This document shows, one piece after another, positions 1 through 64,000 of a stretch of 64,000 bases of DNA (positions are counted from its first letter, which is position 1; each line of letters opens with the position of its first letter). The notes under the pieces are model-generated. The model did no database searches and had not been told where the DNA came from. It saw nothing but the letters and a program-made list of their open reading frames with translations. Where the stretch lies: sequence record MZ501103; one strand, written 5' to 3'. The stretch is from Escherichia phage SelmaRatti. The position numbers were made by a program, and so were the translations under genes.

Positions 1-655
1 ATAGCCCAATCTTATAGCGAGCACATGATATTTCTAGGAAGTTAGTGAAAGTTGTAGCCACACAATGGTGAACTTCATCAACTATAACAGTACCGAATAC
101 TTTAGAAAGATTATTCGCATGTTTATTCACTGTTTGAATATTACTGACCACAATTGGTGGATCAATATTGTATTTTCCAGAACCTATGATACCTGGTTCA
201 AACCCAAACCATTTACGAACTTCTGCCGCCCACATTTCACGAATAGATGTGTTGGTACAAATTACCAAAGTTTTCTGGCCAAATTTATACGCAAGTGCAA
301 GGGCTAAGATAGTTTTACCAAATCCAGGCTTACCATTAATAATACAGGTATCATCACACTCTTCATATATTGGAAGCTGGTCTTCTTCACGCAGTTTGAA
401 CTTAGGTTTTGGTATATCTACCGGAGCTAATGTGCGTTTATCTACTAATTCGTATTTTACTCCTTTAGCATCTAATAAATCTAGACGCGTGATAGGAATC
501 CACTTAATCTCTTTGGCAACAACACCACTATTCTTATACATAATAGGGTATTTACTAGTCATTGTCTCAATGTGATAAGTGGTTTGCTTACTACAATAAT
601 CCCAAAGTTCATCATCGGGCTTGAAATAGGCTTTATTAGATATAACAACCTTCAT
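1..655 (-). CDS. DExH-box SF2 helicase, N-terminal part (gene continues beyond window start; T5 D10-like)
   Basis: Reverse-strand translation from ATG (rc of 653-655) gives MKVVISNKAYF...GKPGFGKT (Walker A)...VDEVHH (DExH); open to window edge; ATGA overlap with stop of upstream ORF. Confidence 0.6.
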   Translation of the reverse strand, partial: MKVVISNKAYFKPDDELWDYCSKQTTYHIETMTSKYPIMYKNSGVVAKEIKWIPITRLDLLDAKGVKYELVDKRTLAPVDIPKPKFKLREEDQLPIYEECDDTCIINGKPGFGKTILALALAYKFGQKTLVICTNTSIREMWAAEVRKWFGFEPGIIGSGKYNIDPPIVVSNIQTVNKHANNLSKVFGTVIVDEVHHCVATTFTNFLEISCARYKIGL

Positions 656-1149
656 AATTTTATTCTAAGTCTAGGAATTTCAGGCTCCTCTTGATGGACT
701 TGGTAAATAACCGGGCTATTATTTACTAGAATATAGCTTATATACGCTGGAACATAGGATAATACAAATGGATAAGGTACTTTAGCCACATAGCATTGGT
801 ATTTTCCGTTATAAATTCTAGCCGAATGCAAAACTTTAGAGGTGGCAACATCATAGAACGTAGTTTTCTTCCAGTTAATAAGATTTCCATCAGAATCTAT
901 AAATTGGCTACGCTTTGACCCAACTAATTGAGACAACATTGATATTCTACCTCTAATAGGATAGAGCTTGTACGGTAATTCCTTCCGTTTCTCAAATAGA
1001 ATAAGTCTACGTTGAGAAAAAGTGCCAGGCAACTTCCTGTTATCTAACACATATTTATTATATCTTGTTGTAATTACGGAATAATCACCTTCTTGCTCAA
1101 TTGATACAAACGCCCGTAAAGCATATACGGGCAATTTGAAATCAAGCAC
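652..1149 (-). CDS. hypothetical protein (165 aa)
   Basis: ORF in same orientation as flanking replication genes, start overlaps polymerase stop. Confidence 0.45.
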   Translation of the reverse strand: MLDFKLPVYALRAFVSIEQEGDYSVITTRYNKYVLDNRKLPGTFSQRRLILFEKRKELPYKLYPIRGRISMLSQLVGSKRSQFIDSDGNLINWKKTTFYDVATSKVLHSARIYNGKYQCYVAKVPYPFVLSYVPAYISYILVNNSPVIYQVHQEEPEIPRLRIKL

Positions 1150-4100
1150 CTAAAATCCTTTTCACATTATCCAGATCTTTACATACAGCAATAAACTTAT
1201 CATCCTTGTACTTGCTGTGGTCTGGATGCTCTTTATCCATTGCAGCTAACTTCTTATACTCGAAATCTGCATCGAGTAATACACCCTTAACATAACGAGT
1301 ATACTCATCATCATCAATACAAGCGATTGATGGATGCTGCTTCTTCATCTTACCACAAGAGTAGTCACGAGAACCTCCAGCTTCAGAATCAGAATCAATA
1401 CCAATCGGACAACCAGGAATACTGATACCACGGTCTTTCTGAATATTACGAATCAGGATTTCATTGTATTGGTCGATCAAATCCTCACGAACAATAGCAA
1501 CTACGGAGTCGTGAACTAGCATAACAATCTTCATCTCTTGTTCTAGGCCAAGAGAAATGATCTCATTATCTGCATCTACAGCACCTAAAAGGAGACTATC
1601 AGAAGAAGCAGACTGAATGATTGCGTTAAATCCAGAACGGATTTCTTCACCTTGAACACCACGGTCTTCGGAGTGGATATTATGCAGACGACGTTTACGA
1701 CCAAAGTGACTGTAGATAAATCCATGATTCTTGATCTGATCATGGCACTTATCAATCCAACGCTTAAGCTGCGAGAACTGACCGAAGTAAGTTTCAATGT
1801 ACTCTTTAGCATCTGCAACAGTACACTCTACAAACGGTTCGCCTGTCTTAGCAGCCTGCTCCAGAAGAGCTTCGTTAACAGAATGAGCTACTTTAGATGG
1901 GCCAGAACCATACAAAATACCAAAGGTAATTGCTTTAGCTGCTTGACGCAGAGCTGGGAATAGCTTTTTAACATCACGAGGTTCGCATTGGAGCTTAAAT
2001 ACCATGTGTGCGATGTTAGAGTGGAAGTCAGGGTATTTATCAGGTTCATTTCTCATGTTGATAAATACTTGTTGCATATTTCTATCACCAGATAGAACAG
2101 CAGCATAATAAACTTCCGCAGTTGTTAAGTCCCATGCAATTACACGGTATCCAGGTGGTGCAACTACACAACCCTTGATAATAGATTCATCACGAGGTAA
2201 CTGTTGAAGGTTCAGTTTACCAGAAGAACTCAGACGACCAGAGGTAGTCATGTGTTCATGGAAGCCAGTACGAATGCAACCATCAGCATCAATACTCAGT
2301 AGAATCTTCTCAACATAAGTAGAGATCAGCTTAGTCAGCTTACGAATCTCTAGCAGAGTTTTAGCAATTGGATGCTGCGTAGCCAGTTCATTTAGAGCTT
2401 CTGCATCTGTAGAGTCTGCTCCAGTATCCGTCAATTTACCTGTTGGAGTTAAGCCAACATAATCAAACAGAAGAACACGTAGCTGCTTAACAGAGTTAGG
2501 ATTAAACGCTTCATTCTGGTCTTTCTCTAGCTGAACGACTTCTGGATAAGTATACAGTTTCTCACGAGCCTTATTCAGGTTATGGGTTAACTGGTACTGT
2601 GCTTCTTTCAAGCGATCAATAGAAATTGGTACACCACGATCCTCAACACGCTGGAGAAATACACAACCAGGCATTAGAACATCATAATACAGACTACAAA
2701 GTTTTTCATTCTTCTCAATTTTTGGTAAGAAGAAATTGTGCAAACGTATGGTGGCATCTGTATCTTTACAGTTGTGAACTACACCAACTTTAGTTACAAA
2801 GTTATGATTATCTTTTACATCTATGCACCAACTGGTAGAGTAACCTCTTCTAGAAGCTGGAACTATCCAATCCTCAATCCCATACACTTCTGCGTAGTAG
2901 TACTTAGATGTTGAAAAATCCCAAGTTCCTATTCCTACTAAATGCTTGAATCTTTCTGGCACCTTGTAAGCCATAGAGCTATGCATATATGGAGCAATCA
3001 AAGGGAATAGTTCTTCATTATCTAATACAAAGAACTGATTATTTTCTCCATCGTTATGGTAGTGTGCTGTAACGCCTAGATTTTTACACCATTCTATGAA
3101 ATTTTGCTGCTCTTCTCTACAATCAGCAACTGTTCTAGACCAAATGCGTGCATTTCCTTGTGGCAGGGTACCAGCATCTTGATACCAAATAGCTAGTGCT
3201 TTTTCATCTAACCCTTCTAGATTTTTCTTAGTAATTTTTAACTTATACTTTGTAGTATTATCTCGCACCTCTAAGGTAGAGAATAAGTCAGAATACTCAG
3301 AGGTATATGGGAAACTATACGTATATGCTTTTTTATCTCCCTTTGTAGAAACACTAAGAGTTGGTGTTTCTACTTGAGAAGCTGCCTTAAAATCTAGATA
3401 CTCTTTATGCGCTTCTGACTGTGTCAGTTGTAGACCAGCGCCCCATTTATTTCTAGATACCAGAGCACCATCCCCAAATAGGGATGCCATTAATACTTGC
3501 TTACTATCAGATGGTAAAGCAATTTCTTCAGTTTGGATTTTATCCTGTCCTGGAATAATATCTTGTACTTCTATGTATCCATTCTGAGTTAATACCCTAT
3601 GGTCTGGTGTAAATACTGGACCATTAATAGTACCACTAGAGTTTCTTTTCTGAGATTTAACTACTAACTTCTTCCATTTTTTGGATTTATGTTCATTTTT
3701 ATACCATCCAGTAATAGGTTTGTTCTCAAATTGCCCAGTTGATTCGTTGAATGATACTACAGCTTCTGTAGATTTGGTACGAACAAGTTCCCCAATAGTC
3801 TTCCAATTCCCTGAAGCCATCTTAACTTGGGAATCGTGAGTAAGACATGCATAAGGCCACATAATATCAAACGGAATTAAATCATAGGTGAAATCTTCTT
3901 TCTTGATTTTATGTGCTTTGCAGTAATCATCTTTGAACTTATCTAGTTCGAAGTCATAGTCACCCATATCTGTATACTTCATTGCTAGAGATTTCAAGCC
4001 ATGAGTACCACGACGTTCATCTAGAACATAGTGCTGCAACATGGTATCATGGAGCCTGCGTTCTTTATGTGCTTTATCAAAGGTAAGTCCCAGATGGTAC

Positions 4101-4786
4101 TTATAAAAGTGCATATCAAACTTCAAGTTGTGAAAAACAATAGTGTGGTTTTCACTATCCAGAATTTTCTGGAGGTAATATACTGCAACCTCTGTGAGAC
4201 AATCAGAATCTATATATACACCCTGATACTCTTGGTGAGAAATAGAAACACCAAGCAAATAACCATCTCGACAGTATAGTGCTGAGGTTTCGGAGTCGAA
4301 TGCGATAGGTCCGATAACCATATTATACACCATCTTGATATATTCTTCCGCCTCGTCAGGGTCAGTAATAGGACGGTAATCACCAGCTTTTGCAATCTTC
4401 TCACGACCATTGATAATATCGTGGATATTCTCTACTGTTGCATCAAAAACTGGTTTCATTTCAGGCTTAAAGTGTAACTGGGCTGGGCTGATACTCGCAA
4501 TCCAGTTAGCATATCCATTATACTCTACACGTTTACCAGTATAGTCACCAATGCCTTTCTTACCTGCGAAGTACAGGAAAGGTTCAGCACCTACTAGTAT
4601 AACAAAATCATAATCATTCGGATCAAATGGGTTTTCCGGAGTCCCGATAGTAATATGCTTTTTGAGCAAACGACCGGATAACTTCTCGTTACACATATGG
4701 AATACATCAACTTCCTCGCCGTATAGCTGGAAATGTTTATCATAACGAGTGTTATTTAGAGCTTTATCAACTACTGCGATTTTCAA
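1142..4786 (-). CDS. family A DNA polymerase (T5-type) containing an in-frame intein
   Basis: Exo motif FDSETSAL, pol motif B RQAAKAITFGILYG, motif C VHDSV; 1214 aa, of which 359 aa are an intein, leaving 855 aa. Confidence 0.9.
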   Translation of the reverse strand: MKIAVVDKALNNTRYDKHFQLYGEEVDVFHMCNEKLSGRLLKKHITIGTPENPFDPNDYDFVILVGAEPFLYFAGKKGIGDYTGKRVEYNGYANWIASISPAQLHFKPEMKPVFDATVENIHDIINGREKIAKAGDYRPITDPDEAEEYIKMVYNMVIGPIAFDSETSALYCRDGYLLGVSISHQEYQGVYIDSDCLTEVAVYYLQKILDSENHTIVFHNLKFDMHFYKYHLGLTFDKAHKERRLHDTMLQHYVLDERRGTHGLKSLAMKYTDMGDYDFELDKFKDDYCKAHKIKKEDFTYDLIPFDIMWPYACLTHDSQVKMASGNWKTIGELVRTKSTEAVVSFNESTGQFENKPITGWYKNEHKSKKWKKLVVKSQKRNSSGTINGPVFTPDHRVLTQNGYIEVQDIIPGQDKIQTEEIALPSDSKQVLMASLFGDGALVSRNKWGAGLQLTQSEAHKEYLDFKAASQVETPTLSVSTKGDKKAYTYSFPYTSEYSDLFSTLEVRDNTTKYKLKITKKNLEGLDEKALAIWYQDAGTLPQGNARIWSRTVADCREEQQNFIEWCKNLGVTAHYHNDGENNQFFVLDNEELFPLIAPYMHSSMAYKVPERFKHLVGIGTWDFSTSKYYYAEVYGIEDWIVPASRRGYSTSWCIDVKDNHNFVTKVGVVHNCKDTDATIRLHNFFLPKIEKNEKLCSLYYDVLMPGCVFLQRVEDRGVPISIDRLKEAQYQLTHNLNKAREKLYTYPEVVQLEKDQNEAFNPNSVKQLRVLLFDYVGLTPTGKLTDTGADSTDAEALNELATQHPIAKTLLEIRKLTKLISTYVEKILLSIDADGCIRTGFHEHMTTSGRLSSSGKLNLQQLPRDESIIKGCVVAPPGYRVIAWDLTTAEVYYAAVLSGDRNMQQVFINMRNEPDKYPDFHSNIAHMVFKLQCEPRDVKKLFPALRQAAKAITFGILYGSGPSKVAHSVNEALLEQAAKTGEPFVECTVADAKEYIETYFGQFSQLKRWIDKCHDQIKNHGFIYSHFGRKRRLHNIHSEDRGVQGEEIRSGFNAIIQSASSDSLLLGAVDADNEIISLGLEQEMKIVMLVHDSVVAIVREDLIDQYNEILIRNIQKDRGISIPGCPIGIDSDSEAGGSRDYSCGKMKKQHPSIACIDDDEYTRYVKGVLLDADFEYKKLAAMDKEHPDHSKYKDDKFIAVCKDLDNVKRILGA
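2771..3847 (-). mobile_element. intein inside DNA polymerase (aa 314-672), with endonuclease-like insert
   Basis: Begins with Cys (…IMWPYA|CLTHDSQ), ends VVHN followed by Cys (HN|CKDTD); internal LFGDGAL motif; codons checked at both junctions. Confidence 0.75.
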
Positions 4787-4848
4787 ATTTAATCTCCTCT
4801 TGGTAAGTAAGTATAACTTCAGTGTTTCTTCTCTAACTTACCAATATA

Positions 4849-5739
4849 TTATACCAAATCTTTAAGCGATTCAGCAACTAAAATTTCAATACGTTTTGCT
4901 AACATATCAATCTCTTCTTTATTTAAGTCACCAGGGTCTTTACCTTCAGGCAGAAGAAAGTTAGCAATTACAGGTGTTAAACGCGTTTTTGTACGAATTA
5001 GCTTGGCCAATGCTTGTGCAGCTTTAGTACCAGAAGCATCATTATCTAGTAAGATAACAACAACTTTAACACCAGCAATAATATACGGACTGAACTTATC
5101 TGCAATGTTATCCGAAGTAAACTGATGTGTACCAAAGCAGCAAGAAGCATAGTCTATACCATTATCCTCTAGGTTCAGCATATCAAAGATACCTTCAACT
5201 AAAATAAGAACTGGAGTATTATATCGTACAGGAAAAATTGGCGGTGAAACTTGTTTTGGTTTTACTAAGTATTTAGGAGGGGCAGAACTGTTTATAGAAC
5301 GACCCAAAAATAGGATATTGCGTCCAACAGCATCTGTGATTGGGAATACAATTCTGCCTTCCCAGTTCTCTTGATGTTGGAAAGCAAAATACTTCTTCAA
5401 GGTCTTAGAACTGATACCTCGGAAATCACCTTCAAAAAGAAAGGCAGATTCTGGGATTGCAAGATTCGTAGATCCATTTCTAATCTCTGAAATCTTTTTA
5501 CGTACCTGCGATAGTCTTGGAGACTGTCGGTACTGAGTCTCATTAAAATAATGGTAAATGCTCGGTATACCTTTACCGAAGCCACAACTCAAGCAGTGCA
5601 TGACCCCTGACTCGGGGTCAATACGTAGACTTGGGTGTTTATCGTCATGATCTGGATTGAGGCAGCATATAAGAATATCCCCGCCTGTATCCTTATACTC
5701 AATTCCTTTTAGATCAAGTAACTCTGTTATTCTACTCAT
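4849..5739 (-). CDS. DNA primase (DnaG-like, zinc-binding + TOPRIM)
   Basis: CLNPDHDDKHPSLRIDPESGVMHCLSCGFGKG zinc motif; TOPRIM-like LVEGIFDMLNLED and VILLDNDASG. Confidence 0.8.
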   Translation of the reverse strand: MSRITELLDLKGIEYKDTGGDILICCLNPDHDDKHPSLRIDPESGVMHCLSCGFGKGIPSIYHYFNETQYRQSPRLSQVRKKISEIRNGSTNLAIPESAFLFEGDFRGISSKTLKKYFAFQHQENWEGRIVFPITDAVGRNILFLGRSINSSAPPKYLVKPKQVSPPIFPVRYNTPVLILVEGIFDMLNLEDNGIDYASCCFGTHQFTSDNIADKFSPYIIAGVKVVVILLDNDASGTKAAQALAKLIRTKTRLTPVIANFLLPEGKDPGDLNKEEIDMLAKRIEILVAESLKDLV

Positions 5740-7259
5740 ATATCACTGGCCTGTTCACCTGTTGAATTTTCAGCTTTGTCTTTCTTAGCACGTTTAGGTT
5801 GAGCCGACTTATCCTTCTCAATAGGGATAACGAACTCAGCTTCCATTTGAGATATATCTTCCATTGCTAGGTTGGTAGTGTTATCCATCCGCAAGGTTTC
5901 CCAGTTCATTTTAGGCATAAACTTCACGCTATCAGAAGAACGAGTCTTAACGAAGTCAAACATAATAGCACCTTGACCATTATCAGCTTTTGCAGCATTA
6001 AGATTAGCAGCCATGTCTGCGGAATCAAGAATCCCCTTTGACATACGTGTTCTACCGTCTTGATCGATCTGGTAAGGAGCTACACCAGCCACGTTATGTT
6101 TCTGGCAAATAGATTTGAAAGACGAGCTAACAACCATCTGTTCTTTCCAGTCATACATATCAATGGTTTTAGAATCTGGAAGTCGGGTTTGGTTAATATA
6201 GTCCAGTAAAGCTACTGTAACTTTATCCCCATATCTAGCAACTAATTTATTTAATTCTACGTCAACTGTTGTAATAGACAGCTCAGGATCATAAACAATA
6301 ATCATAGGAGTATGTAGCTCATACCCTTCTATTAGCTTACTTTCCATATCGTAGAAATCACTCATCTTAGCCATTGTGTACTGTTTAACGAAGTTATCGA
6401 AAAGCTCTTCACCACCGTTAAACATCCTGGCTCTAGTTCTGGCTAATCTCAACAGAGCTGCACCTTCTAGAGTATTATTACGCATTGCTAGTGCTGATAC
6501 ACCAGCTAACATGGCTAGATTACGTCTAAATACTTCATGTTCTTTCATCTCAATTGAGAAGTATGGAGCAATATCTCCATTCAAATATTGCTGAACCTGT
6601 ATGTTTGAACAGATAATGGATTTACCGGTACCACGCCAACCACCAAGCAGTAACGTTTCTGTGCGAGCTAAACCAATTTGAGCGTCGAACTCATTACAAA
6701 TACCAAGAGCGATTAAGTTCAGTTTGGTATCTTCTTCTCTCTGGAAAATACGCATGTTATCTGCGTTGAATACTTTTCCAGTATTCGTTACTTTCTCTTC
6801 TAATTTTAAGTGAAGGGAGGCAACTCGGTTAAGAATTTCTCCCTGATCCAGCATTGTTAAATCTTGAAGCACGTCTGTTTCTAGAAGCTTCAGGAATAAA
6901 TCCTGTGTATACTCGGCTTCTAGGACTTCAAGTGCCTGTTCCATGCTAACTTCTGGAATTTGAGTGTTAGCTAAGACGACTAGAGCTTGAGAAAGGCGGG
7001 CGTTCCTATTAGCCTCAAGCATCAGTGCGTCAATGGACGGCATTGTGTTATATTTTTTATAATAATTCTGGACGGCTTGGTAAATTGAGGAGAAAGCGTC
7101 ATTAAAATGATCTTTATGCAGTTTTGAGAATGTTTCCAATGCTATTTGCTTCTGTTCGGAAGCTAGAAGCATCTTCAACACTACAGCTTGCACGTTAAAC
7201 AAGGTCATTCTCCTTTGCACGCTTTCGTGCCTTCTAAATGCAAAAAGGGGAAGGAGCAT
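5736..7259 (-). CDS. replicative helicase (DnaB-like)
   Basis: Walker A GGWRGTGKS; length 507 aa; adjacent to primase; C-terminal tail ...NSTGEQASDI. Confidence 0.8.
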   Translation of the reverse strand: MLLPLFAFRRHESVQRRMTLFNVQAVVLKMLLASEQKQIALETFSKLHKDHFNDAFSSIYQAVQNYYKKYNTMPSIDALMLEANRNARLSQALVVLANTQIPEVSMEQALEVLEAEYTQDLFLKLLETDVLQDLTMLDQGEILNRVASLHLKLEEKVTNTGKVFNADNMRIFQREEDTKLNLIALGICNEFDAQIGLARTETLLLGGWRGTGKSIICSNIQVQQYLNGDIAPYFSIEMKEHEVFRRNLAMLAGVSALAMRNNTLEGAALLRLARTRARMFNGGEELFDNFVKQYTMAKMSDFYDMESKLIEGYELHTPMIIVYDPELSITTVDVELNKLVARYGDKVTVALLDYINQTRLPDSKTIDMYDWKEQMVVSSSFKSICQKHNVAGVAPYQIDQDGRTRMSKGILDSADMAANLNAAKADNGQGAIMFDFVKTRSSDSVKFMPKMNWETLRMDNTTNLAMEDISQMEAEFVIPIEKDKSAQPKRAKKDKAENSTGEQASDI

Positions 7260-7290
7260 AGCCCCCTCCCCTTAGGTTTAATTTACCAGA

Positions 7291-8058
7291 TTATTCAGCA
7301 GCCGCAGCTTTTGCATCCAGTTTAGCACGCTTAGCGGCACCATCATAGTCCTTAGCAACCAGACCACGACGAGACAGCATAGATTTAACACCGCGCTCAG
7401 ACTTACCAGTTTTCTCAGCGATCTCAGCAACAGTCATGTTAACCAGATCCAGACCTTCTAACAGATCTTCACGAGTTTTAGCACTTGAAGTTTCCTGTAC
7501 CGGCATAGCAGCGATACGACCTTCACGAAGCAAGCTCAGAGCTTTACCACGGATCTGCTTGATATTACGACCGAAGTGAGCAGCGATAGCTTCAATAGTA
7601 GCACCAGCAACAACCTGATTAACAAAATCAGTTTCTTCATCCGGAGTGAAGGAACGAACTGCAGCAGCTTTTTCGGTTGGCTTAACAGAAGCGGTCATTT
7701 CCAGACTCAGGATCTTACCCTGTACCTGCTTAGCACCGAACTGACCACCAGCTACAGCAGCAGCGATTTCAGCATAGGTATACTGACCATCATGAGCGTT
7801 CAGGAAATCAACCAGTTCAGCTTCCTGCTCAGGAGTCCACGGGGATTTCTGTACTTCGTTAGCTTTCTGTACTTCGAAACCTTCTTTACGCAGCTTAGAG
7901 CCAACAGAGCGAGCGGTAACGTCTTTGCCAGTTTCAGTAGCCAGTTCAGCAGCGATAGCGGCTACTTGTTCTTGAGAGATTACAGAAACACCCAGAGCAG
8001 TGGCTTTTGCTTTCAGAGACTCGGTTACACCTTCTACGTTCCAGTTCAGTTTAGACAT
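7291..8058 (-). CDS. putative abundant DNA-binding protein (D5-like), internal repeats
   Basis: Ala/Lys-rich with repeated helix-like segments, GC-rich codon choice unlike neighbours; function inferred only. Confidence 0.4.
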   Translation of the reverse strand: MSKLNWNVEGVTESLKAKATALGVSVISQEQVAAIAAELATETGKDVTARSVGSKLRKEGFEVQKANEVQKSPWTPEQEAELVDFLNAHDGQYTYAEIAAAVAGGQFGAKQVQGKILSLEMTASVKPTEKAAAVRSFTPDEETDFVNQVVAGATIEAIAAHFGRNIKQIRGKALSLLREGRIAAMPVQETSSAKTREDLLEGLDLVNMTVAEIAEKTGKSERGVKSMLSRRGLVAKDYDGAAKRAKLDAKAAAAE

Positions 8059-8833
8059 TATTATTTTTCTCCAATAGTTCTTTAATCGACAGGATTTCTA
8101 TCCCATTCGTTTCGGCTTTCTTATAAGATGAGGAAGAACGCTTAGATTCATCCTCACAGATTAGGTATTTAACGTCTTTGGTAACTGATTTTTTAACAGT
8201 ATACCCTAGACTTTCTAAATAGTTTGTTGCATCCGTTCTATTTGCAAAATCTTGCAAAGATCCGGTAATACATACCGCGATTCCATTTGGCTGGGCAACT
8301 AATTCATCTGTAGTGATAATATTAGCTTTAGTGCCCTTAATACCAGTTGAAAATTTCCACGGTAGTTCAATAACATCCTTGCCTTGTGGGGAATTTAGCC
8401 AGGCTCTATAGTTTTCTCCAGCCTTGCCGTCAGCCTTCACATCGTGGAAGCTAGTGCAATTTTGGGATAATTTCTTTGCTGCAACCTCTCCAATTAGAGG
8501 GATTCCTAAAGAACCGAGAACTGAACCAAAGTCAATGTCTCCGCGAACTTTAGTATTTAATTCGCTAATTAACTTAGCGGCAACCTTGCTACCCACGGCT
8601 CTAACCAAATCTTCTTCGGTTAGGTAAAATAGTTCTGAAATCTTCGTCAGCTCCAGCTTCTCAATAGTTTTTGGGCCAAAGCCCTTTAACTTCATTTTTG
8701 AACAGAAGTTCTCAATTAACTTACTTGATTGCGCTGGACAGTTGGACTTATTCCGACAGAATAATTGTCCGTTGACAAGATCTAGCTTAGAACCACAAGA
8801 GGGACATTGTGTTGGAATTTCGATTTTCATCAA
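8051..8833 (-). CDS. NAD-dependent DNA ligase, C-terminal portion (Zn finger-HhH-BRCT; subunit B)
   Basis: CPSCGSKL...CRNKSNCPAQ zinc finger, HhH GFGPKTIEKL, BRCT-like C-terminus. Confidence 0.8.
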   Translation of the reverse strand: MMKIEIPTQCPSCGSKLDLVNGQLFCRNKSNCPAQSSKLIENFCSKMKLKGFGPKTIEKLELTKISELFYLTEEDLVRAVGSKVAAKLISELNTKVRGDIDFGSVLGSLGIPLIGEVAAKKLSQNCTSFHDVKADGKAGENYRAWLNSPQGKDVIELPWKFSTGIKGTKANIITTDELVAQPNGIAVCITGSLQDFANRTDATNYLESLGYTVKKSVTKDVKYLICEDESKRSSSSYKKAETNGIEILSIKELLEKNNNV

Positions 8834-8860
8834 ATTTCTTCCTTATCAATTTATATAAAT

Positions 8861-8889
8861 ATTATAGCAAGTATTTAAGCATTTAGCAA
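8861..8889 (-). promoter_or_regulatory. sigma70-type early promoter for ligase subunit B operon
   Basis: rc reads TTGCTA-17-TATAAT then ataaattga box. Confidence 0.55.
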
Positions 8890-9032
8890 CTACAATTTTA
8901 ACTAACTTTGCTTACCCTCGCCATAACTTTCTATCCCTCAACTGAATGATAATAGTATATACCTAAGCGGCGAAAATGTCAATAACCACTTTATAATTCC
9001 GATATGGTAGATGGGTAGCAAAGGGTTATGTA

Positions 9033-10004
9033 TTAATCGTATACTCGCTCTACTATACACGGGATTACACCACCAGCACGAATCACTCGAATTTGGCAAC
9101 CGATCTCTAGATCAAGAGAGTTAATATAATCAACGTTATTAAGAGTCGCTTTAACAATTGTAGCATCATCAATAATTACCGGTTCGAAATAACCAACTGG
9201 AGTTACTTTACCAGAAGCCCCTACCTGCCATTCAACTTTAGTAAGAGTTGTAATCTCGCCTTCTTCATCCTCTTTAATAGCGAATGCTCCGCGAGGGAAT
9301 TTATTAGTCCAGCCTTCTCGGAAGAATTTGTTGTTGTCATTAATACGAACAACTTTACCATCTGTCGGAATCCATTTAAAGAAGGAACGCACATTAACAA
9401 CTGTTAAGAAGTTCTCATTCTCTAGCCAAAGCATATCTTTTAAATACGTTTCTGTAATACCTACAGATTCAGCAGAACACTGGATACCATATGCAACGAA
9501 GATTAAACCACCTTCTCCGATACGTTGTACGAAATCATCACTATCTTTTAGGTTAATAGCACCAGAGGCAAAGTTACGTTTATTTTCTACTTCTTTTGTA
9601 ATTAGAACTTCACCAGTGATTTGAGTAGGTACTTTTTGGGAAATCTTTTTAGGGATGTTCAGCAATCTTACGTTGCTTGTGACATCATTCCCTAGAATAC
9701 CATTACCACGAGTTAGTGCTTGAACAAATTCGCCATTAATATATAACAAAGAAATCGCACAACCATCTAACTTATCAGTTTCTACCTGACCTAATGGGTT
9801 AAACGGAGGTTTATCCCCACGATTATAATAAACTTTCTGTAAAGAATACATACGATACAGATGTGGGATATCACCCTTAGGCCCGATCTCTTCTTCTAAC
9901 GGGAATCTTTTAATAAGACGATCATATTCTTCGTCAGAGATTAAAGACATTCCCTGGTAATACGCTTCTTGACAACGTTTAATAAAGTCTTTTATATTAG
10001 TCAT
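9033..10004 (-). CDS. NAD-dependent DNA ligase, N-terminal adenylation/OB portion (subunit A)
   Basis: Adenylation motif TDKLDGCAISL (KxDG) and LigA-like flanking sequence; separate ORF from the C-terminal part. Confidence 0.8.
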   Translation of the reverse strand: MTNIKDFIKRCQEAYYQGMSLISDEEYDRLIKRFPLEEEIGPKGDIPHLYRMYSLQKVYYNRGDKPPFNPLGQVETDKLDGCAISLLYINGEFVQALTRGNGILGNDVTSNVRLLNIPKKISQKVPTQITGEVLITKEVENKRNFASGAINLKDSDDFVQRIGEGGLIFVAYGIQCSAESVGITETYLKDMLWLENENFLTVVNVRSFFKWIPTDGKVVRINDNNKFFREGWTNKFPRGAFAIKEDEEGEITTLTKVEWQVGASGKVTPVGYFEPVIIDDATIVKATLNNVDYINSLDLEIGCQIRVIRAGGVIPCIVERVYD

Positions 10005-10277
10005 TTATTCTGCCTCATAGTACGTGGGTTGTCTAGTGGATCCGTGCCATGTAAAATTTTTGCAGAGATGCAAATACGTGGTTTTTACTAGCCTACCTGA
10101 CAATGGAGAGTATATTTCAGCTATTAATACTTCTTTTTCGTAATGAAGTGAAATCAGCTTATACCCACTTCTAGTTTTAGTATACTTTTCTCCATTAATC
10201 TTCTCCTCCCACATAAGTATAAGAGGCTGTCCGATATATGGGAAAGGTTTAAGTGTACTTATATTTATCTTTTTCAC
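10005..10277 (-). CDS. hypothetical protein (90 aa)
   Basis: ORF abutting ligase subunit A start; own upstream promoter. Confidence 0.4.
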   Translation of the reverse strand: MKKINISTLKPFPYIGQPLILMWEEKINGEKYTKTRSGYKLISLHYEKEVLIAEIYSPLSGRLVKTTYLHLCKNFTWHGSTRQPTYYEAE

Positions 10278-10307
10278 TTTGCAACCCTCTCATTAATTTA
10301 TATAAAT

Positions 10308-10336
10308 ATTATATAACAAAACTGAGTTGAAAGCAA
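10308..10336 (-). promoter_or_regulatory. sigma70-type early promoter
   Basis: rc reads TTGCTT-17-TATAAT then ataaattaatgag. Confidence 0.55.
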
Positions 10337-10342
10337 ATACAT

Positions 10343-10654
10343 TTATTCTTTTTCCGCCAGGCGTTTAGCTTCTTTTTCTACTTCTAATAAAACCTCACTA
10401 TTAGATAATATTTTAGTAAATGCCTTAAATAAATGAGATGTTGTTTCTAGAGTGTATGGCATACTGAATCCACTTTTTGTTGGAAACCATTCACCTTCTA
10501 TATCTTGGAGCCAGTACCTAATTCCTAAGTATAGATTCCCCCTAAACTCAGATACAGTTAGCCTAACCTGTTGGCCATCTTCTCTCTCCCAGATAACTAT
10601 GGACTGATCATCTACATGTCCAACATAATCCTGATTTACATTATCTCCTGACAT
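10343..10654 (-). CDS. hypothetical protein (103 aa)
   Basis: ORF in operon context. Confidence 0.4.
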   Translation of the reverse strand: MSGDNVNQDYVGHVDDQSIVIWEREDGQQVRLTVSEFRGNLYLGIRYWLQDIEGEWFPTKSGFSMPYTLETTSHLFKAFTKILSNSEVLLEVEKEAKRLAEKE

Positions 10655-11301
10655 TTTATTGCTCCCTGACTTAGGAGATATTCCTCTGCCTCCTCTGGTT
10701 GAATACTGAAAAACTCAGTAGAACCGTCAAATATTGACTCTGTAAATATCTGCATACTAGAAAAGAATTGATGGGCTTTATTTTCTAGGGTATATGCAGA
10801 GCCTTCATAAGAGTATACCCCATGTATACTCAGATCCACCAAATTAGAATCTTTTTTGATCTCTTGAAGTCTTCTATCTGGGTTTTTAGATGTTCCTATT
10901 TTTGTTCCTAGCTGCGGGCTATAAAATAGATACAAATAGCTTGTAGCCGCACAGATAGGGCAAGATCTTCTAGCATTTTTAATCTTATCCACGCTGCTAG
11001 CCCATCTATGCCCTTCTACACACTCGAACTCTGCTTGACTACGGGAATTAATATAGGGAGATACAAGTTTTATACCCCTACTAGCTAGCTGTTGGTTTAT
11101 TTGCTCTACAGTAAGCTTAGCTTTATTACTACAATGTGGGCAACCACTACCCTTTCTTATATTATTTAGGTAAGCTTTCCATTGGTGGCCATTTAAGCAT
11201 TTAAACATGGCTGGTGTTCTTATGTTAACCCATTCACTTACTATACTAAAGCCTCGTGACTCTAACTCTTTATTTATTTGTTTTGCTGTTAACTTTTTCA
11301 C
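10636..11301 (-). CDS. zinc-ribbon repeat + T5orf172/GIY-YIG-like domain protein (homing-endonuclease-like)
   Basis: Two repeats C..GH.W...CP.C (FKCLNGHQW...CPHC; FECVEGHRW...CPIC) and C-terminal YLYLFYSPQLGTKIGTSKNPDRRL. Confidence 0.6.
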   Translation of the reverse strand: MKKLTAKQINKELESRGFSIVSEWVNIRTPAMFKCLNGHQWKAYLNNIRKGSGCPHCSNKAKLTVEQINQQLASRGIKLVSPYINSRSQAEFECVEGHRWASSVDKIKNARRSCPICAATSYLYLFYSPQLGTKIGTSKNPDRRLQEIKKDSNLVDLSIHGVYSYEGSAYTLENKAHQFFSSMQIFTESIFDGSTEFFSIQPEEAEEYLLSQGAIKCQEIM

Positions 11302-11348
11302 TATACTTTATATACAACAAAGGAGAGCCGAAGCTCTCCTTTTCTTTA

Positions 11349-11639
11349 TTATTTTTTACCTACTGGCGTAGCTCTATCAAGTTCACTAGACAATGAAGTG
11401 ATACGTTTTACCTTATTTACCGGGATGAATCGGAAGCTATCATTAGTACGGCTAAATACTAGAATCTCGTCGTCTTTTGGTTGGCGAATACGCTCCTGGG
11501 CGAATCGTTTACTGAGATACTTATCAGAAAAGTCCATAGTACCTTGAAGATACGTAGTACCTTTTTGACGTAATTTCTCATAATGAAGGTAGAACTCGTT
11601 ATGAGCTTCACATGCGGAGATGATTTCTTGTTTATTCAT
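11349..11639 (-). CDS. hypothetical protein (96 aa)
   Basis: ORF, operon context. Confidence 0.4.
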   Translation of the reverse strand: MNKQEIISACEAHNEFYLHYEKLRQKGTTYLQGTMDFSDKYLSKRFAQERIRQPKDDEILVFSRTNDSFRFIPVNKVKRITSLSSELDRATPVGKK

Positions 11640-11654
11640 GCAAAAATCCCCTTA

Positions 11655-12065
11655 TTACTTAGTGATAGCTCGGATTGCTTCTGCCAGATGAGCAGCCGCT
11701 TTACCAGTCAGTTTGTCGATAATTGCATCATCCAGAAAATCTGGTGCTAGGCCAGCATCAGAGAATGCTGAACGAAGATCGGCATGAGCTTGGGCTTTAG
11801 AAGTGCGAGAACCACCAGAAGCTTTTTCTCCAGTAGATGCGCTAGATTTAGAAGCAGAGCCAGCAGCTTTCTTGATGTACAAACCTGCTTTAGTCAGCTT
11901 CATACGAAAACCGTTCGGAGTTACACCATTTTCCTGGGCAATTTCGCTAACAATTTCCATGCTAACACCCGGACGTTCATCCTCTGGGAATTGCTCCATA
12001 CGAGCAACGTATTCGGAAGACATTTTTTCGAACAGTTCATCAGTCCACTGAGTTGGAGTAGTCAT
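11655..12065 (-). CDS. hypothetical protein (136 aa)
   Basis: ORF, Ser/Ala-rich linker; upstream promoter. Confidence 0.45.
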   Translation of the reverse strand: MTTPTQWTDELFEKMSSEYVARMEQFPEDERPGVSMEIVSEIAQENGVTPNGFRMKLTKAGLYIKKAAGSASKSSASTGEKASGGSRTSKAQAHADLRSAFSDAGLAPDFLDDAIIDKLTGKAAAHLAEAIRAITK

Positions 12066-12122
12066 ATTTTATATTTCCTTAATTAAGAATTAAACAGAAT
12101 AGTTCTTTCAAACTATGAGAAT

Positions 12123-12151
12123 ATTATATCAAGAATTATAGGATTAAGCAA
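12123..12151 (-). promoter_or_regulatory. sigma70-type early promoter
   Basis: rc reads TTGCTT-17-TATAAT. Confidence 0.55.
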
Positions 12152-12171
12152 CTGAAATTTTTCGGTAATTG

Positions 12172-12426
12172 CTACACATCTAGTTCAACAATCTCCCAAT
12201 CGTCGGCCAGAGCCTCGTCTAGGGTAAGGTTTACTTGACGGATAAGTGGGGATTCCATACCGTTCTCCCACACATGTTCAGTCACTGTACCCTGCTCTAC
12301 GTTAAATTCTAAAACCACTGTAAAGTGTTTATTATTTTCCCAGCTATCCCGCTGGAGATATTTTACATCCCCATCTTTCAGTAAATCTGTTAGCTTACTC
12401 ACGGCGTTTTCCTTTTTCTTTATCAA
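12172..12426 (-). CDS. hypothetical protein (84 aa)
   Basis: ORF, overlaps upstream gene stop. Confidence 0.4.
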   Translation of the reverse strand: MIKKKENAVSKLTDLLKDGDVKYLQRDSWENNKHFTVVLEFNVEQGTVTEHVWENGMESPLIRQVNLTLDEALADDWEIVELDV

Positions 12427-13099
12427 GTTTCAGGGCAGCCTTGACAGCTTCGTTAATCAACGTAATAATTTCTTCACGAGTCCATTTATATCCTAGAGAT
12501 TTTACGTCAACCCCTAGCTTTTCCAGATGTTTAACAGAGGCCAACTCGTAATTCATATAGTGGACGTTCTGTTGTTTGCCTTCCGATAGAAGCCATACAC
12601 GGTAACAACCAACAGGATTATCCATTGCTTTTTTGATTTCACCGATACACTGGTATCCAGGAACCCAAACAAGCTCACCAACTGCAAATTCTTCTGCTAC
12701 AGCATCATCAGGAATAATTGGAGGATTCAATGGATCTACAATATCGTTCAAACGAAGTAGAGCACCGTATCGTTCCAGAACAGATTTAACCATTGCTACA
12801 GAGCGATAATTACGATCGGCAATTTCTTCGAAAGAATCACCAGATAAATACTGCTCAATAACGTTAGCTAACTCGATGCCTTCAATGAGTGTGCCACGTT
12901 TCTTTTTCTTCATTTCGGCAACTTGAATCTGGCGATCTTGCCACTCCTCAATCATCCTTTCCATAGTTGGATTGGACGATACGCCGAGCATTTCACATGC
13001 TGCTTTCTTAGTACCACCGTTCTCCAGATGCTCTATAACCTTTTTAAAGACTTCATCTGGGATTTCATGGATATGTTTCTTTCTACGAGAACCAGCCAT
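12395..13099 (-). CDS. putative HTH DNA-binding protein (234 aa)
   Basis: N-terminal KKAACEMLGVSSNPTMERMI helix-turn-helix-like segment. Confidence 0.45.
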   Translation of the reverse strand: MAGSRRKKHIHEIPDEVFKKVIEHLENGGTKKAACEMLGVSSNPTMERMIEEWQDRQIQVAEMKKKKRGTLIEGIELANVIEQYLSGDSFEEIADRNYRSVAMVKSVLERYGALLRLNDIVDPLNPPIIPDDAVAEEFAVGELVWVPGYQCIGEIKKAMDNPVGCYRVWLLSEGKQQNVHYMNYELASVKHLEKLGVDVKSLGYKWTREEIITLINEAVKAALKLDKEKGKRRE

Positions 13100-13130
13100 A
13101 TTTAAACTCCTCTCTCAAATTTATGAATCT

Positions 13131-13159
13131 ATTATACAGAAATTTTTTGAACTATGCAA
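13131..13159 (-). promoter_or_regulatory. sigma70-type early promoter
   Basis: rc reads TTGCAT-17-TATAAT then cataaatttgag. Confidence 0.55.
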
Positions 13160-13167
13160 ATAAATTT

Positions 13168-13410
13168 TTATGATTCCTTGAGCAAAGAAGCAAGTTCAGC
13201 ATAGACTTTATCTAATTCAAAGCCGATGCGAAGAGACACGTTTGTTTTCCGTTGTTTAAGTAACCACTCGGATATGTTAGGGATGCCAGCTAGTCTAGCA
13301 GGAACCACCCTACATAGCTTTTCCGAAGTGTCGTAAACAGGAAATTTATGTTCTTTTACTGGAAACTTCCTTGTTTCCCATTTTTTATTCTTCACTGTCA
13401 TTTCTAGCAC
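13168..13410 (-). CDS. hypothetical protein (80 aa)
   Basis: ORF. Confidence 0.35.
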   Translation of the reverse strand: MLEMTVKNKKWETRKFPVKEHKFPVYDTSEKLCRVVPARLAGIPNISEWLLKQRKTNVSLRIGFELDKVYAELASLLKES

Positions 13411-16174
13411 CTAGCTCCGCCATTGCTTCATCATGCATATGTTTCTCCTCATCAGTCATAAACTTATACGGGATTGGCATACACTCGATTTTACAATAAG
13501 TCCTGTACCAGTCTACAATATTCTCCGTGTTCATATCCTTGCCAATACCCATCATACCAAGATACATTCTTGCATATTTTGGGTTAGCACTCTGACCTGT
13601 TTTAAGGAAGAAATCTTTCTTCTTACCTTTCAGAGCTTCTATGAATGGTTTGATAGTGACATTTGAACACTTCTTAATATCTTCCCAGAACATCTCGTGC
13701 ATCTTATGGAAGAATGCAGCTCGATCATTAGGTTTATCCTTGATATATTGTTCAACATGCTCAACTGTTACATCTTTAATAGACTCAAGATGATAGTAGC
13801 GAACAAGAAGTAGTTTAGCTTCATACGCATCTGCATGGCGTGGAGCACAATAATCAGGAGTTGAATACAAAATAGCTTTGATTCGCTCTTCCGTATATTC
13901 CTTCCCAGCACCTTCGATAGTTCCCCAGCTTTCACTGAAAATATCAATAGTTGCACCCTGATCAAGCAAGTAATAGCGTAGAGTACTAGTATAGTTTCTA
14001 GATTCCAGCTCCCTGCGACGTGCATATAGTTGCTGTGCTAACTCCAGCCAACCCTCATCAATGTTATATTGCTCAGAACCTGCGGAGAATCCACTCGTAG
14101 ATTTATCAATAAAATAATAGATATTCTGAGCACCACGGTCGCGCCTGATTGCTTGAAAACGCATGTTTGGCGCTTGGTTACTGGTTCTAGTGATAACGAA
14201 TACGTTATCAAAATAGTTGAAGTCAACACCACTAGTTACGGATGGACTACATAATAAGCAATCAATTTGTTGATCAATCAGCTCATTAGTTGTGTAATCC
14301 AGAATACGTCTAATATCCACATCAGACGTAGAATTTGAGTGGATTTCCTTAACTAACGCACCCGTATTACGACGTAATGCCATACCCTTCTCATTCAGCT
14401 CATCAGGGCCACAATCAGATACCAGAATAGATTTCTCACCCATCTCTAGAGAAGTCTGAAGTGCAACCCAAATACTGGATTCATCAGGAAACTCATAAGC
14501 ATGAGCTTTTGACAGCATTTTACGGTGATGATTATAAAATGCAACCGGTTTATCAAACTCGATCAAAGAACCATATGCTTCAATTGTTTCTGCACTAATA
14601 TCACCATCTGATAATATAATGATTTTTGCAGTTGCAAGAATATCCCGAAGAACCTGAATACATTCACGACGTTGTTTAACAACCGGGGCGAATAATAGGT
14701 CGTTCATTACTGCATCACATTCATCGATAAAGATTGCATCAATTTGACCAATAAAACTCTTGAACTTATGCAAAGAGTGAATAGTTGTGGACATACGGTC
14801 AATAGCACCACGCTTAAAATTAAGCATATCTACAGACTTATCATATTGTCCTGCACTAAATTTCTTAGCATTGGAAGATACTAGCGCTCTAGTATTTGTA
14901 ACTGCTAAAAAGTTGCCAGGAAGAACACCTGCGTCCAGCCATTTAGTTACTGCCGTAGTTTTACCAGTACCAAGACTTGCCTTAACAAAGGTTATGTGGC
15001 CTTTTGGAGGCACAATGTTAATCTTCAGGTATGGAACTTCTGGTGGAGAATCCACTTCTAATTTCTTGAGTGGAACACCCTTCAGATTTAATGGAATCTC
15101 ACGTTTAGAATTATTAACAAACGCTTTGAGAGCCTGCTTACGACCGTTATTAAAGTAATCTTGAATATTACGACTGTTATCTTTAGTTGCAATATATTCA
15201 GATAAAGCGGGTTTAATCTCACGTTCTAGCCATGCGAAATCAACACCATCCTCTAATGCTCTATGGTATAGTTTAGGGATAATACGCAAGTACACCCCAT
15301 CCTCAGCTTCTTCCAATTCGCTGATAGTTTCTTCTACTTTATCAGACGCGATCTTTTTGCCTTTAATTTGGTCAAGTAAGGAATAGAATTCCTCTTTGAA
15401 CTCCCCTCTAGTTGTTTCATAGTCAACCAGATTATTAGGCAAATTTACCTTCGAACCTTTAACATACACCAGACGTGGCTTACTATCCGCTTTAAACGGA
15501 TCAACAATACCATCACTAAATAAAGGATCGGCAAAATAATGGAGCTGGACAGATGAATAATAAGCTAAGTCGGCAATGTCAAAACCGAATTTTTGCTTAC
15601 TACTATCATTGATAGACGTAAATAAGAACTTTAACTGACCTTGAGTTACCTTGACGTTAGATTCTAGCATTAAGTGCATTCGGATACCTGGTTTTAGGCC
15701 AGCCGAAGACGATGCATGAGCAATAAACCCTGCATCAAGAGGAAACATGTCCTCACTAATACTATTCAACATCTTAATAATGTGACGGGCCATGCCTACA
15801 AGATTAAACTTGTCGTACCCACCGGTATCTAGGATACCATCCACGTCCATAGCAATAATATTGCTAGGGTTAGACACATTAAAGTTACCTTTCTTACGTC
15901 GCACATTATTTTTAGGTGCAAGACATCGACCTCGTACCGCAACGATATGAGGGTCAGACGTTAAACGTCTCATAAGTGGTAACATTTCGGCAAGGCTTTG
16001 CGGGTCGTGCTCTTCTATTACATCAAATTTGAAGGGCATAGAGGCTGGTTTACCTTCTGGATGCTCTTTCGAGAATCGCTTGGCAAAGGTATAATCTTCC
16101 GCTTTGATTTCTCGCCAAATACCTGTTGCTAAATCACGAGAAAATCCGGCGTGACCTTGAAGAATAGAAAACAC
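13385..16174 (-). CDS. large SF2 helicase-like ATPase (putative replication-origin binding protein)
   Basis: Walker A SLGTGKTT, Walker B FIDECD; 929 aa; RBS aggag before start. Confidence 0.65.
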   Translation of the reverse strand: MFSILQGHAGFSRDLATGIWREIKAEDYTFAKRFSKEHPEGKPASMPFKFDVIEEHDPQSLAEMLPLMRRLTSDPHIVAVRGRCLAPKNNVRRKKGNFNVSNPSNIIAMDVDGILDTGGYDKFNLVGMARHIIKMLNSISEDMFPLDAGFIAHASSSAGLKPGIRMHLMLESNVKVTQGQLKFLFTSINDSSKQKFGFDIADLAYYSSVQLHYFADPLFSDGIVDPFKADSKPRLVYVKGSKVNLPNNLVDYETTRGEFKEEFYSLLDQIKGKKIASDKVEETISELEEAEDGVYLRIIPKLYHRALEDGVDFAWLEREIKPALSEYIATKDNSRNIQDYFNNGRKQALKAFVNNSKREIPLNLKGVPLKKLEVDSPPEVPYLKINIVPPKGHITFVKASLGTGKTTAVTKWLDAGVLPGNFLAVTNTRALVSSNAKKFSAGQYDKSVDMLNFKRGAIDRMSTTIHSLHKFKSFIGQIDAIFIDECDAVMNDLLFAPVVKQRRECIQVLRDILATAKIIILSDGDISAETIEAYGSLIEFDKPVAFYNHHRKMLSKAHAYEFPDESSIWVALQTSLEMGEKSILVSDCGPDELNEKGMALRRNTGALVKEIHSNSTSDVDIRRILDYTTNELIDQQIDCLLCSPSVTSGVDFNYFDNVFVITRTSNQAPNMRFQAIRRDRGAQNIYYFIDKSTSGFSAGSEQYNIDEGWLELAQQLYARRRELESRNYTSTLRYYLLDQGATIDIFSESWGTIEGAGKEYTEERIKAILYSTPDYCAPRHADAYEAKLLLVRYYHLESIKDVTVEHVEQYIKDKPNDRAAFFHKMHEMFWEDIKKCSNVTIKPFIEALKGKKKDFFLKTGQSANPKYARMYLGMMGIGKDMNTENIVDWYRTYCKIECMPIPYKFMTDEEKHMHDEAMAELGARNDSEE

Positions 16175-16672
16175 AACAATACTCCTGTGTTGGTTAATCG
16201 AAAATCTTTTCTTTAGGACTATTCAGAAAGAATAGAACAACTATTACTACTATTTACGTAAACATCAATTATCATCAAGCAATATGAATAAGTTATCATA
16301 TCTCAGTGCTGTGCTCTCTTCGCTCATATACAGAATAGAACCTAGGTCATTGGCCGCTAAGCCGATTCTATTTGTCCTCACTATCCTATTGGTAGGTGAC
16401 TACTGTACGTGCCGCCATTCGCTGCTCTTTTCGTTCGCACCCCCATATAAAGCTCTGCCTATATAACGAGCTAAATATGCACGGTTTGGATTTACCTTTC
16501 CGAATTCAGGGTACACAGATCACTTAATTGAAGATTAACTAATGCAATATAAACACTAGTAACAGTTAAAACAACCCTTAATGGGGCAGCCTAACTGTTC
16601 CGTATCGCGGATTGTAAACAAGAAAAATTAGCAAAATCAATTTTTACTAATGTCTCTCAATTCAATATAAAT

Positions 16673-16701
16673 ATTATATCAAGATTTTGAGCACCGTGCA
16701 A
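16673..16701 (-). promoter_or_regulatory. sigma70-type promoter upstream of long leader of the 929-aa helicase gene
   Basis: rc reads TTGCAC-17-TATAAT. Confidence 0.45.
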
Positions 16702-16792
16702 GTAAATTTTTCCCAAAGGTGCTATCAGTGTCTTTGAGTACAGAGAAAACCGAGCCAAAATGACTCGGTAATCAGAGTTCAGCTAGTAAAAA

Positions 16793-17185
16793 TCATTCAT
16801 CATTTAGGCCTGGAACATAAATCCCAATACGGTTTAATTGTTCTTTAGCTTCTTTGAGAATATCTGGAGTGTACTCCCAAATATCATCTTTCACCTGTAA
16901 AAGATGGGGCGAACAACCGTCATCAGGCACACGACATATGGCAAAACCACGTGGATGGAACAAAGAGAAATTTAGGGAAACAATTAAACCCATAGAGGAC
17001 AATTCATTCCAGTCCATCTCCCATTCCCCGGCATATCCAGACAGGAAAACGCCAGTGCAGGGATCATCTATTTGCTGCTCTGGAAAAGTGAAGGAGGCTT
17101 GCTTTACCCCCAACCAACGTTGTAGCAGCTTCTCAGCACGCTTCACCAAACTAGGATCAATCTGGCGCCAATATACTTGTTCCAT
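16793..17185 (-). CDS. hypothetical protein, paralog of adjacent ORF
   Basis: Shares ...W.EL..MGL...LN..LF.P......Y.PGL with the 17195-17623 product. Confidence 0.45.
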   Translation of the reverse strand: MEQVYWRQIDPSLVKRAEKLLQRWLGVKQASFTFPEQQIDDPCTGVFLSGYAGEWEMDWNELSSMGLIVSLNFSLFHPRGFAICRVPDDGCSPHLLQVKDDIWEYTPDILKEAKEQLNRIGIYVPGLNDE

Positions 17186-17194
17186 TCTGCCTCC

Positions 17195-17623
17195 TTAAGC
17201 AGTTAAACCTGGGATCATATACCCGAAACGGCGAAGTTTCTGAATCCCCTCATTCACTTCTTCCGGTGAGTAAGACCAACCATAACGTTCATTAACCTGA
17301 AAACCAGGAGATTCACTAGTTTTATAGTTAACAACTAGGCGATGCTTAGCAGGCATAAACAGCTTATAGTTTAACGCAAAAACTAAGCCCATTTCGTCTA
17401 ACTCTTTCCAGCCCACAATCTCTTCAAGACCATCCTCTACCTGCACAATTAAACCAATACAGGGGGCCTCATCAATATCATCCTTAAAAGCAAAGGAGAT
17501 TTCGTTATTCTCACACCATATTTTCAAAGAGTTAATAGCCTCATTATACAGGCTAGCTGGGAGAGTACGCCAAAAGTTAACCAAAATTGGGTTAGCTTCT
17601 TTAGAGAATACATTATTGAACAT
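17195..17623 (-). CDS. hypothetical protein, paralog of adjacent ORF
   Basis: Tandem paralog, see previous. Confidence 0.45.
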   Translation of the reverse strand: MFNNVFSKEANPILVNFWRTLPASLYNEAINSLKIWCENNEISFAFKDDIDEAPCIGLIVQVEDGLEEIVGWKELDEMGLVFALNYKLFMPAKHRLVVNYKTSESPGFQVNERYGWSYSPEEVNEGIQKLRRFGYMIPGLTA

Positions 17624-17625
17624 AT

Positions 17626-18075
17626 TTACACCTTAAATTGTTGTAAGGATTTACACATTTCAATATCTGGGCTAAATTCTAGCATATAGCTAACAGCTTT
17701 TAAATCTTGAAGATTTATCCCAGTCCTACCGTTGACTATAACCGTTGGATACTGATACATCATAGCACCAGCACGCTCAATAAGGTCATCAACGTTAGTA
17801 GTCAAATTTACTACTTGACCAGGATATTTCTTATACCATTCCCCAATACGCAAGTGTGCAAGGTTAGGTTCAACAGTTTCTAGCTCTTCACGTCGCTTGT
17901 TGTAAAACATATGGGTTTTATGATAAAAGTTACCACGAAAGGCATGAATATTACATACCTCTTCTAAGTCATAATCATCCCACAATGCTTTACCACTAGC
18001 AGTATCAGTACGGAAGGCTCGTACACCACTTTCAACACTCAAACCTACACCACTGATAATAATTAATCTACGCAT
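17626..18075 (-). CDS. Sir2-like NAD-binding N-terminal domain protein (truncated, 149 aa)
   Basis: ISGVGLSVESGVRAFR...NVDDLIERAG resembles CobB/Sir2 GAGIS.ESGI..FR...QNID.LHERAG; no zinc ribbon, no catalytic His. Confidence 0.5.
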   Translation of the reverse strand: MRRLIIISGVGLSVESGVRAFRTDTASGKALWDDYDLEEVCNIHAFRGNFYHKTHMFYNKRREELETVEPNLAHLRIGEWYKKYPGQVVNLTTNVDDLIERAGAMMYQYPTVIVNGRTGINLQDLKAVSYMLEFSPDIEMCKSLQQFKV

Positions 18076-18289
18076 TTTTCACCTGTTCTCTAAAGTTTTG
18101 CCCAATACTGTCTAACAGCTCAGCTAATTCTTTATTGCCTTTCTCCATTAAGGTATTAGCAATAACTTCTAGCATAGTAGCGCAGGATTCAACACCATCC
18201 TTATAGCCAGTTTCCCAGTGCTGCATTAATGCGTTTTCCAAAGCGGTGTTTAAATCACTGCCTGGTAGCATCGGCTTCGAGAATGCCAT
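18068..18289 (-). CDS. hypothetical protein (73 aa)
   Basis: ORF. Confidence 0.35.
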   Translation of the reverse strand: MAFSKPMLPGSDLNTALENALMQHWETGYKDGVESCATMLEVIANTLMEKGNKELAELLDSIGQNFREQVKNA

Positions 18290-18461
18290 AAAGTTTCTCC
18301 TCTAGTTCCATAACACGATTTTCATAAGAGGCACGCAACTTTTCAATTGCCAGTGCACGCACTGTAACCTCATTAGAATTAATAGCTAATTGGGCCAGAT
18401 CTTCTGTTTCCATACGTCCGTTGTAAATTAAGCGATATTTAAGATGTTTTACGTTTTTCAT
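18255..18461 (-). CDS. hypothetical protein (68 aa)
   Basis: ORF. Confidence 0.35.
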   Translation of the reverse strand: MKNVKHLKYRLIYNGRMETEDLAQLAINSNEVTVRALAIEKLRASYENRVMELEEKLYGILEADATRQ

Positions 18462-18853
18462 ACTTTTAGCTCCGCCCCAATATCCTCATAGAAGTAATCG
18501 TAGTAAACTTGCTTAATATGATGCTTAATAACAGAGGAGAAATCCTCTGTGCCATTAGAGGTAACATTAAATACTTGTAAGTGGTTCCAATACACAAATT
18601 CTAGAGTCTCTTTTAAGTCTTCAGGTTCTTCGTATATAGGATTATAGACAGTAATATCTAATTCTTGCTCTACAAAGTCGCCTAGTAATGTAGGATACCC
18701 AATACCTTCTAGTAATGAGTAATCACCCGTAGCAGCAAAAATAGCTTCCTGAATAGTATCTACCCCTAAGTGATAATGTCCTAACTTAGATACAACAATA
18801 AATGGTTTTAGTTCCATATACCCTCCTCTCAAATTTATAAATCTATTATACAT
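18458..18853 (-). CDS. hypothetical protein (131 aa)
   Basis: ORF with upstream promoter. Confidence 0.4.
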   Translation of the reverse strand: MYNRFINLRGGYMELKPFIVVSKLGHYHLGVDTIQEAIFAATGDYSLLEGIGYPTLLGDFVEQELDITVYNPIYEEPEDLKETLEFVYWNHLQVFNVTSNGTEDFSSVIKHHIKQVYYDYFYEDIGAELKV

Positions 18854-18873
18854 ATATTTTTAGCTGAAAGCAA
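18845..18873 (-). promoter_or_regulatory. sigma70-type early promoter
   Basis: rc reads TTGCTT-17-TATAAT then tttataaatttgag. Confidence 0.55.
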
Positions 18874-18908
18874 ATAAAATAAAAGCCAGGTCGACTAGCA
18901 ACCTGGCT
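18871..18908 (-). terminator. rho-independent terminator after nrdD
   Basis: Stem gccaggt/acctggc followed on the minus strand by a U-run. Confidence 0.5.
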
Positions 18909-18915
18909 GATTAGC

Positions 18916-20742
18916 TTATTTAAGATTTAAGTGTTTTACTCTACCAAGCACTTCTTTTTGTTTCCCAGAATTGAAAGGCCTACTGCCCGGGGATCCCAGG
19001 TACCCGCAAACCCTACGTGTAACCTCTATTTCTTCAGATCCACAACCCGGACATACAAACCCACGTTCAGAAGCAACAGATTCACCCATATATCCGCAGT
19101 TGAAACACTCATCAATTGGTATATTAACACCAATATAATGGCTACATTCTAGCCCCTTATCCACCACATACTCAAGAGCTTTGTGGAACTTTTTCATTTG
19201 AGGTAGTTCCACAAATGATATATTACCACCATTAGCTATTTTGGTAAAATGAGCTTCGTACTCAAATTTAGTATCTGGGGCTACTTTCTCTCTTACGTCC
19301 AAATGGTGACTATTAGTAAGATAGCCTTTATCTGTTAACCAAGAATACTCTGGGAACCTACGTTCTAGTAATTTATTAAAACGATTACATAGAGACTCAC
19401 TAGGAGTAGCATACAAGCTAAACCCAAGATTAGTCTCATTAGCTTTAACTTCGCAACGATTTTTTAGGTGAGTGAGAACTTCCTCTGTAAATTCAATACA
19501 ATCCCTATGGGTTTGTGGTAGACCAAACATTATTTGGCACATCTCATAGACCCCAATGTATCCAAGAGATACAGAAGATCTACCCTCAAAAATAGGCCAT
19601 ACATACTCTTCCCCATCTAAACGCACACCAAAACCCCCGTGCATATAAAGAATAGGGGCTTGTTTAGCCTTCACTTTCTTAAGTCTATTTAAGAAAAAAT
19701 CATGAGCTTCAAAAGCCTCATCCACATATTTGTCCAGAATATCCCAGAAATCTTCAAAAACCCCATCTGCCTCAGCAGCAACCATAGGTAGATTAATAGA
19801 CACTACACCTAAATTATTGCGCCCTGCAATTTCTCCGGAGGGGATAGCAGATAAAAAGCTACGACAACCCATAGGTGCTTTAAAATCACCAGTAACAGCT
19901 ACAACTTTCTCGTAACTTAAATAGTCCGGGTACATACGGGTAGCAGAACACTCAAGTGCTAGCTGTTTTATATCGTAGTTAGGGTCGCCTGGATTTTTAT
20001 TTAACCCTTCTTTAACTGAGAATACTAGTTTAGGGAAGATAGGGGTTGACTCAGCAGCACCTAAACCTTTAATACGGTTTTGGAGGATGGCTTTCTGAAT
20101 CATCCTTTCCTCCCACCCCTGTCCTAGCCCAAAGCCAAGCGTAACAAAAGGAGTCTGTCCATTAGAGTTAAATAATGAATTAGTTTCATACTCTAGGGCT
20201 TGGAATGCGTCATAACACTCTTTTTCAGTAAGTTCAGTAGCATATACAGCAGCTTTCCTTTCATCCTTGAGCCAACGTAGACCACGACCCAGATGTTTAT
20301 TGTAAGACTTTCTGACATACGGGGCTAGAACCTCATCGATACGATCAATAGAGGTGCCACCATACTGAGCACCAGATACTTGGGCAATAATCTGAGCAGT
20401 GATTGCACATGCAGTAGTTATGGATTTAGGAGTTTCAATATTTGCATTACCAATTTTAGTACCATTCTTCAGCATGCTACCAAGGTCTACTAAGCAACAG
20501 TTAGTGTACCCCTGTGCTCTGTAATCCATATCATGAATGTGTATCTTACCTAGATTATGGGCGTCTAACAGGTGTTTAGGTAACTCTTGCGATACTAAAT
20601 ACTTGTTAACTTCCCCAGCTAATAAGTCTCTTTGAGTATGGAACATCTCACTAGGTTTATTAGCATTATTATGCTGTAAATCCTTATCCGCAGTTAGAGT
20701 GAGCAGACCTTTGCAATTCTCAATTAATTCATTCTCTGTCAT
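18916..20742 (-). CDS. nrdD: anaerobic ribonucleoside-triphosphate reductase
   Basis: C-terminal Cys cluster CFNCGY...CPGCG and glycyl-radical motif RRVCGYLG; 608 aa. Confidence 0.85.
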   Translation of the reverse strand: MTENELIENCKGLLTLTADKDLQHNNANKPSEMFHTQRDLLAGEVNKYLVSQELPKHLLDAHNLGKIHIHDMDYRAQGYTNCCLVDLGSMLKNGTKIGNANIETPKSITTACAITAQIIAQVSGAQYGGTSIDRIDEVLAPYVRKSYNKHLGRGLRWLKDERKAAVYATELTEKECYDAFQALEYETNSLFNSNGQTPFVTLGFGLGQGWEERMIQKAILQNRIKGLGAAESTPIFPKLVFSVKEGLNKNPGDPNYDIKQLALECSATRMYPDYLSYEKVVAVTGDFKAPMGCRSFLSAIPSGEIAGRNNLGVVSINLPMVAAEADGVFEDFWDILDKYVDEAFEAHDFFLNRLKKVKAKQAPILYMHGGFGVRLDGEEYVWPIFEGRSSVSLGYIGVYEMCQIMFGLPQTHRDCIEFTEEVLTHLKNRCEVKANETNLGFSLYATPSESLCNRFNKLLERRFPEYSWLTDKGYLTNSHHLDVREKVAPDTKFEYEAHFTKIANGGNISFVELPQMKKFHKALEYVVDKGLECSHYIGVNIPIDECFNCGYMGESVASERGFVCPGCGSEEIEVTRRVCGYLGSPGSRPFNSGKQKEVLGRVKHLNLK

Positions 20743-21634
20743 TGATTATTTCCTCGATAAACTTTATAGCTACTTTTGGTTCAATATTGAAGAATTCCGT
20801 AGCACCGTCAAAATCTTTGTACTGGCAATTCTGCTCTTTAAAGTAGTTATGGGCTAATTTTTCTATTAGAACTGCACCACTATATTCTCCAATTTCAAAT
20901 ACTTTAATTATTTCCAAATCAGTAAGGTGGCTACTAGACCTAATATGTAGAAGTCTACGCTCTGGATTGTTAGATCTACCTATTTTAACTCCGTGTGATG
21001 GGCTATGCATAACATATATCTTAGTACTTTCTAAATCTCTATAACTACAGTAAGGACAACCATTCCCTCTTAATACAGATCCTGGAGTAGCTTCCCACCT
21101 ATGCCCTGCACCACAAAGAAAGGCGGTCTTAGTATTCGCATTACTATACTCACCCACTATTCTGATATTTCTGGCAGCAAGACGATCATTTATAGTATTA
21201 ACACTAAGTTTCTGTTTATTAGCAGCACAAGATGGGCAGCCACTACCTCTATTAATTATACTATTAAGTGTAGTAGCCCACTCATGACCACAAACACACC
21301 TAAATTTAGTATTTATATCAGCACTATTTTTATAGCCGTTCAACAATGTAATACCTCTGTCCTGTAATATAGTATTAATTTTATCAATATCTAGTTTACG
21401 GCTACTAATAGAGCAAGTATGACACTTGGTCTTTCCATTCCTAATGGCGTCAAATTTAGCTGTCCATTGATGACCGTATTCGCACTGATACGTATGCCTA
21501 TACCTAGAATTTTGATATGGCTTATCCACCATAGTAAAACCACGCTCGGCTAGGCATTTATCTACTTCTTCTTGAGTTAATTTTTTCGGCATTCCACTTC
21601 TCCACAGAATTTTTACACCTATTATACTAAACAT
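20729..21634 (-). CDS. zinc-ribbon repeat + T5orf172/GIY-YIG-like domain protein (homing-endonuclease-like)
   Basis: Three C..GH.W...C..C repeats and C-terminal IYVMHSPSHGVKIGRSNNPERRL. Confidence 0.6.
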   Translation of the reverse strand: MFSIIGVKILWRSGMPKKLTQEEVDKCLAERGFTMVDKPYQNSRYRHTYQCEYGHQWTAKFDAIRNGKTKCHTCSISSRKLDIDKINTILQDRGITLLNGYKNSADINTKFRCVCGHEWATTLNSIINRGSGCPSCAANKQKLSVNTINDRLAARNIRIVGEYSNANTKTAFLCGAGHRWEATPGSVLRGNGCPYCSYRDLESTKIYVMHSPSHGVKIGRSNNPERRLLHIRSSSHLTDLEIIKVFEIGEYSGAVLIEKLAHNYFKEQNCQYKDFDGATEFFNIEPKVAIKFIEEIINDRE

Positions 21635-21649
21635 TATCCACTATGTCAA
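21621..21649 (-). promoter_or_regulatory. sigma70-type promoter of divergent pair (minus arm)
   Basis: rc reads TTGACA-17-TATAAT. Confidence 0.55.
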
Positions 21650-21786
21650 TTAAAATTTTCTTTCGCCATCTAATACTGTAATATTTCGCGTATAAATAAA
21701 TGATTATCTAGTATCATATTTCTACCTTTATAAGCAAGTAAATTTTTTATTTAAAAGCAATATCATAGGTTTATTTAAAATTATAC

Positions 21787-21815
21787 TTGCTTTTTGCTGT
21801 AAACCTTGTTATAAT
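21787..21815 (+). promoter_or_regulatory. sigma70-type promoter of divergent pair (plus arm, phoH)
   Basis: TTGCTT-17-TATAAT. Confidence 0.55.
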
Positions 21816-21891
21816 ATATTTGTAAGTTGATAAACAAGATCTCTTTGTTGATCCTCTGTTAGAAGCGAAGTACACTATAGGAGTGTTATTT

Positions 21892-22644
21892 ATGGGAAAA
21901 GCACGTCAAAAAAGAGAGAACCGCAATGGTTCAAGAAAGCGTGGCAACAAATATGAGAATAACGTAATTCAGGCTGATTTTTCTAATGATTACGCTAACC
22001 CAGTTGCTAAATCCCTAGTAGGTAAAAACCGAGAGCAAAAATCATATATCAATATGATCAAGAACAACACAGTGACTGTGGGTATTGGTGAGCCAGGTAC
22101 TGGTAAAACCTTTATCCCGTCTGTTCTTGCAGCTCAGGAACTCGTAGACATTCACTCAGATATTGAGCAAGTGATTCTAGTCCGTCCTAATGAACCTCTA
22201 GGTAAGTCTCTTGGTATGCTTCCTGGTGATCTAGCAGAAAAGCTAGAGCCTTGGTTAGAGCCAATAGCTGATGGTATGAAATGGGCCATCGGTGATCATG
22301 CCTATAATGGGTATGTCGAACGTCAGAAAATTAAATTTTTGGCTGTAGAACATGCTCGTGGCAGAACTTTCAACAACTCCTATGTAATTGTCGATGAAGC
22401 TCAGAATATTTCCGTTGAGGCAATGATTTGTCTCCTAACTCGTGTAGGACAAGACTGCCGTTTAATTATCTGTGGAGATATAGCTCAGAAAGACATTAAA
22501 GGTGACTCAGGTCTAGCACTCCTTATGGAAGTCTATGAAAAATACGAAAATGCCCCATTCTCAATGATCGAATTGATTGATAACGTTCGTTCTGTTGAGT
22601 CTAAAGCATTCTATGATATTTTTAAAGACATGGGGAAGGTGTAA
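21892..22644 (+). CDS. phoH: PhoH-like ATPase
   Basis: Walker A GEPGTGKTF, Walker B VIVDEAQN; ATG 21892 chosen for RBS spacing. Confidence 0.8.
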   Translation: MGKARQKRENRNGSRKRGNKYENNVIQADFSNDYANPVAKSLVGKNREQKSYINMIKNNTVTVGIGEPGTGKTFIPSVLAAQELVDIHSDIEQVILVRPNEPLGKSLGMLPGDLAEKLEPWLEPIADGMKWAIGDHAYNGYVERQKIKFLAVEHARGRTFNNSYVIVDEAQNISVEAMICLLTRVGQDCRLIICGDIAQKDIKGDSGLALLMEVYEKYENAPFSMIELIDNVRSVESKAFYDIFKDMGKV

Positions 22645-22645
22645 T

Positions 22646-22843
22646 ATGGGAGACGTTGTACATCTACACCGAAAAACTAAAATACATCGTACTTCACTGA
22701 GTGCTGCTAATATGATTACACGTAAGGAAGGGGAAGAAAGTCCTAAGACTACCCTAGCGTGGAAAATTGTAACCTCAAATCCAAATCGGCCCTTCAATTA
22801 TAATGAACTAAGTACCTCAATAGATATTCTGCTGAGAACTTAA
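22646..22843 (+). CDS. hypothetical small protein (65 aa)
   Basis: RBS gggaagg then ATG; the longer 22577 ORF overlaps phoH. Confidence 0.35.
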   Translation: MGDVVHLHRKTKIHRTSLSAANMITRKEGEESPKTTLAWKIVTSNPNRPFNYNELSTSIDILLRT

Positions 22844-22872
22844 GTGGCCAAAAACTAGACTGACAACACAGA

Positions 22873-22906
22873 AGGCCTGGGTATGAAAATGCTCGGGCCT
22901 TTTCTA
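22873..22906 (+). terminator. hairpin terminator upstream of nrdA
   Basis: GC-rich imperfect stem then ttttct; shares cgggccttttctat with the 44216 terminator. Confidence 0.4.
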
Positions 22907-22987
22907 TCAGAAAATTTTATTTGCCAAATGACTGAGAATAAAGTAAACTATTTCCTAAATCCTGATAACTATAAAAAGGAAAGCCAA

Positions 22988-25900
22988 ATGAGCCATCGCA
23001 TTGAAAAAGTAATTAAACGTGACGGTACTGTAGAAGACTTTGCTCCTGAAAAACTCAATGGTTGGGCAGAGTATGGTTGCAAAACAGTTGATGTAAGTTG
23101 GTCAGCCATTACTATGGCTGCTCAAAAAACCCTACCTAAAGGGGTTGTAGATTCCGACACTCTTATGGACGCATTAATTAAAGCTGCTGAAAGTCTTATC
23201 AAAGATAACCCAGCATACGATGTGCCAGCAAAGGAATTACGTCTTGCGCAAATGCGTAAGCGCCTTTATGACTCTTTCGAACCACCTTCTCTACGCTTCT
23301 TCCATGACCACATGGTTAGCGTAGGTACATGGGAAGACATGAGTGCATGGATTACCGATGAGCAATTTGAAGCTCTGAATCAGGTTATCGACCATGATCG
23401 TGACCGTCTTTTTACTAGTGGTGGGCTGAAGCAGTTCTTTGATAAGTATTCACGTCGTAACATAGCCACTGGTGAAATTTACGAAACCCCTCAATTCGCC
23501 TATATGGGTATGGCAATGGCGATGTTATCTCAACCTAACTGGACAATTCTAGATGCAATCGATCTCTACAATGCAATGTCGCTCCACAAGATCAACGTTC
23601 CTACGCCGCCATTGGTTGGCTTGCGCTCTAGTGACCGTGGATTTGCTAGTTGCTGCCTCGTGGATTCCACTGACACATTGGATTCAATCGACACAGCAGA
23701 GCACATCGTCTTCAAAATGGTCGCAGCCAGAGCGGGAATCGGGTATCATCTTGAAAGCAGATCAATTGCTGATCCGGTGCGAAATGGGGCATTCCCGCAT
23801 TCCGGAAAACTGCCATATTATCGACACATTGACCGCTCAGTAAAGGCCAATACTCAGCAAACTCGTGGTGGTTCTGCTACAGTGTCTTATCCATACTTCG
23901 ACCCTGAAATCATTCAATTGATGCAGGTTAAGCAACAACGTGCTACAGATGAGAATAAAATCGATAAGATGGATTATTCTCTGAGCTTTAACAATCTTTT
24001 GTTAAAACGTTATCTTAAAAACGAAGATATTACGCTAATGTCATACTTCTATGCTCCAGAAGTTCATGAAGCGTTTTATAGTGATGACGAGGCTAAATTT
24101 GAAGAAATCTACGTGGCAGCGGAGAAACGTGTGGCATCTCTTACAAAAATCGACCACGAAGGAAAAACAGTTCCAGCAGCTCCTAAAGTCTCTGCAAAAG
24201 AAATCCTAGATACTTGGCTACGTATCCGAATGGAAACAGGACGTATGTACGCTCACCACATCGGGGAATCTAATCGTCACGGTAACTTTCTTGATCCAAT
24301 CCGTATGACTAACCTTTGTGTAGCTCCAGAAACAAAAATTTTAACCAAAAATGGTAACATAGAGATTATTGATTTAGTTGGTAAAGAAGTAGAGATTTGG
24401 AACGGGCAAGAATGGTCAACAGTTATCCCTGCTAAAACTGGGGAAGCTCAGGAGTTGATGAAAATCACATTCTCTGATGGATCTACTATTGAATCTACTC
24501 TTTATCATAAGTTCTACCACCAGCCCAAATATGTAAGAGAGGATCGTAGTACCTCCTTCAAACAGGGTCTAGAAGAGGTACGAGCAGTAGACTTGCAAGT
24601 AGGTATGAAAATGCCTAAATTTAGTAATCCTATTGTAGATCATGGAAATATGGTACTAAAATCTCCTTATACTAACGGTTTCTTCACTGGAGATGGAACT
24701 TATGGAAGACATGGAGAACCTAAGCTGTACTTCTATGAAAAAGGAGGCAAACTACCATTAGTGGATAAAATTGACGCAAAGATTCAGGGAAGTGGATTAC
24801 TGGACAGCACAGGTAGACTGAGTTATATTGTTAAGTCTGATTTAATGCCGAAGTATTTTGTACCTGGCCCAGAATACACTATTGATAGCCGTATCAAATG
24901 GTTAGAGGGATATTTAGATGCAGATGGCTGCATACAGAAAAATGGCACAACCCCTAGTATTGTGGTTGCTTCGGCAGAGCCTGATTTTCTAAGTAAAGTG
25001 AAGGATTTGTTACTAGAATTGGGGATTACTAGCAAGATTATTTTAGGACGCCAAGAAGGTGACTACGAGTTACCAGATGGTACTGGTAGTAGTAGTAAAC
25101 TATACCACTGCAAGGAGACTAGTAGGCTTATTGTGGGGAGTAGTGGCTTCTGGAAACTTAAAGATTTAGGACTCTCTTTGGATAAAGAGAAACTCTTAAA
25201 CCTAACACGCCCCAATAGAGACGCAACCCGTTTTGTAACTGTAACTAACGTTGAGTTTACTGGTCGTATTAGTGATACCTATTGCTTTACAGAACCTAAA
25301 TTAAACTTGGGTGTATTTAATGGCATTTTAGCTGGTAACTGTGTAGAGATTACTCAGCCTACACGCCCGTTCCACCACATCACAGAGCTGTATAAGACAA
25401 AAGAGCAGCTTGATCAAATGAAGCCGGAGGATATTGGTGAAGTATCTCTGTGTAACTTAGGTGGTGTTGTACTTGGACGCATGGAATCTCTGGCTGAGTG
25501 GGAAAAAACTTGCTACATCCTTCTGAAATTCGTTGATACAATTATTGAAATTCAGGATTATCCGTTCCCAACTATGGAATATACGGCTAAGAAACGTCGT
25601 AATGTTGGTATTGGCCTGATGAACGCAGCAGGTGCAATGGCAGCAGAAGGTCTGGCTTATGAAGGTATTGAAGCCCGTAACTGGATTCACCGTGAGGCTG
25701 AAAAACTGTCTTACTTCCTGCATAAAGCCTCTGTACGCCTAGCTAAAGAACAGGGCGCATGTGAGTGGTTTGATCGTACTAAACCATCTAAAGGAATTCT
25801 GGTAATCGACACTTACAAGAAAACTGTTGATGAACTGGTATCCGTAGGTCTAGAAATGGATTGGGAATCTCTGCGTGCAGATATTCTGAAATACGGTATG

Positions 25901-26344
25901 CGTAACTCTGTTCTGACTGCGCAGATGCCTGGAGAAAGCTCTTCTGTACTATTGGGTGTTACCAACTCAATTGAGCCACCTCGTAAGATTGTATCTATCA
26001 AGGGTAGTGCAGTGAATAAAGTAATTGCAATTGCTCCAGGTGCAACCGATTGGGATACTCTCATGAGCTATAAACTGGCCTATGATATTGATCGCACTGA
26101 GTGGATCAAGTGGAACGCCGTTTACCAAAAATTCTTGAGTCAGTCATCAAGTTTCCAGATGTATTATGATTACTCTAAATTCGAGAATGAAATCATCCCT
26201 GGCCCAGTAGTAGTTCGTGACTTTATGACTGCGGTTAAGTATGGTATAAAAACCTGGTATTATGCTAACTTTAACACTGCGAATGGTGGAGGAGCTGGTG
26301 AAGAGGCGGCAACAGGTTGTGCATCAGGCGGTTGTCAGTTATAA
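22988..26344 (+). CDS. nrdA: ribonucleotide reductase large subunit (class Ia) with in-frame intein
   Basis: MSHRIEKVIKRDG matches NrdA N-terminus; C-terminal CxxC tail; RBS aaaaggaaag; upstream part of the 22883 ORF is a terminator/leader. Confidence 0.9.
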   Translation: MSHRIEKVIKRDGTVEDFAPEKLNGWAEYGCKTVDVSWSAITMAAQKTLPKGVVDSDTLMDALIKAAESLIKDNPAYDVPAKELRLAQMRKRLYDSFEPPSLRFFHDHMVSVGTWEDMSAWITDEQFEALNQVIDHDRDRLFTSGGLKQFFDKYSRRNIATGEIYETPQFAYMGMAMAMLSQPNWTILDAIDLYNAMSLHKINVPTPPLVGLRSSDRGFASCCLVDSTDTLDSIDTAEHIVFKMVAARAGIGYHLESRSIADPVRNGAFPHSGKLPYYRHIDRSVKANTQQTRGGSATVSYPYFDPEIIQLMQVKQQRATDENKIDKMDYSLSFNNLLLKRYLKNEDITLMSYFYAPEVHEAFYSDDEAKFEEIYVAAEKRVASLTKIDHEGKTVPAAPKVSAKEILDTWLRIRMETGRMYAHHIGESNRHGNFLDPIRMTNLCVAPETKILTKNGNIEIIDLVGKEVEIWNGQEWSTVIPAKTGEAQELMKITFSDGSTIESTLYHKFYHQPKYVREDRSTSFKQGLEEVRAVDLQVGMKMPKFSNPIVDHGNMVLKSPYTNGFFTGDGTYGRHGEPKLYFYEKGGKLPLVDKIDAKIQGSGLLDSTGRLSYIVKSDLMPKYFVPGPEYTIDSRIKWLEGYLDADGCIQKNGTTPSIVVASAEPDFLSKVKDLLLELGITSKIILGRQEGDYELPDGTGSSSKLYHCKETSRLIVGSSGFWKLKDLGLSLDKEKLLNLTRPNRDATRFVTVTNVEFTGRISDTYCFTEPKLNLGVFNGILAGNCVEITQPTRPFHHITELYKTKEQLDQMKPEDIGEVSLCNLGGVVLGRMESLAEWEKTCYILLKFVDTIIEIQDYPFPTMEYTAKKRRNVGIGLMNAAGAMAAEGLAYEGIEARNWIHREAEKLSYFLHKASVRLAKEQGACEWFDRTKPSKGILVIDTYKKTVDELVSVGLEMDWESLRADILKYGMRNSVLTAQMPGESSSVLLGVTNSIEPPRKIVSIKGSAVNKVIAIAPGATDWDTLMSYKLAYDIDRTEWIKWNAVYQKFLSQSSSFQMYYDYSKFENEIIPGPVVVRDFMTAVKYGIKTWYYANFNTANGGGAGEEAATGCASGGCQL
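24317..25339 (+). mobile_element. LAGLIDADG intein in NrdA (341 aa) at the catalytic Cys
   Basis: Exteins join to MTNL|CVEITQP (conserved NLCxEI); intein starts CVAPETKIL, ends ...GILAGN|C; LEGYLDADGCIQ motif. Confidence 0.8.
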
Positions 26345-26352
26345 TAAAAACA

Positions 26353-26380
26353 AGGAGATCTTCGGGTCTCCTTTTTCTTT
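26353..26380 (+). terminator. rho-independent terminator after nrdA
   Basis: aggagatc-ttcg-ggtctcct then tttttcttt. Confidence 0.6.
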
Positions 26381-26390
26381 GAAATTTTAC

Positions 26391-26419
26391 TTGCTAATCG
26401 CTACCAGATTTGCTATAAT
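26391..26419 (+). promoter_or_regulatory. sigma70-type early promoter (nrdB)
   Basis: TTGCTA-17-TATAAT. Confidence 0.55.
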
Positions 26420-26450
26420 ATTCCTGAAATAGTGAGAAAGAGGAAAATCA

Positions 26451-27596
26451 ATGACTACTTTACTAAACCTGAATTGGGATCATACTAATGCTGACCTTTT
26501 CCTGGGAGATTCTCTCGGTATCGCAGATTATGTACGTGTAGCACATCCAGAACTAGAACGTCTGGCGTTATTAGCTCGCTCTCAATTTTGGACTGAAACT
26601 GAAATCAGTCTGGAAGCAGATAAGAAACAATGGCCTAATCTCCCACGAGAAATTCAGGAAATTACCCTCCTGAACTTAGCATGGCAGACTCAAACAGATT
26701 CTTTCATTAGTCGCGCGCCTGAAGCAGCTATTATGCCGCTTGTAAGTCGTCCAGAATTGGAAGGCATGCTCAAACAGTGGAGCTATTTTGAAGACCTGCA
26801 TAGTCGTGCTTATAGCAATATTATTCGTAATGTTCTGACTGATCCAGCAGAATTTATTGATTCTGTAACCAAAAACCAAGAAGCATTCGCACGCATCGCT
26901 GATTCTGTTGAACTATTCGATGAACTGTACCAGTTAGGTCAGTATTTCATCGCAGTACGCGATCATCGTGGTGACAATACATATCCAGAAACTGAGTTCC
27001 CTGAAGTTAAACGTGAAACTCAGGCTAAGCTATTAGACGCTTACTTTGCGATCTATGGTCTGGAAGCAATGCAGTTTTACGCATCCTTTGCATGTACCTT
27101 TGCATTAGCAGAGAACGATATTCTGCAAGGTATTGCTAAAAATCTGCAATTAATCGCTAAAGATGAAGCTCTGCACACTCAGATGTCCAAAGCAATCATC
27201 CAGATTATGTTCCAGCAGTTTGACAAAGATCTGGTGGATGAAGCAGTGGCTAAAGCACCAGCACAGCTCCTGAAAACTCTGAAAACTGAAATTGAATGGG
27301 GTCACTTCATTTTCAAAGGTCGTAGTCTTATTGGCTTGAATGCAGAACTTCTAGAAGAATATCTGTACTTTGTGGGGCGTAATGCATTTATGCACATCGG
27401 TGTAGAATGGCCTAGTCATTTACCAGCAATCACTAAGAACCCCATTCCGTGGATCATGAACTGGCTGGATACCACTTCTTTACAGCCTGCTCCACAAGAA
27501 ATCCAGATCGGTGCAGCATATCGTGTAGGTCAAGTCACCGAAACCTCTACTGATACTCTGAAAGATCTGGGTAATGAATTTGGAGATTTCTTATGA
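26451..27596 (+). CDS. nrdB: ribonucleotide reductase small subunit
   Basis: 381 aa directly after nrdA with own promoter; di-iron ligand-like E/H pattern. Confidence 0.85.
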   Translation: MTTLLNLNWDHTNADLFLGDSLGIADYVRVAHPELERLALLARSQFWTETEISLEADKKQWPNLPREIQEITLLNLAWQTQTDSFISRAPEAAIMPLVSRPELEGMLKQWSYFEDLHSRAYSNIIRNVLTDPAEFIDSVTKNQEAFARIADSVELFDELYQLGQYFIAVRDHRGDNTYPETEFPEVKRETQAKLLDAYFAIYGLEAMQFYASFACTFALAENDILQGIAKNLQLIAKDEALHTQMSKAIIQIMFQQFDKDLVDEAVAKAPAQLLKTLKTEIEWGHFIFKGRSLIGLNAELLEEYLYFVGRNAFMHIGVEWPSHLPAITKNPIPWIMNWLDTTSLQPAPQEIQIGAAYRVGQVTETSTDTLKDLGNEFGDFL

Positions 27597-28126
27597 TTAC
27601 AGCAATGTATGCAGTTGGGCCGAATGGAGAGTTCGGCCTCCGAGGTAAACTTCCCTGGGGTTCCTTCAAAGAAGAACTAGATGCTTTCTATTCTCAACTG
27701 GACGTGTTGAATCCAGATAACATCATCATTGGTGCGGGTACTTATTTAGCACTTCCAGAAGTTGTTCGGCAACGTATGATTGGAGAATCTGACCTCTTTA
27801 TTCGTGCGGATCGTCCTCTGCCTGATGATATTAAACATGGTATTTACACTCCAATTTCTAAGATTGGGGATACATTACCTACATTCTTAAAAGATCAACA
27901 GACAGTGGTTTTAGGTGGCGCAACATTACTGTACGAAATGTATATTCATGGACATATTGAAAGTGCTTTTGTATCAACAATCTTTAGTAATCAAAAACTA
28001 GAGGCAGATGTACATCTGGATAATATGATTCTAGATTACAACTATGAATCTACTCGTTTAGTTTACGCAACCGGCGCAAACAGTGATAACAGCCTGCGAT
28101 TTGTACAGGAATTGGTTACTTATTAA
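27593..28126 (+). CDS. dihydrofolate reductase
   Basis: 177 aa, overlapping start with nrdB stop, directly upstream of thyA. Confidence 0.65.
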   Translation: MITAMYAVGPNGEFGLRGKLPWGSFKEELDAFYSQLDVLNPDNIIIGAGTYLALPEVVRQRMIGESDLFIRADRPLPDDIKHGIYTPISKIGDTLPTFLKDQQTVVLGGATLLYEMYIHGHIESAFVSTIFSNQKLEADVHLDNMILDYNYESTRLVYATGANSDNSLRFVQELVTY

Positions 28127-28959
28127 TGAAACAGTATATTGATTTAATTAATAAAGTTTTATCTGAGGGAACTCACGTGTCTGACCGGACAGGTGTAGGT
28201 ACTATCTCTTCCCTAAATAATATTGTCTCTTTTGACCTTACTAAAGGGTTTCCAGCAGTAACAACAAAAGCACTAGCGTGGAAATCCGTGGTAGGGGAGT
28301 TGTTGTGGTTCCTCTCAGGATCCACTAACTTGTATGATCTAGAAGAGTATACTCATGGGACTAGAGGAGAGAAGCGTACTATCTGGCATCCTAATTATGA
28401 AAAACAAGGGGTCGAAAAAGGCTACACTGAAGGTTATCTGGGATATATTTATGGGAAAACCTGGAGAGACTTCTTCGGCACAGACCAGATTATGAAACTA
28501 ATCGAGGATATCAAATCCGATACTTTTCATAATAGAAAAATGGTAGTCTCAGCATGGAATCCTGCAAAACTTGACGACGTTGTGCTTTCCCCCTGCCACG
28601 TAATGTTCTCCGTAAACCAAAGAGATGGACACCTACACTTAACATGGTACCAGGTTAGTTGTGATGTATTTCTGGGATTACCATTTAATATAGCTAGCTA
28701 TGCCTTACTCTGTCATATTTTAGCTGCACTCACAGGAAAGAAACCTGGGTCAGTAACGGGACATCTTGTGGACACTCATATTTACTTAAATCACCTAGAC
28801 CAAGTAAAGGAGCAAGTAACTAGAGAACCCCTGGAGCTACCTAGACTAGTGCTACCAAACTTCTCTTCCTTAGAAGATCTTCTGGCCCTAACACCCAAAG
28901 ACTTTATCCTGGAAGAATATAAACATCACCCTAAATTAACTGGTAAAATGGCAGCATGA
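28126..28959 (+). CDS. thyA: thymidylate synthase
   Basis: Active-site VLSPCHVMF (PCH motif); 277 aa. Confidence 0.85.
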   Translation: MKQYIDLINKVLSEGTHVSDRTGVGTISSLNNIVSFDLTKGFPAVTTKALAWKSVVGELLWFLSGSTNLYDLEEYTHGTRGEKRTIWHPNYEKQGVEKGYTEGYLGYIYGKTWRDFFGTDQIMKLIEDIKSDTFHNRKMVVSAWNPAKLDDVVLSPCHVMFSVNQRDGHLHLTWYQVSCDVFLGLPFNIASYALLCHILAALTGKKPGSVTGHLVDTHIYLNHLDQVKEQVTREPLELPRLVLPNFSSLEDLLALTPKDFILEEYKHHPKLTGKMAA

Positions 28960-29729
28960 TTTACATCTATAGTATAACTCAGTTATCTACTGGAAGACAG
29001 TACGTTGGATCGACTAAGGATATTGAGGCTAGAAAGCGTAAACATTTTTACTCACTAAGTAAGGGGAACCACCATAACGCTTTTCTACAGAGAGCTTATG
29101 ATAAAACCGGAAAGCAAGACTTTGTATTTGACATCTTAGATACTACTGAAGAAGTAGATCAGCAGTTCCTACTAGAAGAAGAGTGGGCTAAGGAGCTGGG
29201 AGCAGAGTTCAACATAGGTAGTTACGGTGGTGGGGATAATCTCACAAATAATCCTCGAAGAGAGGAGATTATTAAGAGAATTGGTGAGAGTGTTAGAAAG
29301 CATATAGCGTCCTTATCTGAAGAAGAAAGAAAAGCCCGGTGGAGTAGACCAGGTGAGCTAAACTATAACTGGAAGGGAGGAGTATCTACTCGCTCAAAAA
29401 CATGTATTGATTGTGGTTCCCTACTAGCCCTTAATAACACTAATGGGGAGTACTGTAATAGTTGCAGGGATCGAACAGGTGAGAATAACCCCTTTTATGG
29501 GAAGAAGCATACTGAAGAGGCTCTGAGCAAGATGTCTCAGGCTTCTAAGCAGTACCAAGAAAGTATTAGAGAGGGAAAGACACCCCTTCCTACCCACTTT
29601 AAGGCAGTACGTGTGGATGGTGTGGAATACGTTAGTATGAGTGCAGCAGCTATAGCATTGGGGTGTTCCACAGCGACTATAGGTAATAGAGTTCGTTCAC
29701 CTAAGTTCCCGACGTATGAGTTTGTATAA
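28956..29729 (+). CDS. GIY-YIG homing endonuclease
   Basis: N-terminal IYIYSITQLSTGRQYVGSTKDIEARKRKH; C-terminal zinc-finger-like CIDCGS...CNSCRD. Confidence 0.75.
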   Translation: MIYIYSITQLSTGRQYVGSTKDIEARKRKHFYSLSKGNHHNAFLQRAYDKTGKQDFVFDILDTTEEVDQQFLLEEEWAKELGAEFNIGSYGGGDNLTNNPRREEIIKRIGESVRKHIASLSEEERKARWSRPGELNYNWKGGVSTRSKTCIDCGSLLALNNTNGEYCNSCRDRTGENNPFYGKKHTEEALSKMSQASKQYQESIREGKTPLPTHFKAVRVDGVEYVSMSAAAIALGCSTATIGNRVRSPKFPTYEFV

Positions 29730-29734
29730 TTTAA

Positions 29735-29760
29735 ATAGCCCTTCGGGGCTATTATATTTA
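29735..29760 (+). terminator. hairpin terminator after GIY-YIG gene
   Basis: atagccc-ttcg-gggctat then AT-rich tail. Confidence 0.45.
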
Positions 29761-29831
29761 AATTTCATTTGCTTATTTAGTGAAATTTAAATATAATATA
29801 CTCAATTAATAAACAAAGGATAAATACGAAT

Positions 29832-30341
29832 ATGATTAATCCAAAAGTAGCTAATGCCTATATTAAGTACAAAGAAGGGACAGCTTCAAAAGAGCAGCTA
29901 AAGTTGCTGCTAGATGTAATAGCCCAAACGTTCCATTATATGGAACTACATGCACTAAATAGTGATGAGGACTGCCAGCTAGTCATTCGTTATGATGGAG
30001 TAGGTCAGGAAGAGGAATGGCCGGACTATCTAGCAGAGGAGATAGATAGTATAGAGTGTGATGAATCTTTAACTGCTGAGGAAACAGCACAGAAGGTTCA
30101 AAGAGTACTAGATGAATATTATAAAACCAAACCTAAGAGGGGTGCAACCTGTTCCATAGAAACTCTCACACCTTGTGAAGATGATATTCAAGAGGTAACT
30201 GAGTGGTTCTCAGAGTTTAAAGAATATACCCACTACTTTAGTGAGCCAGCTTTTCTCTCACTATTAGCACTACCTAGAATGTATAAACCAGCAGATAGTG
30301 AACCATCACATTGGCCTGAAGATACCTACGAAGGGGAATAA
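29832..30341 (+). CDS. hypothetical acidic protein (169 aa)
   Basis: ORF with RBS. Confidence 0.45.
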   Translation: MINPKVANAYIKYKEGTASKEQLKLLLDVIAQTFHYMELHALNSDEDCQLVIRYDGVGQEEEWPDYLAEEIDSIECDESLTAEETAQKVQRVLDEYYKTKPKRGATCSIETLTPCEDDIQEVTEWFSEFKEYTHYFSEPAFLSLLALPRMYKPADSEPSHWPEDTYEGE

Positions 30342-30343
30342 TA

Positions 30344-30820
30344 ATGTCGGTTTTCCACGTTTACACAGATGGGGCTTGTAAGGGTAATCCGGGTTTAGGT
30401 GCTTGGGGTTTCGTAGTTTATGATCCTAATGACGAACGTTTAGGTTCTAAGTCGGGTTTCAGCCCAAAAACTACAAATAATGAAATGGAACTCACAGCTA
30501 TTGTTGAAGTTCTGCGCTGGGCCACTAAGAATGATAAACGCCCAGTTATAATTTACACTGACTCTGCATACTGTAAAAATGGTATGGAGAGTTGGGTATT
30601 TGCCTGGCAAAAGAAAGGATGGAAAAAAGCAGATGGTGAGGCCCCTCTTAATCTAGAACTATGGAAAGAGGCATTTTCTTTACTACAGAAATATATAAAC
30701 TTCCATGACACTACGCCTACTTTTATAAAAGTCAAAGGTCACTCAGGGGACCCTAGAAATGATGAAGTAGATGCTCTATGTAACACAGTTATTACTGAGC
30801 AAGAACTTGCTGAGATGTAA
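30344..30820 (+). CDS. ribonuclease H
   Basis: VYTDGACKGNPG start typical of RNase HI; 158 aa. Confidence 0.8.
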   Translation: MSVFHVYTDGACKGNPGLGAWGFVVYDPNDERLGSKSGFSPKTTNNEMELTAIVEVLRWATKNDKRPVIIYTDSAYCKNGMESWVFAWQKKGWKKADGEAPLNLELWKEAFSLLQKYINFHDTTPTFIKVKGHSGDPRNDEVDALCNTVITEQELAEM

Positions 30821-30896
30821 TAAATAAATTAAAAATCTTCTTGCTTAAAGCCCTCTAATTTAGTATAATATTCGTATTGAAAGTGAGGAGGGCTTT

Positions 30897-31175
30897 ATGC
30901 GAATTTATAACTCAAATTCATTAGGATTTAAACCGTTGAGAAAACGTGCACAATCACCTCGTCAAATAAGAAAGGCTAATATTGGTGAGCCAGAAACACG
31001 TCTCCCACCTCCTCCAGAACAACGTTTAGTTTATCTGGATGAAGAATTAGCTGAACGCGAAAGAAAAGCTCAAGAAGAGATTGAGCGTAAGAAAATGTGT
31101 ACTGCTCCAGCGTATAATAAAGGAGCGTATCAATATGTTTCCGATGCAGAACAAGCCAAGATGGTTGGTAGATAA
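30897..31175 (+). CDS. hypothetical protein (92 aa)
   Basis: ORF. Confidence 0.4.
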   Translation: MRIYNSNSLGFKPLRKRAQSPRQIRKANIGEPETRLPPPPEQRLVYLDEELAERERKAQEEIERKKMCTAPAYNKGAYQYVSDAEQAKMVGR

Positions 31176-31191
31176 TTTTTAAAAAATTCAG

Positions 31192-31220
31192 TTGCTAAAC
31201 GCTTCAAATTCTCGTATAGT
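31192..31220 (+). promoter_or_regulatory. sigma70-type early promoter
   Basis: TTGCTA-17-TATAGT then cataaattga. Confidence 0.5.
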
Positions 31221-31258
31221 ATACTTCATAAATTGATAAACAAAAAGGAAAACAAATA

Positions 31259-31774
31259 ATGGCTAAGCAGAAAAACGCAAAAACTCAAGCAGCTACTACA
31301 GTTAAAACTTTCCCGCAGACTGAGGCTAACCGCAAAGCTCGTCTGGAACGCCACCTGCGCAAGCACCCTACTGATGCTCAAGCTGCACAGGCACTGAATC
31401 GTCCGGCTCCTATTCGTCAAAAGCCGAAGGCTAAGAATGCTACTCGTTCTGTAGCCCGCCTTGTGACCTATGTACAGGGTTATGGTCACAAATCTGTTCC
31501 AGTAACACTGAGTTTCAATGCTGGAGCTGAATTGTTCTCTCGTAATGGCATGGCCATGAAAGATTATGAGAAAGCAGTTAACCAGAAGCGTAAACCAACG
31601 GCAGATGTACTGCGTGATGCTCGTGGACAGTTTGGTTCTGTTAAGCCAAATATCTTCGGTGTAGAGTATAGCAAAGATAACGTTCGTGCTCTGTGCTACG
31701 GTGTAGGGATTAAATTCACGGGCGATTCTGCTCGTAAATCTGCTAAACCAGCTCGTAAACGTAAAGCGAAGTAA
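31259..31774 (+). CDS. hypothetical basic protein (171 aa)
   Basis: Strong promoter and RBS, Lys/Arg-rich, followed by hairpin terminator. Confidence 0.5.
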   Translation: MAKQKNAKTQAATTVKTFPQTEANRKARLERHLRKHPTDAQAAQALNRPAPIRQKPKAKNATRSVARLVTYVQGYGHKSVPVTLSFNAGAELFSRNGMAMKDYEKAVNQKRKPTADVLRDARGQFGSVKPNIFGVEYSKDNVRALCYGVGIKFTGDSARKSAKPARKRKAK

Positions 31775-31779
31775 TAGAT

Positions 31780-31806
31780 AAGAGGGGCTTTCGCCCCTCT
31801 TAGTTT
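31780..31806 (+). terminator. rho-independent terminator
   Basis: agaggggc-tttc-gcccctct then tagttt. Confidence 0.55.
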
Positions 31807-31815
31807 GGAGAAACT

Positions 31816-32037
31816 ATGCGTAATTTTGTAGTAAAGAATGATTTTAACCGTGCTAGCACTCATAAGTCTGCTAGAGATTACACACGACTTTCTAGTCATG
31901 AGATAATGGATTTAGCAGTGGATGAGTTAGACTTAGATGACCTCTCTATGGAAGAGAACTGGGATGTCAGTGAAGATATGCTTCCTGGTTTTAAAGACCC
32001 CAAGAAGTGGGAGTCTATTAAAGAGACAACTCTTTAA
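31816..32037 (+). CDS. hypothetical protein (73 aa)
   Basis: ORF. Confidence 0.4.
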   Translation: MRNFVVKNDFNRASTHKSARDYTRLSSHEIMDLAVDELDLDDLSMEENWDVSEDMLPGFKDPKKWESIKETTL

Positions 32038-32065
32038 TAGTTTTCTACACAATAAAGGATAAGTT

Positions 32066-32767
32066 ATGAAAGTAAAACCATTTGGTATGCTAGATATTGA
32101 ATCTCTAGGAACTCCAGGAGATTGTGGTACTACTCATATTGTAATGCCTTCTTTCGCTTTTGTGGCTATGCACGGAATTGATAAAGATCCTGGTCTAGTG
32201 TTTGTTACTTTAGATGTACAAGATCAGCTTAATTCTGGAGCTAAAGTTACGGCATCTACTCTAGCATTCTGGATGGATCAAGCTAAACATAGCCCGTCTG
32301 CTGTCCACATTATGGAAGCTATGAAGGAACGTAATCCAAAACTGATTGCCTTCCAAAATGGTAAACATTATTGCACTAATAAATTAGGCTCAAACTATGC
32401 TGCCTTCTCTATGGCTAAAAACATTATGGAATCGGCTCTAGGAGAGAATGCTCTATACTACGGCAATGGCCCGGAGTTTGATATGACTATCTACTCTGCA
32501 AATACGTTCCACGCGGGAACTCACGAAGAGGTAGTTCCGTGGAAATTCTGGAACTTAGGTAATGTTCGATCTATACGCAATCTTTGGATGCAGGCTGGCT
32601 ATAGTTATAAAGATCTAGAAGCCGAAGGTATTAGCTGGGCAATAGCTAAAATGGAGAAGATGGACACCATTCGTTATGGGATCTATCCGGTTAAGCATGA
32701 TCCAGCATTCGATGCCTTAGTTGAGAGCTATTGTATTGCAGCTATGATCGAAAAAATGAAAATTTGA
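32066..32767 (+). CDS. DEDDh-type 3'-5' exonuclease-like protein
   Basis: N-terminal MLDIESLG (Exo I D-x-E) and C-terminal HDPAFDAL (Exo III H-x4-D). Confidence 0.45.
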   Translation: MKVKPFGMLDIESLGTPGDCGTTHIVMPSFAFVAMHGIDKDPGLVFVTLDVQDQLNSGAKVTASTLAFWMDQAKHSPSAVHIMEAMKERNPKLIAFQNGKHYCTNKLGSNYAAFSMAKNIMESALGENALYYGNGPEFDMTIYSANTFHAGTHEEVVPWKFWNLGNVRSIRNLWMQAGYSYKDLEAEGISWAIAKMEKMDTIRYGIYPVKHDPAFDALVESYCIAAMIEKMKI

Positions 32768-32768
32768 T

Positions 32769-32797
32769 TTGCTTCCGGCTCCAAAATTCTGTATAAT
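32769..32797 (+). promoter_or_regulatory. sigma70-type early promoter
   Basis: TTGCTT-17-TATAAT then cataaatttgag. Confidence 0.55.
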
Positions 32798-32854
32798 ATA
32801 TTCATAAATTTGAGAAAACAATAAAAAAAAGAAAACAATAAAAGGAAAACAAAT

Positions 32855-33037
32855 ATGCCAGTATCTAAAAATGTTCGTAAAAATGGTAAGAAAGCTACTC
32901 GTAACCTGGGTATCCGTCGTATGGCTGAACGTCAATCAGGTGTCCAGAAAATCTTTGATCTGCTAAATCGTGCTAATCCTAAAATTGATAACAGTAACGA
33001 TACTGTTCTGCGCACTCTGCTGGCAATTGGTCTGTAA
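32855..33037 (+). CDS. hypothetical protein (60 aa)
   Basis: ORF behind promoter 32769-32797. Confidence 0.4.
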   Translation: MPVSKNVRKNGKKATRNLGIRRMAERQSGVQKIFDLLNRANPKIDNSNDTVLRTLLAIGL

Positions 33038-33090
33038 TAAACCAAGTTTAAACAAATTCAAATCTCAAATTTCATATAAGGAAGCAAATA

Positions 33091-33729
33091 ATGACTACTA
33101 GTATTTCTAAAACTCGCGCTCTGGCAACTATCAAATCTCTGGAAGCTAAAATCCGTAAAGCTACTGAACAACAGCTTCTGATCGCTGTTGGTGAAGGTAA
33201 GGATAAAAATAAGGTTGTAGTTGGCGCTGCAATCGAAGTAGACGATCTGTCTGCTCGTATTAAGACTGATTTCCAGTCTCTGCTGGATATGATGTCCCAG
33301 CGTGATCGTATCAAAGCTGCTCTGATTAAAAGCAATGCTGAAACAATCGTTGAGATTGGCTCTCGTAAGATGACTGTTGCGGAAGCAATTGAAGCTAAGC
33401 GTTCTATGGAACTTAAAGCCCAACTGCTGGATAACATGCGTAAGCAGTTCCATGCCGCTACGGTTAAGTTTAATACGCAGAAAGCACAGTTTGATGCTAA
33501 ATATGAGCGTTTGCAGGATAGCATGGCTACCCGCGATAAGAAAACTTCCGAAGATGAAGTTAAAATGCAGCTCAACCTGCTGGAACTCAAGAATACTCCA
33601 TTCTTGATTGACCCGCTGGAACTGGAAAAGCTGATTAAGCAGCACGACGAGGAATACCAGGACTTTGCAACAAATGTTGACTTTGTTCTGTCCGAGTCTA
33701 ACGCCTCTACCTTTATTGAAGTAGAGTAA
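33091..33729 (+). CDS. hypothetical coiled-coil protein (212 aa)
   Basis: RBS aaggaag; overlapping minus-strand ORFs have implausible composition. Confidence 0.5.
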   Translation: MTTSISKTRALATIKSLEAKIRKATEQQLLIAVGEGKDKNKVVVGAAIEVDDLSARIKTDFQSLLDMMSQRDRIKAALIKSNAETIVEIGSRKMTVAEAIEAKRSMELKAQLLDNMRKQFHAATVKFNTQKAQFDAKYERLQDSMATRDKKTSEDEVKMQLNLLELKNTPFLIDPLELEKLIKQHDEEYQDFATNVDFVLSESNASTFIEVE

Positions 33730-34112
33730 TAATTTAAAAGCTAGTAAATCGGTAGACGAAAGCCCAAGCATCTTACCTCGCAGCAGCGGTTGAAATACGA
33801 GGTTAAATAAGACCGCTGACCATACTATAAAGTATAATCTATTGGAGATTATGTTTATTACATCAGACACTTAATCTGACACGTAAAAACAAAGCGTCGT
33901 TGATATTACCGACACAACTTCAAAGATCAACATTTAAGTATGAAAGCTGAAAAGTTTAAAGAACTCAAACTTCTAAACTTCTAAAGCTAAAAGATGCAAA
34001 GTATTCGTTGATGATTCAAACCCTAGATCAAAGGTACATGGCTCGTAAGATATGGCCTGTGGCGCCTCTAGGCTGTTTATCGGTTTACTAGTTTCACAAT
34101 TTAAAAATGTAT

Positions 34113-34141
34113 TTGCTAATCTACTAAATTATATGTATAAT
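34113..34141 (+). promoter_or_regulatory. sigma70-type early promoter (HNH gene)
   Basis: TTGCTA-17-TATAAT. Confidence 0.55.
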
Positions 34142-34171
34142 ATATTTTTAAATTGATGAAACGAGGCTATT

Positions 34172-34993
34172 ATGGGTAAATTACAAAAACAAATACTACC
34201 ATATATAGATTATATTCGAGAAATTATAAAATATAATCCTTATACCGGTAAATTATTTTATAAGCCTAATAAATACAAGAATAAAACTTGGCACACCCTA
34301 TATGCTGGGAGAGAAATATGTAGTAAGAACTCTAATGGGTACATCAGAGTTAGCTTGCTCTTAGGTAATAAACCCACAATTATTTATGGGCACCGAATAG
34401 CGTGGTTGCTCCATTATGGTGAAGAGCCACCTGATATGATCGACCATATAAATACCATACCGTGGGATAACAGAATTCTTAATCTAAGAGAGACAAATTT
34501 TAAGTTAAATAGGATTAATACTGATAAAACCGTAGGTGTAGAACTCCTCTCCGAGGGTTTTGTGTATAGCATTACATTAGGTGGAAAGTTTTTCGTATCT
34601 CCTGGCTTCACCACTTTCGAACAAGCTAAAGGGGAAAGAGAAAAACTAGTAAATGGTTTATGTAATGCAGAAATTGGGAAGCAGACCAATATTCTAATAG
34701 ACGATGTTAGAGATCTACCTGAAATGTCCATTATTTGTCGTACAGTTATAGGTGCGCTGGAACTATCAGATATGTTTAGTTTCACAGGATCCTATTTATT
34801 TATGGACTCAGATTTAGGGGATCCAGAGGTACAAGGAAAAGATTTATTAGATCATATACTATTTTTAGGTCAAAGACCACTAAAAGTGGTTCTAGTAACA
34901 TCTAATCCTGTTGACGCAGAGTACATGAGAGGAACCCTTACGTCTTATGGATACCGAGAAAATCCCAATAGATTAGAATATGATCTATTTTAA
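34172..34993 (+). CDS. HNH homing endonuclease (AP2/HNH_3-like)
   Basis: GYIRVSL...HRIAWLLHYGEEPPDMIDHINTIPWDNRILNLRETN. Confidence 0.7.
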   Translation: MGKLQKQILPYIDYIREIIKYNPYTGKLFYKPNKYKNKTWHTLYAGREICSKNSNGYIRVSLLLGNKPTIIYGHRIAWLLHYGEEPPDMIDHINTIPWDNRILNLRETNFKLNRINTDKTVGVELLSEGFVYSITLGGKFFVSPGFTTFEQAKGEREKLVNGLCNAEIGKQTNILIDDVRDLPEMSIICRTVIGALELSDMFSFTGSYLFMDSDLGDPEVQGKDLLDHILFLGQRPLKVVLVTSNPVDAEYMRGTLTSYGYRENPNRLEYDLF

Positions 34994-35005
34994 GGAGTAA
35001 AAAGA

Positions 35006-35455
35006 ATGAAGGCAGCTTTGCTTTTAGTAGCTGCCCTTACCTTCAGCTTTAGTAGTCAGGCATCGCACGATGCAAAAGAAATAGATTGCATTGCTAAAAA
35101 TATCTATTTCGAAAGTCGTGGTGAGGGCATAAAGGGAATGACGGCGATTGCACATGTTACTAAAAACCGTGTAAACTCCGGTAAATTCCCAGATTCCTAC
35201 TGTAAAGTATTATATCAGTCTAACCAGTTCTCTTGGGTATCTAAGAGACCAAAAGTTGATAAAACTGATGAGGCTTGGCAAACCGCCAAGAATTTAGCTA
35301 GAGTGATATACTACGTTGATTTACCACAAGATCCTACACATGGAGCACTATACTTCCATAGTGGTAAAGATAAACCTTACTGGACAAAGAAGTTTAAGAA
35401 AACAACTAAGATTAAGGGACATACGTTTTATAAACCTGTTGTCACTAAAACTTAA
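35006..35455 (+). CDS. SleB-like cell wall hydrolase with signal peptide
   Basis: Signal peptide then CIAKNIYFESRGEG...AIAHVTKNR...GALYFH. Confidence 0.55.
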   Translation: MKAALLLVAALTFSFSSQASHDAKEIDCIAKNIYFESRGEGIKGMTAIAHVTKNRVNSGKFPDSYCKVLYQSNQFSWVSKRPKVDKTDEAWQTAKNLARVIYYVDLPQDPTHGALYFHSGKDKPYWTKKFKKTTKIKGHTFYKPVVTKT

Positions 35456-35466
35456 AAATTTATTAA

Positions 35467-36156
35467 ATGAAAAAATTAACACAGGAAGAAGTAGAGAGTT
35501 ACCTAGTTAGTAGAGGCTTATTCACTAATGATAAGTATACTAATACTAGGACTAAAATGCAGTTCTGTTGCACCTATGGACATGTTTTTAATGCTACCCT
35601 AAATAATATTAGGAACGGAAGAGGTTGTCCCTACTGCTATGGAAATGTTAGGTACACTCAAGAACAAGTATCTGAATATTTGCGTAGTTTAGGATATTAC
35701 ACCATTACCAAATATATAAATAATAACTCTAAGCTACAACTTACTTGTAGTAAGGGGCATGTATGGATTACCACTTTTAGTGCCATAAAAAATATGGGTA
35801 ATAGATGCCCTGAGTGCTCCAATATATGGAGCGATGGTGGGATACTTTATATAATAACTAGTTCATTAGGTACAAAAATAGGAATTACTAATTCTCCTGC
35901 TCGTAGGTTAAGGGATTTGATTACTGCATCCGGGGATCCCACAGCTAAGTATTATGGTCATTATACATATGGTAGCTCTTCTAAATCAGAAACCCTTGCT
36001 TTAGAGAAGAAGGCACATATGTATTTTAAAAGTCATAATTGTGGTTATAGTGGATTTGCTGGATCTACTGAATACTTTAATATTTCCACCGAAGAGGCAG
36101 AAGAATTCCTCTTGAAAGAGGGGGCCACAATAGTACAGAAAGAGGGTGGTTTATGA
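35467..36156 (+). CDS. zinc-ribbon repeat + T5orf172/GIY-YIG-like domain protein (homing-endonuclease-like)
   Basis: FCCTYGHVF...CPYC, LTCSKGHVW...CPEC, then LYIITSSLGTKIGITNSPARRL. Confidence 0.6.
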   Translation: MKKLTQEEVESYLVSRGLFTNDKYTNTRTKMQFCCTYGHVFNATLNNIRNGRGCPYCYGNVRYTQEQVSEYLRSLGYYTITKYINNNSKLQLTCSKGHVWITTFSAIKNMGNRCPECSNIWSDGGILYIITSSLGTKIGITNSPARRLRDLITASGDPTAKYYGHYTYGSSSKSETLALEKKAHMYFKSHNCGYSGFAGSTEYFNISTEEAEEFLLKEGATIVQKEGGL

Positions 36157-36323
36157 AGAACTTGATCGTCATTGGTGTTAATACTCGCGGTATTCGTACT
36201 ACGAAAACTGTTAAAACTTCCAACGTTGCTGAGATCACTACGAACCCTAAGAAGTTTGATTTCGCTAAAGTCTCGGCAGTTATGACAGAACAATCTTTTA
36301 ACCAAGCACTGGGAATTAAATAA
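36153..36323 (+). CDS. small hypothetical protein (56 aa)
   Basis: ATG overlaps previous stop; stop overlaps next start (TAATG). Confidence 0.3.
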   Translation: MKNLIVIGVNTRGIRTTKTVKTSNVAEITTNPKKFDFAKVSAVMTEQSFNQALGIK

Positions 36324-36766
36324 TGGAAGAGAATATTCTAGATGTTTTGCGTAGGGCTTTGCAGGGATCTAAGGTTGATGGTTCTGATAAAGAAGTAGCT
36401 AAAAGCTACCAGACCATAATCGGAGATCTTCAGCGTGTTGATAAAGACTTCATTACTTCTGAACAGTTTGTATCTTATCTAAAAGCTCAACTGAAAAGCA
36501 TTAATCAGACGAAAGCTAAACTTCACGGTCAAGACCTTGATAATTATAGCTTGCAGTCTGCTCAGTATGAATATATACTGAACAAATGGTTACAGCAGTA
36601 TTTGCCACCTCAGTTATCTGATTCTGAGATTCGCAAATACTTTGCAGAATTAGTTAAGTTGAACCCTGGGATTACAAAAGGTATGCTGATGAAAGCGATT
36701 AAGGAAGAATTTCCTGGGCGTTATGATGGTGGTACTGCTGCTCAGATTGCTGGCGAATTTAATTAA
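36323..36766 (+). CDS. GatB/YqeY-domain protein
   Basis: QQYLPPQLSDSEI and C-terminal G..DGG.A.QIA match the YqeY pattern. Confidence 0.55.
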   Translation: MEENILDVLRRALQGSKVDGSDKEVAKSYQTIIGDLQRVDKDFITSEQFVSYLKAQLKSINQTKAKLHGQDLDNYSLQSAQYEYILNKWLQQYLPPQLSDSEIRKYFAELVKLNPGITKGMLMKAIKEEFPGRYDGGTAAQIAGEFN

Positions 36767-36789
36767 AAATTTACTTGCTAAATGCTTAT

Positions 36790-36818
36790 AAATTCTGTAT
36801 AATATATTCATAAATTAG
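36790..36818 (+). promoter_or_regulatory. sigma70-type early promoter driving the tRNA/ncRNA region
   Basis: TTGCTA-17-TATAAT then cataaattagag. Confidence 0.55.
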
Positions 36819-37455
36819 AGAGTAATTCTTCTCTAATTTATTAAATAGTGGGGTGTGGAAATCACTTATGTAGTAACACTGCCGTCCTAGTATAATTGGT
36901 ATTATCAAGCCGTAACTGGTGGAAGATGTAGGTTCGAATCCTACGGTCGGTAAGAACTGGATAACTGATGCTTTTAACGTAAAAGCTTCCGAGGTTAGTT
37001 GCGCACTGCCTAAACCACGCGGTAGTTGGTTCCAGACTAACCAACCAGTCTGCTGAATAGTTTTATTACGATTTAACTATGTCCAGGCTAAAGAAGAACT
37101 TTAGAAGGTATTTCTAGGGTAGTGAAGTTCTTTCTCCATATCGGAGTAGTTTTTCAGGCTATCCACAAAGTGGGAAATGCTGACATGAGAGATGTCACTA
37201 ATGGTGCACAATAGCACAGGTAATTCGCGATAACTCCTGTTGAGTAGCAGCAAAAGGCGGGAAGTCATGACCCCAAGCCTAACCGAGTCCTCAATATACC
37301 GCAGGACATAACCACTAAGTCACCCTGACTTAAACTGGAAAATAATAGACGTTACCGTATTTTGTCTTGAAATACTTAATGAGTGAGACTTATGACTCTC
37401 CCGGTATCGTCTGTATTTTTAAGAGTTTTTACGAGAGTTCTTAAAAATACTTAAA

Positions 37456-37530
37456 CGGGGTGTAGTCTAAGGGAGAGGCAGGAGTCTTCTAAATTCCTTT
37501 ATGCAGGTTCGAATCCTGTCACCTCGGCCA
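37456..37530 (+). tRNA. tRNA-Arg (anticodon TCT)
   Basis: Hand-folded cloverleaf: acceptor cggggtg/cacctcg, anticodon loop cttctaa, T-arm gcagg-ttcgaat-cctgt, encoded CCA. Confidence 0.7.
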
Positions 37531-37564
37531 ATTTTATTAACTGTAACTAAAACAAAGGAAATAT

Positions 37565-38512
37565 ATGTTTAATACTAAAAATATGAAAGAACTAACTTCT
37601 GAGCAGAAAGTAATTCGTACTATTAAACGTTGGGGGATTGGTGCTGTAGTTGGTTTAGCAGGTTTAATCCTAGCTTTTAATTCATATACTATTGTTTCTG
37701 ATGGTACGGTTAAAACTCAAACATTCCTGGGTAAAGTAGACCCTAATCCAGTATTACCTGGTTTCCATATTGTAAACCCGTTTGCATCTTTCGATACTTT
37801 CAGTACAAAAGATATTGCTGTAAAATTAGATAAACTTCAGGTTCCTAGTCAGGATAAGTTTAAATCCACTGTTGACCTGACTGTTATGTTACAATTTGAT
37901 GGTTCTAAGGCACCGATCAACCGTATTAATGCAGGTACTCAGGATCAGGCTCTAGATAAGTACGTAACTGAAAAATTACTGTCCACTATTCGTGAGTTCG
38001 GTAAGTCTGTACCTAAAGCACAAGATTTATTTGATGCTAAAATTCAGGCTCAATTGCAAACTGCAATTCAACAGGAAGTTGAAGAGTATGCACGCCCATA
38101 TGGTTACACAGTTAAGCAGGTATTCCTTCAGGATATTACTTTGCCACCGGTAATCATGGAACAGGTACAGAATACCAAAGTTCGTGAAGAACAGGTTAAT
38201 GCTGCTAAAGCTGAATTAGCTCGTGTTGAACAGGAAGCACAGCAAAAAGTTAAACAAGCAGAAGCAGATCGTGAAGCTCGCAACAACCAAGCTATCGCTA
38301 ATGAACGTGACGCAGATGCTAAACTGTACGCAGCTAAGAAAGAAGCTGAAGCTAACGCCGCACTGCAACGTACCATTACTCCTGAGATGATTCGTTGGAA
38401 ACAACTGGAAGTTGAGATGATTCGTGCTCAGAAATATCAAGGTGGTGTGCCGCAGACTGTGGTTGGCACTGGTTACGATGGCCAGATGATTATGGATATG
38501 CGTAATAAGTAA
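37565..38512 (+). CDS. SPFH/band-7 membrane protein
   Basis: N-terminal TM helix, band-7-like core, C-terminal coiled coil. Confidence 0.55.
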   Translation: MFNTKNMKELTSEQKVIRTIKRWGIGAVVGLAGLILAFNSYTIVSDGTVKTQTFLGKVDPNPVLPGFHIVNPFASFDTFSTKDIAVKLDKLQVPSQDKFKSTVDLTVMLQFDGSKAPINRINAGTQDQALDKYVTEKLLSTIREFGKSVPKAQDLFDAKIQAQLQTAIQQEVEEYARPYGYTVKQVFLQDITLPPVIMEQVQNTKVREEQVNAAKAELARVEQEAQQKVKQAEADREARNNQAIANERDADAKLYAAKKEAEANAALQRTITPEMIRWKQLEVEMIRAQKYQGGVPQTVVGTGYDGQMIMDMRNK

Positions 38513-38588
38513 TATCCACGCGTAATATTCGAAGTAAGCCCTGTGTTTCCTGGAGAGCGCAGGCAATTAAATGAATTTATATAAAATT

Positions 38589-38621
38589 TTGCTTGTTTTT
38601 GCGCGTAAAATTTTATATAAT
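38589..38621 (+). promoter_or_regulatory. sigma70-type early promoter
   Basis: TTGCTT then TATATAAT; exact -10 register ambiguous. Confidence 0.45.
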
Positions 38622-38651
38622 ATTTACTCAAATTTGGAAGAATACGTTAAC

Positions 38652-39023
38652 ATGAATACTAATAAGAAAGGAAATATAGGGCTAGGAAGTGCGATTGCTC
38701 ACTTTACTAGTAAAGGTTTGATTGTTTCACTACCTTTAAATGACAGTCAAGATTACGATCTAATCGTAGATATGGGGGGTACTCTAAATAAAGTTCAGGT
38801 GAAATATACCTCCCAAAAGGCACCCTCTGGTAGTTATATTCTAGCTATGAGAAGTACAAGTGGCACTTCTAGAGTAGCGTATAAGACTCTTAATGAAACT
38901 AATATTGATTTAGTGTTTGTGTATACTGATCAGTATCAGTTGTTAATTCCAATTAAGAAATTAACTAATAAAAATCAAACTACCCTTACTAAAGAATTAG
39001 TACAAGAATTCCGAGTTATATAA
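38652..39023 (+). CDS. hypothetical protein, possible PD-(D/E)xK nuclease fold
   Basis: ATG 38652 chosen because the longer ORF starts inside the promoter; DYDLIVD...KVQVK motif. Confidence 0.4.
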   Translation: MNTNKKGNIGLGSAIAHFTSKGLIVSLPLNDSQDYDLIVDMGGTLNKVQVKYTSQKAPSGSYILAMRSTSGTSRVAYKTLNETNIDLVFVYTDQYQLLIPIKKLTNKNQTTLTKELVQEFRVI

Positions 39024-39025
39024 AA

Positions 39026-39115
39026 GGAAGAATACGTTAAAAGGTAAACGAGCTGATTGCTAATCAGTAGCTCTGAAATATAGCCTTGTGGGTTCGATTC
39101 CCACTTCTTCCGCCA
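39026..39115 (+). tRNA. tRNA-Ser (anticodon GCT), type II
   Basis: Acceptor ggaagaa/ttcttcc, anticodon loop ttgctaa, long variable arm, T-arm gtggg-ttcgatt-cccac, encoded CCA. Confidence 0.7.
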
Positions 39116-39121
39116 AACATA

Positions 39122-39196
39122 GGGTCGGTAGCTTAAAGTTAAAGCGGTGGCCTCATAAGCTAACGAGTAGGAGTTAGATTCTCCTCCGACCCACCA
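39122..39196 (+). tRNA. tRNA with anticodon CAT (Met or Ile2)
   Basis: Acceptor gggtcgg/ccgaccc perfect, anticodon loop ctcataa, T-arm aggag-ttagatt-ctcct, encoded CCA. Confidence 0.6.
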
Positions 39197-39211
39197 AATT
39201 AAGGAAATAAG

Positions 39212-39379
39212 ATGTATAGACATCCACCTCCGCCAACACGTCGTTCTAGAGAAGTTATCCTCATGGAATTGACTAAAAACTTCAAGGCAACTCTTGAAGA
39301 TAGAGATTTAGGCACAGATGAAGATGTTGATTTCATCTGTAAACTATTAAAAATGAAACTGGAGAAACAACATGGCTAA
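39212..39379 (+). CDS. small hypothetical protein (55 aa)
   Basis: RBS aagga; stop overlaps next ORF start. Confidence 0.3.
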   Translation: MYRHPPPPTRRSREVILMELTKNFKATLEDRDLGTDEDVDFICKLLKMKLEKQHG

Positions 39380-39578
39380 TCCTGAAATTACCGCACAACG
39401 TTTCATGCTTAAAGGCATGATTGCTGAGGCAGGTATGACTCAAGAAGTTGTAGATTTTCAAAAGCAATTCCTCAATATTCTCACTCAAGCCAAAGAGCTA
39501 GGAGAGAAAGAACATGGAGCAGCAATTATGGCTATATCTCTTATTAGTCTAGACTTGGCTGAAGAATCAGGAGTTTAA
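39372..39578 (+). CDS. hypothetical protein (68 aa)
   Basis: ORF. Confidence 0.4.
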   Translation: MANPEITAQRFMLKGMIAEAGMTQEVVDFQKQFLNILTQAKELGEKEHGAAIMAISLISLDLAEESGV

Positions 39579-39608
39579 CTCCTCCAAGCAGAAATTTTAA
39601 AAATGTAC

Positions 39609-39638
39609 TTGCCTTTTGCTTTAAATTTCTGATATAAT
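39609..39638 (+). promoter_or_regulatory. sigma70-type early promoter
   Basis: TTGCCT-18-TATAAT. Confidence 0.5.
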
Positions 39639-39649
39639 AGTTATATAAA

Positions 39650-39943
39650 TTGATGAGAGGAATCAGAATGTCAAAACGTGTTACAGCAACTGGTATTGAA
39701 AGTGTAATCTGCAAATCCTGGGAAGACAGGGAAGGTGAGATTGAATGGCTTTATTTCTATGATGTAGAACTTCTACCGGAAGTTAAAGCTAAATGTATTG
39801 AAGCTGGTATGGCTCCTGATGCTACTGCTGATGTTGAGATTATCATGAATAAGCTAGAGGGTCTGGTAATCACTGTTAGTGATGAGGGCGAAGAAGTCTT
39901 CGAACTTCCGTTCTCCTTAACTGTCACTCCTAAGTTCGACTAA
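39650..39943 (+). CDS. hypothetical protein (97 aa)
   Basis: Promoter 39609-39638, RBS gagagg. Confidence 0.45.
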   Translation: MMRGIRMSKRVTATGIESVICKSWEDREGEIEWLYFYDVELLPEVKAKCIEAGMAPDATADVEIIMNKLEGLVITVSDEGEEVFELPFSLTVTPKFD

Positions 39944-39979
39944 CTAATACAGCACTGAGCAAGTTCTTCAAAATTTTAC

Positions 39980-40008
39980 TTGCTCAGTGCCATAAAACTT
40001 GATATAAT
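39980..40008 (+). promoter_or_regulatory. sigma70-type early promoter upstream of tRNA-Tyr
   Basis: TTGCTC-17-TATAAT; -35 lies inside an 11-bp inverted repeat. Confidence 0.5.
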
Positions 40009-40071
40009 AGTTATCTAATTTGGAAACATATTTAAAAGTGTTTAAACTAGTATTTGAATACTTTTAAATGT

Positions 40072-40155
40072 GCATCGTTGGCAGAATGGCTATTGCAGCG
40101 GTCTGTAAATCCGTGCCCTTCGGGGTTGGTGGTTCAAATCCATCACGATGCACCA
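40072..40155 (+). tRNA. tRNA-Tyr (anticodon GTA), long variable arm
   Basis: Acceptor gcatcgt/acgatgc perfect, anticodon loop ctgtaaa, variable hairpin gccc-ttcg-gggt, encoded CCA. Confidence 0.7.
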
Positions 40156-40172
40156 AATTAAAGGAGCTGCTG

Positions 40173-40445
40173 ATGCATCCTGAAAACTTCTTTATTTACT
40201 GCGAGGATAAGTAGCTGAAACGTAGAATTAACAAAGTCTATCATTATCGTGCTAGTCAACAGCCTTATATATACGCTTTTGACGGTGATCACATTCCACT
40301 AGAACAATTATCCTGTGATTACATGATATTGAAGAACTTTGACGAGACAAAGATCTCAAGCGTTCATAATCGACAGAATCCATTAACGTGGAAATATAAG
40401 AAGAAAAAGAAAGGCATCAAATTCTTAAAAAATGTAGTTGCTTAG
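40173..40445 (+). pseudogene. ORF with strong RBS interrupted by in-frame TAG at codon 14 (40212-40214); pseudogene or amber read-through
   Basis: aaggag then ATG 40173; 13 codons, TAG, then 76 further sense codons in frame. Confidence 0.3.
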
Positions 40446-40466
40446 TTTCCAAAAGTTCTGTATAAT
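40438..40466 (+). promoter_or_regulatory. sigma70-type early promoter upstream of tRNA-Cys
   Basis: TTGCTT-17-TATAAT then cataaattgaa. Confidence 0.55.
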
Positions 40467-40514
40467 AATTACATAAATTGAACTGGAGAAGCAACATGAC
40501 AGAACAAGGTAAAT

Positions 40515-40587
40515 CGACCGTTGGCTGAATTGCTTAGGTGAAGGATTGCAAATCCTTTTTATGTGAGTTCAAATCTCATGCGGTCGT
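40515..40587 (+). tRNA. tRNA-Cys (anticodon GCA)
   Basis: Acceptor cgaccgt/gcggtcg (one G-U), anticodon arm aagga-ttgcaaa-tcctt perfect, T-arm gtgag-ttcaaat-ctcat. Confidence 0.65.
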
Positions 40588-40596
40588 CTAAATTTT

Positions 40597-40680
40597 AGGG
40601 TCGTTAGCCAAGTGGTTTGGCGGCGGATTGTTAATCCGTGTCGAAAGACAACGTAGGTTCGATTCCTGCACCCGCTGCCA
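40597..40680 (+). tRNA. tRNA-like gene, candidate Asn (GTT); acceptor stem imperfect
   Basis: D-arm, anticodon arm gcgga-ttgttaa-tccgt, T-arm and CCA fold well, but acceptor pairs only 4/7 and an extra gtc-gaaa-gac hairpin sits in the variable region. Confidence 0.35.
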
Positions 40681-40700
40681 TCTTAATAGAGGATTTCGAA

Positions 40701-40865
40701 ATGAAAGTATTTCGATTAGTAGTAAGTGATCGACGTTCTAGCAAAGATCGTTCGAAGTATACCTTAGCCCACTATGGTAAAGATGAAAAAGAAGTAATGG
40801 TGGAGTTTGGGATTAATCATCGCTACTTAGAAGTTTACTCTATTAAGGAAGTTTATCCGTATTAA
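40701..40865 (+). CDS. small hypothetical protein (54 aa)
   Basis: RBS agagga then ATG 40701; the longer ORF would start inside the preceding tRNA. Confidence 0.35.
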   Translation: MKVFRLVVSDRRSSKDRSKYTLAHYGKDEKEVMVEFGINHRYLEVYSIKEVYPY

Positions 40866-40943
40866 GGGTCGTTAGCTCAATTGGTTAGTAGCACTTGCCT
40901 TTTAAGCAATAGGTTGAAGGTTCGAGTCCTTCACTACCCACCA
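40866..40943 (+). tRNA. tRNA-Lys (anticodon TTT)
   Basis: Acceptor gggtcgt/actaccc (one mismatch), anticodon loop cttttaa, T-arm gaagg-ttcgagt-ccttc, encoded CCA. Confidence 0.6.
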
Positions 40944-40950
40944 AATTTTT

Positions 40951-41024
40951 GCTCGGTTAGTTTAATGGGAGAACCCCGTCTTTACACGGCGGTTGCGATA
41001 GTTCGATTCTATCACCGAGTACCA
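40951..41024 (+). tRNA. tRNA-Val (anticodon TAC)
   Basis: Acceptor gctcggt/accgagt, D-arm gttt/gaac, anticodon arm ccgtc-tttacac-ggcgg, T-arm gatag-ttcgatt-ctatc, encoded CCA. Confidence 0.75.
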
Positions 41025-41043
41025 ATTAACTCAAAATAAGGAA

Positions 41044-41409
41044 TTGCAAATGCAATTATCAAGCAAGATTCAAGGTTATTTCGGTCATGTGACAATGGAG
41101 TTCGCTATCTCTAAAGGTTGGGATTTCGAGCAAGATCTAGCTGAGTTCTACAAAGATATTGATCTGAACGTACCGTATATGGGACTTTCTACTGGTCAGG
41201 AGATCACAGAAGCCGATGTATTCAAGGCAAGTCAAGGTGAGATAACACCTAGTTTTGCCACTTTTTGGAGTGGCTTCACAATTAAAGAAGAAGCTCCAGA
41301 TGATGATGTATTTATGCAAAGCATGCACTCTGGGAGTTCTGATATGTTATTTGTTAAAGATGTACGACATATCCAAGAAGTGGTAAAAACGTATTTGCAA
41401 AATGCTTAA
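41044..41409 (+). CDS. hypothetical protein (121 aa)
   Basis: ORF with RBS aaggaa. Confidence 0.45.
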   Translation: MQMQLSSKIQGYFGHVTMEFAISKGWDFEQDLAEFYKDIDLNVPYMGLSTGQEITEADVFKASQGEITPSFATFWSGFTIKEEAPDDDVFMQSMHSGSSDMLFVKDVRHIQEVVKTYLQNA

Positions 41410-41423
41410 TTTCTTGTTATAAT
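41395..41423 (+). promoter_or_regulatory. sigma70-type early promoter driving unannotated RNA region
   Basis: TTGCAA-17-TATAAT then tataaattgatg. Confidence 0.5.
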
Positions 41424-41756
41424 ATTTATATAAATTGATGCGAAAATAGCTGCCTAGATACCAGGTGTATGACGTCTACACTAGCAGAGCTACCGAAAAA
41501 GAGATCCTCAGGATAAACGTCGTAGCAAAATTAGTCTGGTATCCATCAATTTAGTTCACTAAGGTATTAGCTCGACCTAGGACTGGCTGCCAAAAAGCAC
41601 GACCCCTACGACTCGGGAGAAGTTCTAGATTAGTCCACTAGATTCAGCGGCAACTGAATAGTGTATCGGGTTTGTGAAGAGCGGCTATCCTCTACTGGCT
41701 AATGTATGAGGTTAGTACGCACACCGAGCTAATAGCCTTAGTAAACTAAAGAATTT

Positions 41757-41831
41757 GGGCGAATAGTGTCAGCGGGAGCACACCAGACTTGCAATCTGGG
41801 AGGGAGGGTTCGAGCCACTCTTTGTCCACCA
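41757..41831 (+). tRNA. tRNA-Ala (anticodon TGC)
   Basis: Acceptor gggcgaa/tttgtcc (G-U pairs incl. G3-U70), anticodon arm ccaga-cttgcaa-tctgg perfect, T-loop ttcgagc, encoded CCA. Confidence 0.6.
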
Positions 41832-41955
41832 AATTAAAAAGAATGCGCGCGATTGACGGAATAGGTATACGTGTAAGCCTTAGAAGTTGAATTTTGAGGG
41901 TTCGAATCCCATCGAGGCGTAACTGCCTGGTGTGATAGAGGCATCATCTTATTAT

Positions 41956-42046
41956 TGGAAGAGCAAATCGAATTGGCGACGAAAACCGCTGGGAAAGTGG
42001 CTGACTGGTAAAACGGCTTGAGAGTTCAAATCTCTCCTCTTCCGCC
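41956..42046 (+). tRNA. type II tRNA-like gene (Leu/Ser class?), anticodon arm not resolved
   Basis: Perfect acceptor ggaagag/ctcttcc, T-arm gagag-ttcaaat-ctctc, CCA, D-loop gaattggcgac; no canonical anticodon stem found by hand. Confidence 0.35.
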
Positions 42047-42059
42047 AAACAATTTATAA

Positions 42060-42154
42060 GGTAGGTCAATCCAACGGCTGGCGATGGACTCCGACTTGAA
42101 ATCGGTTGATCGTAGTGATACGGTGTAAGGGTTCGATCCCCTTACCTACCTCCA
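42060..42154 (+). tRNA. tRNA-Ser (anticodon TGA), type II
   Basis: Acceptor ggtaggt/acctacc perfect, anticodon loop cttgaaa, variable hairpin cgta-gtga-tacg, T-arm aaggg-ttcgatc-ccctt, CCA. Confidence 0.65.
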
Positions 42155-42628
42155 AATCTTGAAGTATGCCGGAATCGGTAGACGGGGCTTCCTAAAGGGC
42201 GTAAGGGGAACATCCACTCCTCATAAGATACCCGAAAACGAGGCTGAGATAAATGGTCTATCTCGTGAAGGTTCAAGTCCTTCTGCTTCTTGATACCTCT
42301 ATGGCTCAAAGTGTAACGGTGCTATTTGATGCTCTTAGTAAGACTTTCCCGACATGCGTTCGGGGGTAAGCTGCTAAGACTAGAGTAGAAGAGTTTCGGA
42401 GAGCCGCCACAATTGAAAATTCGTACTCGTCTTGAGCTGCGTGCAATAGGAGATAACTTGATTAGTATTCTAGAACATGCTAATTGAGGAAGGTTTCTCT
42501 AACCCTGCGAGTTTTCAATTGTGGCTATATCATAATTGGTTAATGATCCTGATTGTGAATCAGGCCTTCCAAGCCTCGCTGAGTAGGGTTCGATTCCCTC
42601 TAGCAGCTCCAACTTTAAGGAAACATTT

Positions 42629-42850
42629 ATGCACGTTTTTGAGTTTAGTGATAAAAGTAACAATAAACGAGTTATTGTTATTGGAGAAACATACCGAGCT
42701 TATGAACAAACTGACGGCTCTGTTATCTTGAATGATGAGAAAGCTGGTTTCAGTTTCTATCCTGACGAACCTTATGAAGAGTTTCGTACTAAGTTTCTTT
42801 TACCAGACTGGCTAGCAGTAGCCGAGCAACGAGAATCCAAAGATGGCTGA
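42629..42850 (+). CDS. hypothetical protein (73 aa)
   Basis: RBS aaggaaa; first ORF after tRNA cluster. Confidence 0.45.
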   Translation: MHVFEFSDKSNNKRVIVIGETYRAYEQTDGSVILNDEKAGFSFYPDEPYEEFRTKFLLPDWLAVAEQRESKDG

Positions 42851-43365
42851 TAATCTAAAATTAAGGTTGACAAACAAAAGAAATACGTTGAGGTTGAATT
42901 AGGCGAATAACGCTTAAAGCTAACTTTCGAGTTTCTTCAGCAGTTGGCTATGACAGTTATGACTGATAAGTCTCCTGTTATTGAAAAAGAAATCCCGTTG
43001 AAATAATGGGATCATCGCTCTTAAAGCATTGCCGGAGATGCAACGGTCTTGTAAACCGTGGAACGGGCGTGACAGCAGGAAGTAGACTGCAACTCCATGC
43101 TATCCAGGAGTATAAATGTAGAAGCTAAGACTTTAGATAGCCATTGTCTTAGCGTGAGCAATCACGTAGTTGCAACAGACCAGGGGGATCGCAACGTTAA
43201 AATCAAAGCTCCTGTACTTATTAAACTTAATGGGACTATCAATCCACAAGCCGGACTACGAGCGATTATCGGGTATTCACTTAATAAGCAAGCCTGCCTT
43301 CCAGTTTTTATCTTGCTTCTGGGTTAACAAAAAGCTGAGCCAAATTCTAACATCAGGGAGATCTA

Positions 43366-43734
43366 ATGAAAGCGTATCAAAACCTTAAATCTGGCGTAAT
43401 TAACATTGTTCATAACAATCAGATCATTCAACTATGTTCTAAAGATGGTGAACTTAAACAGAAAGTTCTAGTCGAAGATCTAGAAGGTATCACACCTCAC
43501 TTTGACCCTGAGGCCTTTCGCATTGTAGATGTGGAAGTGATTCCTCAAATCGAGGGAGGTCAGCACCTAAATGTCAATGTGTTAAGTCGTGATCAGCTTT
43601 TGGATGCACAGAAACATCCTGAAAAATACCCTCAATTAACTATCCGTGTTTCAGGGTATGCTGTACGTTTTAACTCACTGACGCGTGAACAGCAGAACGA
43701 CGTTATTAGTCGTACATTTACTCAGGCGATGTAA
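43366..43734 (+). CDS. autonomous glycyl-radical cofactor (GrcA/YfiD-like)
   Basis: [11 protein letters not shown]...[24 protein letters not shown]...RTF matches the GrcA/PFL glycyl-radical signature. Confidence 0.8.
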
Positions 43735-43815
43735 TGGGGCTTGGATACGGTTTCTACGAACTACGTAAGGTAGTCGAGCAAACTCCATTTATCTCCCAAG
43801 TTTTAGGAGAAATGT

Positions 43816-44061
43816 GTGGATCGAGCATTAAGACGTCATCACCGGCAACGTGTAAAGAACAACCGCAAGAAGTATTGGACAGTCTTCCCACATGAAGAAA
43901 GCCCTAAGCGGTTAGGTATTATCACTACTACTCCTTGCATCTGTTCTTGTTGGATGTGCGGGAATCCTCGCAAACACTTTAAGAATAGTAAAGCAGGGAT
44001 GAAAACCTCGGAGATTAGGAAAATGGTGGATGGTAAGCTTTGGCGTGATCATGTGAAATAG
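43816..44061 (+). CDS. hypothetical Cys-rich small protein (GTG start)
   Basis: RBS aggag 6 nt before GTG; CICSCWMCGNPRKHF. Confidence 0.35.
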   Translation: MDRALRRHHRQRVKNNRKKYWTVFPHEESPKRLGIITTTPCICSCWMCGNPRKHFKNSKAGMKTSEIRKMVDGKLWRDHVK

Positions 44062-44215
44062 TTTGCTCTTTTTCCTGATGATGATGTATCATGTATGGCA
44101 GTGAAGCCTTGAGCCTTGAGCTTTCGCTTTAATGCATTGTGAAATTTTTATAGATTCACAATGACATTAAGGCCACGCTCCACCGAAAGGTGATAATGGC
44201 AAGAGATTTGGATGA

Positions 44216-44246
44216 GGCTCGACAGGAAACTGTCGGGCCTTTTCTA
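44216..44246 (+). terminator. rho-independent terminator
   Basis: cgacag-gaaa-ctgtcg extended stem then ttttct. Confidence 0.5.
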
Positions 44247-44320
44247 TATACAGGTAAATAATTTATGTATAACAAAATTCATCCACATTAGGTTAATTTA
44301 AAAGACTTAATGGAGGTAAT

Positions 44321-44668
44321 ATGAGCCGTACTTATCGTAGACAATCTGGTGATCAGTGGTGGAAGTCTAAAGCTAATTACACCCAGGGATATACTTTCCT
44401 CAAAGCAAGTGGCTACTACATTCGTGTTATTTATGCTAAATCCTGGGATGAGGTAGAACAGGAAATGGAAGAAGCAACCATTAGTAATGAGAAAAAGGAT
44501 GGTTATAACTGGAATTCTGTTAGTAAGAATGTTAAGTGGCATTCTAATAAAATGGTTCGTCAAGGAAATCGTCAAGAACTCCACCGCGTGATGAAAGATC
44601 CAGAAAATTATGACTATAATCGCGATCATGACATGCGTAAGCGTGGATTATGGTGGTGCTATGATTGA
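44321..44668 (+). CDS. hypothetical protein (115 aa)
   Basis: RBS ggaggtaat; follows terminator. Confidence 0.4.
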   Translation: MSRTYRRQSGDQWWKSKANYTQGYTFLKASGYYIRVIYAKSWDEVEQEMEEATISNEKKDGYNWNSVSKNVKWHSNKMVRQGNRQELHRVMKDPENYDYNRDHDMRKRGLWWCYD

Positions 44669-45182
44669 GAACAAAATGGAAGAATGGAAAATCATCGAGA
44701 ATTTTCCATCTTATGAGGTTTCTAGCTTAGGTAGGGTTAGAAACTTAAAAACAGGAAAAATCCGAAAACCCGTAGTACATCACAGTGGATACTTACAACT
44801 AAACCTAGTAAAGAAAGATGGGTCTAAAAAGACTGTGTATATCCATAGGGTAGTGGCCTTTGCTTTCTGCAATCCTCCTAAAAACTGGAAAGAATTAACT
44901 GTCAATCATAAAGATGGAAATAAGGAAAATGTAGAGGCTACTAACCTAGAGTGGATTAGTATGTCAGATAATTTAAAACACACAAGACTTACTGGTTTAA
45001 ATCATATAGATGGTGAAATGAACGGTAGGGCTTTATTAACAGCAGAACAGGTTCTTTGGATACGGAATGTTTATATACCCAGGGACAAGGAATTTGGGCA
45101 GAAAGCCCTTGCAGAAAAATTCAATGTTAGCAAAGCCACTATAAGCCATATAATAACACGTAGGACTTGGACAGAAATTTAA
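44661..45182 (+). CDS. HNH homing endonuclease with NUMOD4-like N-terminus
   Basis: WKIIENFPSYEVSSLGRVRN then HRVVAFAF...VNHKDGNKENV.NLEW; start placed at ATGA overlap. Confidence 0.65.
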   Translation: MIENKMEEWKIIENFPSYEVSSLGRVRNLKTGKIRKPVVHHSGYLQLNLVKKDGSKKTVYIHRVVAFAFCNPPKNWKELTVNHKDGNKENVEATNLEWISMSDNLKHTRLTGLNHIDGEMNGRALLTAEQVLWIRNVYIPRDKEFGQKALAEKFNVSKATISHIITRRTWTEI

Positions 45183-45191
45183 ATAATTCAT

Positions 45192-45220
45192 TTGCTAAAC
45201 CTCTCTTTTCTTGCTATAAT
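45192..45220 (+). promoter_or_regulatory. sigma70-type early promoter
   Basis: TTGCTA-17-TATAAT. Confidence 0.55.
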
Positions 45221-45250
45221 ATGTTTATAAATTGATGAGAGAGGTTTGAA

Positions 45251-45532
45251 ATGAAAACTCGTCTAGATTGTGCTGTTCATGTTCTTGAACATGATGTTGT
45301 GGGAACCTGTATGTCTTACCACGAAGCAGGTCGCTTAATTAAAGAACGTGTGGCAGATGTGTGCGGATTGAAGATTACTGTTAAGGAAGCTGATGATCTT
45401 TTAGGTCAAGCACTAGAGAAAACCGAAATGTTTCTCTGCGATTCTTGTTCTTGGTGGTGTGAAGCTCACGAACGTTCTTTCAACGATTATGATGTATGTC
45501 GTGATTGTAGTGGGGAGGATGAAGATGAATAA
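45251..45532 (+). CDS. hypothetical Cys-rich protein ending ...CSGEDEDE
   Basis: Promoter 45192-45220, RBS gagagg. Confidence 0.45.
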   Translation: MKTRLDCAVHVLEHDVVGTCMSYHEAGRLIKERVADVCGLKITVKEADDLLGQALEKTEMFLCDSCSWWCEAHERSFNDYDVCRDCSGEDEDE

Positions 45533-45824
45533 GTTTATTATTGCACTGATGATCTCCGCAGTTAGTTTCGGTTCTCTGGCATCTACCAAAGTTTCTATGA
45601 AAAACGGGAATGTTAGGATACAACAGAACGGCATTATTACCGAGTATGGTAAAGTTCGTGATGTTAAAGAACGTAATGGTAAAGTAGAAATCTATACTAA
45701 TAAAAACTTCTCTACTCCAGCCGTTACTATTAGCAAACACGGTGAAATAACCACTCAACGTACTAATAGCTCCGGTTCTTTTACTTGTCGTTATGATTGC
45801 GACTTTGAAGGTGAAGATGAATAA
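45525..45824 (+). CDS. small secreted protein (signal peptide) ending ...CDFEGEDE
   Basis: RBS ggggagg; start overlaps previous stop in the motif gaagATGaaTAA. Confidence 0.45.
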   Translation: MNKFIIALMISAVSFGSLASTKVSMKNGNVRIQQNGIITEYGKVRDVKERNGKVEIYTNKNFSTPAVTISKHGEITTQRTNSSGSFTCRYDCDFEGEDE

Positions 45825-46212
45825 TTTAGACCCTAGAATTAAATTTGCTATTACAGAAATCCAAGATCAAATTGATGAGGACTTCACTGTTTGGTCAAGG
45901 TCTGGTAATGGAGAATATTGCCAGCTTTATAGCATGAAAATGGGTATCTCAATTGAGCTTAATATCAACTCTGAAGGTAGAGTAGAAGCCCAACCTATGT
46001 TTAGTATTCCAGGCTTCTCTGGATTTGTTGCAGGTATGAAATTGTGTCTACCAAATAACCATCTTCATCGAGTTATTTGTCAACTAGAGACTATTAAACA
46101 CTTCTTACCAGAAGATAACATTAATGACCACTACCATGAAGTAGTAGCAGCTCATATGATGAAAGAATGCAAACGTCGGAGAGAAGAACGTGAAAAAGCT
46201 AAACATCAATAG
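45817..46212 (+). CDS. hypothetical protein (131 aa)
   Basis: Same gaagATGaaTAA start/stop junction as previous gene. Confidence 0.45.
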   Translation: MNNLDPRIKFAITEIQDQIDEDFTVWSRSGNGEYCQLYSMKMGISIELNINSEGRVEAQPMFSIPGFSGFVAGMKLCLPNNHLHRVICQLETIKHFLPEDNINDHYHEVVAAHMMKECKRRREEREKAKHQ

Positions 46213-46486
46213 CACAGTGCAGATTCCAGCAACTAAGGATATTTTAACATTCCTACGTAGTGAAAACACTCAGTTTTGGCACGACTATATTCAGGAAAAT
46301 AAAAATAATCCAGATATAGTGGCTTTTGCCAAAAAACGTATTGGTGAATATAAAGATCCAGAGATTAAAGATGGGATGATTACCATGCAATTATGGATAG
46401 CTATGAAAACCTTTGGACCCACTATGAGTCTAGGATTTACTCCACTGTTTACTAATATTCTAATTAATGAAAAGGATCTGAAATGA
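46190..46486 (+). CDS. hypothetical protein (98 aa)
   Basis: ORF. Confidence 0.4.
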   Translation: MKKLNINSTVQIPATKDILTFLRSENTQFWHDYIQENKNNPDIVAFAKKRIGEYKDPEIKDGMITMQLWIAMKTFGPTMSLGFTPLFTNILINEKDLK

Positions 46487-46767
46487 TTATCTCTCCGTTT
46501 GCTCTTTGGTTCGTCATTGGCTCTGTGGTTGCTATTTACAGCTGTGTTGACGATGTGTTCTTCTCGAAAAACAAGGCTGTATTATTAGAGCATCTGTGGC
46601 GAACTTCCCCAGATACTTTAATCTTCTTTGGTGCGGAAAAGGGATACAAGATCGCCCTAGTGATATTTATTATAATTGACACATTATTAGGGCCAGTAGC
46701 TCTCTACGGATTCTATCGTAAAACCCGCAAGATGAAACAACTCAAAGCTAAATACTTTGGGAAGTAA
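46483..46767 (+). CDS. small membrane protein
   Basis: Two hydrophobic helices. Confidence 0.4.
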   Translation: MIISPFALWFVIGSVVAIYSCVDDVFFSKNKAVLLEHLWRTSPDTLIFFGAEKGYKIALVIFIIIDTLLGPVALYGFYRKTRKMKQLKAKYFGK

Positions 46768-46877
46768 AGAATTCGCGTAGGACCGAGTTGCGTCACCTGC
46801 AACTGTTACGGATAAGGGAGTCGTGCCCCTTAGTGCGGTAAGTGGTGAGTTGGTCGCTGACCTTAACTGGAGATGAT

Positions 46878-47222
46878 ATGACTATAGTATTAATTCTTGT
46901 TACCACTTGGTTTTTAATTGGTGCTGGGTATGCAGTAGATGTACTTAGACATTTGGACGAATATTCTGCTGAATGGTTCATCAAATACCTTCGTATCGAC
47001 AACAAGGAACATGAATTTAAAGATGAAAAGCAGAAAAAGGCAGTAGAGAAAATGACAGCCAAAGAATGTTTATTCTACATGCGTATTATAGGATTCTTTG
47101 GGTTATTAATTGCTGGCCCAATTGGTTCTACTATTGCTCCGTACAAAGAAACAGTTGCTGACATCAAATTATGGAGAAATGCAGGGGTACTACGCAAAGC
47201 TAGAGAAACTAATATTACATAA
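46878..47222 (+). CDS. small membrane protein
   Basis: RBS ggag then ATG 46878; hydrophobic N- and C-terminal helices. Confidence 0.4.
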   Translation: MTIVLILVTTWFLIGAGYAVDVLRHLDEYSAEWFIKYLRIDNKEHEFKDEKQKKAVEKMTAKECLFYMRIIGFFGLLIAGPIGSTIAPYKETVADIKLWRNAGVLRKARETNIT

Positions 47223-47316
47223 GATTGACACTAAGTCAACTTACTAGCAAAAGCAAATAATGACAAAGCCCAGCCTGCACTTTTGCGACTGGGCTATTTT
47301 TGTAATAAAATTTTAG

Positions 47317-47345
47317 TTGCATAGATGCCCAAACTTTTGTATAAT
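47317..47345 (+). promoter_or_regulatory. sigma70-type early promoter
   Basis: TTGCAT-17-TATAAT. Confidence 0.55.
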
Positions 47346-47376
47346 ATACTCATAGATTGAGGCAATAGGATTAAAT

Positions 47377-48075
47377 ATGAGAATCATTTCTAAATTCGCA
47401 GATGTGTATGATTTGCAGAACAGTTTGTTTGATCCCGATCGTGTTTGGGAGCGTAAAACTGAAGAGTTACTAGTTAAGGTAACTGATGATGCAGAAAAGA
47501 ACATTGTGCATACTCGCCAAGTATTTCGTGAGGGTTCACTATCTTTCCGTGGTGACTTCGAATACTTCGTAAACCCACTGTTTATTGCAGGTGAAGTTTA
47601 CTGGCTACACGAGCTGTACTGCTGGCACCCAGCATTTAGTTTCAAAACGTTCAACCTCGACACTATGTTCGATAAAATGGAAGAGATGGGATTGCATGCT
47701 CGCTCCTACTTAATGGATAAGAGTCGTGGAGATGTTCGTGAAACAATGCGTGATTTGCTCGTTGAAGCAAAACCTAAAGCAGAACGTATCTTGTCCGAAC
47801 TGCGTGTACCGATTGCATATGTGAAAGGTATTAAGAAGAACGATAACGATGATGTTCGTAACTTCGTGATTCAGACTAACATTCGTTTCCATCAGTCAGG
47901 TATTCCGTGGCAGGAAATTGAAAGTAACTTATACCGTTTACACCAGATGATCGAGCAATATATCTGGGGCGTGTTAGGAACCGGTGAACCAAATACTATT
48001 ACGATTTCCGATAAGGATCGCTTAGCTGCACATGGATTTGATACGATTACATCATTCAGGAATATGAAAAGATGA
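47377..48075 (+). CDS. hypothetical protein (232 aa)
   Basis: Promoter 47317-47345; RBS. Confidence 0.5.
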   Translation: MRIISKFADVYDLQNSLFDPDRVWERKTEELLVKVTDDAEKNIVHTRQVFREGSLSFRGDFEYFVNPLFIAGEVYWLHELYCWHPAFSFKTFNLDTMFDKMEEMGLHARSYLMDKSRGDVRETMRDLLVEAKPKAERILSELRVPIAYVKGIKKNDNDDVRNFVIQTNIRFHQSGIPWQEIESNLYRLHQMIEQYIWGVLGTGEPNTITISDKDRLAAHGFDTITSFRNMKR

Positions 48076-48515
48076 TAAAAAACTTTATTAGTTCCCTATG
48101 GCAAGGTAAGTGGTATATCCTGGGAGCAGGTCTAGCGATAGGCATCGGGTTCGGTGCTTATCACTTAGTAGATAAAGTGGAGACTCTAGCAGGAGATCTT
48201 GCGGTAGCTACTAAAAAGATTACGTCCCTAGAGACTTCCCTTAATAATATGAAAGCTGAGAGTAAACTTCGTGAAACTCGTATGAATCAGTATTTCACAA
48301 TGAATAATGTTTCCCAAGCAGATCTAGACAAGAAGATTAATCAGCTTGATAAGGCACTTAGTCGTCAAGATATTATAGCTGCAAAGCCTGGATTGGTTAC
48401 ATTAATTGCTAAAAAGCAGAGTAAAGAATTTGAGGAGAGATTAGCATGTCTTTCTGGAAGTGTGGAATACTGCTCGCAGCCGCAATCACAATCACAGGCT
48501 GTGCACAAGAAATAA
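48072..48515 (+). CDS. possible i-spanin-like protein (N-terminal TM + coiled coil)
   Basis: N-terminal TM helix then helical region; 3' end overlaps the lipoprotein ORF out of frame. Confidence 0.35.
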   Translation: MIKNFISSLWQGKWYILGAGLAIGIGFGAYHLVDKVETLAGDLAVATKKITSLETSLNNMKAESKLRETRMNQYFTMNNVSQADLDKKINQLDKALSRQDIIAAKPGLVTLIAKKQSKEFEERLACLSGSVEYCSQPQSQSQAVHKK

Positions 48516-48799
48516 AGCCAGAACCTACACATGAGCTACCAACAGCTCACGTAGATTGGCCTAAAGGACTTCAACCTTGTAGCTTTGACTTTAAGTTTGA
48601 AAAGAAATTAGCTACAAATGGGGAAGATGGCGTAGTAGTAGTCGTACCATATAAAGATTGGAATATGTTGGCAAAATGCCGTGAGGCAGAATATTCATAT
48701 ATTTCACGGCTGACAAGTATGGTTTGCTTCTATCGCCAAGATTTACAAGAAAAACGTTGCTTAGTTTACTATCCACCAATTAACAATAGGAAAGATTAA
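48446..48799 (+). CDS. possible o-spanin-like lipoprotein
   Basis: Lipobox LAAAITITG|C after signal peptide; overlaps upstream gene by 70 nt in another frame. Confidence 0.35.
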   Translation: MSFWKCGILLAAAITITGCAQEIKPEPTHELPTAHVDWPKGLQPCSFDFKFEKKLATNGEDGVVVVVPYKDWNMLAKCREAEYSYISRLTSMVCFYRQDLQEKRCLVYYPPINNRKD

Positions 48800-49551
48800 T
48801 GTCAGTATTAGTCGGTTTACATGGCGAGGCAGGTGCGGGAAAAGATACCGTTGCAAAATTAATTATCGATTGGTGTAATAACACGTATCCAACGTGTTTA
48901 TCCAGTCGTTACAGTTTTGCTAAGCCCGTTTATGAACTTGCATCCGTAATTCTCGGTGTAACTCCAGAGTTTCTAGGAGAGCGCAGGGGAAAAGAGGTTG
49001 ACCAATGGTTTACGGTCACACAATCTCAATTGGAGCGAGCCAGAGATGTGTGGTTTAAGTACGGTATCGATAAGTTTGAAGACTTCTCGTACGTTTGGCC
49101 TATTTTTGAGGAAAAATATCTTAATCCTCAACAACTTATCTCAGAGAATAAAGAAGACGGACTTTATAGTTTATTTATTTCTCCGAGAAAAATGTTACAG
49201 CTCGTAGGAACAGAGCTAGGAAGGCAGCTGGTGCATGAACGCATTTGGCTCATAATTCTGGAGCAATCCATCGCTAAAGACGACCCAGATGTCGCCGTAA
49301 TAACAGATGTGAGATTCCCCAATGAAGGAGAGTTACTAAGAGAAACAAACCATTTAGATATGGATTCTTTGATATTAAATGTAGTACCCGCTGAGCAGAA
49401 GTTCACTATTAAATCAGATCATCCATCTGAAAGTGGTATTCCTGCAAAATATATTACTCACGAATTAGTTAATAAATTCGATGGTATCAATAACCTTAAA
49501 CTAGAAGTTTATAACTTCTGTGACTTAGAGCTAAAACCACTAGTTGGATAA
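48799..49551 (+). CDS. deoxynucleoside monophosphate kinase
   Basis: P-loop GLHGEAGAGKDT at N-terminus; 250 aa. Confidence 0.65.
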   Translation: MSVLVGLHGEAGAGKDTVAKLIIDWCNNTYPTCLSSRYSFAKPVYELASVILGVTPEFLGERRGKEVDQWFTVTQSQLERARDVWFKYGIDKFEDFSYVWPIFEEKYLNPQQLISENKEDGLYSLFISPRKMLQLVGTELGRQLVHERIWLIILEQSIAKDDPDVAVITDVRFPNEGELLRETNHLDMDSLILNVVPAEQKFTIKSDHPSESGIPAKYITHELVNKFDGINNLKLEVYNFCDLELKPLVG

Positions 49552-49563
49552 TCAAGGATCGCT

Positions 49564-50160
49564 ATGACTAATAAAAAAGAAGAAAAGACTAACCTGTTTC
49601 ACTCCATTCGCCAATCTAATGAGTATACCTTTTTCTTTGATGAAGAATTAGGTCCGCCGGATGAATACCGTGATTTATCAATGGTACTTATGCAAGCAAA
49701 TGAGAACGACGAAATTAATCTGATGATTAATGGTCCAGGTGGTTATGTTGATACTGCTGCACAGTTATCTAACTTAATTGCTAATTGCCGTGGAACAGTT
49801 ATAGGGCATCTGGTTGGTCCTAGTGCTTCTGCTTACTGCACAATCTTCCTATCTTGCCACGGTTGGGTAGTACATCCGCATGCTACGCTAATGGGACACA
49901 CGTTCTCTGGGGGGTTCTGCGAGAAAGGTCAAGAAATCAAGAAAGCCTATGAATCTTACAACAAGTTCGTAGAAGATATGATGCTAGATGTCTACTATCC
50001 ATTCTTCTCAATAGATGAAATCGACGAGATGGTAAAAGACAACAAAAATATCTATCTAGATAGCAAGGAAATCCATAAGCGTATTGAAATCTTGGCAAAA
50101 TATCGATCTGAGCAATATAATAAAGCCCAGTTACCTCAATTCGAGGAGCATAAAGAATAG
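49564..50160 (+). CDS. ClpP-like serine protease family protein
   Basis: INGPGGYVDTAAQ...GHLVGPSASAYCTIF resembles the ClpP core. Confidence 0.45.
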   Translation: MTNKKEEKTNLFHSIRQSNEYTFFFDEELGPPDEYRDLSMVLMQANENDEINLMINGPGGYVDTAAQLSNLIANCRGTVIGHLVGPSASAYCTIFLSCHGWVVHPHATLMGHTFSGGFCEKGQEIKKAYESYNKFVEDMMLDVYYPFFSIDEIDEMVKDNKNIYLDSKEIHKRIEILAKYRSEQYNKAQLPQFEEHKE

Positions 50161-50225
50161 TAAGTAGTTTTAAGCCAGGGTTTAACGACCCTGGCTTTTC
50201 TTTTAAGAAAAATAAGGAAAAATAA

Positions 50226-50762
50226 ATGTTAACACAGAAGGAATTAAAAAGAAAGATAGAGTACAACCCAGAAACAGGAGAGTTCTTTAGGAAGCTGAAA
50301 AGTGGTAAAAAGTTAATAAATAATAGACCTAACAAAGATGGGTATATTTTAATAGGAGTTGCAGGGGGTGGAGTGCCACAACAACTAGCCCATCGATTAG
50401 CTTTCCTTTACATGACTGGAAAAATACCAAAAATCGTTGACCATATTAATAGAAATACAGGAGATAATCGTTGGTGTAATCTTAGAGACGCTACTCCACA
50501 ACAAAACAGCAGAAATAGAAAGTCTAATAATAAGTCAGGATACTTAGGTGTATTTTGGAGTAAGGTTGCACAAAAATGGCAAGTACAAGTAACTGGATCA
50601 AACGAAGAGCTAGTATACGGAGGGTTATTCGAATACTTGGAACTGGATAAAGCAGTCGAAAAAGCAAATGAGCTAAGATTACAGTACCATGGTTCTAGGG
50701 CAATGGTAGAGGTTTTCGATAATACACGACCGTTACCGCCTATTAAGGGATTAAATATGTGA
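50226..50762 (+). CDS. HNH homing endonuclease (AP2/HNH_3-like)
   Basis: GYILIGV...HRLAFLYMTGKIPKIVDHINRNTGDNRWCNLRDATPQQN. Confidence 0.7.
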   Translation: MLTQKELKRKIEYNPETGEFFRKLKSGKKLINNRPNKDGYILIGVAGGGVPQQLAHRLAFLYMTGKIPKIVDHINRNTGDNRWCNLRDATPQQNSRNRKSNNKSGYLGVFWSKVAQKWQVQVTGSNEELVYGGLFEYLELDKAVEKANELRLQYHGSRAMVEVFDNTRPLPPIKGLNM

Positions 50763-50838
50763 TCCAACCCCCGGATATAAAGTATACTTGACATTACGCA
50801 AAAAATTTTGTGCTCCAGAAGTGATCTTTAAAAACACA

Positions 50839-50867
50839 TTGTAATTTTCCTCCAAAATTAGTATAAT
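50839..50867 (+). promoter_or_regulatory. sigma70-type promoter of holin/endolysin operon
   Basis: TTGTAA-17-TATAAT. Confidence 0.5.
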
Positions 50868-50891
50868 GGTATTGGTTAGAGGAGGTTACAA

Positions 50892-51548
50892 TTGGAAAAG
50901 TTCTTACAATTATTAACGGTACTGCTCCAAGAAGCGAAAGATCCAGCATCGCTTCTTAAACGTCTGCTAACTATCTTAGTTGCTGTCATTATTTTCTTGT
51001 TTGTAAGTAACACTAGCGAGGTGATGTCATTTTTAAAGACTTTCTCCACGTCTTCGGTTTTACAGGATGTTCAAACCCAAAGGATAGATAACTTTCCTAA
51101 TGTAGCACGAGAAAAGAGCATGGTACTCTTTTCTCAAACGGGTGCGGATGCTGTTTTTGTCGTCAAGTATAAACCCGATGCCATTAATGATTATTCTAAC
51201 ATTATTGCATGGGAAAGCAATGCGCAATTAGATAGGGCTGACTTGGCCGATAAAGCGGTAAATAAAACGTCTGAGCTATATAGACGTCACTTGGAAGGCT
51301 TTAACTACGCATCGGATTTAAGTGTAAAAGTAAATAAATACATGGGGTTAAATATACCTGCGTTTAAGAACGTTACTTTTAATTACATATACACTTGTCC
51401 GTATTTCAATCTAAACAATATCTATGCTGGATATATTGGTATTGCTTGGAAAGATAATCCTGTAGATGCAGCCGATTCTGAACAGTTCAAGGAATATTTA
51501 GCAAAGCTCTGTTCCCCACAACAGAGATCTTTAGGTAGGTCAATATGA
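50892..51548 (+). CDS. putative holin (TTG start)
   Basis: N-terminal TM helix; stop overlaps endolysin start; RBS ggagg 6 nt before TTG. Confidence 0.45.
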   Translation: MEKFLQLLTVLLQEAKDPASLLKRLLTILVAVIIFLFVSNTSEVMSFLKTFSTSSVLQDVQTQRIDNFPNVAREKSMVLFSQTGADAVFVVKYKPDAINDYSNIIAWESNAQLDRADLADKAVNKTSELYRRHLEGFNYASDLSVKVNKYMGLNIPAFKNVTFNYIYTCPYFNLNNIYAGYIGIAWKDNPVDAADSEQFKEYLAKLCSPQQRSLGRSI

Positions 51549-51958
51549 GTTTTAAATTTGGTAAAAATAGCGAAAAACAATTAGCTACTGTTAAGCCAGA
51601 GCTACAAAAAGTAGCTCGTAGGGCTTTAGAATTATCTCCATATGATTTCACGATCGTACAGGGTATTCGTACAGTAGCACAAAGTGCCCAGAATATTGCT
51701 AATGGTACTTCATTTTTAAAAGATCCTAGTAAAAGCAAGCATATTACTGGGGATGCTCTTGATTTTGCTCCATATATTAATGGCAAAATTGATTGGAATG
51801 ACTTAGAAGCATTTTGGGCAGTTAAAAAGGCTTTTGAACAAGCTGGTAAAGAGCTAGGCATTAAACTTCGTTTTGGTGCTGATTGGAATGCTTCGGGAGA
51901 CTATCACGATGAAATAAAACGTGGTACCTATGATGGCGGTCATGTAGAACTAGTTTAA
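51545..51958 (+). CDS. endolysin, L-alanyl-D-glutamate peptidase (M15/VanY-like)
   Basis: SKHITGDALD...DGGHVEL zinc-peptidase pattern; 137 aa. Confidence 0.7.
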   Translation: MSFKFGKNSEKQLATVKPELQKVARRALELSPYDFTIVQGIRTVAQSAQNIANGTSFLKDPSKSKHITGDALDFAPYINGKIDWNDLEAFWAVKKAFEQAGKELGIKLRFGADWNASGDYHDEIKRGTYDGGHVELV

Positions 51959-52035
51959 TTAATAACTTAGGCGGGAATATTCCCGCCTTTTTAGGCAAAG
52001 GGGGCTTTAATAATTTTTGAAGATAGGAGAAAGCC

Positions 52036-52452
52036 ATGTTTGCAGAACTATTCACTATGATGCTGCTAGGTATCTGGAAAATAAGTCTAGTAGTATTCGT
52101 TTTAATGATAGTCTTTACTATCCTTGCATTAACTACCCGAAATAGCTTATTAATAAAGGTTATTCACGGACTAGAGTATATAATTATGGGTTCATTCGGC
52201 GTTTGTAAATGCAATTGCCATAGAGATACGAAATATTGTTGGTTATGGATGGAACTAGAGAATCCTATATCCATAGCTTTGGCTGTTTCATTCGGTATGA
52301 TTCTTATGGCCCTTACTCTAGCATTAATACCTTTGATGTTAGCTGGAGGAGTTACAGCGTATTTCACCCTTTTCTCCCCAATAACTATGTACTCAATTTA
52401 CCCAATAACTATGTATCTAGTTAGGAAAAGATTTATACATGTAGTAGATTAA
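52036..52452 (+). CDS. multi-pass membrane protein
   Basis: Three or more hydrophobic helices. Confidence 0.4.
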   Translation: MFAELFTMMLLGIWKISLVVFVLMIVFTILALTTRNSLLIKVIHGLEYIIMGSFGVCKCNCHRDTKYCWLWMELENPISIALAVSFGMILMALTLALIPLMLAGGVTAYFTLFSPITMYSIYPITMYLVRKRFIHVVD

Positions 52453-52465
52453 GATAAAAAAGTAG

Positions 52466-52494
52466 TTGACTTTTAGCCCTAGTTATTATATAAT
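52466..52494 (+). promoter_or_regulatory. sigma70-type early promoter
   Basis: TTGACT-17-TATAAT. Confidence 0.55.
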
Positions 52495-52527
52495 ATATAC
52501 ATAAATTAGTTAAGAGAGGTATATATT

Positions 52528-52956
52528 ATGTCTGATCGTTTCTACACTCAAATGGCTGAACATTTTCGTATACCACATTACGAGCTAAACATTGCACTCC
52601 GTGATCATGACTCTCCTGAGTACAAAAAGCTCGAAAAGAAAGCGGAAAAATCTATTGATACAAAGGTAGGTGCATCTATGTCTAAGGGCAAAAAGTTAAC
52701 TCGTCTTGATCTTAATAAAATTTTAACTGAACTTTTGGGTACTGATATTGAAGGTGCTAAATTACCGCTTCTTGTACTAGAGACTATGATTAAAAAGGTC
52801 AAAAATAAAGAGTATAAAAAGGTAGAAGTCCCAGAAGGAAGATTGAAGGCTCCTTATCAGGAAGCATTAACCGAGTGTTTGGGTGTAAATCTTGATCTGA
52901 GCACCGCAACCGTAAAAACTATGAAAAACTTCTTAGAGGCCATTAATAAATTGTGA
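52528..52956 (+). CDS. hypothetical protein (142 aa)
   Basis: Promoter 52466-52494, RBS agagagg. Confidence 0.45.
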   Translation: MSDRFYTQMAEHFRIPHYELNIALRDHDSPEYKKLEKKAEKSIDTKVGASMSKGKKLTRLDLNKILTELLGTDIEGAKLPLLVLETMIKKVKNKEYKKVEVPEGRLKAPYQEALTECLGVNLDLSTATVKTMKNFLEAINKL

Positions 52957-53459
52957 TTACTATGGAAAGATTATTAGAGGTACTAGAATATCATGAAGAT
53001 GGTACTCTAACCTGGAAACCTAGACCGGAAGGTACAAGAGGTTGGAATACTAGCCTTAACAATATGCCTGCTGGGTCTATTAATGCTGATGGCTATCTAA
53101 TGCTCTCTATTGATGGAGAACGAATACTTGCGCATAGAGCAATCTTCTTTATGCACAAAGGCTATTTACCTGATATAGTAGATCATGATGATACCAATAC
53201 GCTAAACAATCGTATTGGTAACTTAATAGAAGCTACAAAAGCTCAAAATGCTTTTAATAGGAAATCGGCTAATAAAAATAACCTATTGGGATTAAAAAAC
53301 ATATCTCAAAGAGGGAAGTCTTTTAGAGTAAAAATCTCTAGGGCAGGAATCAATTATATGAAAACGTGCAGTTCTTTGGAAGAAGCAATTGCATGGAGAG
53401 ATAAAAAACTAGAAGAACTCCACGGTGAGTTTGCCAGCAAAGGAAATAAAAATGTCTAA
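52953..53459 (+). CDS. HNH homing endonuclease (AP2/HNH_3-like)
   Basis: GYLMLSI...HRAIFFMHKGYLPDIVDHDDTNTLNNRIGNL. Confidence 0.7.
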   Translation: MITMERLLEVLEYHEDGTLTWKPRPEGTRGWNTSLNNMPAGSINADGYLMLSIDGERILAHRAIFFMHKGYLPDIVDHDDTNTLNNRIGNLIEATKAQNAFNRKSANKNNLLGLKNISQRGKSFRVKISRAGINYMKTCSSLEEAIAWRDKKLEELHGEFASKGNKNV

Positions 53460-53742
53460 ATTAGTCTATCTATTAAAAGGTTCCACTTGTAACCCATGTA
53501 AACTTTTCGAACCAGTATTTGATAAAGTAGTCAGCGACTATAATTTGGAAATCCATAAAGAGACTGATAATACAGAATTAATGCAGAAATTTGGTGTGCG
53601 CCAAGTTCCTGTAGTAGTTCTGGCAGATCGCTTACCTAATGGTCGAGTAGAAGCTAACCATATTTTGATTGGACGTCAGCTTCGTAAAGAAACTATGCAC
53701 GAAGCTATTAAAAATTTCCTGGATGATAACCCAGAGGATTAA
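53452..53742 (+). CDS. thioredoxin/glutaredoxin-like protein
   Basis: CNPC redox motif near N-terminus; ATG 53452 with RBS aaggaaa. Confidence 0.5.
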   Translation: MSKLVYLLKGSTCNPCKLFEPVFDKVVSDYNLEIHKETDNTELMQKFGVRQVPVVVLADRLPNGRVEANHILIGRQLRKETMHEAIKNFLDDNPED

Positions 53743-53747
53743 TAAAC

Positions 53748-53780
53748 AAAGCCTGATCAGCTAAGATCAGGCTTTTATTT
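53748..53780 (+). terminator. rho-independent terminator
   Basis: agcctgatc...gatcaggct then tttatttt. Confidence 0.6.
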
Positions 53781-53783
53781 TAC

Positions 53784-53812
53784 TTGCTTTTTACTAAAAA
53801 TTTTGGTATAAT
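53784..53812 (+). promoter_or_regulatory. sigma70-type early promoter
   Basis: TTGCTT-17-TATAAT. Confidence 0.55.
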
Positions 53813-53839
53813 ACTTATATAAATTGATAGGAGGATTAA

Positions 53840-54085
53840 ATGTTAGCAGAGCAAGCAAAACGTTTAGCTAGGATAAATAGAGTTGCACTCTTTAAGAGCC
53901 GAAAGAAAACGTATAGATGGGTTGAGCGGAGGATAGTATCTTCTGTAGAGGCTGGGGGTTCTTTTATACAATTTAATCGTGATGAAATTAGTTATGAAGC
54001 TATAAAAGCCCTCTATAAAGATGGTTATACTCTCCAATTATCTAATGAGTATGGCACAACTATTTTAACTGTTATTTGGGAATAA
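53840..54085 (+). CDS. hypothetical protein (81 aa)
   Basis: Promoter 53784-53812, RBS taggagg. Confidence 0.4.
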   Translation: MLAEQAKRLARINRVALFKSRKKTYRWVERRIVSSVEAGGSFIQFNRDEISYEAIKALYKDGYTLQLSNEYGTTILTVIWE

Positions 54086-54951
54086 TTATGAAAAAAGAAT
54101 TTAATGTGCATAAAACACTAGTAGTACCTGATGATGTTAATTTATTCTTTGTTGGTGATATTCATGGATGCAACGATTTACTAGAAGATGCACTACAATT
54201 AGCTGGCTATAACGGCAAGAAAGACTGCGTTGTATGCGTGGGGGATTTAATTGATCGAGGCACGCAGAACCTACAAGTTTTAGCCAAATTCCTGTATAAT
54301 CCACGCTTTATCAGTGTCCGTGGAAACCACGACCAGTTTATGATTGTGGGAGATTGGGCTAACTGGATGTATAATGGTGGTATGTGGGCTATGAATGAAC
54401 TAGATGCAGATACCATTAAAAATATTGCCGAAGATATGGCTGAAAAACTTCCAGTATTTCTGACTGTGCTGCATCGTGGCAAGAAATTTGGTGTTGTTCA
54501 TGGTGGTGTACCTTTTACATACAAAGAATGTGGTAACGAAGTAGAAACCCAAGTATGGGATAATCTTATTGCGCAAGTAGAAGCAGCTAAGGAAGACCCA
54601 CATGACCATCCGGGATACCATGTTGAACCATATTTATGGGATCGAGATGTAATCCAAGAAATAGGCTTCTACTTGTCCAAAAATGGTGAGGAACACCCAT
54701 ATTTCCAGCGTTATGCAGGATTTAAAGAAAAATACATGGTAGAAGTGCCAGAAGTTAAGGGGGTAGATTTTGTGTTCCACGGACACACTGGGGTTCCTTA
54801 CCCACTTCTTTATAAAAACCGTGTTTATCTTGATACTGGCGGTGTTTTCAACGGGCAGTTGACGGTTGCGCAAGTTAATGATGAAACTGGCAAAATCACA
54901 ACATTTACCACGCTTCGCGAAGATAGCTGTGGCATACAGAGGATTCTTTAA
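54076..54951 (+). CDS. Ser/Thr protein phosphatase (calcineurin-like metallophosphoesterase)
   Basis: GDIHG, GDLIDRG, GNHD motifs. Confidence 0.75.
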   Translation: MGIIMKKEFNVHKTLVVPDDVNLFFVGDIHGCNDLLEDALQLAGYNGKKDCVVCVGDLIDRGTQNLQVLAKFLYNPRFISVRGNHDQFMIVGDWANWMYNGGMWAMNELDADTIKNIAEDMAEKLPVFLTVLHRGKKFGVVHGGVPFTYKECGNEVETQVWDNLIAQVEAAKEDPHDHPGYHVEPYLWDRDVIQEIGFYLSKNGEEHPYFQRYAGFKEKYMVEVPEVKGVDFVFHGHTGVPYPLLYKNRVYLDTGGVFNGQLTVAQVNDETGKITTFTTLREDSCGIQRIL

Positions 54952-55472
54952 TGAAAGTCTGCTTTTGGAGCGATCTACACTTAGGACATGAAAATATTAC
55001 TAAATTCAGACCAATCTTCTCTACTATGGAAGAGCATGATGAATTTATTATGGATACTATTACATCCATGAAAGATAAGCGTACAGTATTTTATATTTTA
55101 GGGGATGCATTTGTATCTAGAAATGGTTTGGAGAAATTCGAAAAACTCTTTAGTAATGTTAGAACTACATTAGTTTTGGGGAACCACGACTTAGAACGAG
55201 AAGGGTTATCTTTCAAAGACTTAGTGGGAGTTGTAGATAACGTACAATCCCTAGTTAAGTATAAAAACTTTTGGCTTTCCCATGCTCCAGTACATCCAGA
55301 AGAGTTAAGGGGCAAGAAGAACTTACATGGGCATACTCACTTTGAGTTAATGGGGGACCACCGTTATATTAACGTTTGTGTAGAGTATGCAAAATCACCA
55401 GTACGCCTGGAAGACATCATGAATGGTAAGTACACTTCTCATGATAAAACTAGCTGGATGTTAAATGTCTAA
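54951..55472 (+). CDS. metallophosphoesterase family protein
   Basis: SDLHLGH...GDAFVSRNG...GNHD...GHTH motifs. Confidence 0.6.
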   Translation: MKVCFWSDLHLGHENITKFRPIFSTMEEHDEFIMDTITSMKDKRTVFYILGDAFVSRNGLEKFEKLFSNVRTTLVLGNHDLEREGLSFKDLVGVVDNVQSLVKYKNFWLSHAPVHPEELRGKKNLHGHTHFELMGDHRYINVCVEYAKSPVRLEDIMNGKYTSHDKTSWMLNV

Positions 55473-55580
55473 GTATATAGCTGAGGTTATTATTAAACGA
55501 ATTATACAGGCGATAGCAATACTTATAATCATTTGTATTGCTATTGGCACAGGATTAGGCATTTTAATTGAAAGTTTTAT

Positions 55581-55609
55581 TTGCTAAAATGCCTAAGTTT
55601 CTGTATAAT
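55581..55609 (+). promoter_or_regulatory. sigma70-type early promoter
   Basis: TTGCTA-17-TATAAT. Confidence 0.55.
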
Positions 55610-55639
55610 TACTTTATAAATTGATGAGAAGGAATCAAA

Positions 55640-56071
55640 ATGAACAAAGTTGATAAAGCTCTAGTTTTCGCAGCAGCAGATAAGTTTGAACAAGTTAAGG
55701 CAACTTTCCGAACCTTGTTCCAGTCTTACGTTCAGGATAAGTCTAATCCTATCTCTGAACGTTTGATGGTCTGGGAATGTCATGCATGCAATGCCTTATT
55801 AATTGCTGATTATCGTAGCGATATAGATAAAGATCTGTGCGAAATTCTTATCGCTGAGGAGGCAGAACGTTATCAGTTAATCTCTTTCCAAGATTTGGCA
55901 GAGCATATCATTCCCGATGATCTTTGGGATAAATACTATGGTGATCCTGAAGATGAAGGAATGACTCCAGAAGCATGCATTGAGCTGATCTGCAAAGATC
56001 ATCCTGAAATTGCAGAGAAATTTGAAAAAGTTTTTGCTTCTGAGTTCTCCGGCGTTGTTAACGATTGGTAA
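55640..56071 (+). CDS. hypothetical acidic protein (143 aa)
   Basis: Promoter 55581-55609. Confidence 0.45.
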   Translation: MNKVDKALVFAAADKFEQVKATFRTLFQSYVQDKSNPISERLMVWECHACNALLIADYRSDIDKDLCEILIAEEAERYQLISFQDLAEHIIPDDLWDKYYGDPEDEGMTPEACIELICKDHPEIAEKFEKVFASEFSGVVNDW

Positions 56072-56089
56072 GTAATTAAAAAATTCAGT

Positions 56090-56118
56090 TGCTTTAAGCC
56101 TTAAAATTCTGTATAATA
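56090..56118 (+). promoter_or_regulatory. sigma70-type early promoter
   Basis: TTGCTT-17-TATAAT. Confidence 0.55.
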
Positions 56119-56131
56119 AGTTCATAAATTA

Positions 56132-56425
56132 ATGAGAGAGGAAATTCTAATGGAAAACATGACTAAAGACTTCGACGCCTCTAACCTTACCAAGACTGAA
56201 ATGGCCAATGTATTAGCAATTCTTCTCGACATGCAAGGATTTGAGGGGCAACTGATGAAAATGTCCATCCCAGCAATGAAAAAGATGTATGATTCTCTTA
56301 ATAAGAACGCTATGGCCTTTAACTTAGCGAAACAAGAGGCACGATTTGCTAAAGAGCATCAAGCAGTGGCAGAACGCCGAGCAGCTAGCTTTGAGCGTGA
56401 AGTCAAGCAATTAAAGAAAAAATGA
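56132..56425 (+). CDS. hypothetical protein (97 aa)
   Basis: Promoter 56090-56118. Confidence 0.45.
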   Translation: MREEILMENMTKDFDASNLTKTEMANVLAILLDMQGFEGQLMKMSIPAMKKMYDSLNKNAMAFNLAKQEARFAKEHQAVAERRAASFEREVKQLKKK

Positions 56426-56958
56426 TAACACAAGAAAGATTAAAAGAGCTATTTGAATACCGCCAGGAAACGGGCGAGTTTATAAGGAAAGTCAGTAGAG
56501 GGCGAGGTAAAGCAGGTAGTATTGCTGGTAGTCCTGATAAGGATGGTTATATATTTATTGGAATAAATAGAAAAAGATATGCAGCCCATAGATTAGCCTT
56601 TTTGTATATGGAGGGGTATATTCCAAATCTAGTACACCACTTAAATAATATAAGAAAAGATAATAGATGGTGTAATTTAAAAGATTGTACGTCCCAAGAG
56701 AATAATCGTAGCAAAATCGCTCAATCTAATTCGGGGTACTTAGGAATTACTTGGAAAAAAGATAGACAACAATGGAGAGTCCAGGTCAGAAGCGCCGAAA
56801 GTATTACAGTACACGGAGGCTACTTTAGGTATCTAGATTTAGAGTTGGCAGTTCAAAGAGCTAATGAACTACGTTTAGAACTACATGGGGCTAACGCTGT
56901 TATAGAAACTTTTGATCATACAAAACCCTTACCTACTTTAGAGGAATTAAATAAATGA
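56422..56958 (+). CDS. HNH homing endonuclease (AP2/HNH_3-like), paralog of 50226-50762
   Basis: GYIFIGI...HRLAFLYMEGYIPNLVHHLNNIRKDNRWCNL; both ends align with the 50226 product. Confidence 0.7.
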   Translation: MITQERLKELFEYRQETGEFIRKVSRGRGKAGSIAGSPDKDGYIFIGINRKRYAAHRLAFLYMEGYIPNLVHHLNNIRKDNRWCNLKDCTSQENNRSKIAQSNSGYLGITWKKDRQQWRVQVRSAESITVHGGYFRYLDLELAVQRANELRLELHGANAVIETFDHTKPLPTLEELNK

Positions 56959-57236
56959 TTACAGAAATTTTAATTGGGTTACTAATTCTTACTACGCTAG
57001 TAGCGATTGGTGGAGTTATTGGGGTTGTAAACGCACGAAAAAACATGGAAAGTATGCTCATTACTAATGATGGATTACACCACCGTTTGCTAGAGCAAGA
57101 GCAAGATATTGAATTAGCACAAAGACGCTCAGATATTCTTAAAGAAAAATTAAATAATATAGAAGCAATAATTGGGAATAATAAATTACCCGCTAAAGTA
57201 ATGCGTACACAGATAATCACGGAGATTAAAAAATGA
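56955..57236 (+). CDS. small membrane protein
   Basis: N-terminal hydrophobic helix. Confidence 0.4.
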   Translation: MITEILIGLLILTTLVAIGGVIGVVNARKNMESMLITNDGLHHRLLEQEQDIELAQRRSDILKEKLNNIEAIIGNNKLPAKVMRTQIITEIKK

Positions 57237-57475
57237 TGTTTATTCTAGCATTTTATATAATCGTGGTAGGGGTTCTAGTTACTAAGTACCATACATGGGC
57301 ACCAAAGAATGTAGCTAAGGTAGCATTATTTGTTATTCCAGTTCCCCTTGTTATATTTTCTATGCTACTAGTGATGTTAATCGGTAAAGTGACGAAGACC
57401 GATGTTAAGCGCATTGCTGACGAATTGCAACAGTCCTGTGATATGATTGAGGATATTATTAAAGATGAAACTTAA
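57233..57475 (+). CDS. small membrane protein
   Basis: Two hydrophobic helices. Confidence 0.4.
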   Translation: MMFILAFYIIVVGVLVTKYHTWAPKNVAKVALFVIPVPLVIFSMLLVMLIGKVTKTDVKRIADELQQSCDMIEDIIKDET

Positions 57476-57791
57476 TTTCAATGAGTTAAATACTTTGCAT
57501 GAGCTGTTACAGTTTGTAAATAATAATATTAGTATTCCAGATGATACACTAGAAGTTCTCATGTTAATAGAGAAAAAGGTAGGGGTTGAAATTGAGGATT
57601 CTTGGAAACCACTTTCTACATTAACACCTCTCAAAATGAAGGTGGTTGTTAAAAATATTGAAACTGGAGAAGAACGTGAGATGGTTCGTACAGAACTAGC
57701 GAATAGTTACTCTCCAACGTCTGTAGTGATGCAACATGATGGTGTTTCCGAAGTTCTACAGACAGCTAATTACGTATGGCGTCTCCCATGA
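57465..57791 (+). CDS. hypothetical protein
   Basis: ATG 57465 overlaps previous stop. Confidence 0.4.
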   Translation: MKLNFNELNTLHELLQFVNNNISIPDDTLEVLMLIEKKVGVEIEDSWKPLSTLTPLKMKVVVKNIETGEEREMVRTELANSYSPTSVVMQHDGVSEVLQTANYVWRLP

Positions 57792-57890
57792 TTGATTTAG
57801 TACCAATTACTGCTGGGCTAATAGCATTATTAGTGCTAGCAGTTTTCATTATTGTGGAGCAGGCCAAAGTAATAAGGAGACTTAAAAACA

Positions 57891-58091
57891 ATGATAAAAC
57901 GTATTGTTTATCAGACACCAAAGATTGTAACTGAGTATTTTGTATTACTGCCTCAGATTGTATTTCTAACAGCATTATTTAATATACTTTTTCGACATCT
58001 AGGAATAACGGAAAATATATTCTATACTTCTGGGTTACTTCCTTTTATGTACGAAGGCATCATTATGGCAATTAACGGGGTTCGTAAATGA
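57891..58091 (+). CDS. small membrane protein
   Basis: ORF with hydrophobic core. Confidence 0.35.
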   Translation: MIKRIVYQTPKIVTEYFVLLPQIVFLTALFNILFRHLGITENIFYTSGLLPFMYEGIIMAINGVRK

Positions 58092-58549
58092 CAGCACTAC
58101 AACAACTACAGAATTACTGGTTTGATAACCAATTTAACGATCTCTTCATCCAGTTGTTTGTCGAAACGAACGGACGCTTCAACTACCGATTCTTTAATAA
58201 GTTTCACGAAACAAAATTCTCACATACAGAAATTAATGCAGCAATCCAAGACCTAACTGGTTCTAAAGTAATTCAGTATCGTGAAGTAGACTTCACACCA
58301 GATTGTTTTGGGTTTGAATTGTTTAAGAAAGCGTATAAATTTGGTAAGTTTGAGGATGCTCGTCAATGGGTTCATGATTTCTGGTACAACACCGATATTG
58401 TCCCTAGTCGCGTGCTGATTCTTAACTGGATTGCTAAGCAACATCCACCTAAAACGCAATCATCCTTCTTACCGACTGACACAGGAAACCTCTACCATGA
58501 CAGAAAAGAAAAATCCATTATTGGAGCAGATGAAGGAGTGGGAGAGTAA
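58088..58549 (+). CDS. hypothetical protein (153 aa)
   Basis: ORF, overlapping start. Confidence 0.45.
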   Translation: MTALQQLQNYWFDNQFNDLFIQLFVETNGRFNYRFFNKFHETKFSHTEINAAIQDLTGSKVIQYREVDFTPDCFGFELFKKAYKFGKFEDARQWVHDFWYNTDIVPSRVLILNWIAKQHPPKTQSSFLPTDTGNLYHDRKEKSIIGADEGVGE

Positions 58550-58868
58550 TATTGAAACTGGTCTAATAGACGGTGAAGATATTGTCAACTCCATGCTAGA
58601 AGTAACAGTAGATAATATTAATCCTATTTTGGCTGGAGAAACCTCAGATCTTATAGGACTCTCTAGCACATTTGATTCTTTGGCTAAATTAGCTTTAGAC
58701 GATGAAGAGATAACTAAAGAAGATCTCGCTACAGCTATGAATATGGCTATTAATGCTTACATCGGTAAACGTACTGATGAACTTGGTAAACAGATCAATA
58801 AGCGTGATGCTACGCTAGGTCTTATGGAAACGGCCACTATGTTAAGAAGTGGTAAACAACTTCATTAA
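58497..58868 (+). CDS. hypothetical protein
   Basis: Internal ATG 58497 preferred over the longer overlapping start. Confidence 0.4.
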   Translation: MTEKKNPLLEQMKEWESNIETGLIDGEDIVNSMLEVTVDNINPILAGETSDLIGLSSTFDSLAKLALDDEEITKEDLATAMNMAINAYIGKRTDELGKQINKRDATLGLMETATMLRSGKQLH

Positions 58869-58924
58869 TTTTAGGAGGCCAGAACAACTAAGTCCTGGCC
58901 TTTTATGTTTTCAAGGAACTTCAA

Positions 58925-59128
58925 ATGCAAGTATATGTCCTTACTAGAGATATAAATGAGTATAATCAGGATGGTGAGTATTTTGTAAAAGTATTCGCTG
59001 AAAAGCCAAGTAAACAACAATTATTAGATGCGGGGGTACCCGAAGACCAGGCTAAGTGTATACTACAAGATAAAGAGTTTACCGGGGATGCTTACGAATG
59101 TTTCTACCTTAACTGTGAGACTATTTAA
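58925..59128 (+). CDS. hypothetical protein (67 aa)
   Basis: ORF after a hairpin. Confidence 0.4.
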   Translation: MQVYVLTRDINEYNQDGEYFVKVFAEKPSKQQLLDAGVPEDQAKCILQDKEFTGDAYECFYLNCETI

Positions 59129-59129
59129 T

Positions 59130-59570
59130 ATGAGAGAGAAAGTAAATGAATTATTAATCGAGGAAGCTAACAACTTTCCAATAAATAGATTCATTAAATC
59201 GGATGGATCTATTAATAGAACTAAGATTAAGCAGCTACATCCCGACTTTCAACAAGAAGCACTAAACCTTATATTTATCAAGAAAGCTGTTGCAGTTCAT
59301 GGAGCTTTCTTTGGGTATGAACGTGTAAATTATAAGACAATGCAACAGCAAGTCGAGATCTACTGCCCGGACCATGATGGTTATTACTGGCAAACTGCTA
59401 GATCTCATTTAGAAGGGCACGGTTGTCGACTGTGTGCACACAAGGTTGTGCAGCGTGTCACGGATTATGGAACTTATACCGTGCCATCATGTTACCATAA
59501 ATTTGTAATTGACGATAATCATATAGTTTGGTATAATAAGTTTTCAAAGTTAAGAATGGAGATAAAATAA
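59130..59570 (+). CDS. hypothetical protein with Cys/His cluster
   Basis: ATG directly after previous stop; CPDHDGYYWQ...GHGCRLCAHK. Confidence 0.4.
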   Translation: MREKVNELLIEEANNFPINRFIKSDGSINRTKIKQLHPDFQQEALNLIFIKKAVAVHGAFFGYERVNYKTMQQQVEIYCPDHDGYYWQTARSHLEGHGCRLCAHKVVQRVTDYGTYTVPSCYHKFVIDDNHIVWYNKFSKLRMEIK

Positions 59571-59586
59571 TGGAAACACTTTTTTA

Positions 59587-59751
59587 ATGCTCGTAGGTTC
59601 GTTAGTAGTTATATTAGCACTTCTACTAATCTGCAATATTCTTAATAATAAGAATTTAGAGTTAAAGTGTGAGAACCAAATCCTTAATCGTGAACTTACA
59701 CAATATAATGTAGCAGCTCGCAAGCTGTTAGACAAACTGGAGAATAAATAA
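59587..59751 (+). CDS. small membrane-anchored protein (54 aa)
   Basis: Below the ORF-track cutoff; TAATG overlaps at both ends. Confidence 0.3.
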   Translation: MLVGSLVVILALLLICNILNNKNLELKCENQILNRELTQYNVAARKLLDKLENK

Positions 59752-60362
59752 TGTTTACACAACAAACCATTAAAGTAGTAGCAGATCATGAACTCGACAC
59801 ATGGGATTACAGCTTTAAAGATCTGACTGCTACAGTACAGTTTAAATCTATGCAACTGTCGTTTTTGCACACTGATCTTCAAGGTTGTAAAGAGTTTCAG
59901 GCTAAGCTCATCGATGCTCGTAAGATTTTTGGTACGGCTCGCATCCCGGCTGATAACCTGATTAATGCACTAATCGATGCAGGGTACAAACTCGTGAAGA
60001 CCGAGGTGAACCGCCCTAGTACTCCAGTGACTATTAGAGATCCGTGGCAGTCAGGGACAATCTCAATGCTGAATAACTCCGATAAAAGATTAATGTCGGA
60101 TATGCACAATGTTCATTGTGGTGGTGTGGTAAGCAATACGCAATCATATAAGTTTGGTGAAGATTGCGGCCCTTCTGTACAGCTGCAACATACCCAAGAG
60201 GCTTTTGAATCTGATATGCGAAGCGTAGCACCTGAGGATGCTGGAGTTTCTAGGAGTTCTGTTTGTACTATTCATTTTAATAATCTTAGGCCTGGGAATA
60301 TAAATGATACTATCCTTGAAGCGTTGGGGGCTGCTCTTAATGAAGATAAGAGAGGTAGTTAA
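59751..60362 (+). CDS. hypothetical protein (203 aa)
   Basis: ORF, coupled start. Confidence 0.45.
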   Translation: MFTQQTIKVVADHELDTWDYSFKDLTATVQFKSMQLSFLHTDLQGCKEFQAKLIDARKIFGTARIPADNLINALIDAGYKLVKTEVNRPSTPVTIRDPWQSGTISMLNNSDKRLMSDMHNVHCGGVVSNTQSYKFGEDCGPSVQLQHTQEAFESDMRSVAPEDAGVSRSSVCTIHFNNLRPGNINDTILEALGAALNEDKRGS

Positions 60363-60709
60363 TGATATTTGGTAAAACAAAAATAACTTCTGCTGGTGAC
60401 GATTTAATTACTCTTAGTCTCTACTATAAAGATGAAAATGTAGAATTAGAAACATTAGAGTATATTCTAATAACTACTAATAAGCCAAAAATAGGAGAGT
60501 TATTTGATATAATATCTATAGTCTCTGCTAGGGAAGATATTCCAAGTATAACACCAAAGAATATAGCTCACTTAGCACAACAATTAGGAATCCTATGGTA
60601 TAAAGTAGATCTTCCAGCTAAAGAAAGAACCAAAGGAACCTTTGCAGAAGTTGCAAGAAAACCTAAGCCAGAAAAGAAAGAAACAGGGGAGCAAGCGTCT
60701 GATATATGA
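60362..60709 (+). CDS. hypothetical protein with C-terminal tail ...TGEQASDI
   Basis: Last 8 residues identical to the helicase (5736-7259) C-terminus, encoded with different codons. Confidence 0.45.
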   Translation: MIFGKTKITSAGDDLITLSLYYKDENVELETLEYILITTNKPKIGELFDIISIVSAREDIPSITPKNIAHLAQQLGILWYKVDLPAKERTKGTFAEVARKPKPEKKETGEQASDI

Positions 60710-61419
60710 TTAAAGAAGCTGAAAAATTAAAACGTCTCATCCAGTTAGCGCGTGGTGCTACACAAAAGAGTCTTTCACAGCTAACTGATGAAGAAAAATA
60801 TGCAGTAATGTTTTTAGGAGATCATTATCCTGCTAAGTGGGATAAGGGTAAGATCAAATATGATCGTGATGCAAAACAAGTAGTTTGGTCAGGCTCATAT
60901 GTAGAGGTGAATAAAGCATTAAAGGCTTTAGATCCTGCAGCAAAAGGTTTCTCTTCTAATGCTATTCATATTCTAATTGATGAAGATCTCCCAAGATTTA
61001 AGGAAGCATCATTTAAAGAAGCATTAGCTAGCGAAGATCTTATTCCTTTCAAACATGGCAAATATGCACATCTTCCTCCACTAGAAAAAGAGAAACCAAC
61101 TCTAGTTAAAGATGAAGTTTATCGTGGGATTGGCACAATGCTAGCGAGTTTGACTGTAGCTCTCCATAAAGATCTAGAGTTAACGCCCTTAGAAAATGCT
61201 GTGCATTTCATGTGCCATAAATATGAGGATACATTTAAAGAACTATGTAAGTCGCTAGGAATGCCAAGTTACACGATATTAAACTACGCTCCTGAGTATA
61301 CTAGAGCAGCTCGCGGAACTATGGATTACGATGATACAGGATCAACTGCTTCCTATTTAGCAACTTATATCTACTTCGCATCCTTAGGTATCAAACTCAA
61401 ATCCAAGAAGGAGGAATAA
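60706..61419 (+). CDS. hypothetical protein (237 aa)
   Basis: Last plus-strand gene before the non-coding repeat locus. Confidence 0.45.
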   Translation: MIKEAEKLKRLIQLARGATQKSLSQLTDEEKYAVMFLGDHYPAKWDKGKIKYDRDAKQVVWSGSYVEVNKALKALDPAAKGFSSNAIHILIDEDLPRFKEASFKEALASEDLIPFKHGKYAHLPPLEKEKPTLVKDEVYRGIGTMLASLTVALHKDLELTPLENAVHFMCHKYEDTFKELCKSLGMPSYTILNYAPEYTRAARGTMDYDDTGSTASYLATYIYFASLGIKLKSKKEE

Positions 61420-61437
61420 AAGTTAACAAAATTTTCT

Positions 61438-61466
61438 TGACAACTCATTGCGGCACATGTTATAAT
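61438..61466 (+). promoter_or_regulatory. near-consensus sigma70 promoter with no ORF downstream
   Basis: TTGACA-17/18-TATAAT; terminator about 165 nt downstream. Confidence 0.5.
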
Positions 61467-61603
61467 AATCTCATAGATTAACAACTACTCTAGTTGATTA
61501 ACTCTAGGGGCGATGATTATTACACGAATGTCTCGTATAGCTTGCGGCTGAGCAACAGCGGTATGACGGCATGAGTACTCACGTAATTAATCACGCGCCC
61601 CCA

Positions 61604-61640
61604 GGAGAGACTCTCATGAAATTGGGGGTCTCTTTTTCTT
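61604..61640 (+). terminator. rho-independent terminator closing the ORF-less transcription unit
   Basis: agagac...gtctct stem then tttttcttt. Confidence 0.5.
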
Positions 61641-61893
61641 TATATTATTTAAATATTTAAATATTTTTAATGGCAATATCTGTGTTCAAGATGATACACC
61701 GGTTGCCGCTCATCTGCTAGGATGGCACAACACTTTCTAGTAGACTCCTAAGTTTCTAGGAAAACTCTCACTTTCTAGGGCAGTTTCTCTCCAACGTTAC
61801 ATATCCTAGGCCGGTTTTCCTATACAGGGCGGTTATGGGGAGGGCGGTTATTTCTAGAAGACATTTTTTGAAAACATTTTTCCAGAAATTACT

Positions 61894-62495
61894 GTCGGAT
61901 TTGCACCTTGTGTTTCTAGAAATTTATGGTCGGATTTGCACAATCGCCTAAGTTTTTAGGAACATATAATCTCCTGAAAATGGCAGCATTATTTCGGGCC
62001 GAAGGCCCATGATTGCCTGAGTTTTTAGGGCCACAGAAATTTTCACTTGTCAAGCTATTTTGCCCCATTTTGCTAATAAAATTTTACTTTTTCTGCACCT
62101 ATCTCAAATTAACCCAAATTATCTCAACTCTTCCCCAAAATCCCCGCAAATCGGGTGCCCCGCACCAAACATGCGCCCCTCTCACAGTTCCCTCAAATTT
62201 CTCTCGCTATCTCACCTTCACTACAAACCTATACAATCACACACCATCTCATCGAAGTCACAAAAATTTCATCGGATTCGCACAGCTCAACACATGTCGG
62301 ATTTGCACATACTCTAGCTAATTCCACAGGATTCGAACGCAGTTCGTGATTGCTGGAGTTTTTAGGGAGACAGATTCGTCACTCTCACGAATTTATAAAT
62401 TTTTTTCGGGTCGGATTTGCACACTACCAAAAATTGTCGGATTTGCACATACATGCCCGCACGTAACACCCGTGGAGCATTGTCGGATTTGCACA
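61894..62495. repeat. seven direct copies of a 13-bp iteron-like repeat GTCGGATTTGCACA
   Basis: Copies at 61894, 61929, 62272 (variant), 62296, 62410, 62436, 62483, all same orientation; interspersed with repeated TTTCTAG(G/A) and GTTTTTAGGG motifs. Confidence 0.7.
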
Positions 62496-62520
62496 AAAGC
62501 GCAGGGCAATTGCCCTGCTC

Positions 62521-62700
62521 GCCTGAATGCGAATGATAATGAGAATCAATCTCGTTTAAAAAGCTGAATGCGAATGATAATGATTCGCATTTAAGAAAGG
62601 GAATGAGAACTATTCAAGAAGTGAAATGATTCTCATTTAAAAAGTGGAGTGATTATCGGTTAGCTAGTGAAATGCGAATGATAATGATTCGCATTTAAAA
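62521..62700. repeat. three copies of GAATGCGAATGATAATGA, two extended to perfect palindromes
   Basis: Copies at 62525, 62566, 62671; AATGCGAATGATAATGATTCGCATT is an inverted repeat; related palindrome aatgagaa...ttctcatt at 62611-62637. Confidence 0.7.
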
Positions 62701-62728
62701 ATGGAAGTGAGAAACACTATTATTTAAG

Positions 62729-62810
62729 TTATCCACAGACTTATCAACAGCACGATTTGACTTGACAGAATCCTAGCCATTTTGAGGCGTTATTAACAGA
62801 CTTATCCACA
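62729..62810 (+). promoter_or_regulatory. two consensus DnaA boxes (TTATCCACA) plus degenerate copies
   Basis: TTATCCACA at 62729-62737 and 62802-62810; variants ttatcaaca and ttatcctac adjacent. Confidence 0.5.
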
Positions 62811-63078
62811 GCTTATCCTACTGTATAAATATACAGTATTCCTATGTAGTGAATAATTCTAATATAGGCCTAAAACGTCCTGAATCGCATTCTAACGCGT
62901 TTAATTTTGGTGGAGGTATTTTAATATGGGGAAATTTGAGGAAGGCCATAAAAGGTGGGGCCAGTAGTTGCGCCCCGTGATTATTAGTGGTAGATATATT
63001 TTTGCCAATAGCGGCGGATACTGTCGCCACCAGCGGAATCATTCACAGCCTCAACATTACCCGCGAAAATATATAATC

Positions 63079-63423
63079 TCATTGTGCCACCTTTCGAAAC
63101 GCTATTTCAATACTATCCGCAGTGGATTGAATATATGCGCCTTTCATTATCAGGCGCTCGGTGCATATCTTGCGAAAAATGTTGATAAAATCATCTTCAT
63201 TTTCTGCAATTAATGCCTCACCCATAACCTGAACGTCACAAGACCCAAAAGTTAAAAATTGAAACGCTAGTTCACGGGCGACAACGGCAGAAATTTTATA
63301 ATGCGCCTTACCCTCATAAATATTAACCACGCCTTTATAAACTGGTGAAAGCTGATTTAAATAGTTTGCTAATAATGCCGGACGGCAATTAGCAACAAAA
63401 CGATTGCCCTCATAAATAACCAT
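63079..63423 (-). CDS. hypothetical protein (114 aa), higher-GC block
   Basis: ORF with GC content and codon choice distinct from the rest of the window. Confidence 0.35.
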   Translation of the reverse strand: MVIYEGNRFVANCRPALLANYLNQLSPVYKGVVNIYEGKAHYKISAVVARELAFQFLTFGSCDVQVMGEALIAENEDDFINIFRKICTERLIMKGAYIQSTADSIEIAFRKVAQ

Positions 63424-63546
63424 TTTATAACCTCCCGATCAGATAGCCTGATAAAAGCATAAAGATACCCAACGAAAGAGGGTCATTCTTAAATAAGGTG
63501 GCGATAAAACCGCCAGCCATTGCAAGGAGAACAACAATAACGCTTT

Positions 63547-63759
63547 TCATAGTACCCCACGAAACGCAGCGTAAAAGGTGGCAAAATGTTTAACCGTTTC
63601 AGCGATCACGTTGCCGCGCTTATCAAATTTTTTCTCGGTAACACGAAAGGCATTTTTGTTACGTGCTACATATTCGATTTTACAATCTGGACGCTCGAAC
63701 GTGTTAACATCCACCAGCTTAAAGCCTTTCGAACGTGCAAGAGAAACGTTGCGTATCAT
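63547..63759 (-). CDS. hypothetical protein (70 aa)
   Basis: ORF, same higher-GC block. Confidence 0.3.
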   Translation of the reverse strand: MIRNVSLARSKGFKLVDVNTFERPDCKIEYVARNKNAFRVTEKKFDKRGNVIAETVKHFATFYAAFRGVL

Positions 63760-63761
63760 TT

Positions 63762-63944
63762 TTATTCTCCTTTACTAATCATGCAGCCCAGCAGATAAGA
63801 AAATACAGCAATGCCAGCGCCAATAGTAACCATTGGTTTTGTATTTACTAAACCGCAATAAGAATCTTGAATACCATAAGCGGTGGCGAAAAGAGTCAGA
63901 ATAGCGCCCAAGATACCCGCCAGAATAGCTCGAAAAATAACCAT
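63762..63944 (-). CDS. small hydrophobic protein (60 aa)
   Basis: Two predicted TM helices. Confidence 0.3.
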   Translation of the reverse strand: MVIFRAILAGILGAILTLFATAYGIQDSYCGLVNTKPMVTIGAGIAVFSYLLGCMISKGE

Positions 63945-64000
63945 TTTTATTTCCCCTAGTTAGTGGGTGATACTGTATATCCCCCGTTATTACTTACATT

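What the first reader, a model, noticed from the sequence alone, without database searches (positions are those of the whole stretch)
61700..62830. Dense iteron, palindrome and DnaA-box locus at the end of the early region
About 1.1 kb of non-coding DNA carries seven GTCGGATTTGCACA repeats, repeated TTTCTAG and GTTTTTAGGG motifs, three GAATGCGAATGATAATGA copies (two as perfect palindromes) and two consensus TTATCCACA DnaA boxes. This combination is typical of a protein-binding control region, either a replication origin or the DNA-transfer pause locus described near the T5 terminal repeat. Which proteins bind the 13-bp iteron is unknown.
Basis: partly seen in the sequence, partly recalled or inferred. 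Interest (0 to 1): 0.6.

Follow-up and report, generated by a model that had tools for sequence, protein, structure and literature searches.

The report
T5-type injection-stop and terminal-repeat junction
This repeat-dense non-coding stretch is this phage's copy of the already described phage-T5 "injection stop signal" region at the inner end of the left terminal repeat, so it is a real and conserved control region but not a new discovery.

Summary
Between the last early gene (ends 61419) and the last pre-early gene (62984-63082, minus strand) lie seven co-oriented GTCGGATTTGCACA iterons (5 exact, 2 variant), CTAG and GTTTTTAGG motifs, three AATGCGAATGATAATGA copies and two consensus DnaA boxes. 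The two palindromes are 22/25 self-complementary, not perfect.

The window is a T5-like phage read in reverse orientation. Element by element, the locus matches T5 "Repeat Region 3", the injection-stop-signal (iss) region described by Heusterspreute 1987, Wang 2005 and Davison 2020. It is therefore already known.

The terminal-repeat end lies inside the locus at 62027|62028. The T5 7.9% nick motif sits at 62499-62506. Each consensus DnaA box has a near-consensus partner 3 bp away.

The named elements are 92-99% conserved in 17 relatives, against about 78% for the spacers and for third codon positions nearby. The same layout occurs in Pectobacterium, Klebsiella and Vibrio phages. The Vibrio phage keeps the DnaA boxes but has a different iteron, which suggests a phage-encoded iteron binder and a host factor for the boxes. 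Nothing supports a replication origin.

How the pause works is still untested. An unpublished possibility is that the iterons flanking the repeat end are packaging or end-processing signals.

The parts
61734..61922 (+). CTAG/TTTCTAG cluster on the unique (early-region) side. TTTCTAG sits at 61734, 61753, 61772, 61851 and 61913, plus 61916 on the minus strand.
   Evidence: Seven CTAG in 230 bp is the window maximum. Two of the five copies are invariant in 17 relatives; mean conservation is 0.81.
61827..61851 (+). Tandem GGGCGGTTAT x2 (61827-61836 and 61842-61851), running into TTTCTAGAAGAC.
   Evidence: Read. Invariant in 17 relatives. Also present in Pectobacterium phage My1 as GGGCGGTTTAGGGGGAGGGCGGTTATTCCCTAGAC.
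61894..61942 (+). Unique-side iteron pair: 61894-61907 (GTCGGATTTGCACC) and 61929-61942 (exact). These correspond to T5 DRD8 and DRD7.
   Evidence: Conservation is about 0.92 across 17 relatives.
61941..61968 (+). Copy 1 of the 28-nt (C)CT(A/G)AGTTTTTAGG repeat family. The other copies are at 62010-62037 and 62347-62374.
   Evidence: (family D5).
61985..62100 (.). Nearly invariant block around the terminal-repeat end. It contains the hairpin GGGCCGAAGGCCC (61996-62008), GAGTTTTTA|GGGCCACAGAAATTTTCACTTGTCAAGC, and TTTTGCCCC.
   Evidence: Mean conservation 0.95 in 17 relatives. The motif recurs at measured repeat ends in IME260 and My1.
62027..62028 (.). Inferred right end of the left terminal repeat: the unique region is <=62027 and the repeat is >=62028. 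This equals the right physical end of the virion DNA in relatives.
   Evidence: - The annotated T5 LTR end (10139) maps here.
- The BF23 PhageTerm end (9743) maps here.
- The HdH2 record end and at least 7 other assembled right ends map here.
- The limit of LTR/RTR identity in IME260 and My1 falls at the homologous motif.
- It was not measured in this phage, because the window holds only one repeat copy.
62040..62260 (+). Strand-asymmetric C-run tract just inside the repeat (CCCC at 62063, 62133, 62142, 62158, 62176). It includes the T5 DRA2/DRA3 homologues at 62103-62141.
   Evidence: GC skew falls to -0.6. C-runs are listed. C-run tracts occupy the same place in IME260 and My1.
62271..62495 (+). 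Repeat-side iteron array: 62271-62284 (variant ATCGGATTCGCACA), then 62296-62309, 62410-62423, 62436-62449 and 62482-62495. These correspond to T5 DRD6, 5, 3, 2 and 1. T5 DRD4 and DRD9 have no counterpart here.
   Evidence: All 220 sites found in 25 genomes are co-oriented within each locus.
62499..62518 (.). GCGCAGGG (62499-62506), the motif of the T5 major 7.9% single-strand nick. It overlaps palindrome J, GCAGGGCAATTGCCCTGC (62501-62518), which on the minus strand also looks like an intrinsic terminator facing the pre-early operon.
   Evidence: Conservation is 0.99. The nick itself was not tested.
62525..62713 (.). Palindrome-rich segment. It holds two 67-nt DRE repeats (62543-62609 and 62647-62713), three AATGCGAATGATAATGA copies, and near-palindromes at 62567-62591 and 62671-62695 (T5 DRC1-4, palE-I).
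   Evidence: The single-strand DNA fold of 62495-62845 has z = -5.2 against shuffles.
62706..62838 (+). IRC'-spacer-IRD' element with two DnaA-box pairs, plus palindrome D.
- IRC' is 62706-62744.
- Pair 1 is TTATCCACA (62729-62737) and TTATCAACA (62741-62749).
- The spacer is 51 bp.
- Pair 2 is TTATTAACA (62790-62798) and TTATCCACA (62802-62810).
- IRD' is 62796-62836.
- palD is 62819-62838.
   Evidence: Conservation is 0.95. The element is found in 541 phage records, one of them annotated 'similar to DNA injection stop signal on T5st0mutant'. The box pair and palD are kept in a Vibrio phage.

Best explanation
The locus is this phage's orthologue of phage T5 'Repeat Region 3'. That is the conserved non-coding junction between the pre-early genes of the left terminal repeat and the early genes, and it contains the presumed first-step-transfer injection stop signal (iss). 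It is a composite of cis-acting modules. In the order of DNA entry (window right to left) they are:

1. A 131-bp IRD'-spacer-IRC' element with two 12-bp-phased DnaA-box pairs.
2. Palindrome-rich DRE/DRC repeats.
3. The 7.9% nick motif.
4. Five co-oriented 14-15-bp DRD iterons.
5. A C-run tract.
6. The terminal-repeat end itself (62027|62028).
7. Two more iterons and CTAG/GGGCGGTTA motifs on the unique side.

What is shown here: identity, position, anatomy, purifying selection, and the same layout in four Demerecviridae lineages.

What is inferred, with my own estimates:
- The DnaA-box pairs and palindromes are the part that has just entered the cell when transfer pauses. They are held by a host factor, and membrane-associated DnaA is the published candidate. 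I put this at about 0.35-0.4.
- The iterons are bound by a phage-encoded sequence-specific protein, at about 0.6. That protein serves either the restart of transfer (the DNA-binding A2 protein is the obvious candidate) or recognition of the repeat end during packaging.
For: Identity and position:
- The region matches 456 T5-like phage records. It sits at 8.5-10.8 kb from their left ends, in reverse orientation.
- Annotated BF23, HdH2 and T5 records show the left terminal repeat ending inside it.
- A global alignment transfers the mapped T5 features (palD, IRD', DRB1/2, IRC', DRC1-4, palE-J, nick 1, DRA2/3, the LTR end, and seven of the nine DRD copies) onto the window with near-identical sequences. 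palC lay outside the aligned piece, and DRD4 and DRD9 have no counterpart.
- The literature describes exactly this region as the iss.

Constraint:
- Named elements are 0.92-0.99 conserved in 17 relatives. The remaining positions are 0.785, and third codon positions of flanking pre-early genes are 0.73-0.85.

Repeat end:
- The end maps to 62028 by six independent routes.

Deep conservation:
- My1 (Mccorquodalevirinae), IME260 (Sugarlandvirus) and a Vibrio Pogseptimavirus share the module order.
- In the Vibrio phage the pair TTATCCACA-N3-TTATCCACA and palD are retained.
- The Vibrio iteron is different: TAGAATCCGCACTCACA, 5 co-oriented copies in two clusters. No T5-type iteron is present.
- This fits a universal host partner for the boxes and a co-evolving phage partner for the iterons.

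The iteron is not a plain DnaA box:
- GTCGG is invariant, and the position equivalent to DnaA-box T4 varies between T and C.
Against: [quoted passage not shown]
- The pause site was located only from the roughly 7.9% length of sheared FST DNA.
- Half of the 'DnaA boxes' are non-consensus (A at position 6) yet conserved, so the true binder may not be DnaA.
- DnaA consensus sites are not enriched in the window as a whole.
- The Vibrio comparison rests on one lineage, and its repeat end could not be measured because all nine Vibrio records hold a single copy.
- The inverted partner element (IRC-spacer-IRD) that Davison considers part of the iss lies outside the window.
- The repeat end in this particular phage is inferred by homology, not measured.
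Confidence: 0.88

Rival explanations
1. Packaging or end-processing site. The two iteron arrays and the invariant block between them are primarily the recognition and cleavage site at which terminase, or an associated end-processing enzyme, cuts concatemers to create the right genome end and duplicate the 10-kb repeat. The iterons would play the role of small-terminase binding boxes on both sides of the cut. This is not exclusive with an injection-stop role for the neighbouring DnaA-box and palindrome modules.
For: - The repeat end lies in the large gap between two co-oriented iteron arrays in three lineages where it could be measured or is annotated. The unique-side copies sit at -130 to -443 and the repeat-side copies at +136 to +485.
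- The same two-cluster layout, with a similar central motif, occurs in the Vibrio phage.
- The most conserved block of the whole locus (0.95) surrounds the end, and its motif TTTTT(A)|G(G/A)GCCACAG..TTGTCAA..CCCC recurs across lineages.
- Iterons occur only at the right boundary, not the left one. From my own knowledge, last-in-first-out packaging predicts this: the left end enters cells first, so the right end is packaged first and carries the initiation cut.
- Iteron sequence co-varies with phage lineage.
- Also from my own knowledge, repeated boxes flanking a cut are the known layout of SPP1 pacL/pacC/pacR and lambda cosQ/cosN/cosB.
Against: - There are no data on T5 terminase recognition; a literature search found none.
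- The iterons begin immediately to the right of the estimated pause point, which fits a transfer-restart role equally well.
- The packaging direction of T5 is assumed, not shown here.
- The small terminase subunit is outside the window, so covariation could not be tested.
Confidence: 0.3
2. Structure-only or virion-intrinsic stop. The pause is caused by DNA secondary structure or topology, without DnaA. Candidates are cruciforms from the palindromes, pairing between the two inverted 131-bp elements, or a protein or DNA obstacle at the portal or tail.
For: - The palindrome segment folds far better than shuffles (z = -5.2).
- A 131-bp inverted partner exists 2-4.7 kb further into the repeat in relatives.
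- Geometry: a tail of about 175 nm holds about 515 bp. With the pause near T5 9.6 kb, the portal would therefore sit near the repeat end and the unique-side iterons. This is my inference.
Against: - Complete ejection occurs in vitro into FhuA proteoliposomes, which argues that the stop needs the host cell (Davison 2020).
- Some lineages lack the inverted partner (Type 4 phages).
- The exact consensus DnaA boxes are retained from E. coli to Vibrio phages, which a purely structural role does not require.
Confidence: 0.2
3. Replication origin. Iterons plus DnaA boxes plus an AT-rich tract would act as an iteron-type or oriC-type origin.
For: - Co-oriented direct repeats and two consensus DnaA boxes lie within about 900 bp.
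- A 95% AT stretch lies at 61633-61672.
Against: - Transcription is convergent, with terminators on both flanks.
- The cumulative GC-skew turning points coincide with gene-orientation switches, and this locus is the convergent one.
- There is no 13-mer DUE array and no GATC site in 1.7 kb, against about 5.5 expected.
- Iteron spacings are irregular: 25, 26, 35, 46, 114 and 342 bp.
- The iterons are split by the physical genome end.
- No initiator-like gene is adjacent; the neighbours are small proteins of unknown function.
- EM studies cited by Davison place T5 origins near the genome centre, and T5 replication genes are not yet in the cell during the pause.
Confidence: 0.04

Closest known systems
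Phage T5 injection stop signal region, 'Repeat Region 3' of the left terminal repeat (Heusterspreute et al. 1987, Gene 52:155; Wang et al. 2005 annotation of AY587007; Davison 2020, bioRxiv 10.1101/866236)
   Same: - Same genomic position.
- Same order and near-identical sequence of palD, IRD', the DnaA-box pairs (DRB), IRC', the DRC/DRE palindromes, palJ, the nick-1 motif, the DRD iterons, DRA and the repeat end.
- About 86% overall identity.
   Different: - There are seven iterons instead of nine; T5 DRD4 and DRD9 have no counterpart.
- The IRD' box is consensus TTATCCACA here, where T5 has TTATCCCCA.
- A promoter-to-terminator unit of about 265 bp (61420-61684), absent from T5, lies next to it.
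- The inverted partner element is outside the window.
E. coli oriC and other chromosomal DnaA-box clusters (datA, DARS). This comparison rests on my own knowledge.
   Same: - Consensus 9-mers TTATCCACA.
- Each has an adjacent weaker same-orientation box 3 bp away, resembling a high-affinity site that nucleates binding to a neighbouring low-affinity site.
   Different: - Only two pairs are present.
- There is no AT-rich 13-mer unwinding element and no GATC sites.
- The context is convergent transcription.
- The locus sits at a genome end rather than at a mapped origin.
Iteron-type plasmid origins (pSC101, P1, F, R6K). This comparison rests on my own knowledge.
   Same: Multiple co-oriented direct repeats lie close to DnaA boxes and an AT-rich tract.
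   Different: - The iteron is 14-15 bp rather than 17-22 bp.
- Spacing is irregular, from 25 to 342 bp.
- The array is split in two by the physical genome end.
- There is no adjacent initiator gene.
Terminase recognition sites with repeated boxes flanking the cut (SPP1 pacL-pacC-pacR; lambda cosQ-cosN-cosB; short repeat arrays beside the T7 terminal repeat). This comparison rests on my own knowledge.
   Same: A precise DNA end lies between arrays of short repeated sequences, inside a strongly conserved block.
   Different: - No binding or cleavage data exist for T5-like phages.
- The arrays extend over about 600 bp.
- The same region is also where DNA transfer pauses.

Membership tests
T5 iss / Repeat Region 3 | Non-coding stretch between the last pre-early gene and the first early gene, spanning the right end of the left terminal repeat | tested here: met
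   - The flanking genes are homologues of T5 ORF016/017 (phrog_4379, phrog_22819) and an early gene (phrog_8993).
- Matches lie at 8.5-10.8 kb of T5-like genomes.
- The repeat end maps to 62028.
T5 iss / Repeat Region 3 | 131-bp IRD'-spacer-IRC' element with two DnaA-box pairs (boxes 3 bp apart) and a spacer of about 51-52 bp | tested here: met
   The element spans 62706-62836. The boxes are at 62729, 62741, 62790 and 62802, and the spacer is 51 bp.
T5 iss / Repeat Region 3 | Inverted partner IRC-spacer-IRD located 2-4 kb further into the repeat | not testable with these tools
   No inverted copy exists within the window. The expected position is beyond base 64000. Relatives carry the partner 2-4.7 kb away.
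T5 iss / Repeat Region 3 | Two ~66-bp DRE repeats containing DRC repeats and palindromes E-I | tested here: met
   The repeats are at 62543-62609 and 62647-62713 and are 78% alike. The palindromes map one-to-one onto T5.
T5 iss / Repeat Region 3 | Array of DRD repeats (TGTCGGATTTGCACA) on both sides of the repeat end | tested here: met
   Seven copies are present, five inside and two outside the repeat, all on the + strand.
T5 iss / Repeat Region 3 | Major single-strand nick at 7.9% next to palindrome J | tested here: inconclusive
   The motif GCGCAGGG and palJ are conserved at 62499-62518. Whether the virion DNA is actually nicked there cannot be seen from sequence.
T5 iss / Repeat Region 3 | DNA transfer pauses here until A1 and A2 are made | not testable with these tools
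   This is a functional property. It has been shown experimentally only for T5 and BF23, and even there only to about 8% resolution.
DnaA-dependent (oriC-type) replication origin | AT-rich unwinding element with 13-mer repeats next to a DnaA-box cluster, plus GATC enrichment | tested here: not met
   Only one weak 13-mer-like match was found, and it lies inside a terminator tail. There are zero GATC sites in 61400-63100.
DnaA-dependent (oriC-type) replication origin | Strand-composition switch or divergent organisation at the site | tested here: not met
   The gene arrangement is convergent. Skew extremes coincide with gene-orientation switches.
Iteron-type (Rep-dependent) origin | Regularly phased iterons with an adjacent initiator gene | tested here: not met
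   Spacings are 35, 342, 25, 114, 26 and 46 bp. The neighbours are small proteins of unknown function.
Terminase recognition/cleavage site at a direct-terminal-repeat boundary | Coincides with a precise physical genome end | tested here: met
   Met by homology only. The ends of the T5, BF23 (PhageTerm), HdH2, IME260 and My1 repeats all fall at the conserved motif that corresponds to 62027|62028.
Terminase recognition/cleavage site at a direct-terminal-repeat boundary | Binding of the small terminase subunit to repeated boxes, and cleavage that depends on them | not testable with these tools
   No biochemical data were found. The terminase genes lie outside the window.

The most novel reading that the evidence does not exclude
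The DRD iterons are not part of the stop signal. They would be the binding sites of a phage-encoded protein that marks the right end of the terminal repeat for terminase-linked cutting and repeat duplication. That would make them the so far unidentified packaging-initiation (pac-like) site of T5-like phages. The host-factor (DnaA-box) module next to them would be the separate element that pauses DNA entry.

The evidence that allows this reading:
- Two co-oriented iteron arrays flank the measured repeat end in three lineages.
- The conserved cut-site motif lies between them.
- No iterons occur at the left boundary.
- The iteron sequence is lineage-specific in a Vibrio phage that keeps the DnaA boxes unchanged.
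Probability: 0.3. Interest if true: 0.55.

Novelty: already known. Interest (0 to 1): 0.25.

Why it matters
Two-step DNA transfer by T5 has been known for more than 50 years, yet the cis-acting stop signal has never been dissected experimentally. This window adds one more well-conserved copy of that region and no new kind of element.

The comparative points made here could help turn the old question into defined experiments on separate modules:
- The named motifs evolve like constrained sequence, while the spacers drift at about the synonymous rate.
- The repeat end lies between two iteron arrays in several subfamilies.
- The iteron changes in a Vibrio phage while the DnaA boxes do not.

These points suggest testing host-factor capture, phage-protein binding, and end cutting separately.

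Tried and rejected
- **Rfam scan of 61300-63100.** Only sub-threshold chance hits were found, so no known RNA family explains the repeats.
- **Coding potential of the internal ORFs.** The ORFs tested were 62013-62321, 62346-62567, 61916-62068 and 62842-63042. They show no codon periodicity of conservation and no PHROG hit, so they were rejected as genes.
- **Shared motif between the left and right boundaries of the T5 repeat.** Nothing beyond 7-8-mers was found, and no iterons occur at the left boundary.
- **Iteron as a weak DnaA box.** The 9-mer ATTTGCACA matches TTWTNCACA at 8 of 9 positions. I rejected it as a plain DnaA site because GTCGG is invariant, the T4-equivalent position varies between T and C, and the Vibrio iteron loses the resemblance.
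- **IHF consensus.** No site lies in the locus.
- **Proteus phage 1 locus (L074).** I fetched it through a 43-bp match. It turned out to be a divergent-promoter intergenic region without iterons, not the orthologous junction.
- **Measuring the repeat end in Vibrio phages.** All nine records hold a single copy, so this failed.
- **Davison 2015 review.** It could not be retrieved.
- **Literature on T5 terminase recognition or A2 sequence specificity.** Nothing was found.
Full report
**1. Observation**

- The iteron GTCGGATTTGCACA has 10 matches with <=2 mismatches in the window, against 0.26 expected.
- Seven of these lie in the locus, all on the + strand. Five are exact (61929, 62296, 62410, 62436, 62482) and two are variants (61894, 62271).
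- AATGCGAATGATAATGA occurs three times exactly, against 0.03 expected.
- Two copies extend into 25-nt near-palindromes that are 22/25 self-complementary, so 'perfect' is a slight overstatement.
- GTTTTTAGG occurs 5 times against 0.76 expected, 3 of them here.
- TTTCTAG is only mildly enriched window-wide, but six sites cluster in 61734-61922. That stretch holds the highest CTAG density of the window.
- The DnaA consensus is not enriched window-wide (7 against 7.9 expected). However, the only two TTATCCACA sites lie 73 bp apart.
- Each TTATCCACA has a near-consensus box 3 bp downstream or upstream.
- The stretch is non-coding. Internal ORFs show no codon periodicity in conservation, most indels are not multiples of three, and none has a PHROG hit.

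**2. What the window is**

- The segment matches 456 phage records, almost all Escherichia, Salmonella or Klebsiella T5-like phages. The best hit is Escherichia phage HdH2 at 91%.
- The matches lie on the minus strand at 8.5-10.8 kb of those genomes. The window is therefore a T5-like genome read in reverse.
- Early genes and ten tRNA genes lie upstream. Pre-early genes begin at the far right of the window.
- Annotated relatives show the left terminal repeat ending inside the locus.

**3. Element-by-element identity with T5**

The T5 record AY587007 carries the detailed repeat annotation of Wang et al.. A global alignment transfers those features onto the window.

| T5 feature | Window coordinates |
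|---|---|
| palD | 62819-62838 |
| IRD' | 62796-62836 |
| DRB copies (DnaA-box pairs) | 62728-62750 and 62789-62811 |
| IRC' | 62706-62744 |
| DRC1-4 and palindromes E-I | 62531-62700 |
| palJ | 62501-62518 |
| Major 7.9% nick motif GCGCAGGG | 62499-62506 |
| DRD1, 2, 3, 5, 6 | 62481, 62435, 62410, 62295, 62270 |
| DRA2/3 | 62103-62141 |
| LTR end | 62028 |
| DRD7, 8 | 61929, 61893 |

T5 DRD4 and DRD9 have no counterpart.

This is Davison's 'Repeat Region 3', the presumed injection stop signal. The BF23 genome paper describes the same region, as do two 2026 papers. The finding is therefore a known element.

**4. The terminal-repeat end lies inside the locus**

The window holds only one copy of the repeat, so the end is inferred by homology. 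The evidence is consistent.

- The T5 end (10139) maps to 62028.
- The BF23 end, determined with PhageTerm (9743), maps to exactly the same base.
- The HdH2 right end and at least seven other assembled right ends stop at 62027-62030.
- In Klebsiella phage IME260 and Pectobacterium phage My1, the point where the left and right copies cease to be identical falls at the homologous motif.

The motif at the end, with the unique side in lower case, is:

- Window: gagttttta|GGGCCACAGAAATTTTCACTTGTCAAGC..TTTTGCCCC
- IME260: ttgtttttta|GAGCCACAGGAATTTTTTCTGTGTCAAC..TTTACCCCC
- My1: gtgtgttttt|CCGCCCCCCGAACTTTTTCATTTGTCAAT..TTTTGCCCCC

**5. Constraint**

- In an alignment of 17 relatives, the locus is 84-90% identical overall.
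- The named elements are far more conserved than the remaining positions (0.785):

| Element | Conservation |
|---|---|
| Iterons | 0.92 |
| GAGTTTTTAGG copies | 0.93 |
| Block around the repeat end | 0.95 |
| palJ and nick motif | 0.99 |
| IRC'-spacer-IRD' | 0.95 |

- The remaining positions evolve like third codon positions of the neighbouring pre-early genes (0.73-0.85). The named elements evolve like first and second codon positions (0.85-0.98).
- The motifs are therefore under purifying selection, and the spacers are close to neutral.

**6. Deep comparison**

- A scan of IMG/VR for the exact 15-mer returned 65 stretches. The multi-copy clusters all lie in T5-like genomes of about 104-123 kb.
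- Across 25 genomes, 220 iteron sites are co-oriented within every locus. The core is (T)GTCGGATT(T/C)GCACA.
- My1 is a different subfamily and IME260 a different genus. Both keep the whole grammar:
  - iterons on the unique side;
  - the repeat end;
  - a C-run tract;
  - iterons on the repeat side;
  - palindromes;
  - DnaA-box pairs;
  - palD.
- Davison already compared these phage types, so this conservation is known in outline.
- A Vibrio Pogseptimavirus carries a 37-bp match to IRD'/palD and shows the same layout.
  - It keeps TTATCCACA-cgg-TTATCCACA plus palD and related palindromes.
  - It has a GGGCGCAGAATC..GATTGTCAAGCG motif in a 362-bp gap between two clusters of a different iteron.
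  - That iteron is TAGAATCCGCACTCACA, five exact co-oriented copies. No T5-type iteron is present.

**7. How it most likely works**

Shown here:

- The locus is the T5-type iss and repeat-junction region.
- It is modular, constrained and ancient within Demerecviridae.

From the literature:

- DNA entry starts at the left end and halts after about 8%.
- The halt needs no new protein synthesis.
- Resumption needs A1 and A2.
- A2 binds DNA.
- Complete ejection occurs into FhuA proteoliposomes, so the stop depends on the cell.

Inferred:

[quoted passage not shown] They are therefore the last DNA inside the cell at the pause.
- Exact consensus boxes are retained from E. coli to Vibrio phages. That fits a universal host partner such as DnaA, which is Davison's model. 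I give this about 0.35-0.4.
- The iterons are not plain DnaA boxes, and their sequence changes with lineage. This points to a phage-encoded binder, which I give about 0.6.
- Two roles for the iterons fit the anatomy.
  - One is restart of transfer. The array starts right after the pause point, and A2 is a DNA-binding protein required for the second step.
  - The other is recognition of the repeat end for packaging. The arrays flank the end in every lineage where it can be located, the most conserved block is at the end, and the left boundary has no iterons.
- A tail of about 175 nm holds about 515 bp. At the pause, the repeat end and the unique-side iterons would therefore sit near the portal. 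This is a geometric inference only.

**8. Rivals**

- Replication origin. This is not supported:
  - transcription is convergent, with terminators on both sides;
  - skew turning points track gene orientation;
  - there is no DUE-like array and no GATC site;
  - iteron spacing is irregular;
  - T5 origins are reported near the genome centre.
- Purely structural stop. This remains possible, because the palindromes fold strongly (z = -5.2) and an inverted 131-bp partner exists in relatives. It does not explain the conserved consensus boxes or the complete ejection seen in vitro.
- Chance. This is excluded by the shuffles and by the conservation.

**9. Novelty and verdict**

- The feature is already known. 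It has been sequenced and described since 1987, annotated in T5, and compared across T5-like phages.
- One deposited genome labels the homologous stretch 'similar to DNA injection stop signal'.
- The mechanism is still open, and nothing in this window changes that.
- Three comparative points made here are modest additions that I did not find in the papers I could read:
  - the motifs are constrained while the spacers are not;
  - a conserved cut-site motif lies between two iteron arrays;
  - the iteron co-varies with lineage while the DnaA boxes stay invariant.
- Interest is low to moderate (0.25).

Noticed in passing
window 61437-61645 (+): A perfect sigma-70 promoter (TTGACA, 18 nt with TG, TATAAT; 12/12 matches) is followed by a highly structured transcript of about 170 nt (MFE -63.2 kcal/mol, z = -6.3). 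The transcript ends in a strong intrinsic terminator at 61603-61636. There is no ORF of at least 30 aa and no Rfam family match. The unit is present in HdH2, BF23 and a second sequence type. In that second type the outer stems are kept, five pairs show compensatory changes and the centre is replaced. It is absent from T5 at this position. This is a candidate phage small RNA.
   Followed up: partly
window 62040-62260 (+): A strongly strand-asymmetric C-run tract lies just inside the terminal-repeat end. GC skew falls to -0.6, and there are five CCCC runs and no GGGG run on this strand. On the opposite strand this gives four or more G4 runs. Similar C-run tracts occupy the same position in IME260 and My1. 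The role is unknown.
   Followed up: partly
window 61400-63100: There are no GATC sites in 1.7 kb, although the window averages 3.3 per kb, so about 5.5 would be expected.
   Followed up: no
window 59858-60253 (+), inside ORF 59751-60362: Outlying iteron-like sites lie inside an early gene, about 1.8 kb from the main cluster. They are GTCGTTTTTGCACA at 59858 and GTCGGATATGCACA at 60095, on the same strand as the locus iterons. A TTTCTAG follows at 60247. The same pair of motifs recurs at the equivalent place in relatives L015, L041 and L036.
   Followed up: partly
window 62942-62990: Compared with HdH2 and BF23, the window lacks about 200-310 bp, including a small pre-early ORF (HdH2rev_00017 / BF23_00018). 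The ORF that the window has here instead (62842-63042, minus strand, 66 aa) has no PHROG match.
   Followed up: partly
window 21634-21892: A divergent gene-orientation switch coincides with the minimum of cumulative GC skew for the whole window, at 21726. This corresponds to roughly 50 kb in T5 coordinates, in the central part of the genome where T5 origins have been reported.
   Followed up: no
window 37456-42611 (+): A cluster of ten tRNA genes: Arg, Ser, Met, Tyr, Cys, Lys, Val, Ala, Ser and His. This is typical of the T5 early region.
   Followed up: no
L060 14488-14507 (Klebsiella phage IME260, right end of record KX845404.2): The deposited right terminal repeat ends with 20 nt (GCTTAGAGGGTTGGGGGGTG) that do not match the left copy. 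The annotated repeat (1-10277) therefore over-extends the true identity by 20 nt. This is probably an assembly or adaptor artefact.
   Followed up: partly
phage records OR847365.1 and others: Records labelled Listeria and Campylobacter phages carry this T5-type region at about 95% identity, for example a 3.4-kb 'Listeria phage LM 4-11-1' record. These are probably contaminant or mislabelled sequences.
   Followed up: no

What the first reader, a model, noticed from the sequence alone, without database searches (positions are those of the whole stretch)
62900..64000. Compositional shift and minus-strand ORFs at the window end
After the repeat locus the GC content rises and codon choice resembles enterobacterial genes more than the rest of the phage. 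The three minus-strand ORFs have no recognisable motifs. This may be the start of the terminal-repeat/pre-early region or a horizontally acquired block.
Basis: seen in the sequence. Interest (0 to 1): 0.45.

Follow-up and report, generated by a model that had tools for sequence, protein, structure and literature searches.

The report
T5-type phage pre-early host-takeover genes
The end of the window is an ordinary, well-conserved piece of the "first-injected" terminal-repeat region of a T5-like coliphage. It carries small host-takeover genes, one of them the known Ung-dependent DNA nickase, and their host-like codon choice is real and shared by the whole pre-early gene class rather than a sign of gene theft.

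Summary
Window 62,900-64,000 is the reverse complement of T5 coordinates about 7,850-8,730. This is the distal part of the rightward pre-early operon inside the long terminal repeat of a Tequintavirus, probably Escherichia phage SelmaRatti/Bas34.

It holds five tightly packed minus-strand ORFs, not three:
- 013-like, a two-TM membrane protein
- 014-like, a 70-aa basic protein
- a 41-aa two-TM miniprotein
- 015-like, 114 aa, the experimentally characterised Ung-dependent AP-site nickase
- a doubtful 32-aa ORF

A hairpin and then the injection-stop repeats follow. T5.016 and T5.017 are deleted.

By homology, the inner edge of the repeat lies at about 62,028, so the region is about 0.9-2 kb inside the repeat, not at its start.

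The GC rise is not significant (0.406 versus 0.387, z = 0.84). The codon shift toward E. coli usage is real. It is a property of all pre-early genes in T5, and of a Klebsiella relative at equal GC3. AGA and CTA are avoided.

I infer selection for the unaided host tRNA pool, because the phage tRNA genes arrive only with the second-step DNA. Horizontal acquisition is not supported.

Side finding: RefSeq and PHROGs attach the nickase label to the 70-aa neighbour.

The parts
63762..63944 (-). Homologue of T5.013: a 60-aa protein with two hydrophobic (transmembrane) segments.
   Evidence: tblastn gives 95% identity to T5.013. It hits phrog_5607 at E = 5e-31. Hydrophobic windows lie at residues 1-17 and 41-57. 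Substitutions against T5 by codon position are 0/2/11. T5 gene 013 is toxic and lytic when expressed alone (bioRxiv 10.64898/2026.04.02.716235).
63547..63759 (-). Homologue of T5.014: a 70-aa basic protein (pI 10.2) with a small alpha+beta fold and unknown function. RefSeq and PHROGs label this family as the Ung-dependent endonuclease, probably in error.
63425..63550 (-). A 41-aa miniprotein with two hydrophobic segments. It is absent from T5 and present in HdH2, Kenya-K18, FGS017, and (per GenBank notes) SPC35 and AKFV33.
   Evidence: It hits phrog_19184 at E = 1e-26. The ORF is intact in three relatives, with substitutions of 2/2/3, 2/3/7 and 2/2/10 by codon position. T5 lacks the 110-bp segment. 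Its start overlaps the stop of the 014 homologue by 4 nt.
63079..63423 (-). Homologue of T5.015: a 114-aa Ung-dependent AP-site endonuclease (nickase).
   Evidence: 89.5% identity to T5.015 over the full length, E = 6e-68. It hits phrog_4379 at E = 5e-63. UniRef names this family 'DNA-(apurinic or apyrimidinic site) endonuclease'. The sequence is identical to QXV84438.1, bas34_0146 of Escherichia phage SelmaRatti. Substitutions are 4/4/25 to 4/5/38 by codon position. A strong GGGAGG Shine-Dalgarno motif lies upstream. The function of T5.015 is described in PMC8201957.
62984..63082 (-). A 32-aa ORF ('ORF017' of the AY587007 T5 record). Its coding status is uncertain.
   Evidence: It hits phrog_22819 at E = 4e-21. 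The frame is kept in four relatives, but third-position bias is weak: 1/3/4, 2/5/5, 1/4/5 and 2/3/9. An AAGGTGG motif lies 5 nt upstream of the ATG.
62989..63042 (-). Remnant of T5.016: only the first 18 codons. It heads the non-coding 66-aa ORF at 62842-63042.
   Evidence: tblastn matches T5.016 residues 1-18 only, at 72% identity; T5.017 gives no hit. T5 8733-9334 is replaced by 77 bp at window 62913-62990. The rest of the ORF shows substitutions mainly at codon position 1.
62946..62976 (-). GC-rich hairpin (GGGGCGCAACTACTGGCCCC) followed by ACCTTTTAT. This is the probable weak intrinsic terminator or 3' end of the operon.
   Evidence: The hairpin appears in the MFE fold of the minus strand, in the same position as the T5 terminator after T5.017 and the homologous HdH2 hairpin (T5 terminator 9275-9296). 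The consensus scanner did not call it, because its T-tract has only 4 T.
62029..62945 (.). Context: the non-coding injection-stop-signal (ISS) repeat region, which forms the inner end of the terminal repeat. The predicted repeat boundary is at 62,028.
   Evidence: T5 ISS 9140-10149 and LTR end 10219 map to window 62,098 and 62,028. T5's annotated major nick at 9748/9749 maps to 62,499/62,498, in locally identical sequence. Repeat families are listed.
63994..64000 (-). The last codons and stop of the T5.012 homologue, cut by the window end.
   Evidence: Window 64000 aligns to T5 7848, and T5.012 ends at 7854. The minus-strand sequence reads AATGTAA.

Best explanation
The region is the promoter-distal part of the rightward pre-early operon (genes 012-017 in T5 numbering). 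It lies inside the long direct terminal repeat of a T5-like phage (genus Tequintavirus, probably Escherichia phage SelmaRatti/Bas34), read here in reverse complement.

Shown:
- It is orthologous and syntenic with T5.013, T5.014 and T5.015, plus a lineage-variable 41-aa membrane miniprotein and a 32-aa ORF.
- These genes are under purifying selection.
- T5.016 and T5.017 are deleted.
- A hairpin ends the operon, and the injection-stop repeats follow.

From published work on T5:
- This DNA is on the first 8% of the genome to enter the cell and is transcribed by host RNA polymerase before the rest of the genome is delivered.
- gp015 binds host uracil-DNA glycosylase and nicks the abasic sites it creates in dUMP-containing host DNA. 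This arrests replication and division.
- gp013 is a toxic two-TM membrane protein.
- Genes 012-017 are dispensable in the laboratory.

Inferred here: these ORFs have host-like codon usage, and especially avoid AGA and CTA, because pre-early genes must be translated by the unaided host tRNA pool. The phage tRNA cluster lies at window 37.4-42.6 kb, at least 19 kb beyond the repeat boundary, so it enters only with the second-step DNA.
For: Identity and synteny:
- Megablast finds 444 phage records, 91 of them covering at least 80% of the query.
- Window 62990-64000 aligns to T5 8733-7848, and window 59229-62942 aligns to HdH2 13000-9265.
- tblastn identities to T5.013, T5.014 and T5.015 are 95%, 98.6% and 89.5%.
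- All five ORFs have PHROG hits.

Repeat location:
- The T5 LTR is annotated as 1-10219 with the ISS at 9140-10149.
- The two HdH2 ends are 100% identical over 10,166 bp.
- Both inner boundaries map to window 62,028.

Coding status: third-position substitution bias, and Shine-Dalgarno motifs with overlapping stop/start codons.

Function:
- PMC8201957 describes T5.015.
- bioRxiv 10.64898/2026.04.02.716235 reports 013 and 015 toxicity and dispensability.
- UniRef names the 114-aa family an AP endonuclease.

Codon usage (mean log ratio of E. coli to phage synonymous usage per codon):
- Window ORFs score -0.04 against -0.245 +/- 0.085 for null blocks; 0.9% of blocks reach the observed value.
- In T5, pre-early genes score -0.014, early -0.206 and late -0.284 (Mann-Whitney U test, MWU, p = 1e-7 and 8e-7).
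- All 16 pre-early genes lie above the GC3 regression line of the other genes (p = 1.5e-9).
- AGA accounts for 3 of 85 Arg codons in pre-early genes, 90 of 625 in early genes and 120 of 405 in late genes.
- In Klebsiella phage VAC51, at equal GC3, the pre-early region scores -0.006 against -0.101 for early genes (p = 0.002). AGA is 1.2 against 7.5 per 1000 codons.
- The window's tRNA genes include tRNA-Arg(UCU) and lie at 37,456-42,611.
Against: - Terminal duplication cannot be shown for this phage itself. The window holds one copy and no reads are available.
- The exact 114-aa protein is not in the contig index, so I could not inspect the rest of its pre-early region.
- No promoter for these ORFs lies inside the window. 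By homology it is upstream of 011/012, beyond the window end.
- The hairpin at 62,957-62,976 has a weak T-tract and was not called by the scanner.
- The codon argument is correlative. ATA and GGA are not depleted relative to early genes. Some shifts (CAG down, TTT up) go away from, or overshoot, E. coli usage.
- The VAC51 pre-early set was delimited by synteny only, and E. coli usage served as a proxy for Klebsiella.
- The ORF proxies used for the window include a few spurious antisense ORFs.
Confidence: 0.93

Rival explanations
1. The block was acquired horizontally from an enterobacterial genome or another mobile element, which would explain its host-like codon usage.
For: Codon usage sits midway between phage-typical and E. 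coli-typical values. GC is slightly above the window mean. Some identical proteins are filed under Salmonella or E. coli accessions.
Against: - The GC excess is not significant (z = 0.84), and at 0.41 GC is far from that of E. coli genes. GC3 is 0.37 against 0.57.
- The exhaustive protein searches return only a narrow family. All named members and all structural relatives are phage proteins.
- The 'bacterial' entries sit on contigs of about 110 kb, which is phage-genome size. PMC8201957 also judged such entries misannotated phage DNA.
- The same codon shift holds for all 16 non-homing pre-early genes of T5, not for this block alone.
- The one clearly mobile gene in the repeat, the HNH endonuclease hegG, is the exception, with phage-typical or even more AT-rich usage.
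Confidence: 0.03
2. The identity of the block is as in the best explanation. The codon shift, however, reflects a regional mutational or recombinational history of the terminal repeat rather than selection for the host tRNA pool. Possible causes are gene conversion between the two copies, different exposure to host repair, avoidance of restriction sites, or different expression level.
For: - In T5 the shift goes with a higher GC3: 0.39 against 0.30-0.33.
- Much of the shift is T-ending to C/G-ending codons (CGT to CGC, GGT to GGC, GCT to GCG).
- ATA and GGA are not depleted relative to early genes.
- Published work shows that the FST region is under special constraints, such as restriction-site avoidance (PMC10644984 and PMC13250531).
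Against: - All 16 T5 pre-early genes lie above the GC3-versus-score regression of the other genes (p = 1.5e-9).
- In VAC51 the shift persists with no GC3 difference (0.467 against 0.473).
- AGA, read by a phage-encoded tRNA-Arg(UCU), rises from 1.4 (pre-early) to 6-7 (early) to 13 (late) per 1000 codons in T5. It rises from 1.2 to 7.5 to 11 in VAC51.
- hegG lies in the same repeat and does not share the shift.
Confidence: 0.3
3. The ORFs are chance open frames in non-coding terminal-repeat DNA.
For: They are short (32-114 aa) and have no hits in the local Pfam, NCBIfam or PADLOC copies. One ORF in the region (62842-63042) is indeed spurious.
Against: - The 60-, 70- and 114-aa ORFs show strong third-position substitution bias and intact frames in four relatives at 84-95% nucleotide identity.
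- They have Shine-Dalgarno motifs and coupled stop/start codons.
- AF2 models are confident: pLDDT 94.7 and 84.7.
- Published expression phenotypes exist for 013 and 015.
- Ten pre-early proteins were detected by proteomics in the sister phage Bas33.
Confidence: 0.02

Closest known systems
Bacteriophage T5 pre-early (first-step-transfer) genes T5.013-T5.015 in the left terminal repeat (NC_005859, 7904-8644)
   Same: The gene order, orientation relative to the injection-stop repeats, sizes and sequences all match (95%, 98.6% and 89.5% amino-acid identity). The position relative to the repeat's inner boundary and to the conserved nick site is also the same.
   Different: This phage has an extra 41-aa membrane ORF between 014 and 015, as in HdH2, Kenya-K18 and FGS017 (and, per GenBank notes, SPC35 and AKFV33). 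It lacks T5.016 apart from 18 codons, and lacks T5.017 entirely.
T5.015, the Ung-dependent AP-site nickase (Mahata et al. 2021, PNAS, PMC8201957)
   Same: The window ORF 63079-63423 is a full-length orthologue of 114 aa at 89.5% identity. All residues that are invariant across relatives down to 26% identity are present: L18, L22, G38, E69, T88 and E89.
Direct terminal repeat / FST region of sister phages Bas33 and BF23
   Same: Pre-early genes lie in two divergent transcription units inside a repeat of about 10 kb. Two-fold read coverage with sharp edges was shown for Bas33 (PMC13250531; PMC10644984).
   Different: Those data come from other isolates. No reads exist here for the window's phage.
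Stage-dependent codon usage in tRNA-bearing lytic phages (early genes host-like, late genes matched to phage tRNAs, as described for T4). This comparison is recalled from general knowledge and was not checked here.
   Same: There is a gradient from pre-early through early to late genes, both in similarity to host usage and in use of codons read by phage tRNAs.
   Different: In T5-like phages the first gene class is physically separated from the tRNA genes by two-step DNA entry, which gives a mechanical reason for the bias. I found no paper stating this for T5.

Membership tests
Tequintavirus pre-early (FST) gene block inside the long terminal repeat | Collinear nucleotide homology with the T5 LTR between gene 012 and the injection-stop signal | tested here: met
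   Window 62990-64000 aligns to T5 8733-7848 (87-89% identity). Window 61685-62913 aligns to T5 10608-9334 (86% identity).
Tequintavirus pre-early (FST) gene block inside the long terminal repeat | Protein-level orthology with T5.013, T5.014 and T5.015 | tested here: met
   tblastn identities are 95%, 98.6% and 89.5% over full lengths. The PHROG hits are phrog_5607, phrog_4227 and phrog_4379.
Tequintavirus pre-early (FST) gene block inside the long terminal repeat | The DNA is present twice, as a direct repeat at both genome ends, in this phage | not testable with these tools
   Only one copy lies in the window and no reads are available. The inference comes from T5 (annotated LTR and RTR), HdH2 (10,166 bp identical at both ends) and Bas33 coverage. 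The predicted inner boundary is window 62,028.
Tequintavirus pre-early (FST) gene block inside the long terminal repeat | Expressed from first-step-transfer DNA before the rest of the genome enters | not testable with these tools
   Known for T5, BF23 and Bas33 from the literature. No expression data exist for this phage.
T5.015-type Ung-dependent AP endonuclease (phrog_4379; precomputed Pfam PF26847) | Full-length sequence membership in the family of the characterised protein | tested here: met
   phrog_4379 hit at E = 5e-63, covering 1-114 of 114. Identity to T5.015 is 89.5%. All homologues carry PF26847.1. The locus-tag numbering in PMC8201957 and the 2026 preprint matches NC_005859. The UniRef name agrees.
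T5.015-type Ung-dependent AP endonuclease (phrog_4379; precomputed Pfam PF26847) | Binds Ung and nicks abasic sites | not testable with these tools
   This is a biochemical property, shown only for T5.015 itself.
Classical AP endonuclease / AP lyase folds (ExoIII/EEP, EndoIV TIM barrel, EndoIII HhH, HNH) | Structural similarity of the 114-aa protein to one of these folds | tested here: not met
   [not shown]
Horizontally acquired (host-derived) island | [quoted passage not shown] | tested here: not met
   GC is 0.406 against 0.387 +/- 0.023, z = 0.84.
Horizontally acquired (host-derived) island | Homologues in host chromosomes, or patchy distribution within the phage lineage | tested here: not met
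   The searches return only a narrow family whose named members and structural relatives are all phage proteins. Genes 013-015 occur in more than 75% of Tequintavirus genomes.

The most novel reading that the evidence does not exclude
Pre-early (first-step-transfer) genes of T5-like phages are, as a class, codon-adapted to the unaided host tRNA pool. They avoid AGA and CTA and sit about halfway to E. coli synonymous usage. The proposed reason is that two-step DNA entry keeps the phage's own tRNA genes outside the cell while these genes are translated. The gradient from pre-early through early to late genes would then be a direct genomic footprint of the injection programme. It could serve to predict FST gene sets and repeat boundaries in uncharacterised Demerecviridae.
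Probability: 0.5. Interest if true: 0.45.

Novelty: already known. Interest (0 to 1): 0.2.

Why it matters
For the genome scan, this closes the finding. The window end is the well-studied FST/pre-early region of a T5-like phage, not a foreign island.

Three by-products have some value:

1. It has a simple mechanistic rationale: the tRNA genes arrive later. I did not find this stated in the searchable literature.

2. The functional label 'endonuclease nicking abasic sites generated by host Ung' is attached in RefSeq and PHROGs, and hence in pharokka-type annotations, to the 70-aa T5.014 family. The characterised T5.015 is the 114-aa neighbour, which PHROGs lists as 'unknown function'. Users of those annotations are being misdirected.

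3. The nickase has a confidently predicted fold, a four-fold hairpin-helix repeat, with no solved relative. This makes it an attractive structural target.

Tried and rejected
- Local Pfam, NCBIfam and PADLOC scans of the five ORFs gave no meaningful hits.
- An Rfam scan of 61,300-64,000 gave only chance-level hits.
- The look-up of encoding contigs for the exact 114-aa protein found nothing on record, so the rest of this phage's pre-early region could not be read.
- A PDB sequence search with the 015 profile found nothing.
- The AFDB50 fold library was unavailable.
- Davison 2015 (PMC4743489), the review of T5 pre-early functions and the ISS, is not held. The SI of PMC8201957 (primers, mutant residues) is not held either. 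The 014/015 label conflict was therefore settled from locus-tag logic and UniRef names, not from the cloned sequence.
I replaced it with usage measured on 42 MG1655 genes (r = 0.978 with the memory table) and the results did not change.
- The greedy ORF proxies for the window's genes include a few spurious antisense ORFs, for example 33058-33771. I therefore rely mainly on annotated T5 and VAC51 CDS.
- I considered and rejected the 66-aa ORF 62842-63042 as a gene, on its substitution pattern and because it overlaps the hairpin.
Full report
WHAT IS THERE

The window is a T5-like phage. Window 62,800-64,000 matches 444 phage records by megablast, nearly all T5-like phages of Salmonella, Escherichia and Klebsiella. 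The matches sit at about 6-10 kb from the left end of records deposited in the T5 orientation, and on the opposite strand. Window 40,000-64,000 aligns to Escherichia phage HdH2 positions 34,328-7,935 at 92.8% identity.

Against T5 (NC_005859), window 62,990-64,000 corresponds to T5 8,733-7,848, and window 61,685-62,913 corresponds to T5 10,608-9,334. RefSeq annotates T5 1-10,219 as the left terminal repeat carrying the first-step-transfer (FST) DNA. The pre-early genes T5.011-T5.017 lie on the plus strand, and the injection stop signal (ISS) lies at 9,140-10,149. The finding is therefore the reverse complement of the distal part of the rightward pre-early operon.

ANATOMY

There are five consecutive minus-strand ORFs, not three.

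| Window coordinates | Size | Identity | Evidence |
|---|---|---|---|
| 63,762-63,944 | 60 aa | T5.013-like, two hydrophobic segments | 95% identity to T5.013, phrog_5607 |
| 63,547-63,759 | 70 aa, pI 10.2 | T5.014-like | 98.6% identity to T5.014, phrog_4227 |
| 63,425-63,550 | 41 aa | Miniprotein with two hydrophobic segments | phrog_19184; absent from T5, present in HdH2, Kenya-K18 and FGS017 |
| 63,079-63,423 | 114 aa | T5.015-like | 89.5% identity to T5.015, phrog_4379 |
| 62,984-63,082 | 32 aa | Doubtful ORF | phrog_22819 |

The ORFs are separated by 2 nt, a 4-nt ATGA overlap, 1 nt, and another 4-nt ATGA overlap. Each is preceded by a Shine-Dalgarno-like motif: GGGGA, AAGGAG, GGGG, GGGAGG and AAGGTGG.

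I compared the ORFs with four relatives at 84-95% nucleotide identity.
- Substitutions in the 70-aa and 114-aa ORFs are overwhelmingly at third codon positions, for example 1/0/16 and 4/5/38.
- The 60-aa ORF (0/2/11 against T5) and the 41-aa ORF (2/2/10) also look coding.
- The 32-aa ORF is equivocal.
- The 66-aa ORF at 62,842-63,042 is not coding in its frame, with position-1 bias of 7/3/2 to 9/3/3. It begins with the first 18 codons of T5.016 and then runs into non-coding DNA.

T5.017 is absent. T5 8,733-9,334 is replaced by 77 bp in the window.

Directly after the 32-aa ORF there is a GC-rich hairpin followed by ACCTTTTAT (62,946-62,976, minus strand). It occupies the position of the terminator that follows T5.017 in T5, and a homologous hairpin is present in HdH2. 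Its T-tract is weak and the consensus scanner did not call it.

No promoter for the operon lies in the window. By homology it is upstream of 011/012, beyond position 64,000. The last seven bases of the window are the end of the 012 homologue.

WHERE THE REPEAT STARTS

- The T5 LTR end (10,219) maps to window 62,028.
- The HdH2 repeat end maps to the same position. I determined it as 10,166, from 100% identity of HdH2 1-10,166 with 109,955-120,120.
- The DTR end annotated for Kenya-K18 maps to 62,129.
- T5's annotated major nick (9,748/9,749) maps to 62,499/62,498, in locally identical sequence (AAAAGCGCAGGG).

The finding lies 0.9-2 kb inside the repeat, not at its start.

Duplication in this very phage cannot be tested without reads.

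The 114-aa protein is identical to QXV84438.1 (bas34_0146, Escherichia phage SelmaRatti, 107,080 bp), the only accession listed for that exact sequence. The 70-aa protein is identical to QXV84440.1 among others. The window is therefore probably from Bas34 or a near-identical isolate.

COMPOSITION

The GC statement does not hold up as an anomaly. The region has GC 0.406 against a window mean of 0.387 (sd 0.023 for 1,101-bp windows). That gives z = 0.84, and 19% of windows are as high or higher. The repeat locus itself reaches 0.41-0.43.

The codon statement does hold up. The measure is the mean log ratio of E. coli to phage synonymous usage per codon. E. coli usage was measured on 42 MG1655 genes (14,748 codons).
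- The five pooled ORFs score -0.03 to -0.04.
- Random blocks of equal length from the window's other genes score -0.245 +/- 0.085, and 0.9% of blocks reach the observed value.
- E. coli genes themselves score +0.27.

The shift is not specific to this block. The table shows annotated T5 genes by class.

| T5 gene class | Score | GC3 | AGA share of Arg codons |
|---|---|---|---|
| Pre-early (16 genes, excluding hegG) | -0.014 | 0.39 | 3 of 85 |
| Early | -0.206 | 0.33 | 90 of 625 |
| Late | -0.284 | 0.30 | 120 of 405 |

- Pre-early genes differ from early and late genes at Mann-Whitney p = 1e-7 and 8e-7.
- All 16 pre-early genes lie above the regression of score on GC3 fitted to the other genes (p = 1.5e-9).
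- CTA is also depleted.
- The exception inside the repeat is hegG, an HNH homing endonuclease, which scores -0.26.

In a second genus, Klebsiella phage VAC51 (Sugarlandvirus), CDS of the syntenic pre-early region score -0.006 against -0.101 for early genes (p = 0.002). GC3 is equal (0.467 against 0.473). AGA is 1.2 against 7.5 per 1000 codons, and CTA 8.2 against 16.5.

The window's own tRNA genes, including tRNA-Arg(UCU), lie at 37,456-42,611, at least 19 kb beyond the repeat boundary. In T5 the tRNA cluster lies at 28-41 kb.

My inference is that pre-early genes must be translated by host tRNAs alone, because the phage tRNA genes are still outside the cell. This is correlative, and three caveats apply.
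- ATA and GGA are not depleted relative to early genes.
- Part of the shift is a T-to-C/G change at third positions.
- A regional mutational history remains a rival explanation.

I found no paper making this point.

FUNCTION

Published work identifies T5.015 as a toxic pre-early protein. It binds host uracil-DNA glycosylase and nicks the abasic sites that Ung creates, which arrests replication and division (PMC8201957). A 2026 preprint confirms that 013 (lytic, two TM segments) and 015 are toxic when expressed alone. It also shows that 13 of the 17 pre-early genes, all except A1, A2, hdi and 009, are dispensable in the laboratory. Genes 013-015 are present in more than 75% of Tequintavirus genomes, whereas 016 is rare.

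Which window ORF is the nickase needs care. RefSeq and PHROGs put the label 'endonuclease nicking abasic sites generated by host uracil glycosylase Ung' on T5.014, the 70-aa family phrog_4227, and list phrog_4379 (114 aa) as unknown. The evidence favours the 114-aa protein.
- Both papers use NC_005859 locus-tag numbering. The excluded genes 001, 004, 006 and 010 are dmp, A1, A2 and hegG, and gp013 has two TM segments.
- UniRef names the 114-aa family 'DNA-(apurinic or apyrimidinic site) endonuclease'.
- The 70-aa protein is 'ORF015' in the alternative T5 record, which is a plausible source of the mix-up.

I therefore assign the nickase to 63,079-63,423.

STRUCTURE

I built a 20-sequence alignment that includes relatives down to 26% identity, found by the exhaustive search.
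- AF2 gives the 114-aa protein pLDDT 94.7 and pTM 0.87.
- The fold is a four-fold repeat of a beta-hairpin plus a helix, and the repeat is also visible in the sequence (VIYEG.., NIYEG.., VQVMGE.., LIMKGA..).
- Foldseek against viral models finds the fold only in Demerecviridae: Pantoea AAS21, Pectobacterium My1 and DU_PP_V, and Providencia PR1.
- Invariant or near-invariant residues include E37, G38, E69, E74, T88, E89, R90 and R110.

The 70-aa protein (pLDDT 84.7) is a small helix/five-strand/helix domain. It has only weak, generic matches to immunity and inhibitor proteins. This gives no support for a nuclease role.

VERDICT

The finding is a correct sighting of an ordinary, already known feature: the pre-early genes in the terminal repeat of a T5-like phage.
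- The horizontal-transfer reading is rejected.
- The 'start of the repeat' reading is off by about 0.9 kb.
- The GC shift is within normal variation.
- The codon-usage impression is real, and it generalises to the whole pre-early class. That is the only part with some novelty.

Noticed in passing
window 63547-63759 versus 63079-63423 (and NC_005859 T5.014 versus T5.015): RefSeq and PHROGs (phrog_4227) label the 70-aa T5.014 family as the Ung-dependent AP-site endonuclease. By locus-tag numbering in both papers, and by UniRef names, the characterised T5.015 is the 114-aa neighbour (phrog_4379, listed as 'unknown function'). The 70-aa protein is called 'ORF015' in the alternative T5 record, which probably explains the misplaced label.
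   Followed up: yes
[not shown]
   Followed up: partly
window 61437-61636 (+): A perfect sigma-70 promoter (TTGACA, 18-nt spacer, TATAAT, with an upstream TG) lies at 61437-61466. About 150 nt without an ORF follow, then a terminator-like hairpin at 61603-61636. This sits between the last early gene and the ISS repeats and may be a small RNA. It has no Rfam match.
   Followed up: partly
window 61650-62850: The ISS-type repeat region contains GTCGGATTTGCACA x6, AGTTTYTAGG x4 (one copy ends exactly at the predicted repeat boundary, 62,028), three Fur-box-like palindromes AATGCGAATGATAATGA, and DnaA-box matches TTATCCACA at 62729 and 62802. T5's annotated major nick maps to 62498/62499, in an identical AAGCGCAGGG context.
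   Followed up: partly
window 62913-62990: Relative to T5 and HdH2, this phage has lost T5.017 and all but the first 18 codons of T5.016. That leaves a spurious 66-aa ORF (62842-63042) fusing the 016 start to non-coding DNA.
   Followed up: yes
L001 (T5) 5411-5929: hegG, the HNH homing endonuclease inside the terminal repeat, is the only pre-early-region gene without the host-like codon shift (score -0.26, GC3 0.24). This fits a recent mobile insertion.
   Followed up: no
window 33058-33870 (-) versus 33091-33729 (+): A long antisense ORF overlaps a 212-aa plus-strand ORF. It has no PHROG hit and scored as the most 'E. coli-like' of my gene proxies, so it is almost certainly a spurious frame. 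It shows that ORF-length proxies add noise to codon statistics.
   Followed up: partly
window 37456-42611: ARAGORN finds only 10 tRNA genes in this window, against about 24 annotated in the equivalent T5 region. The set includes tRNA-Arg(UCU). The reduced number was not examined.
   Followed up: no
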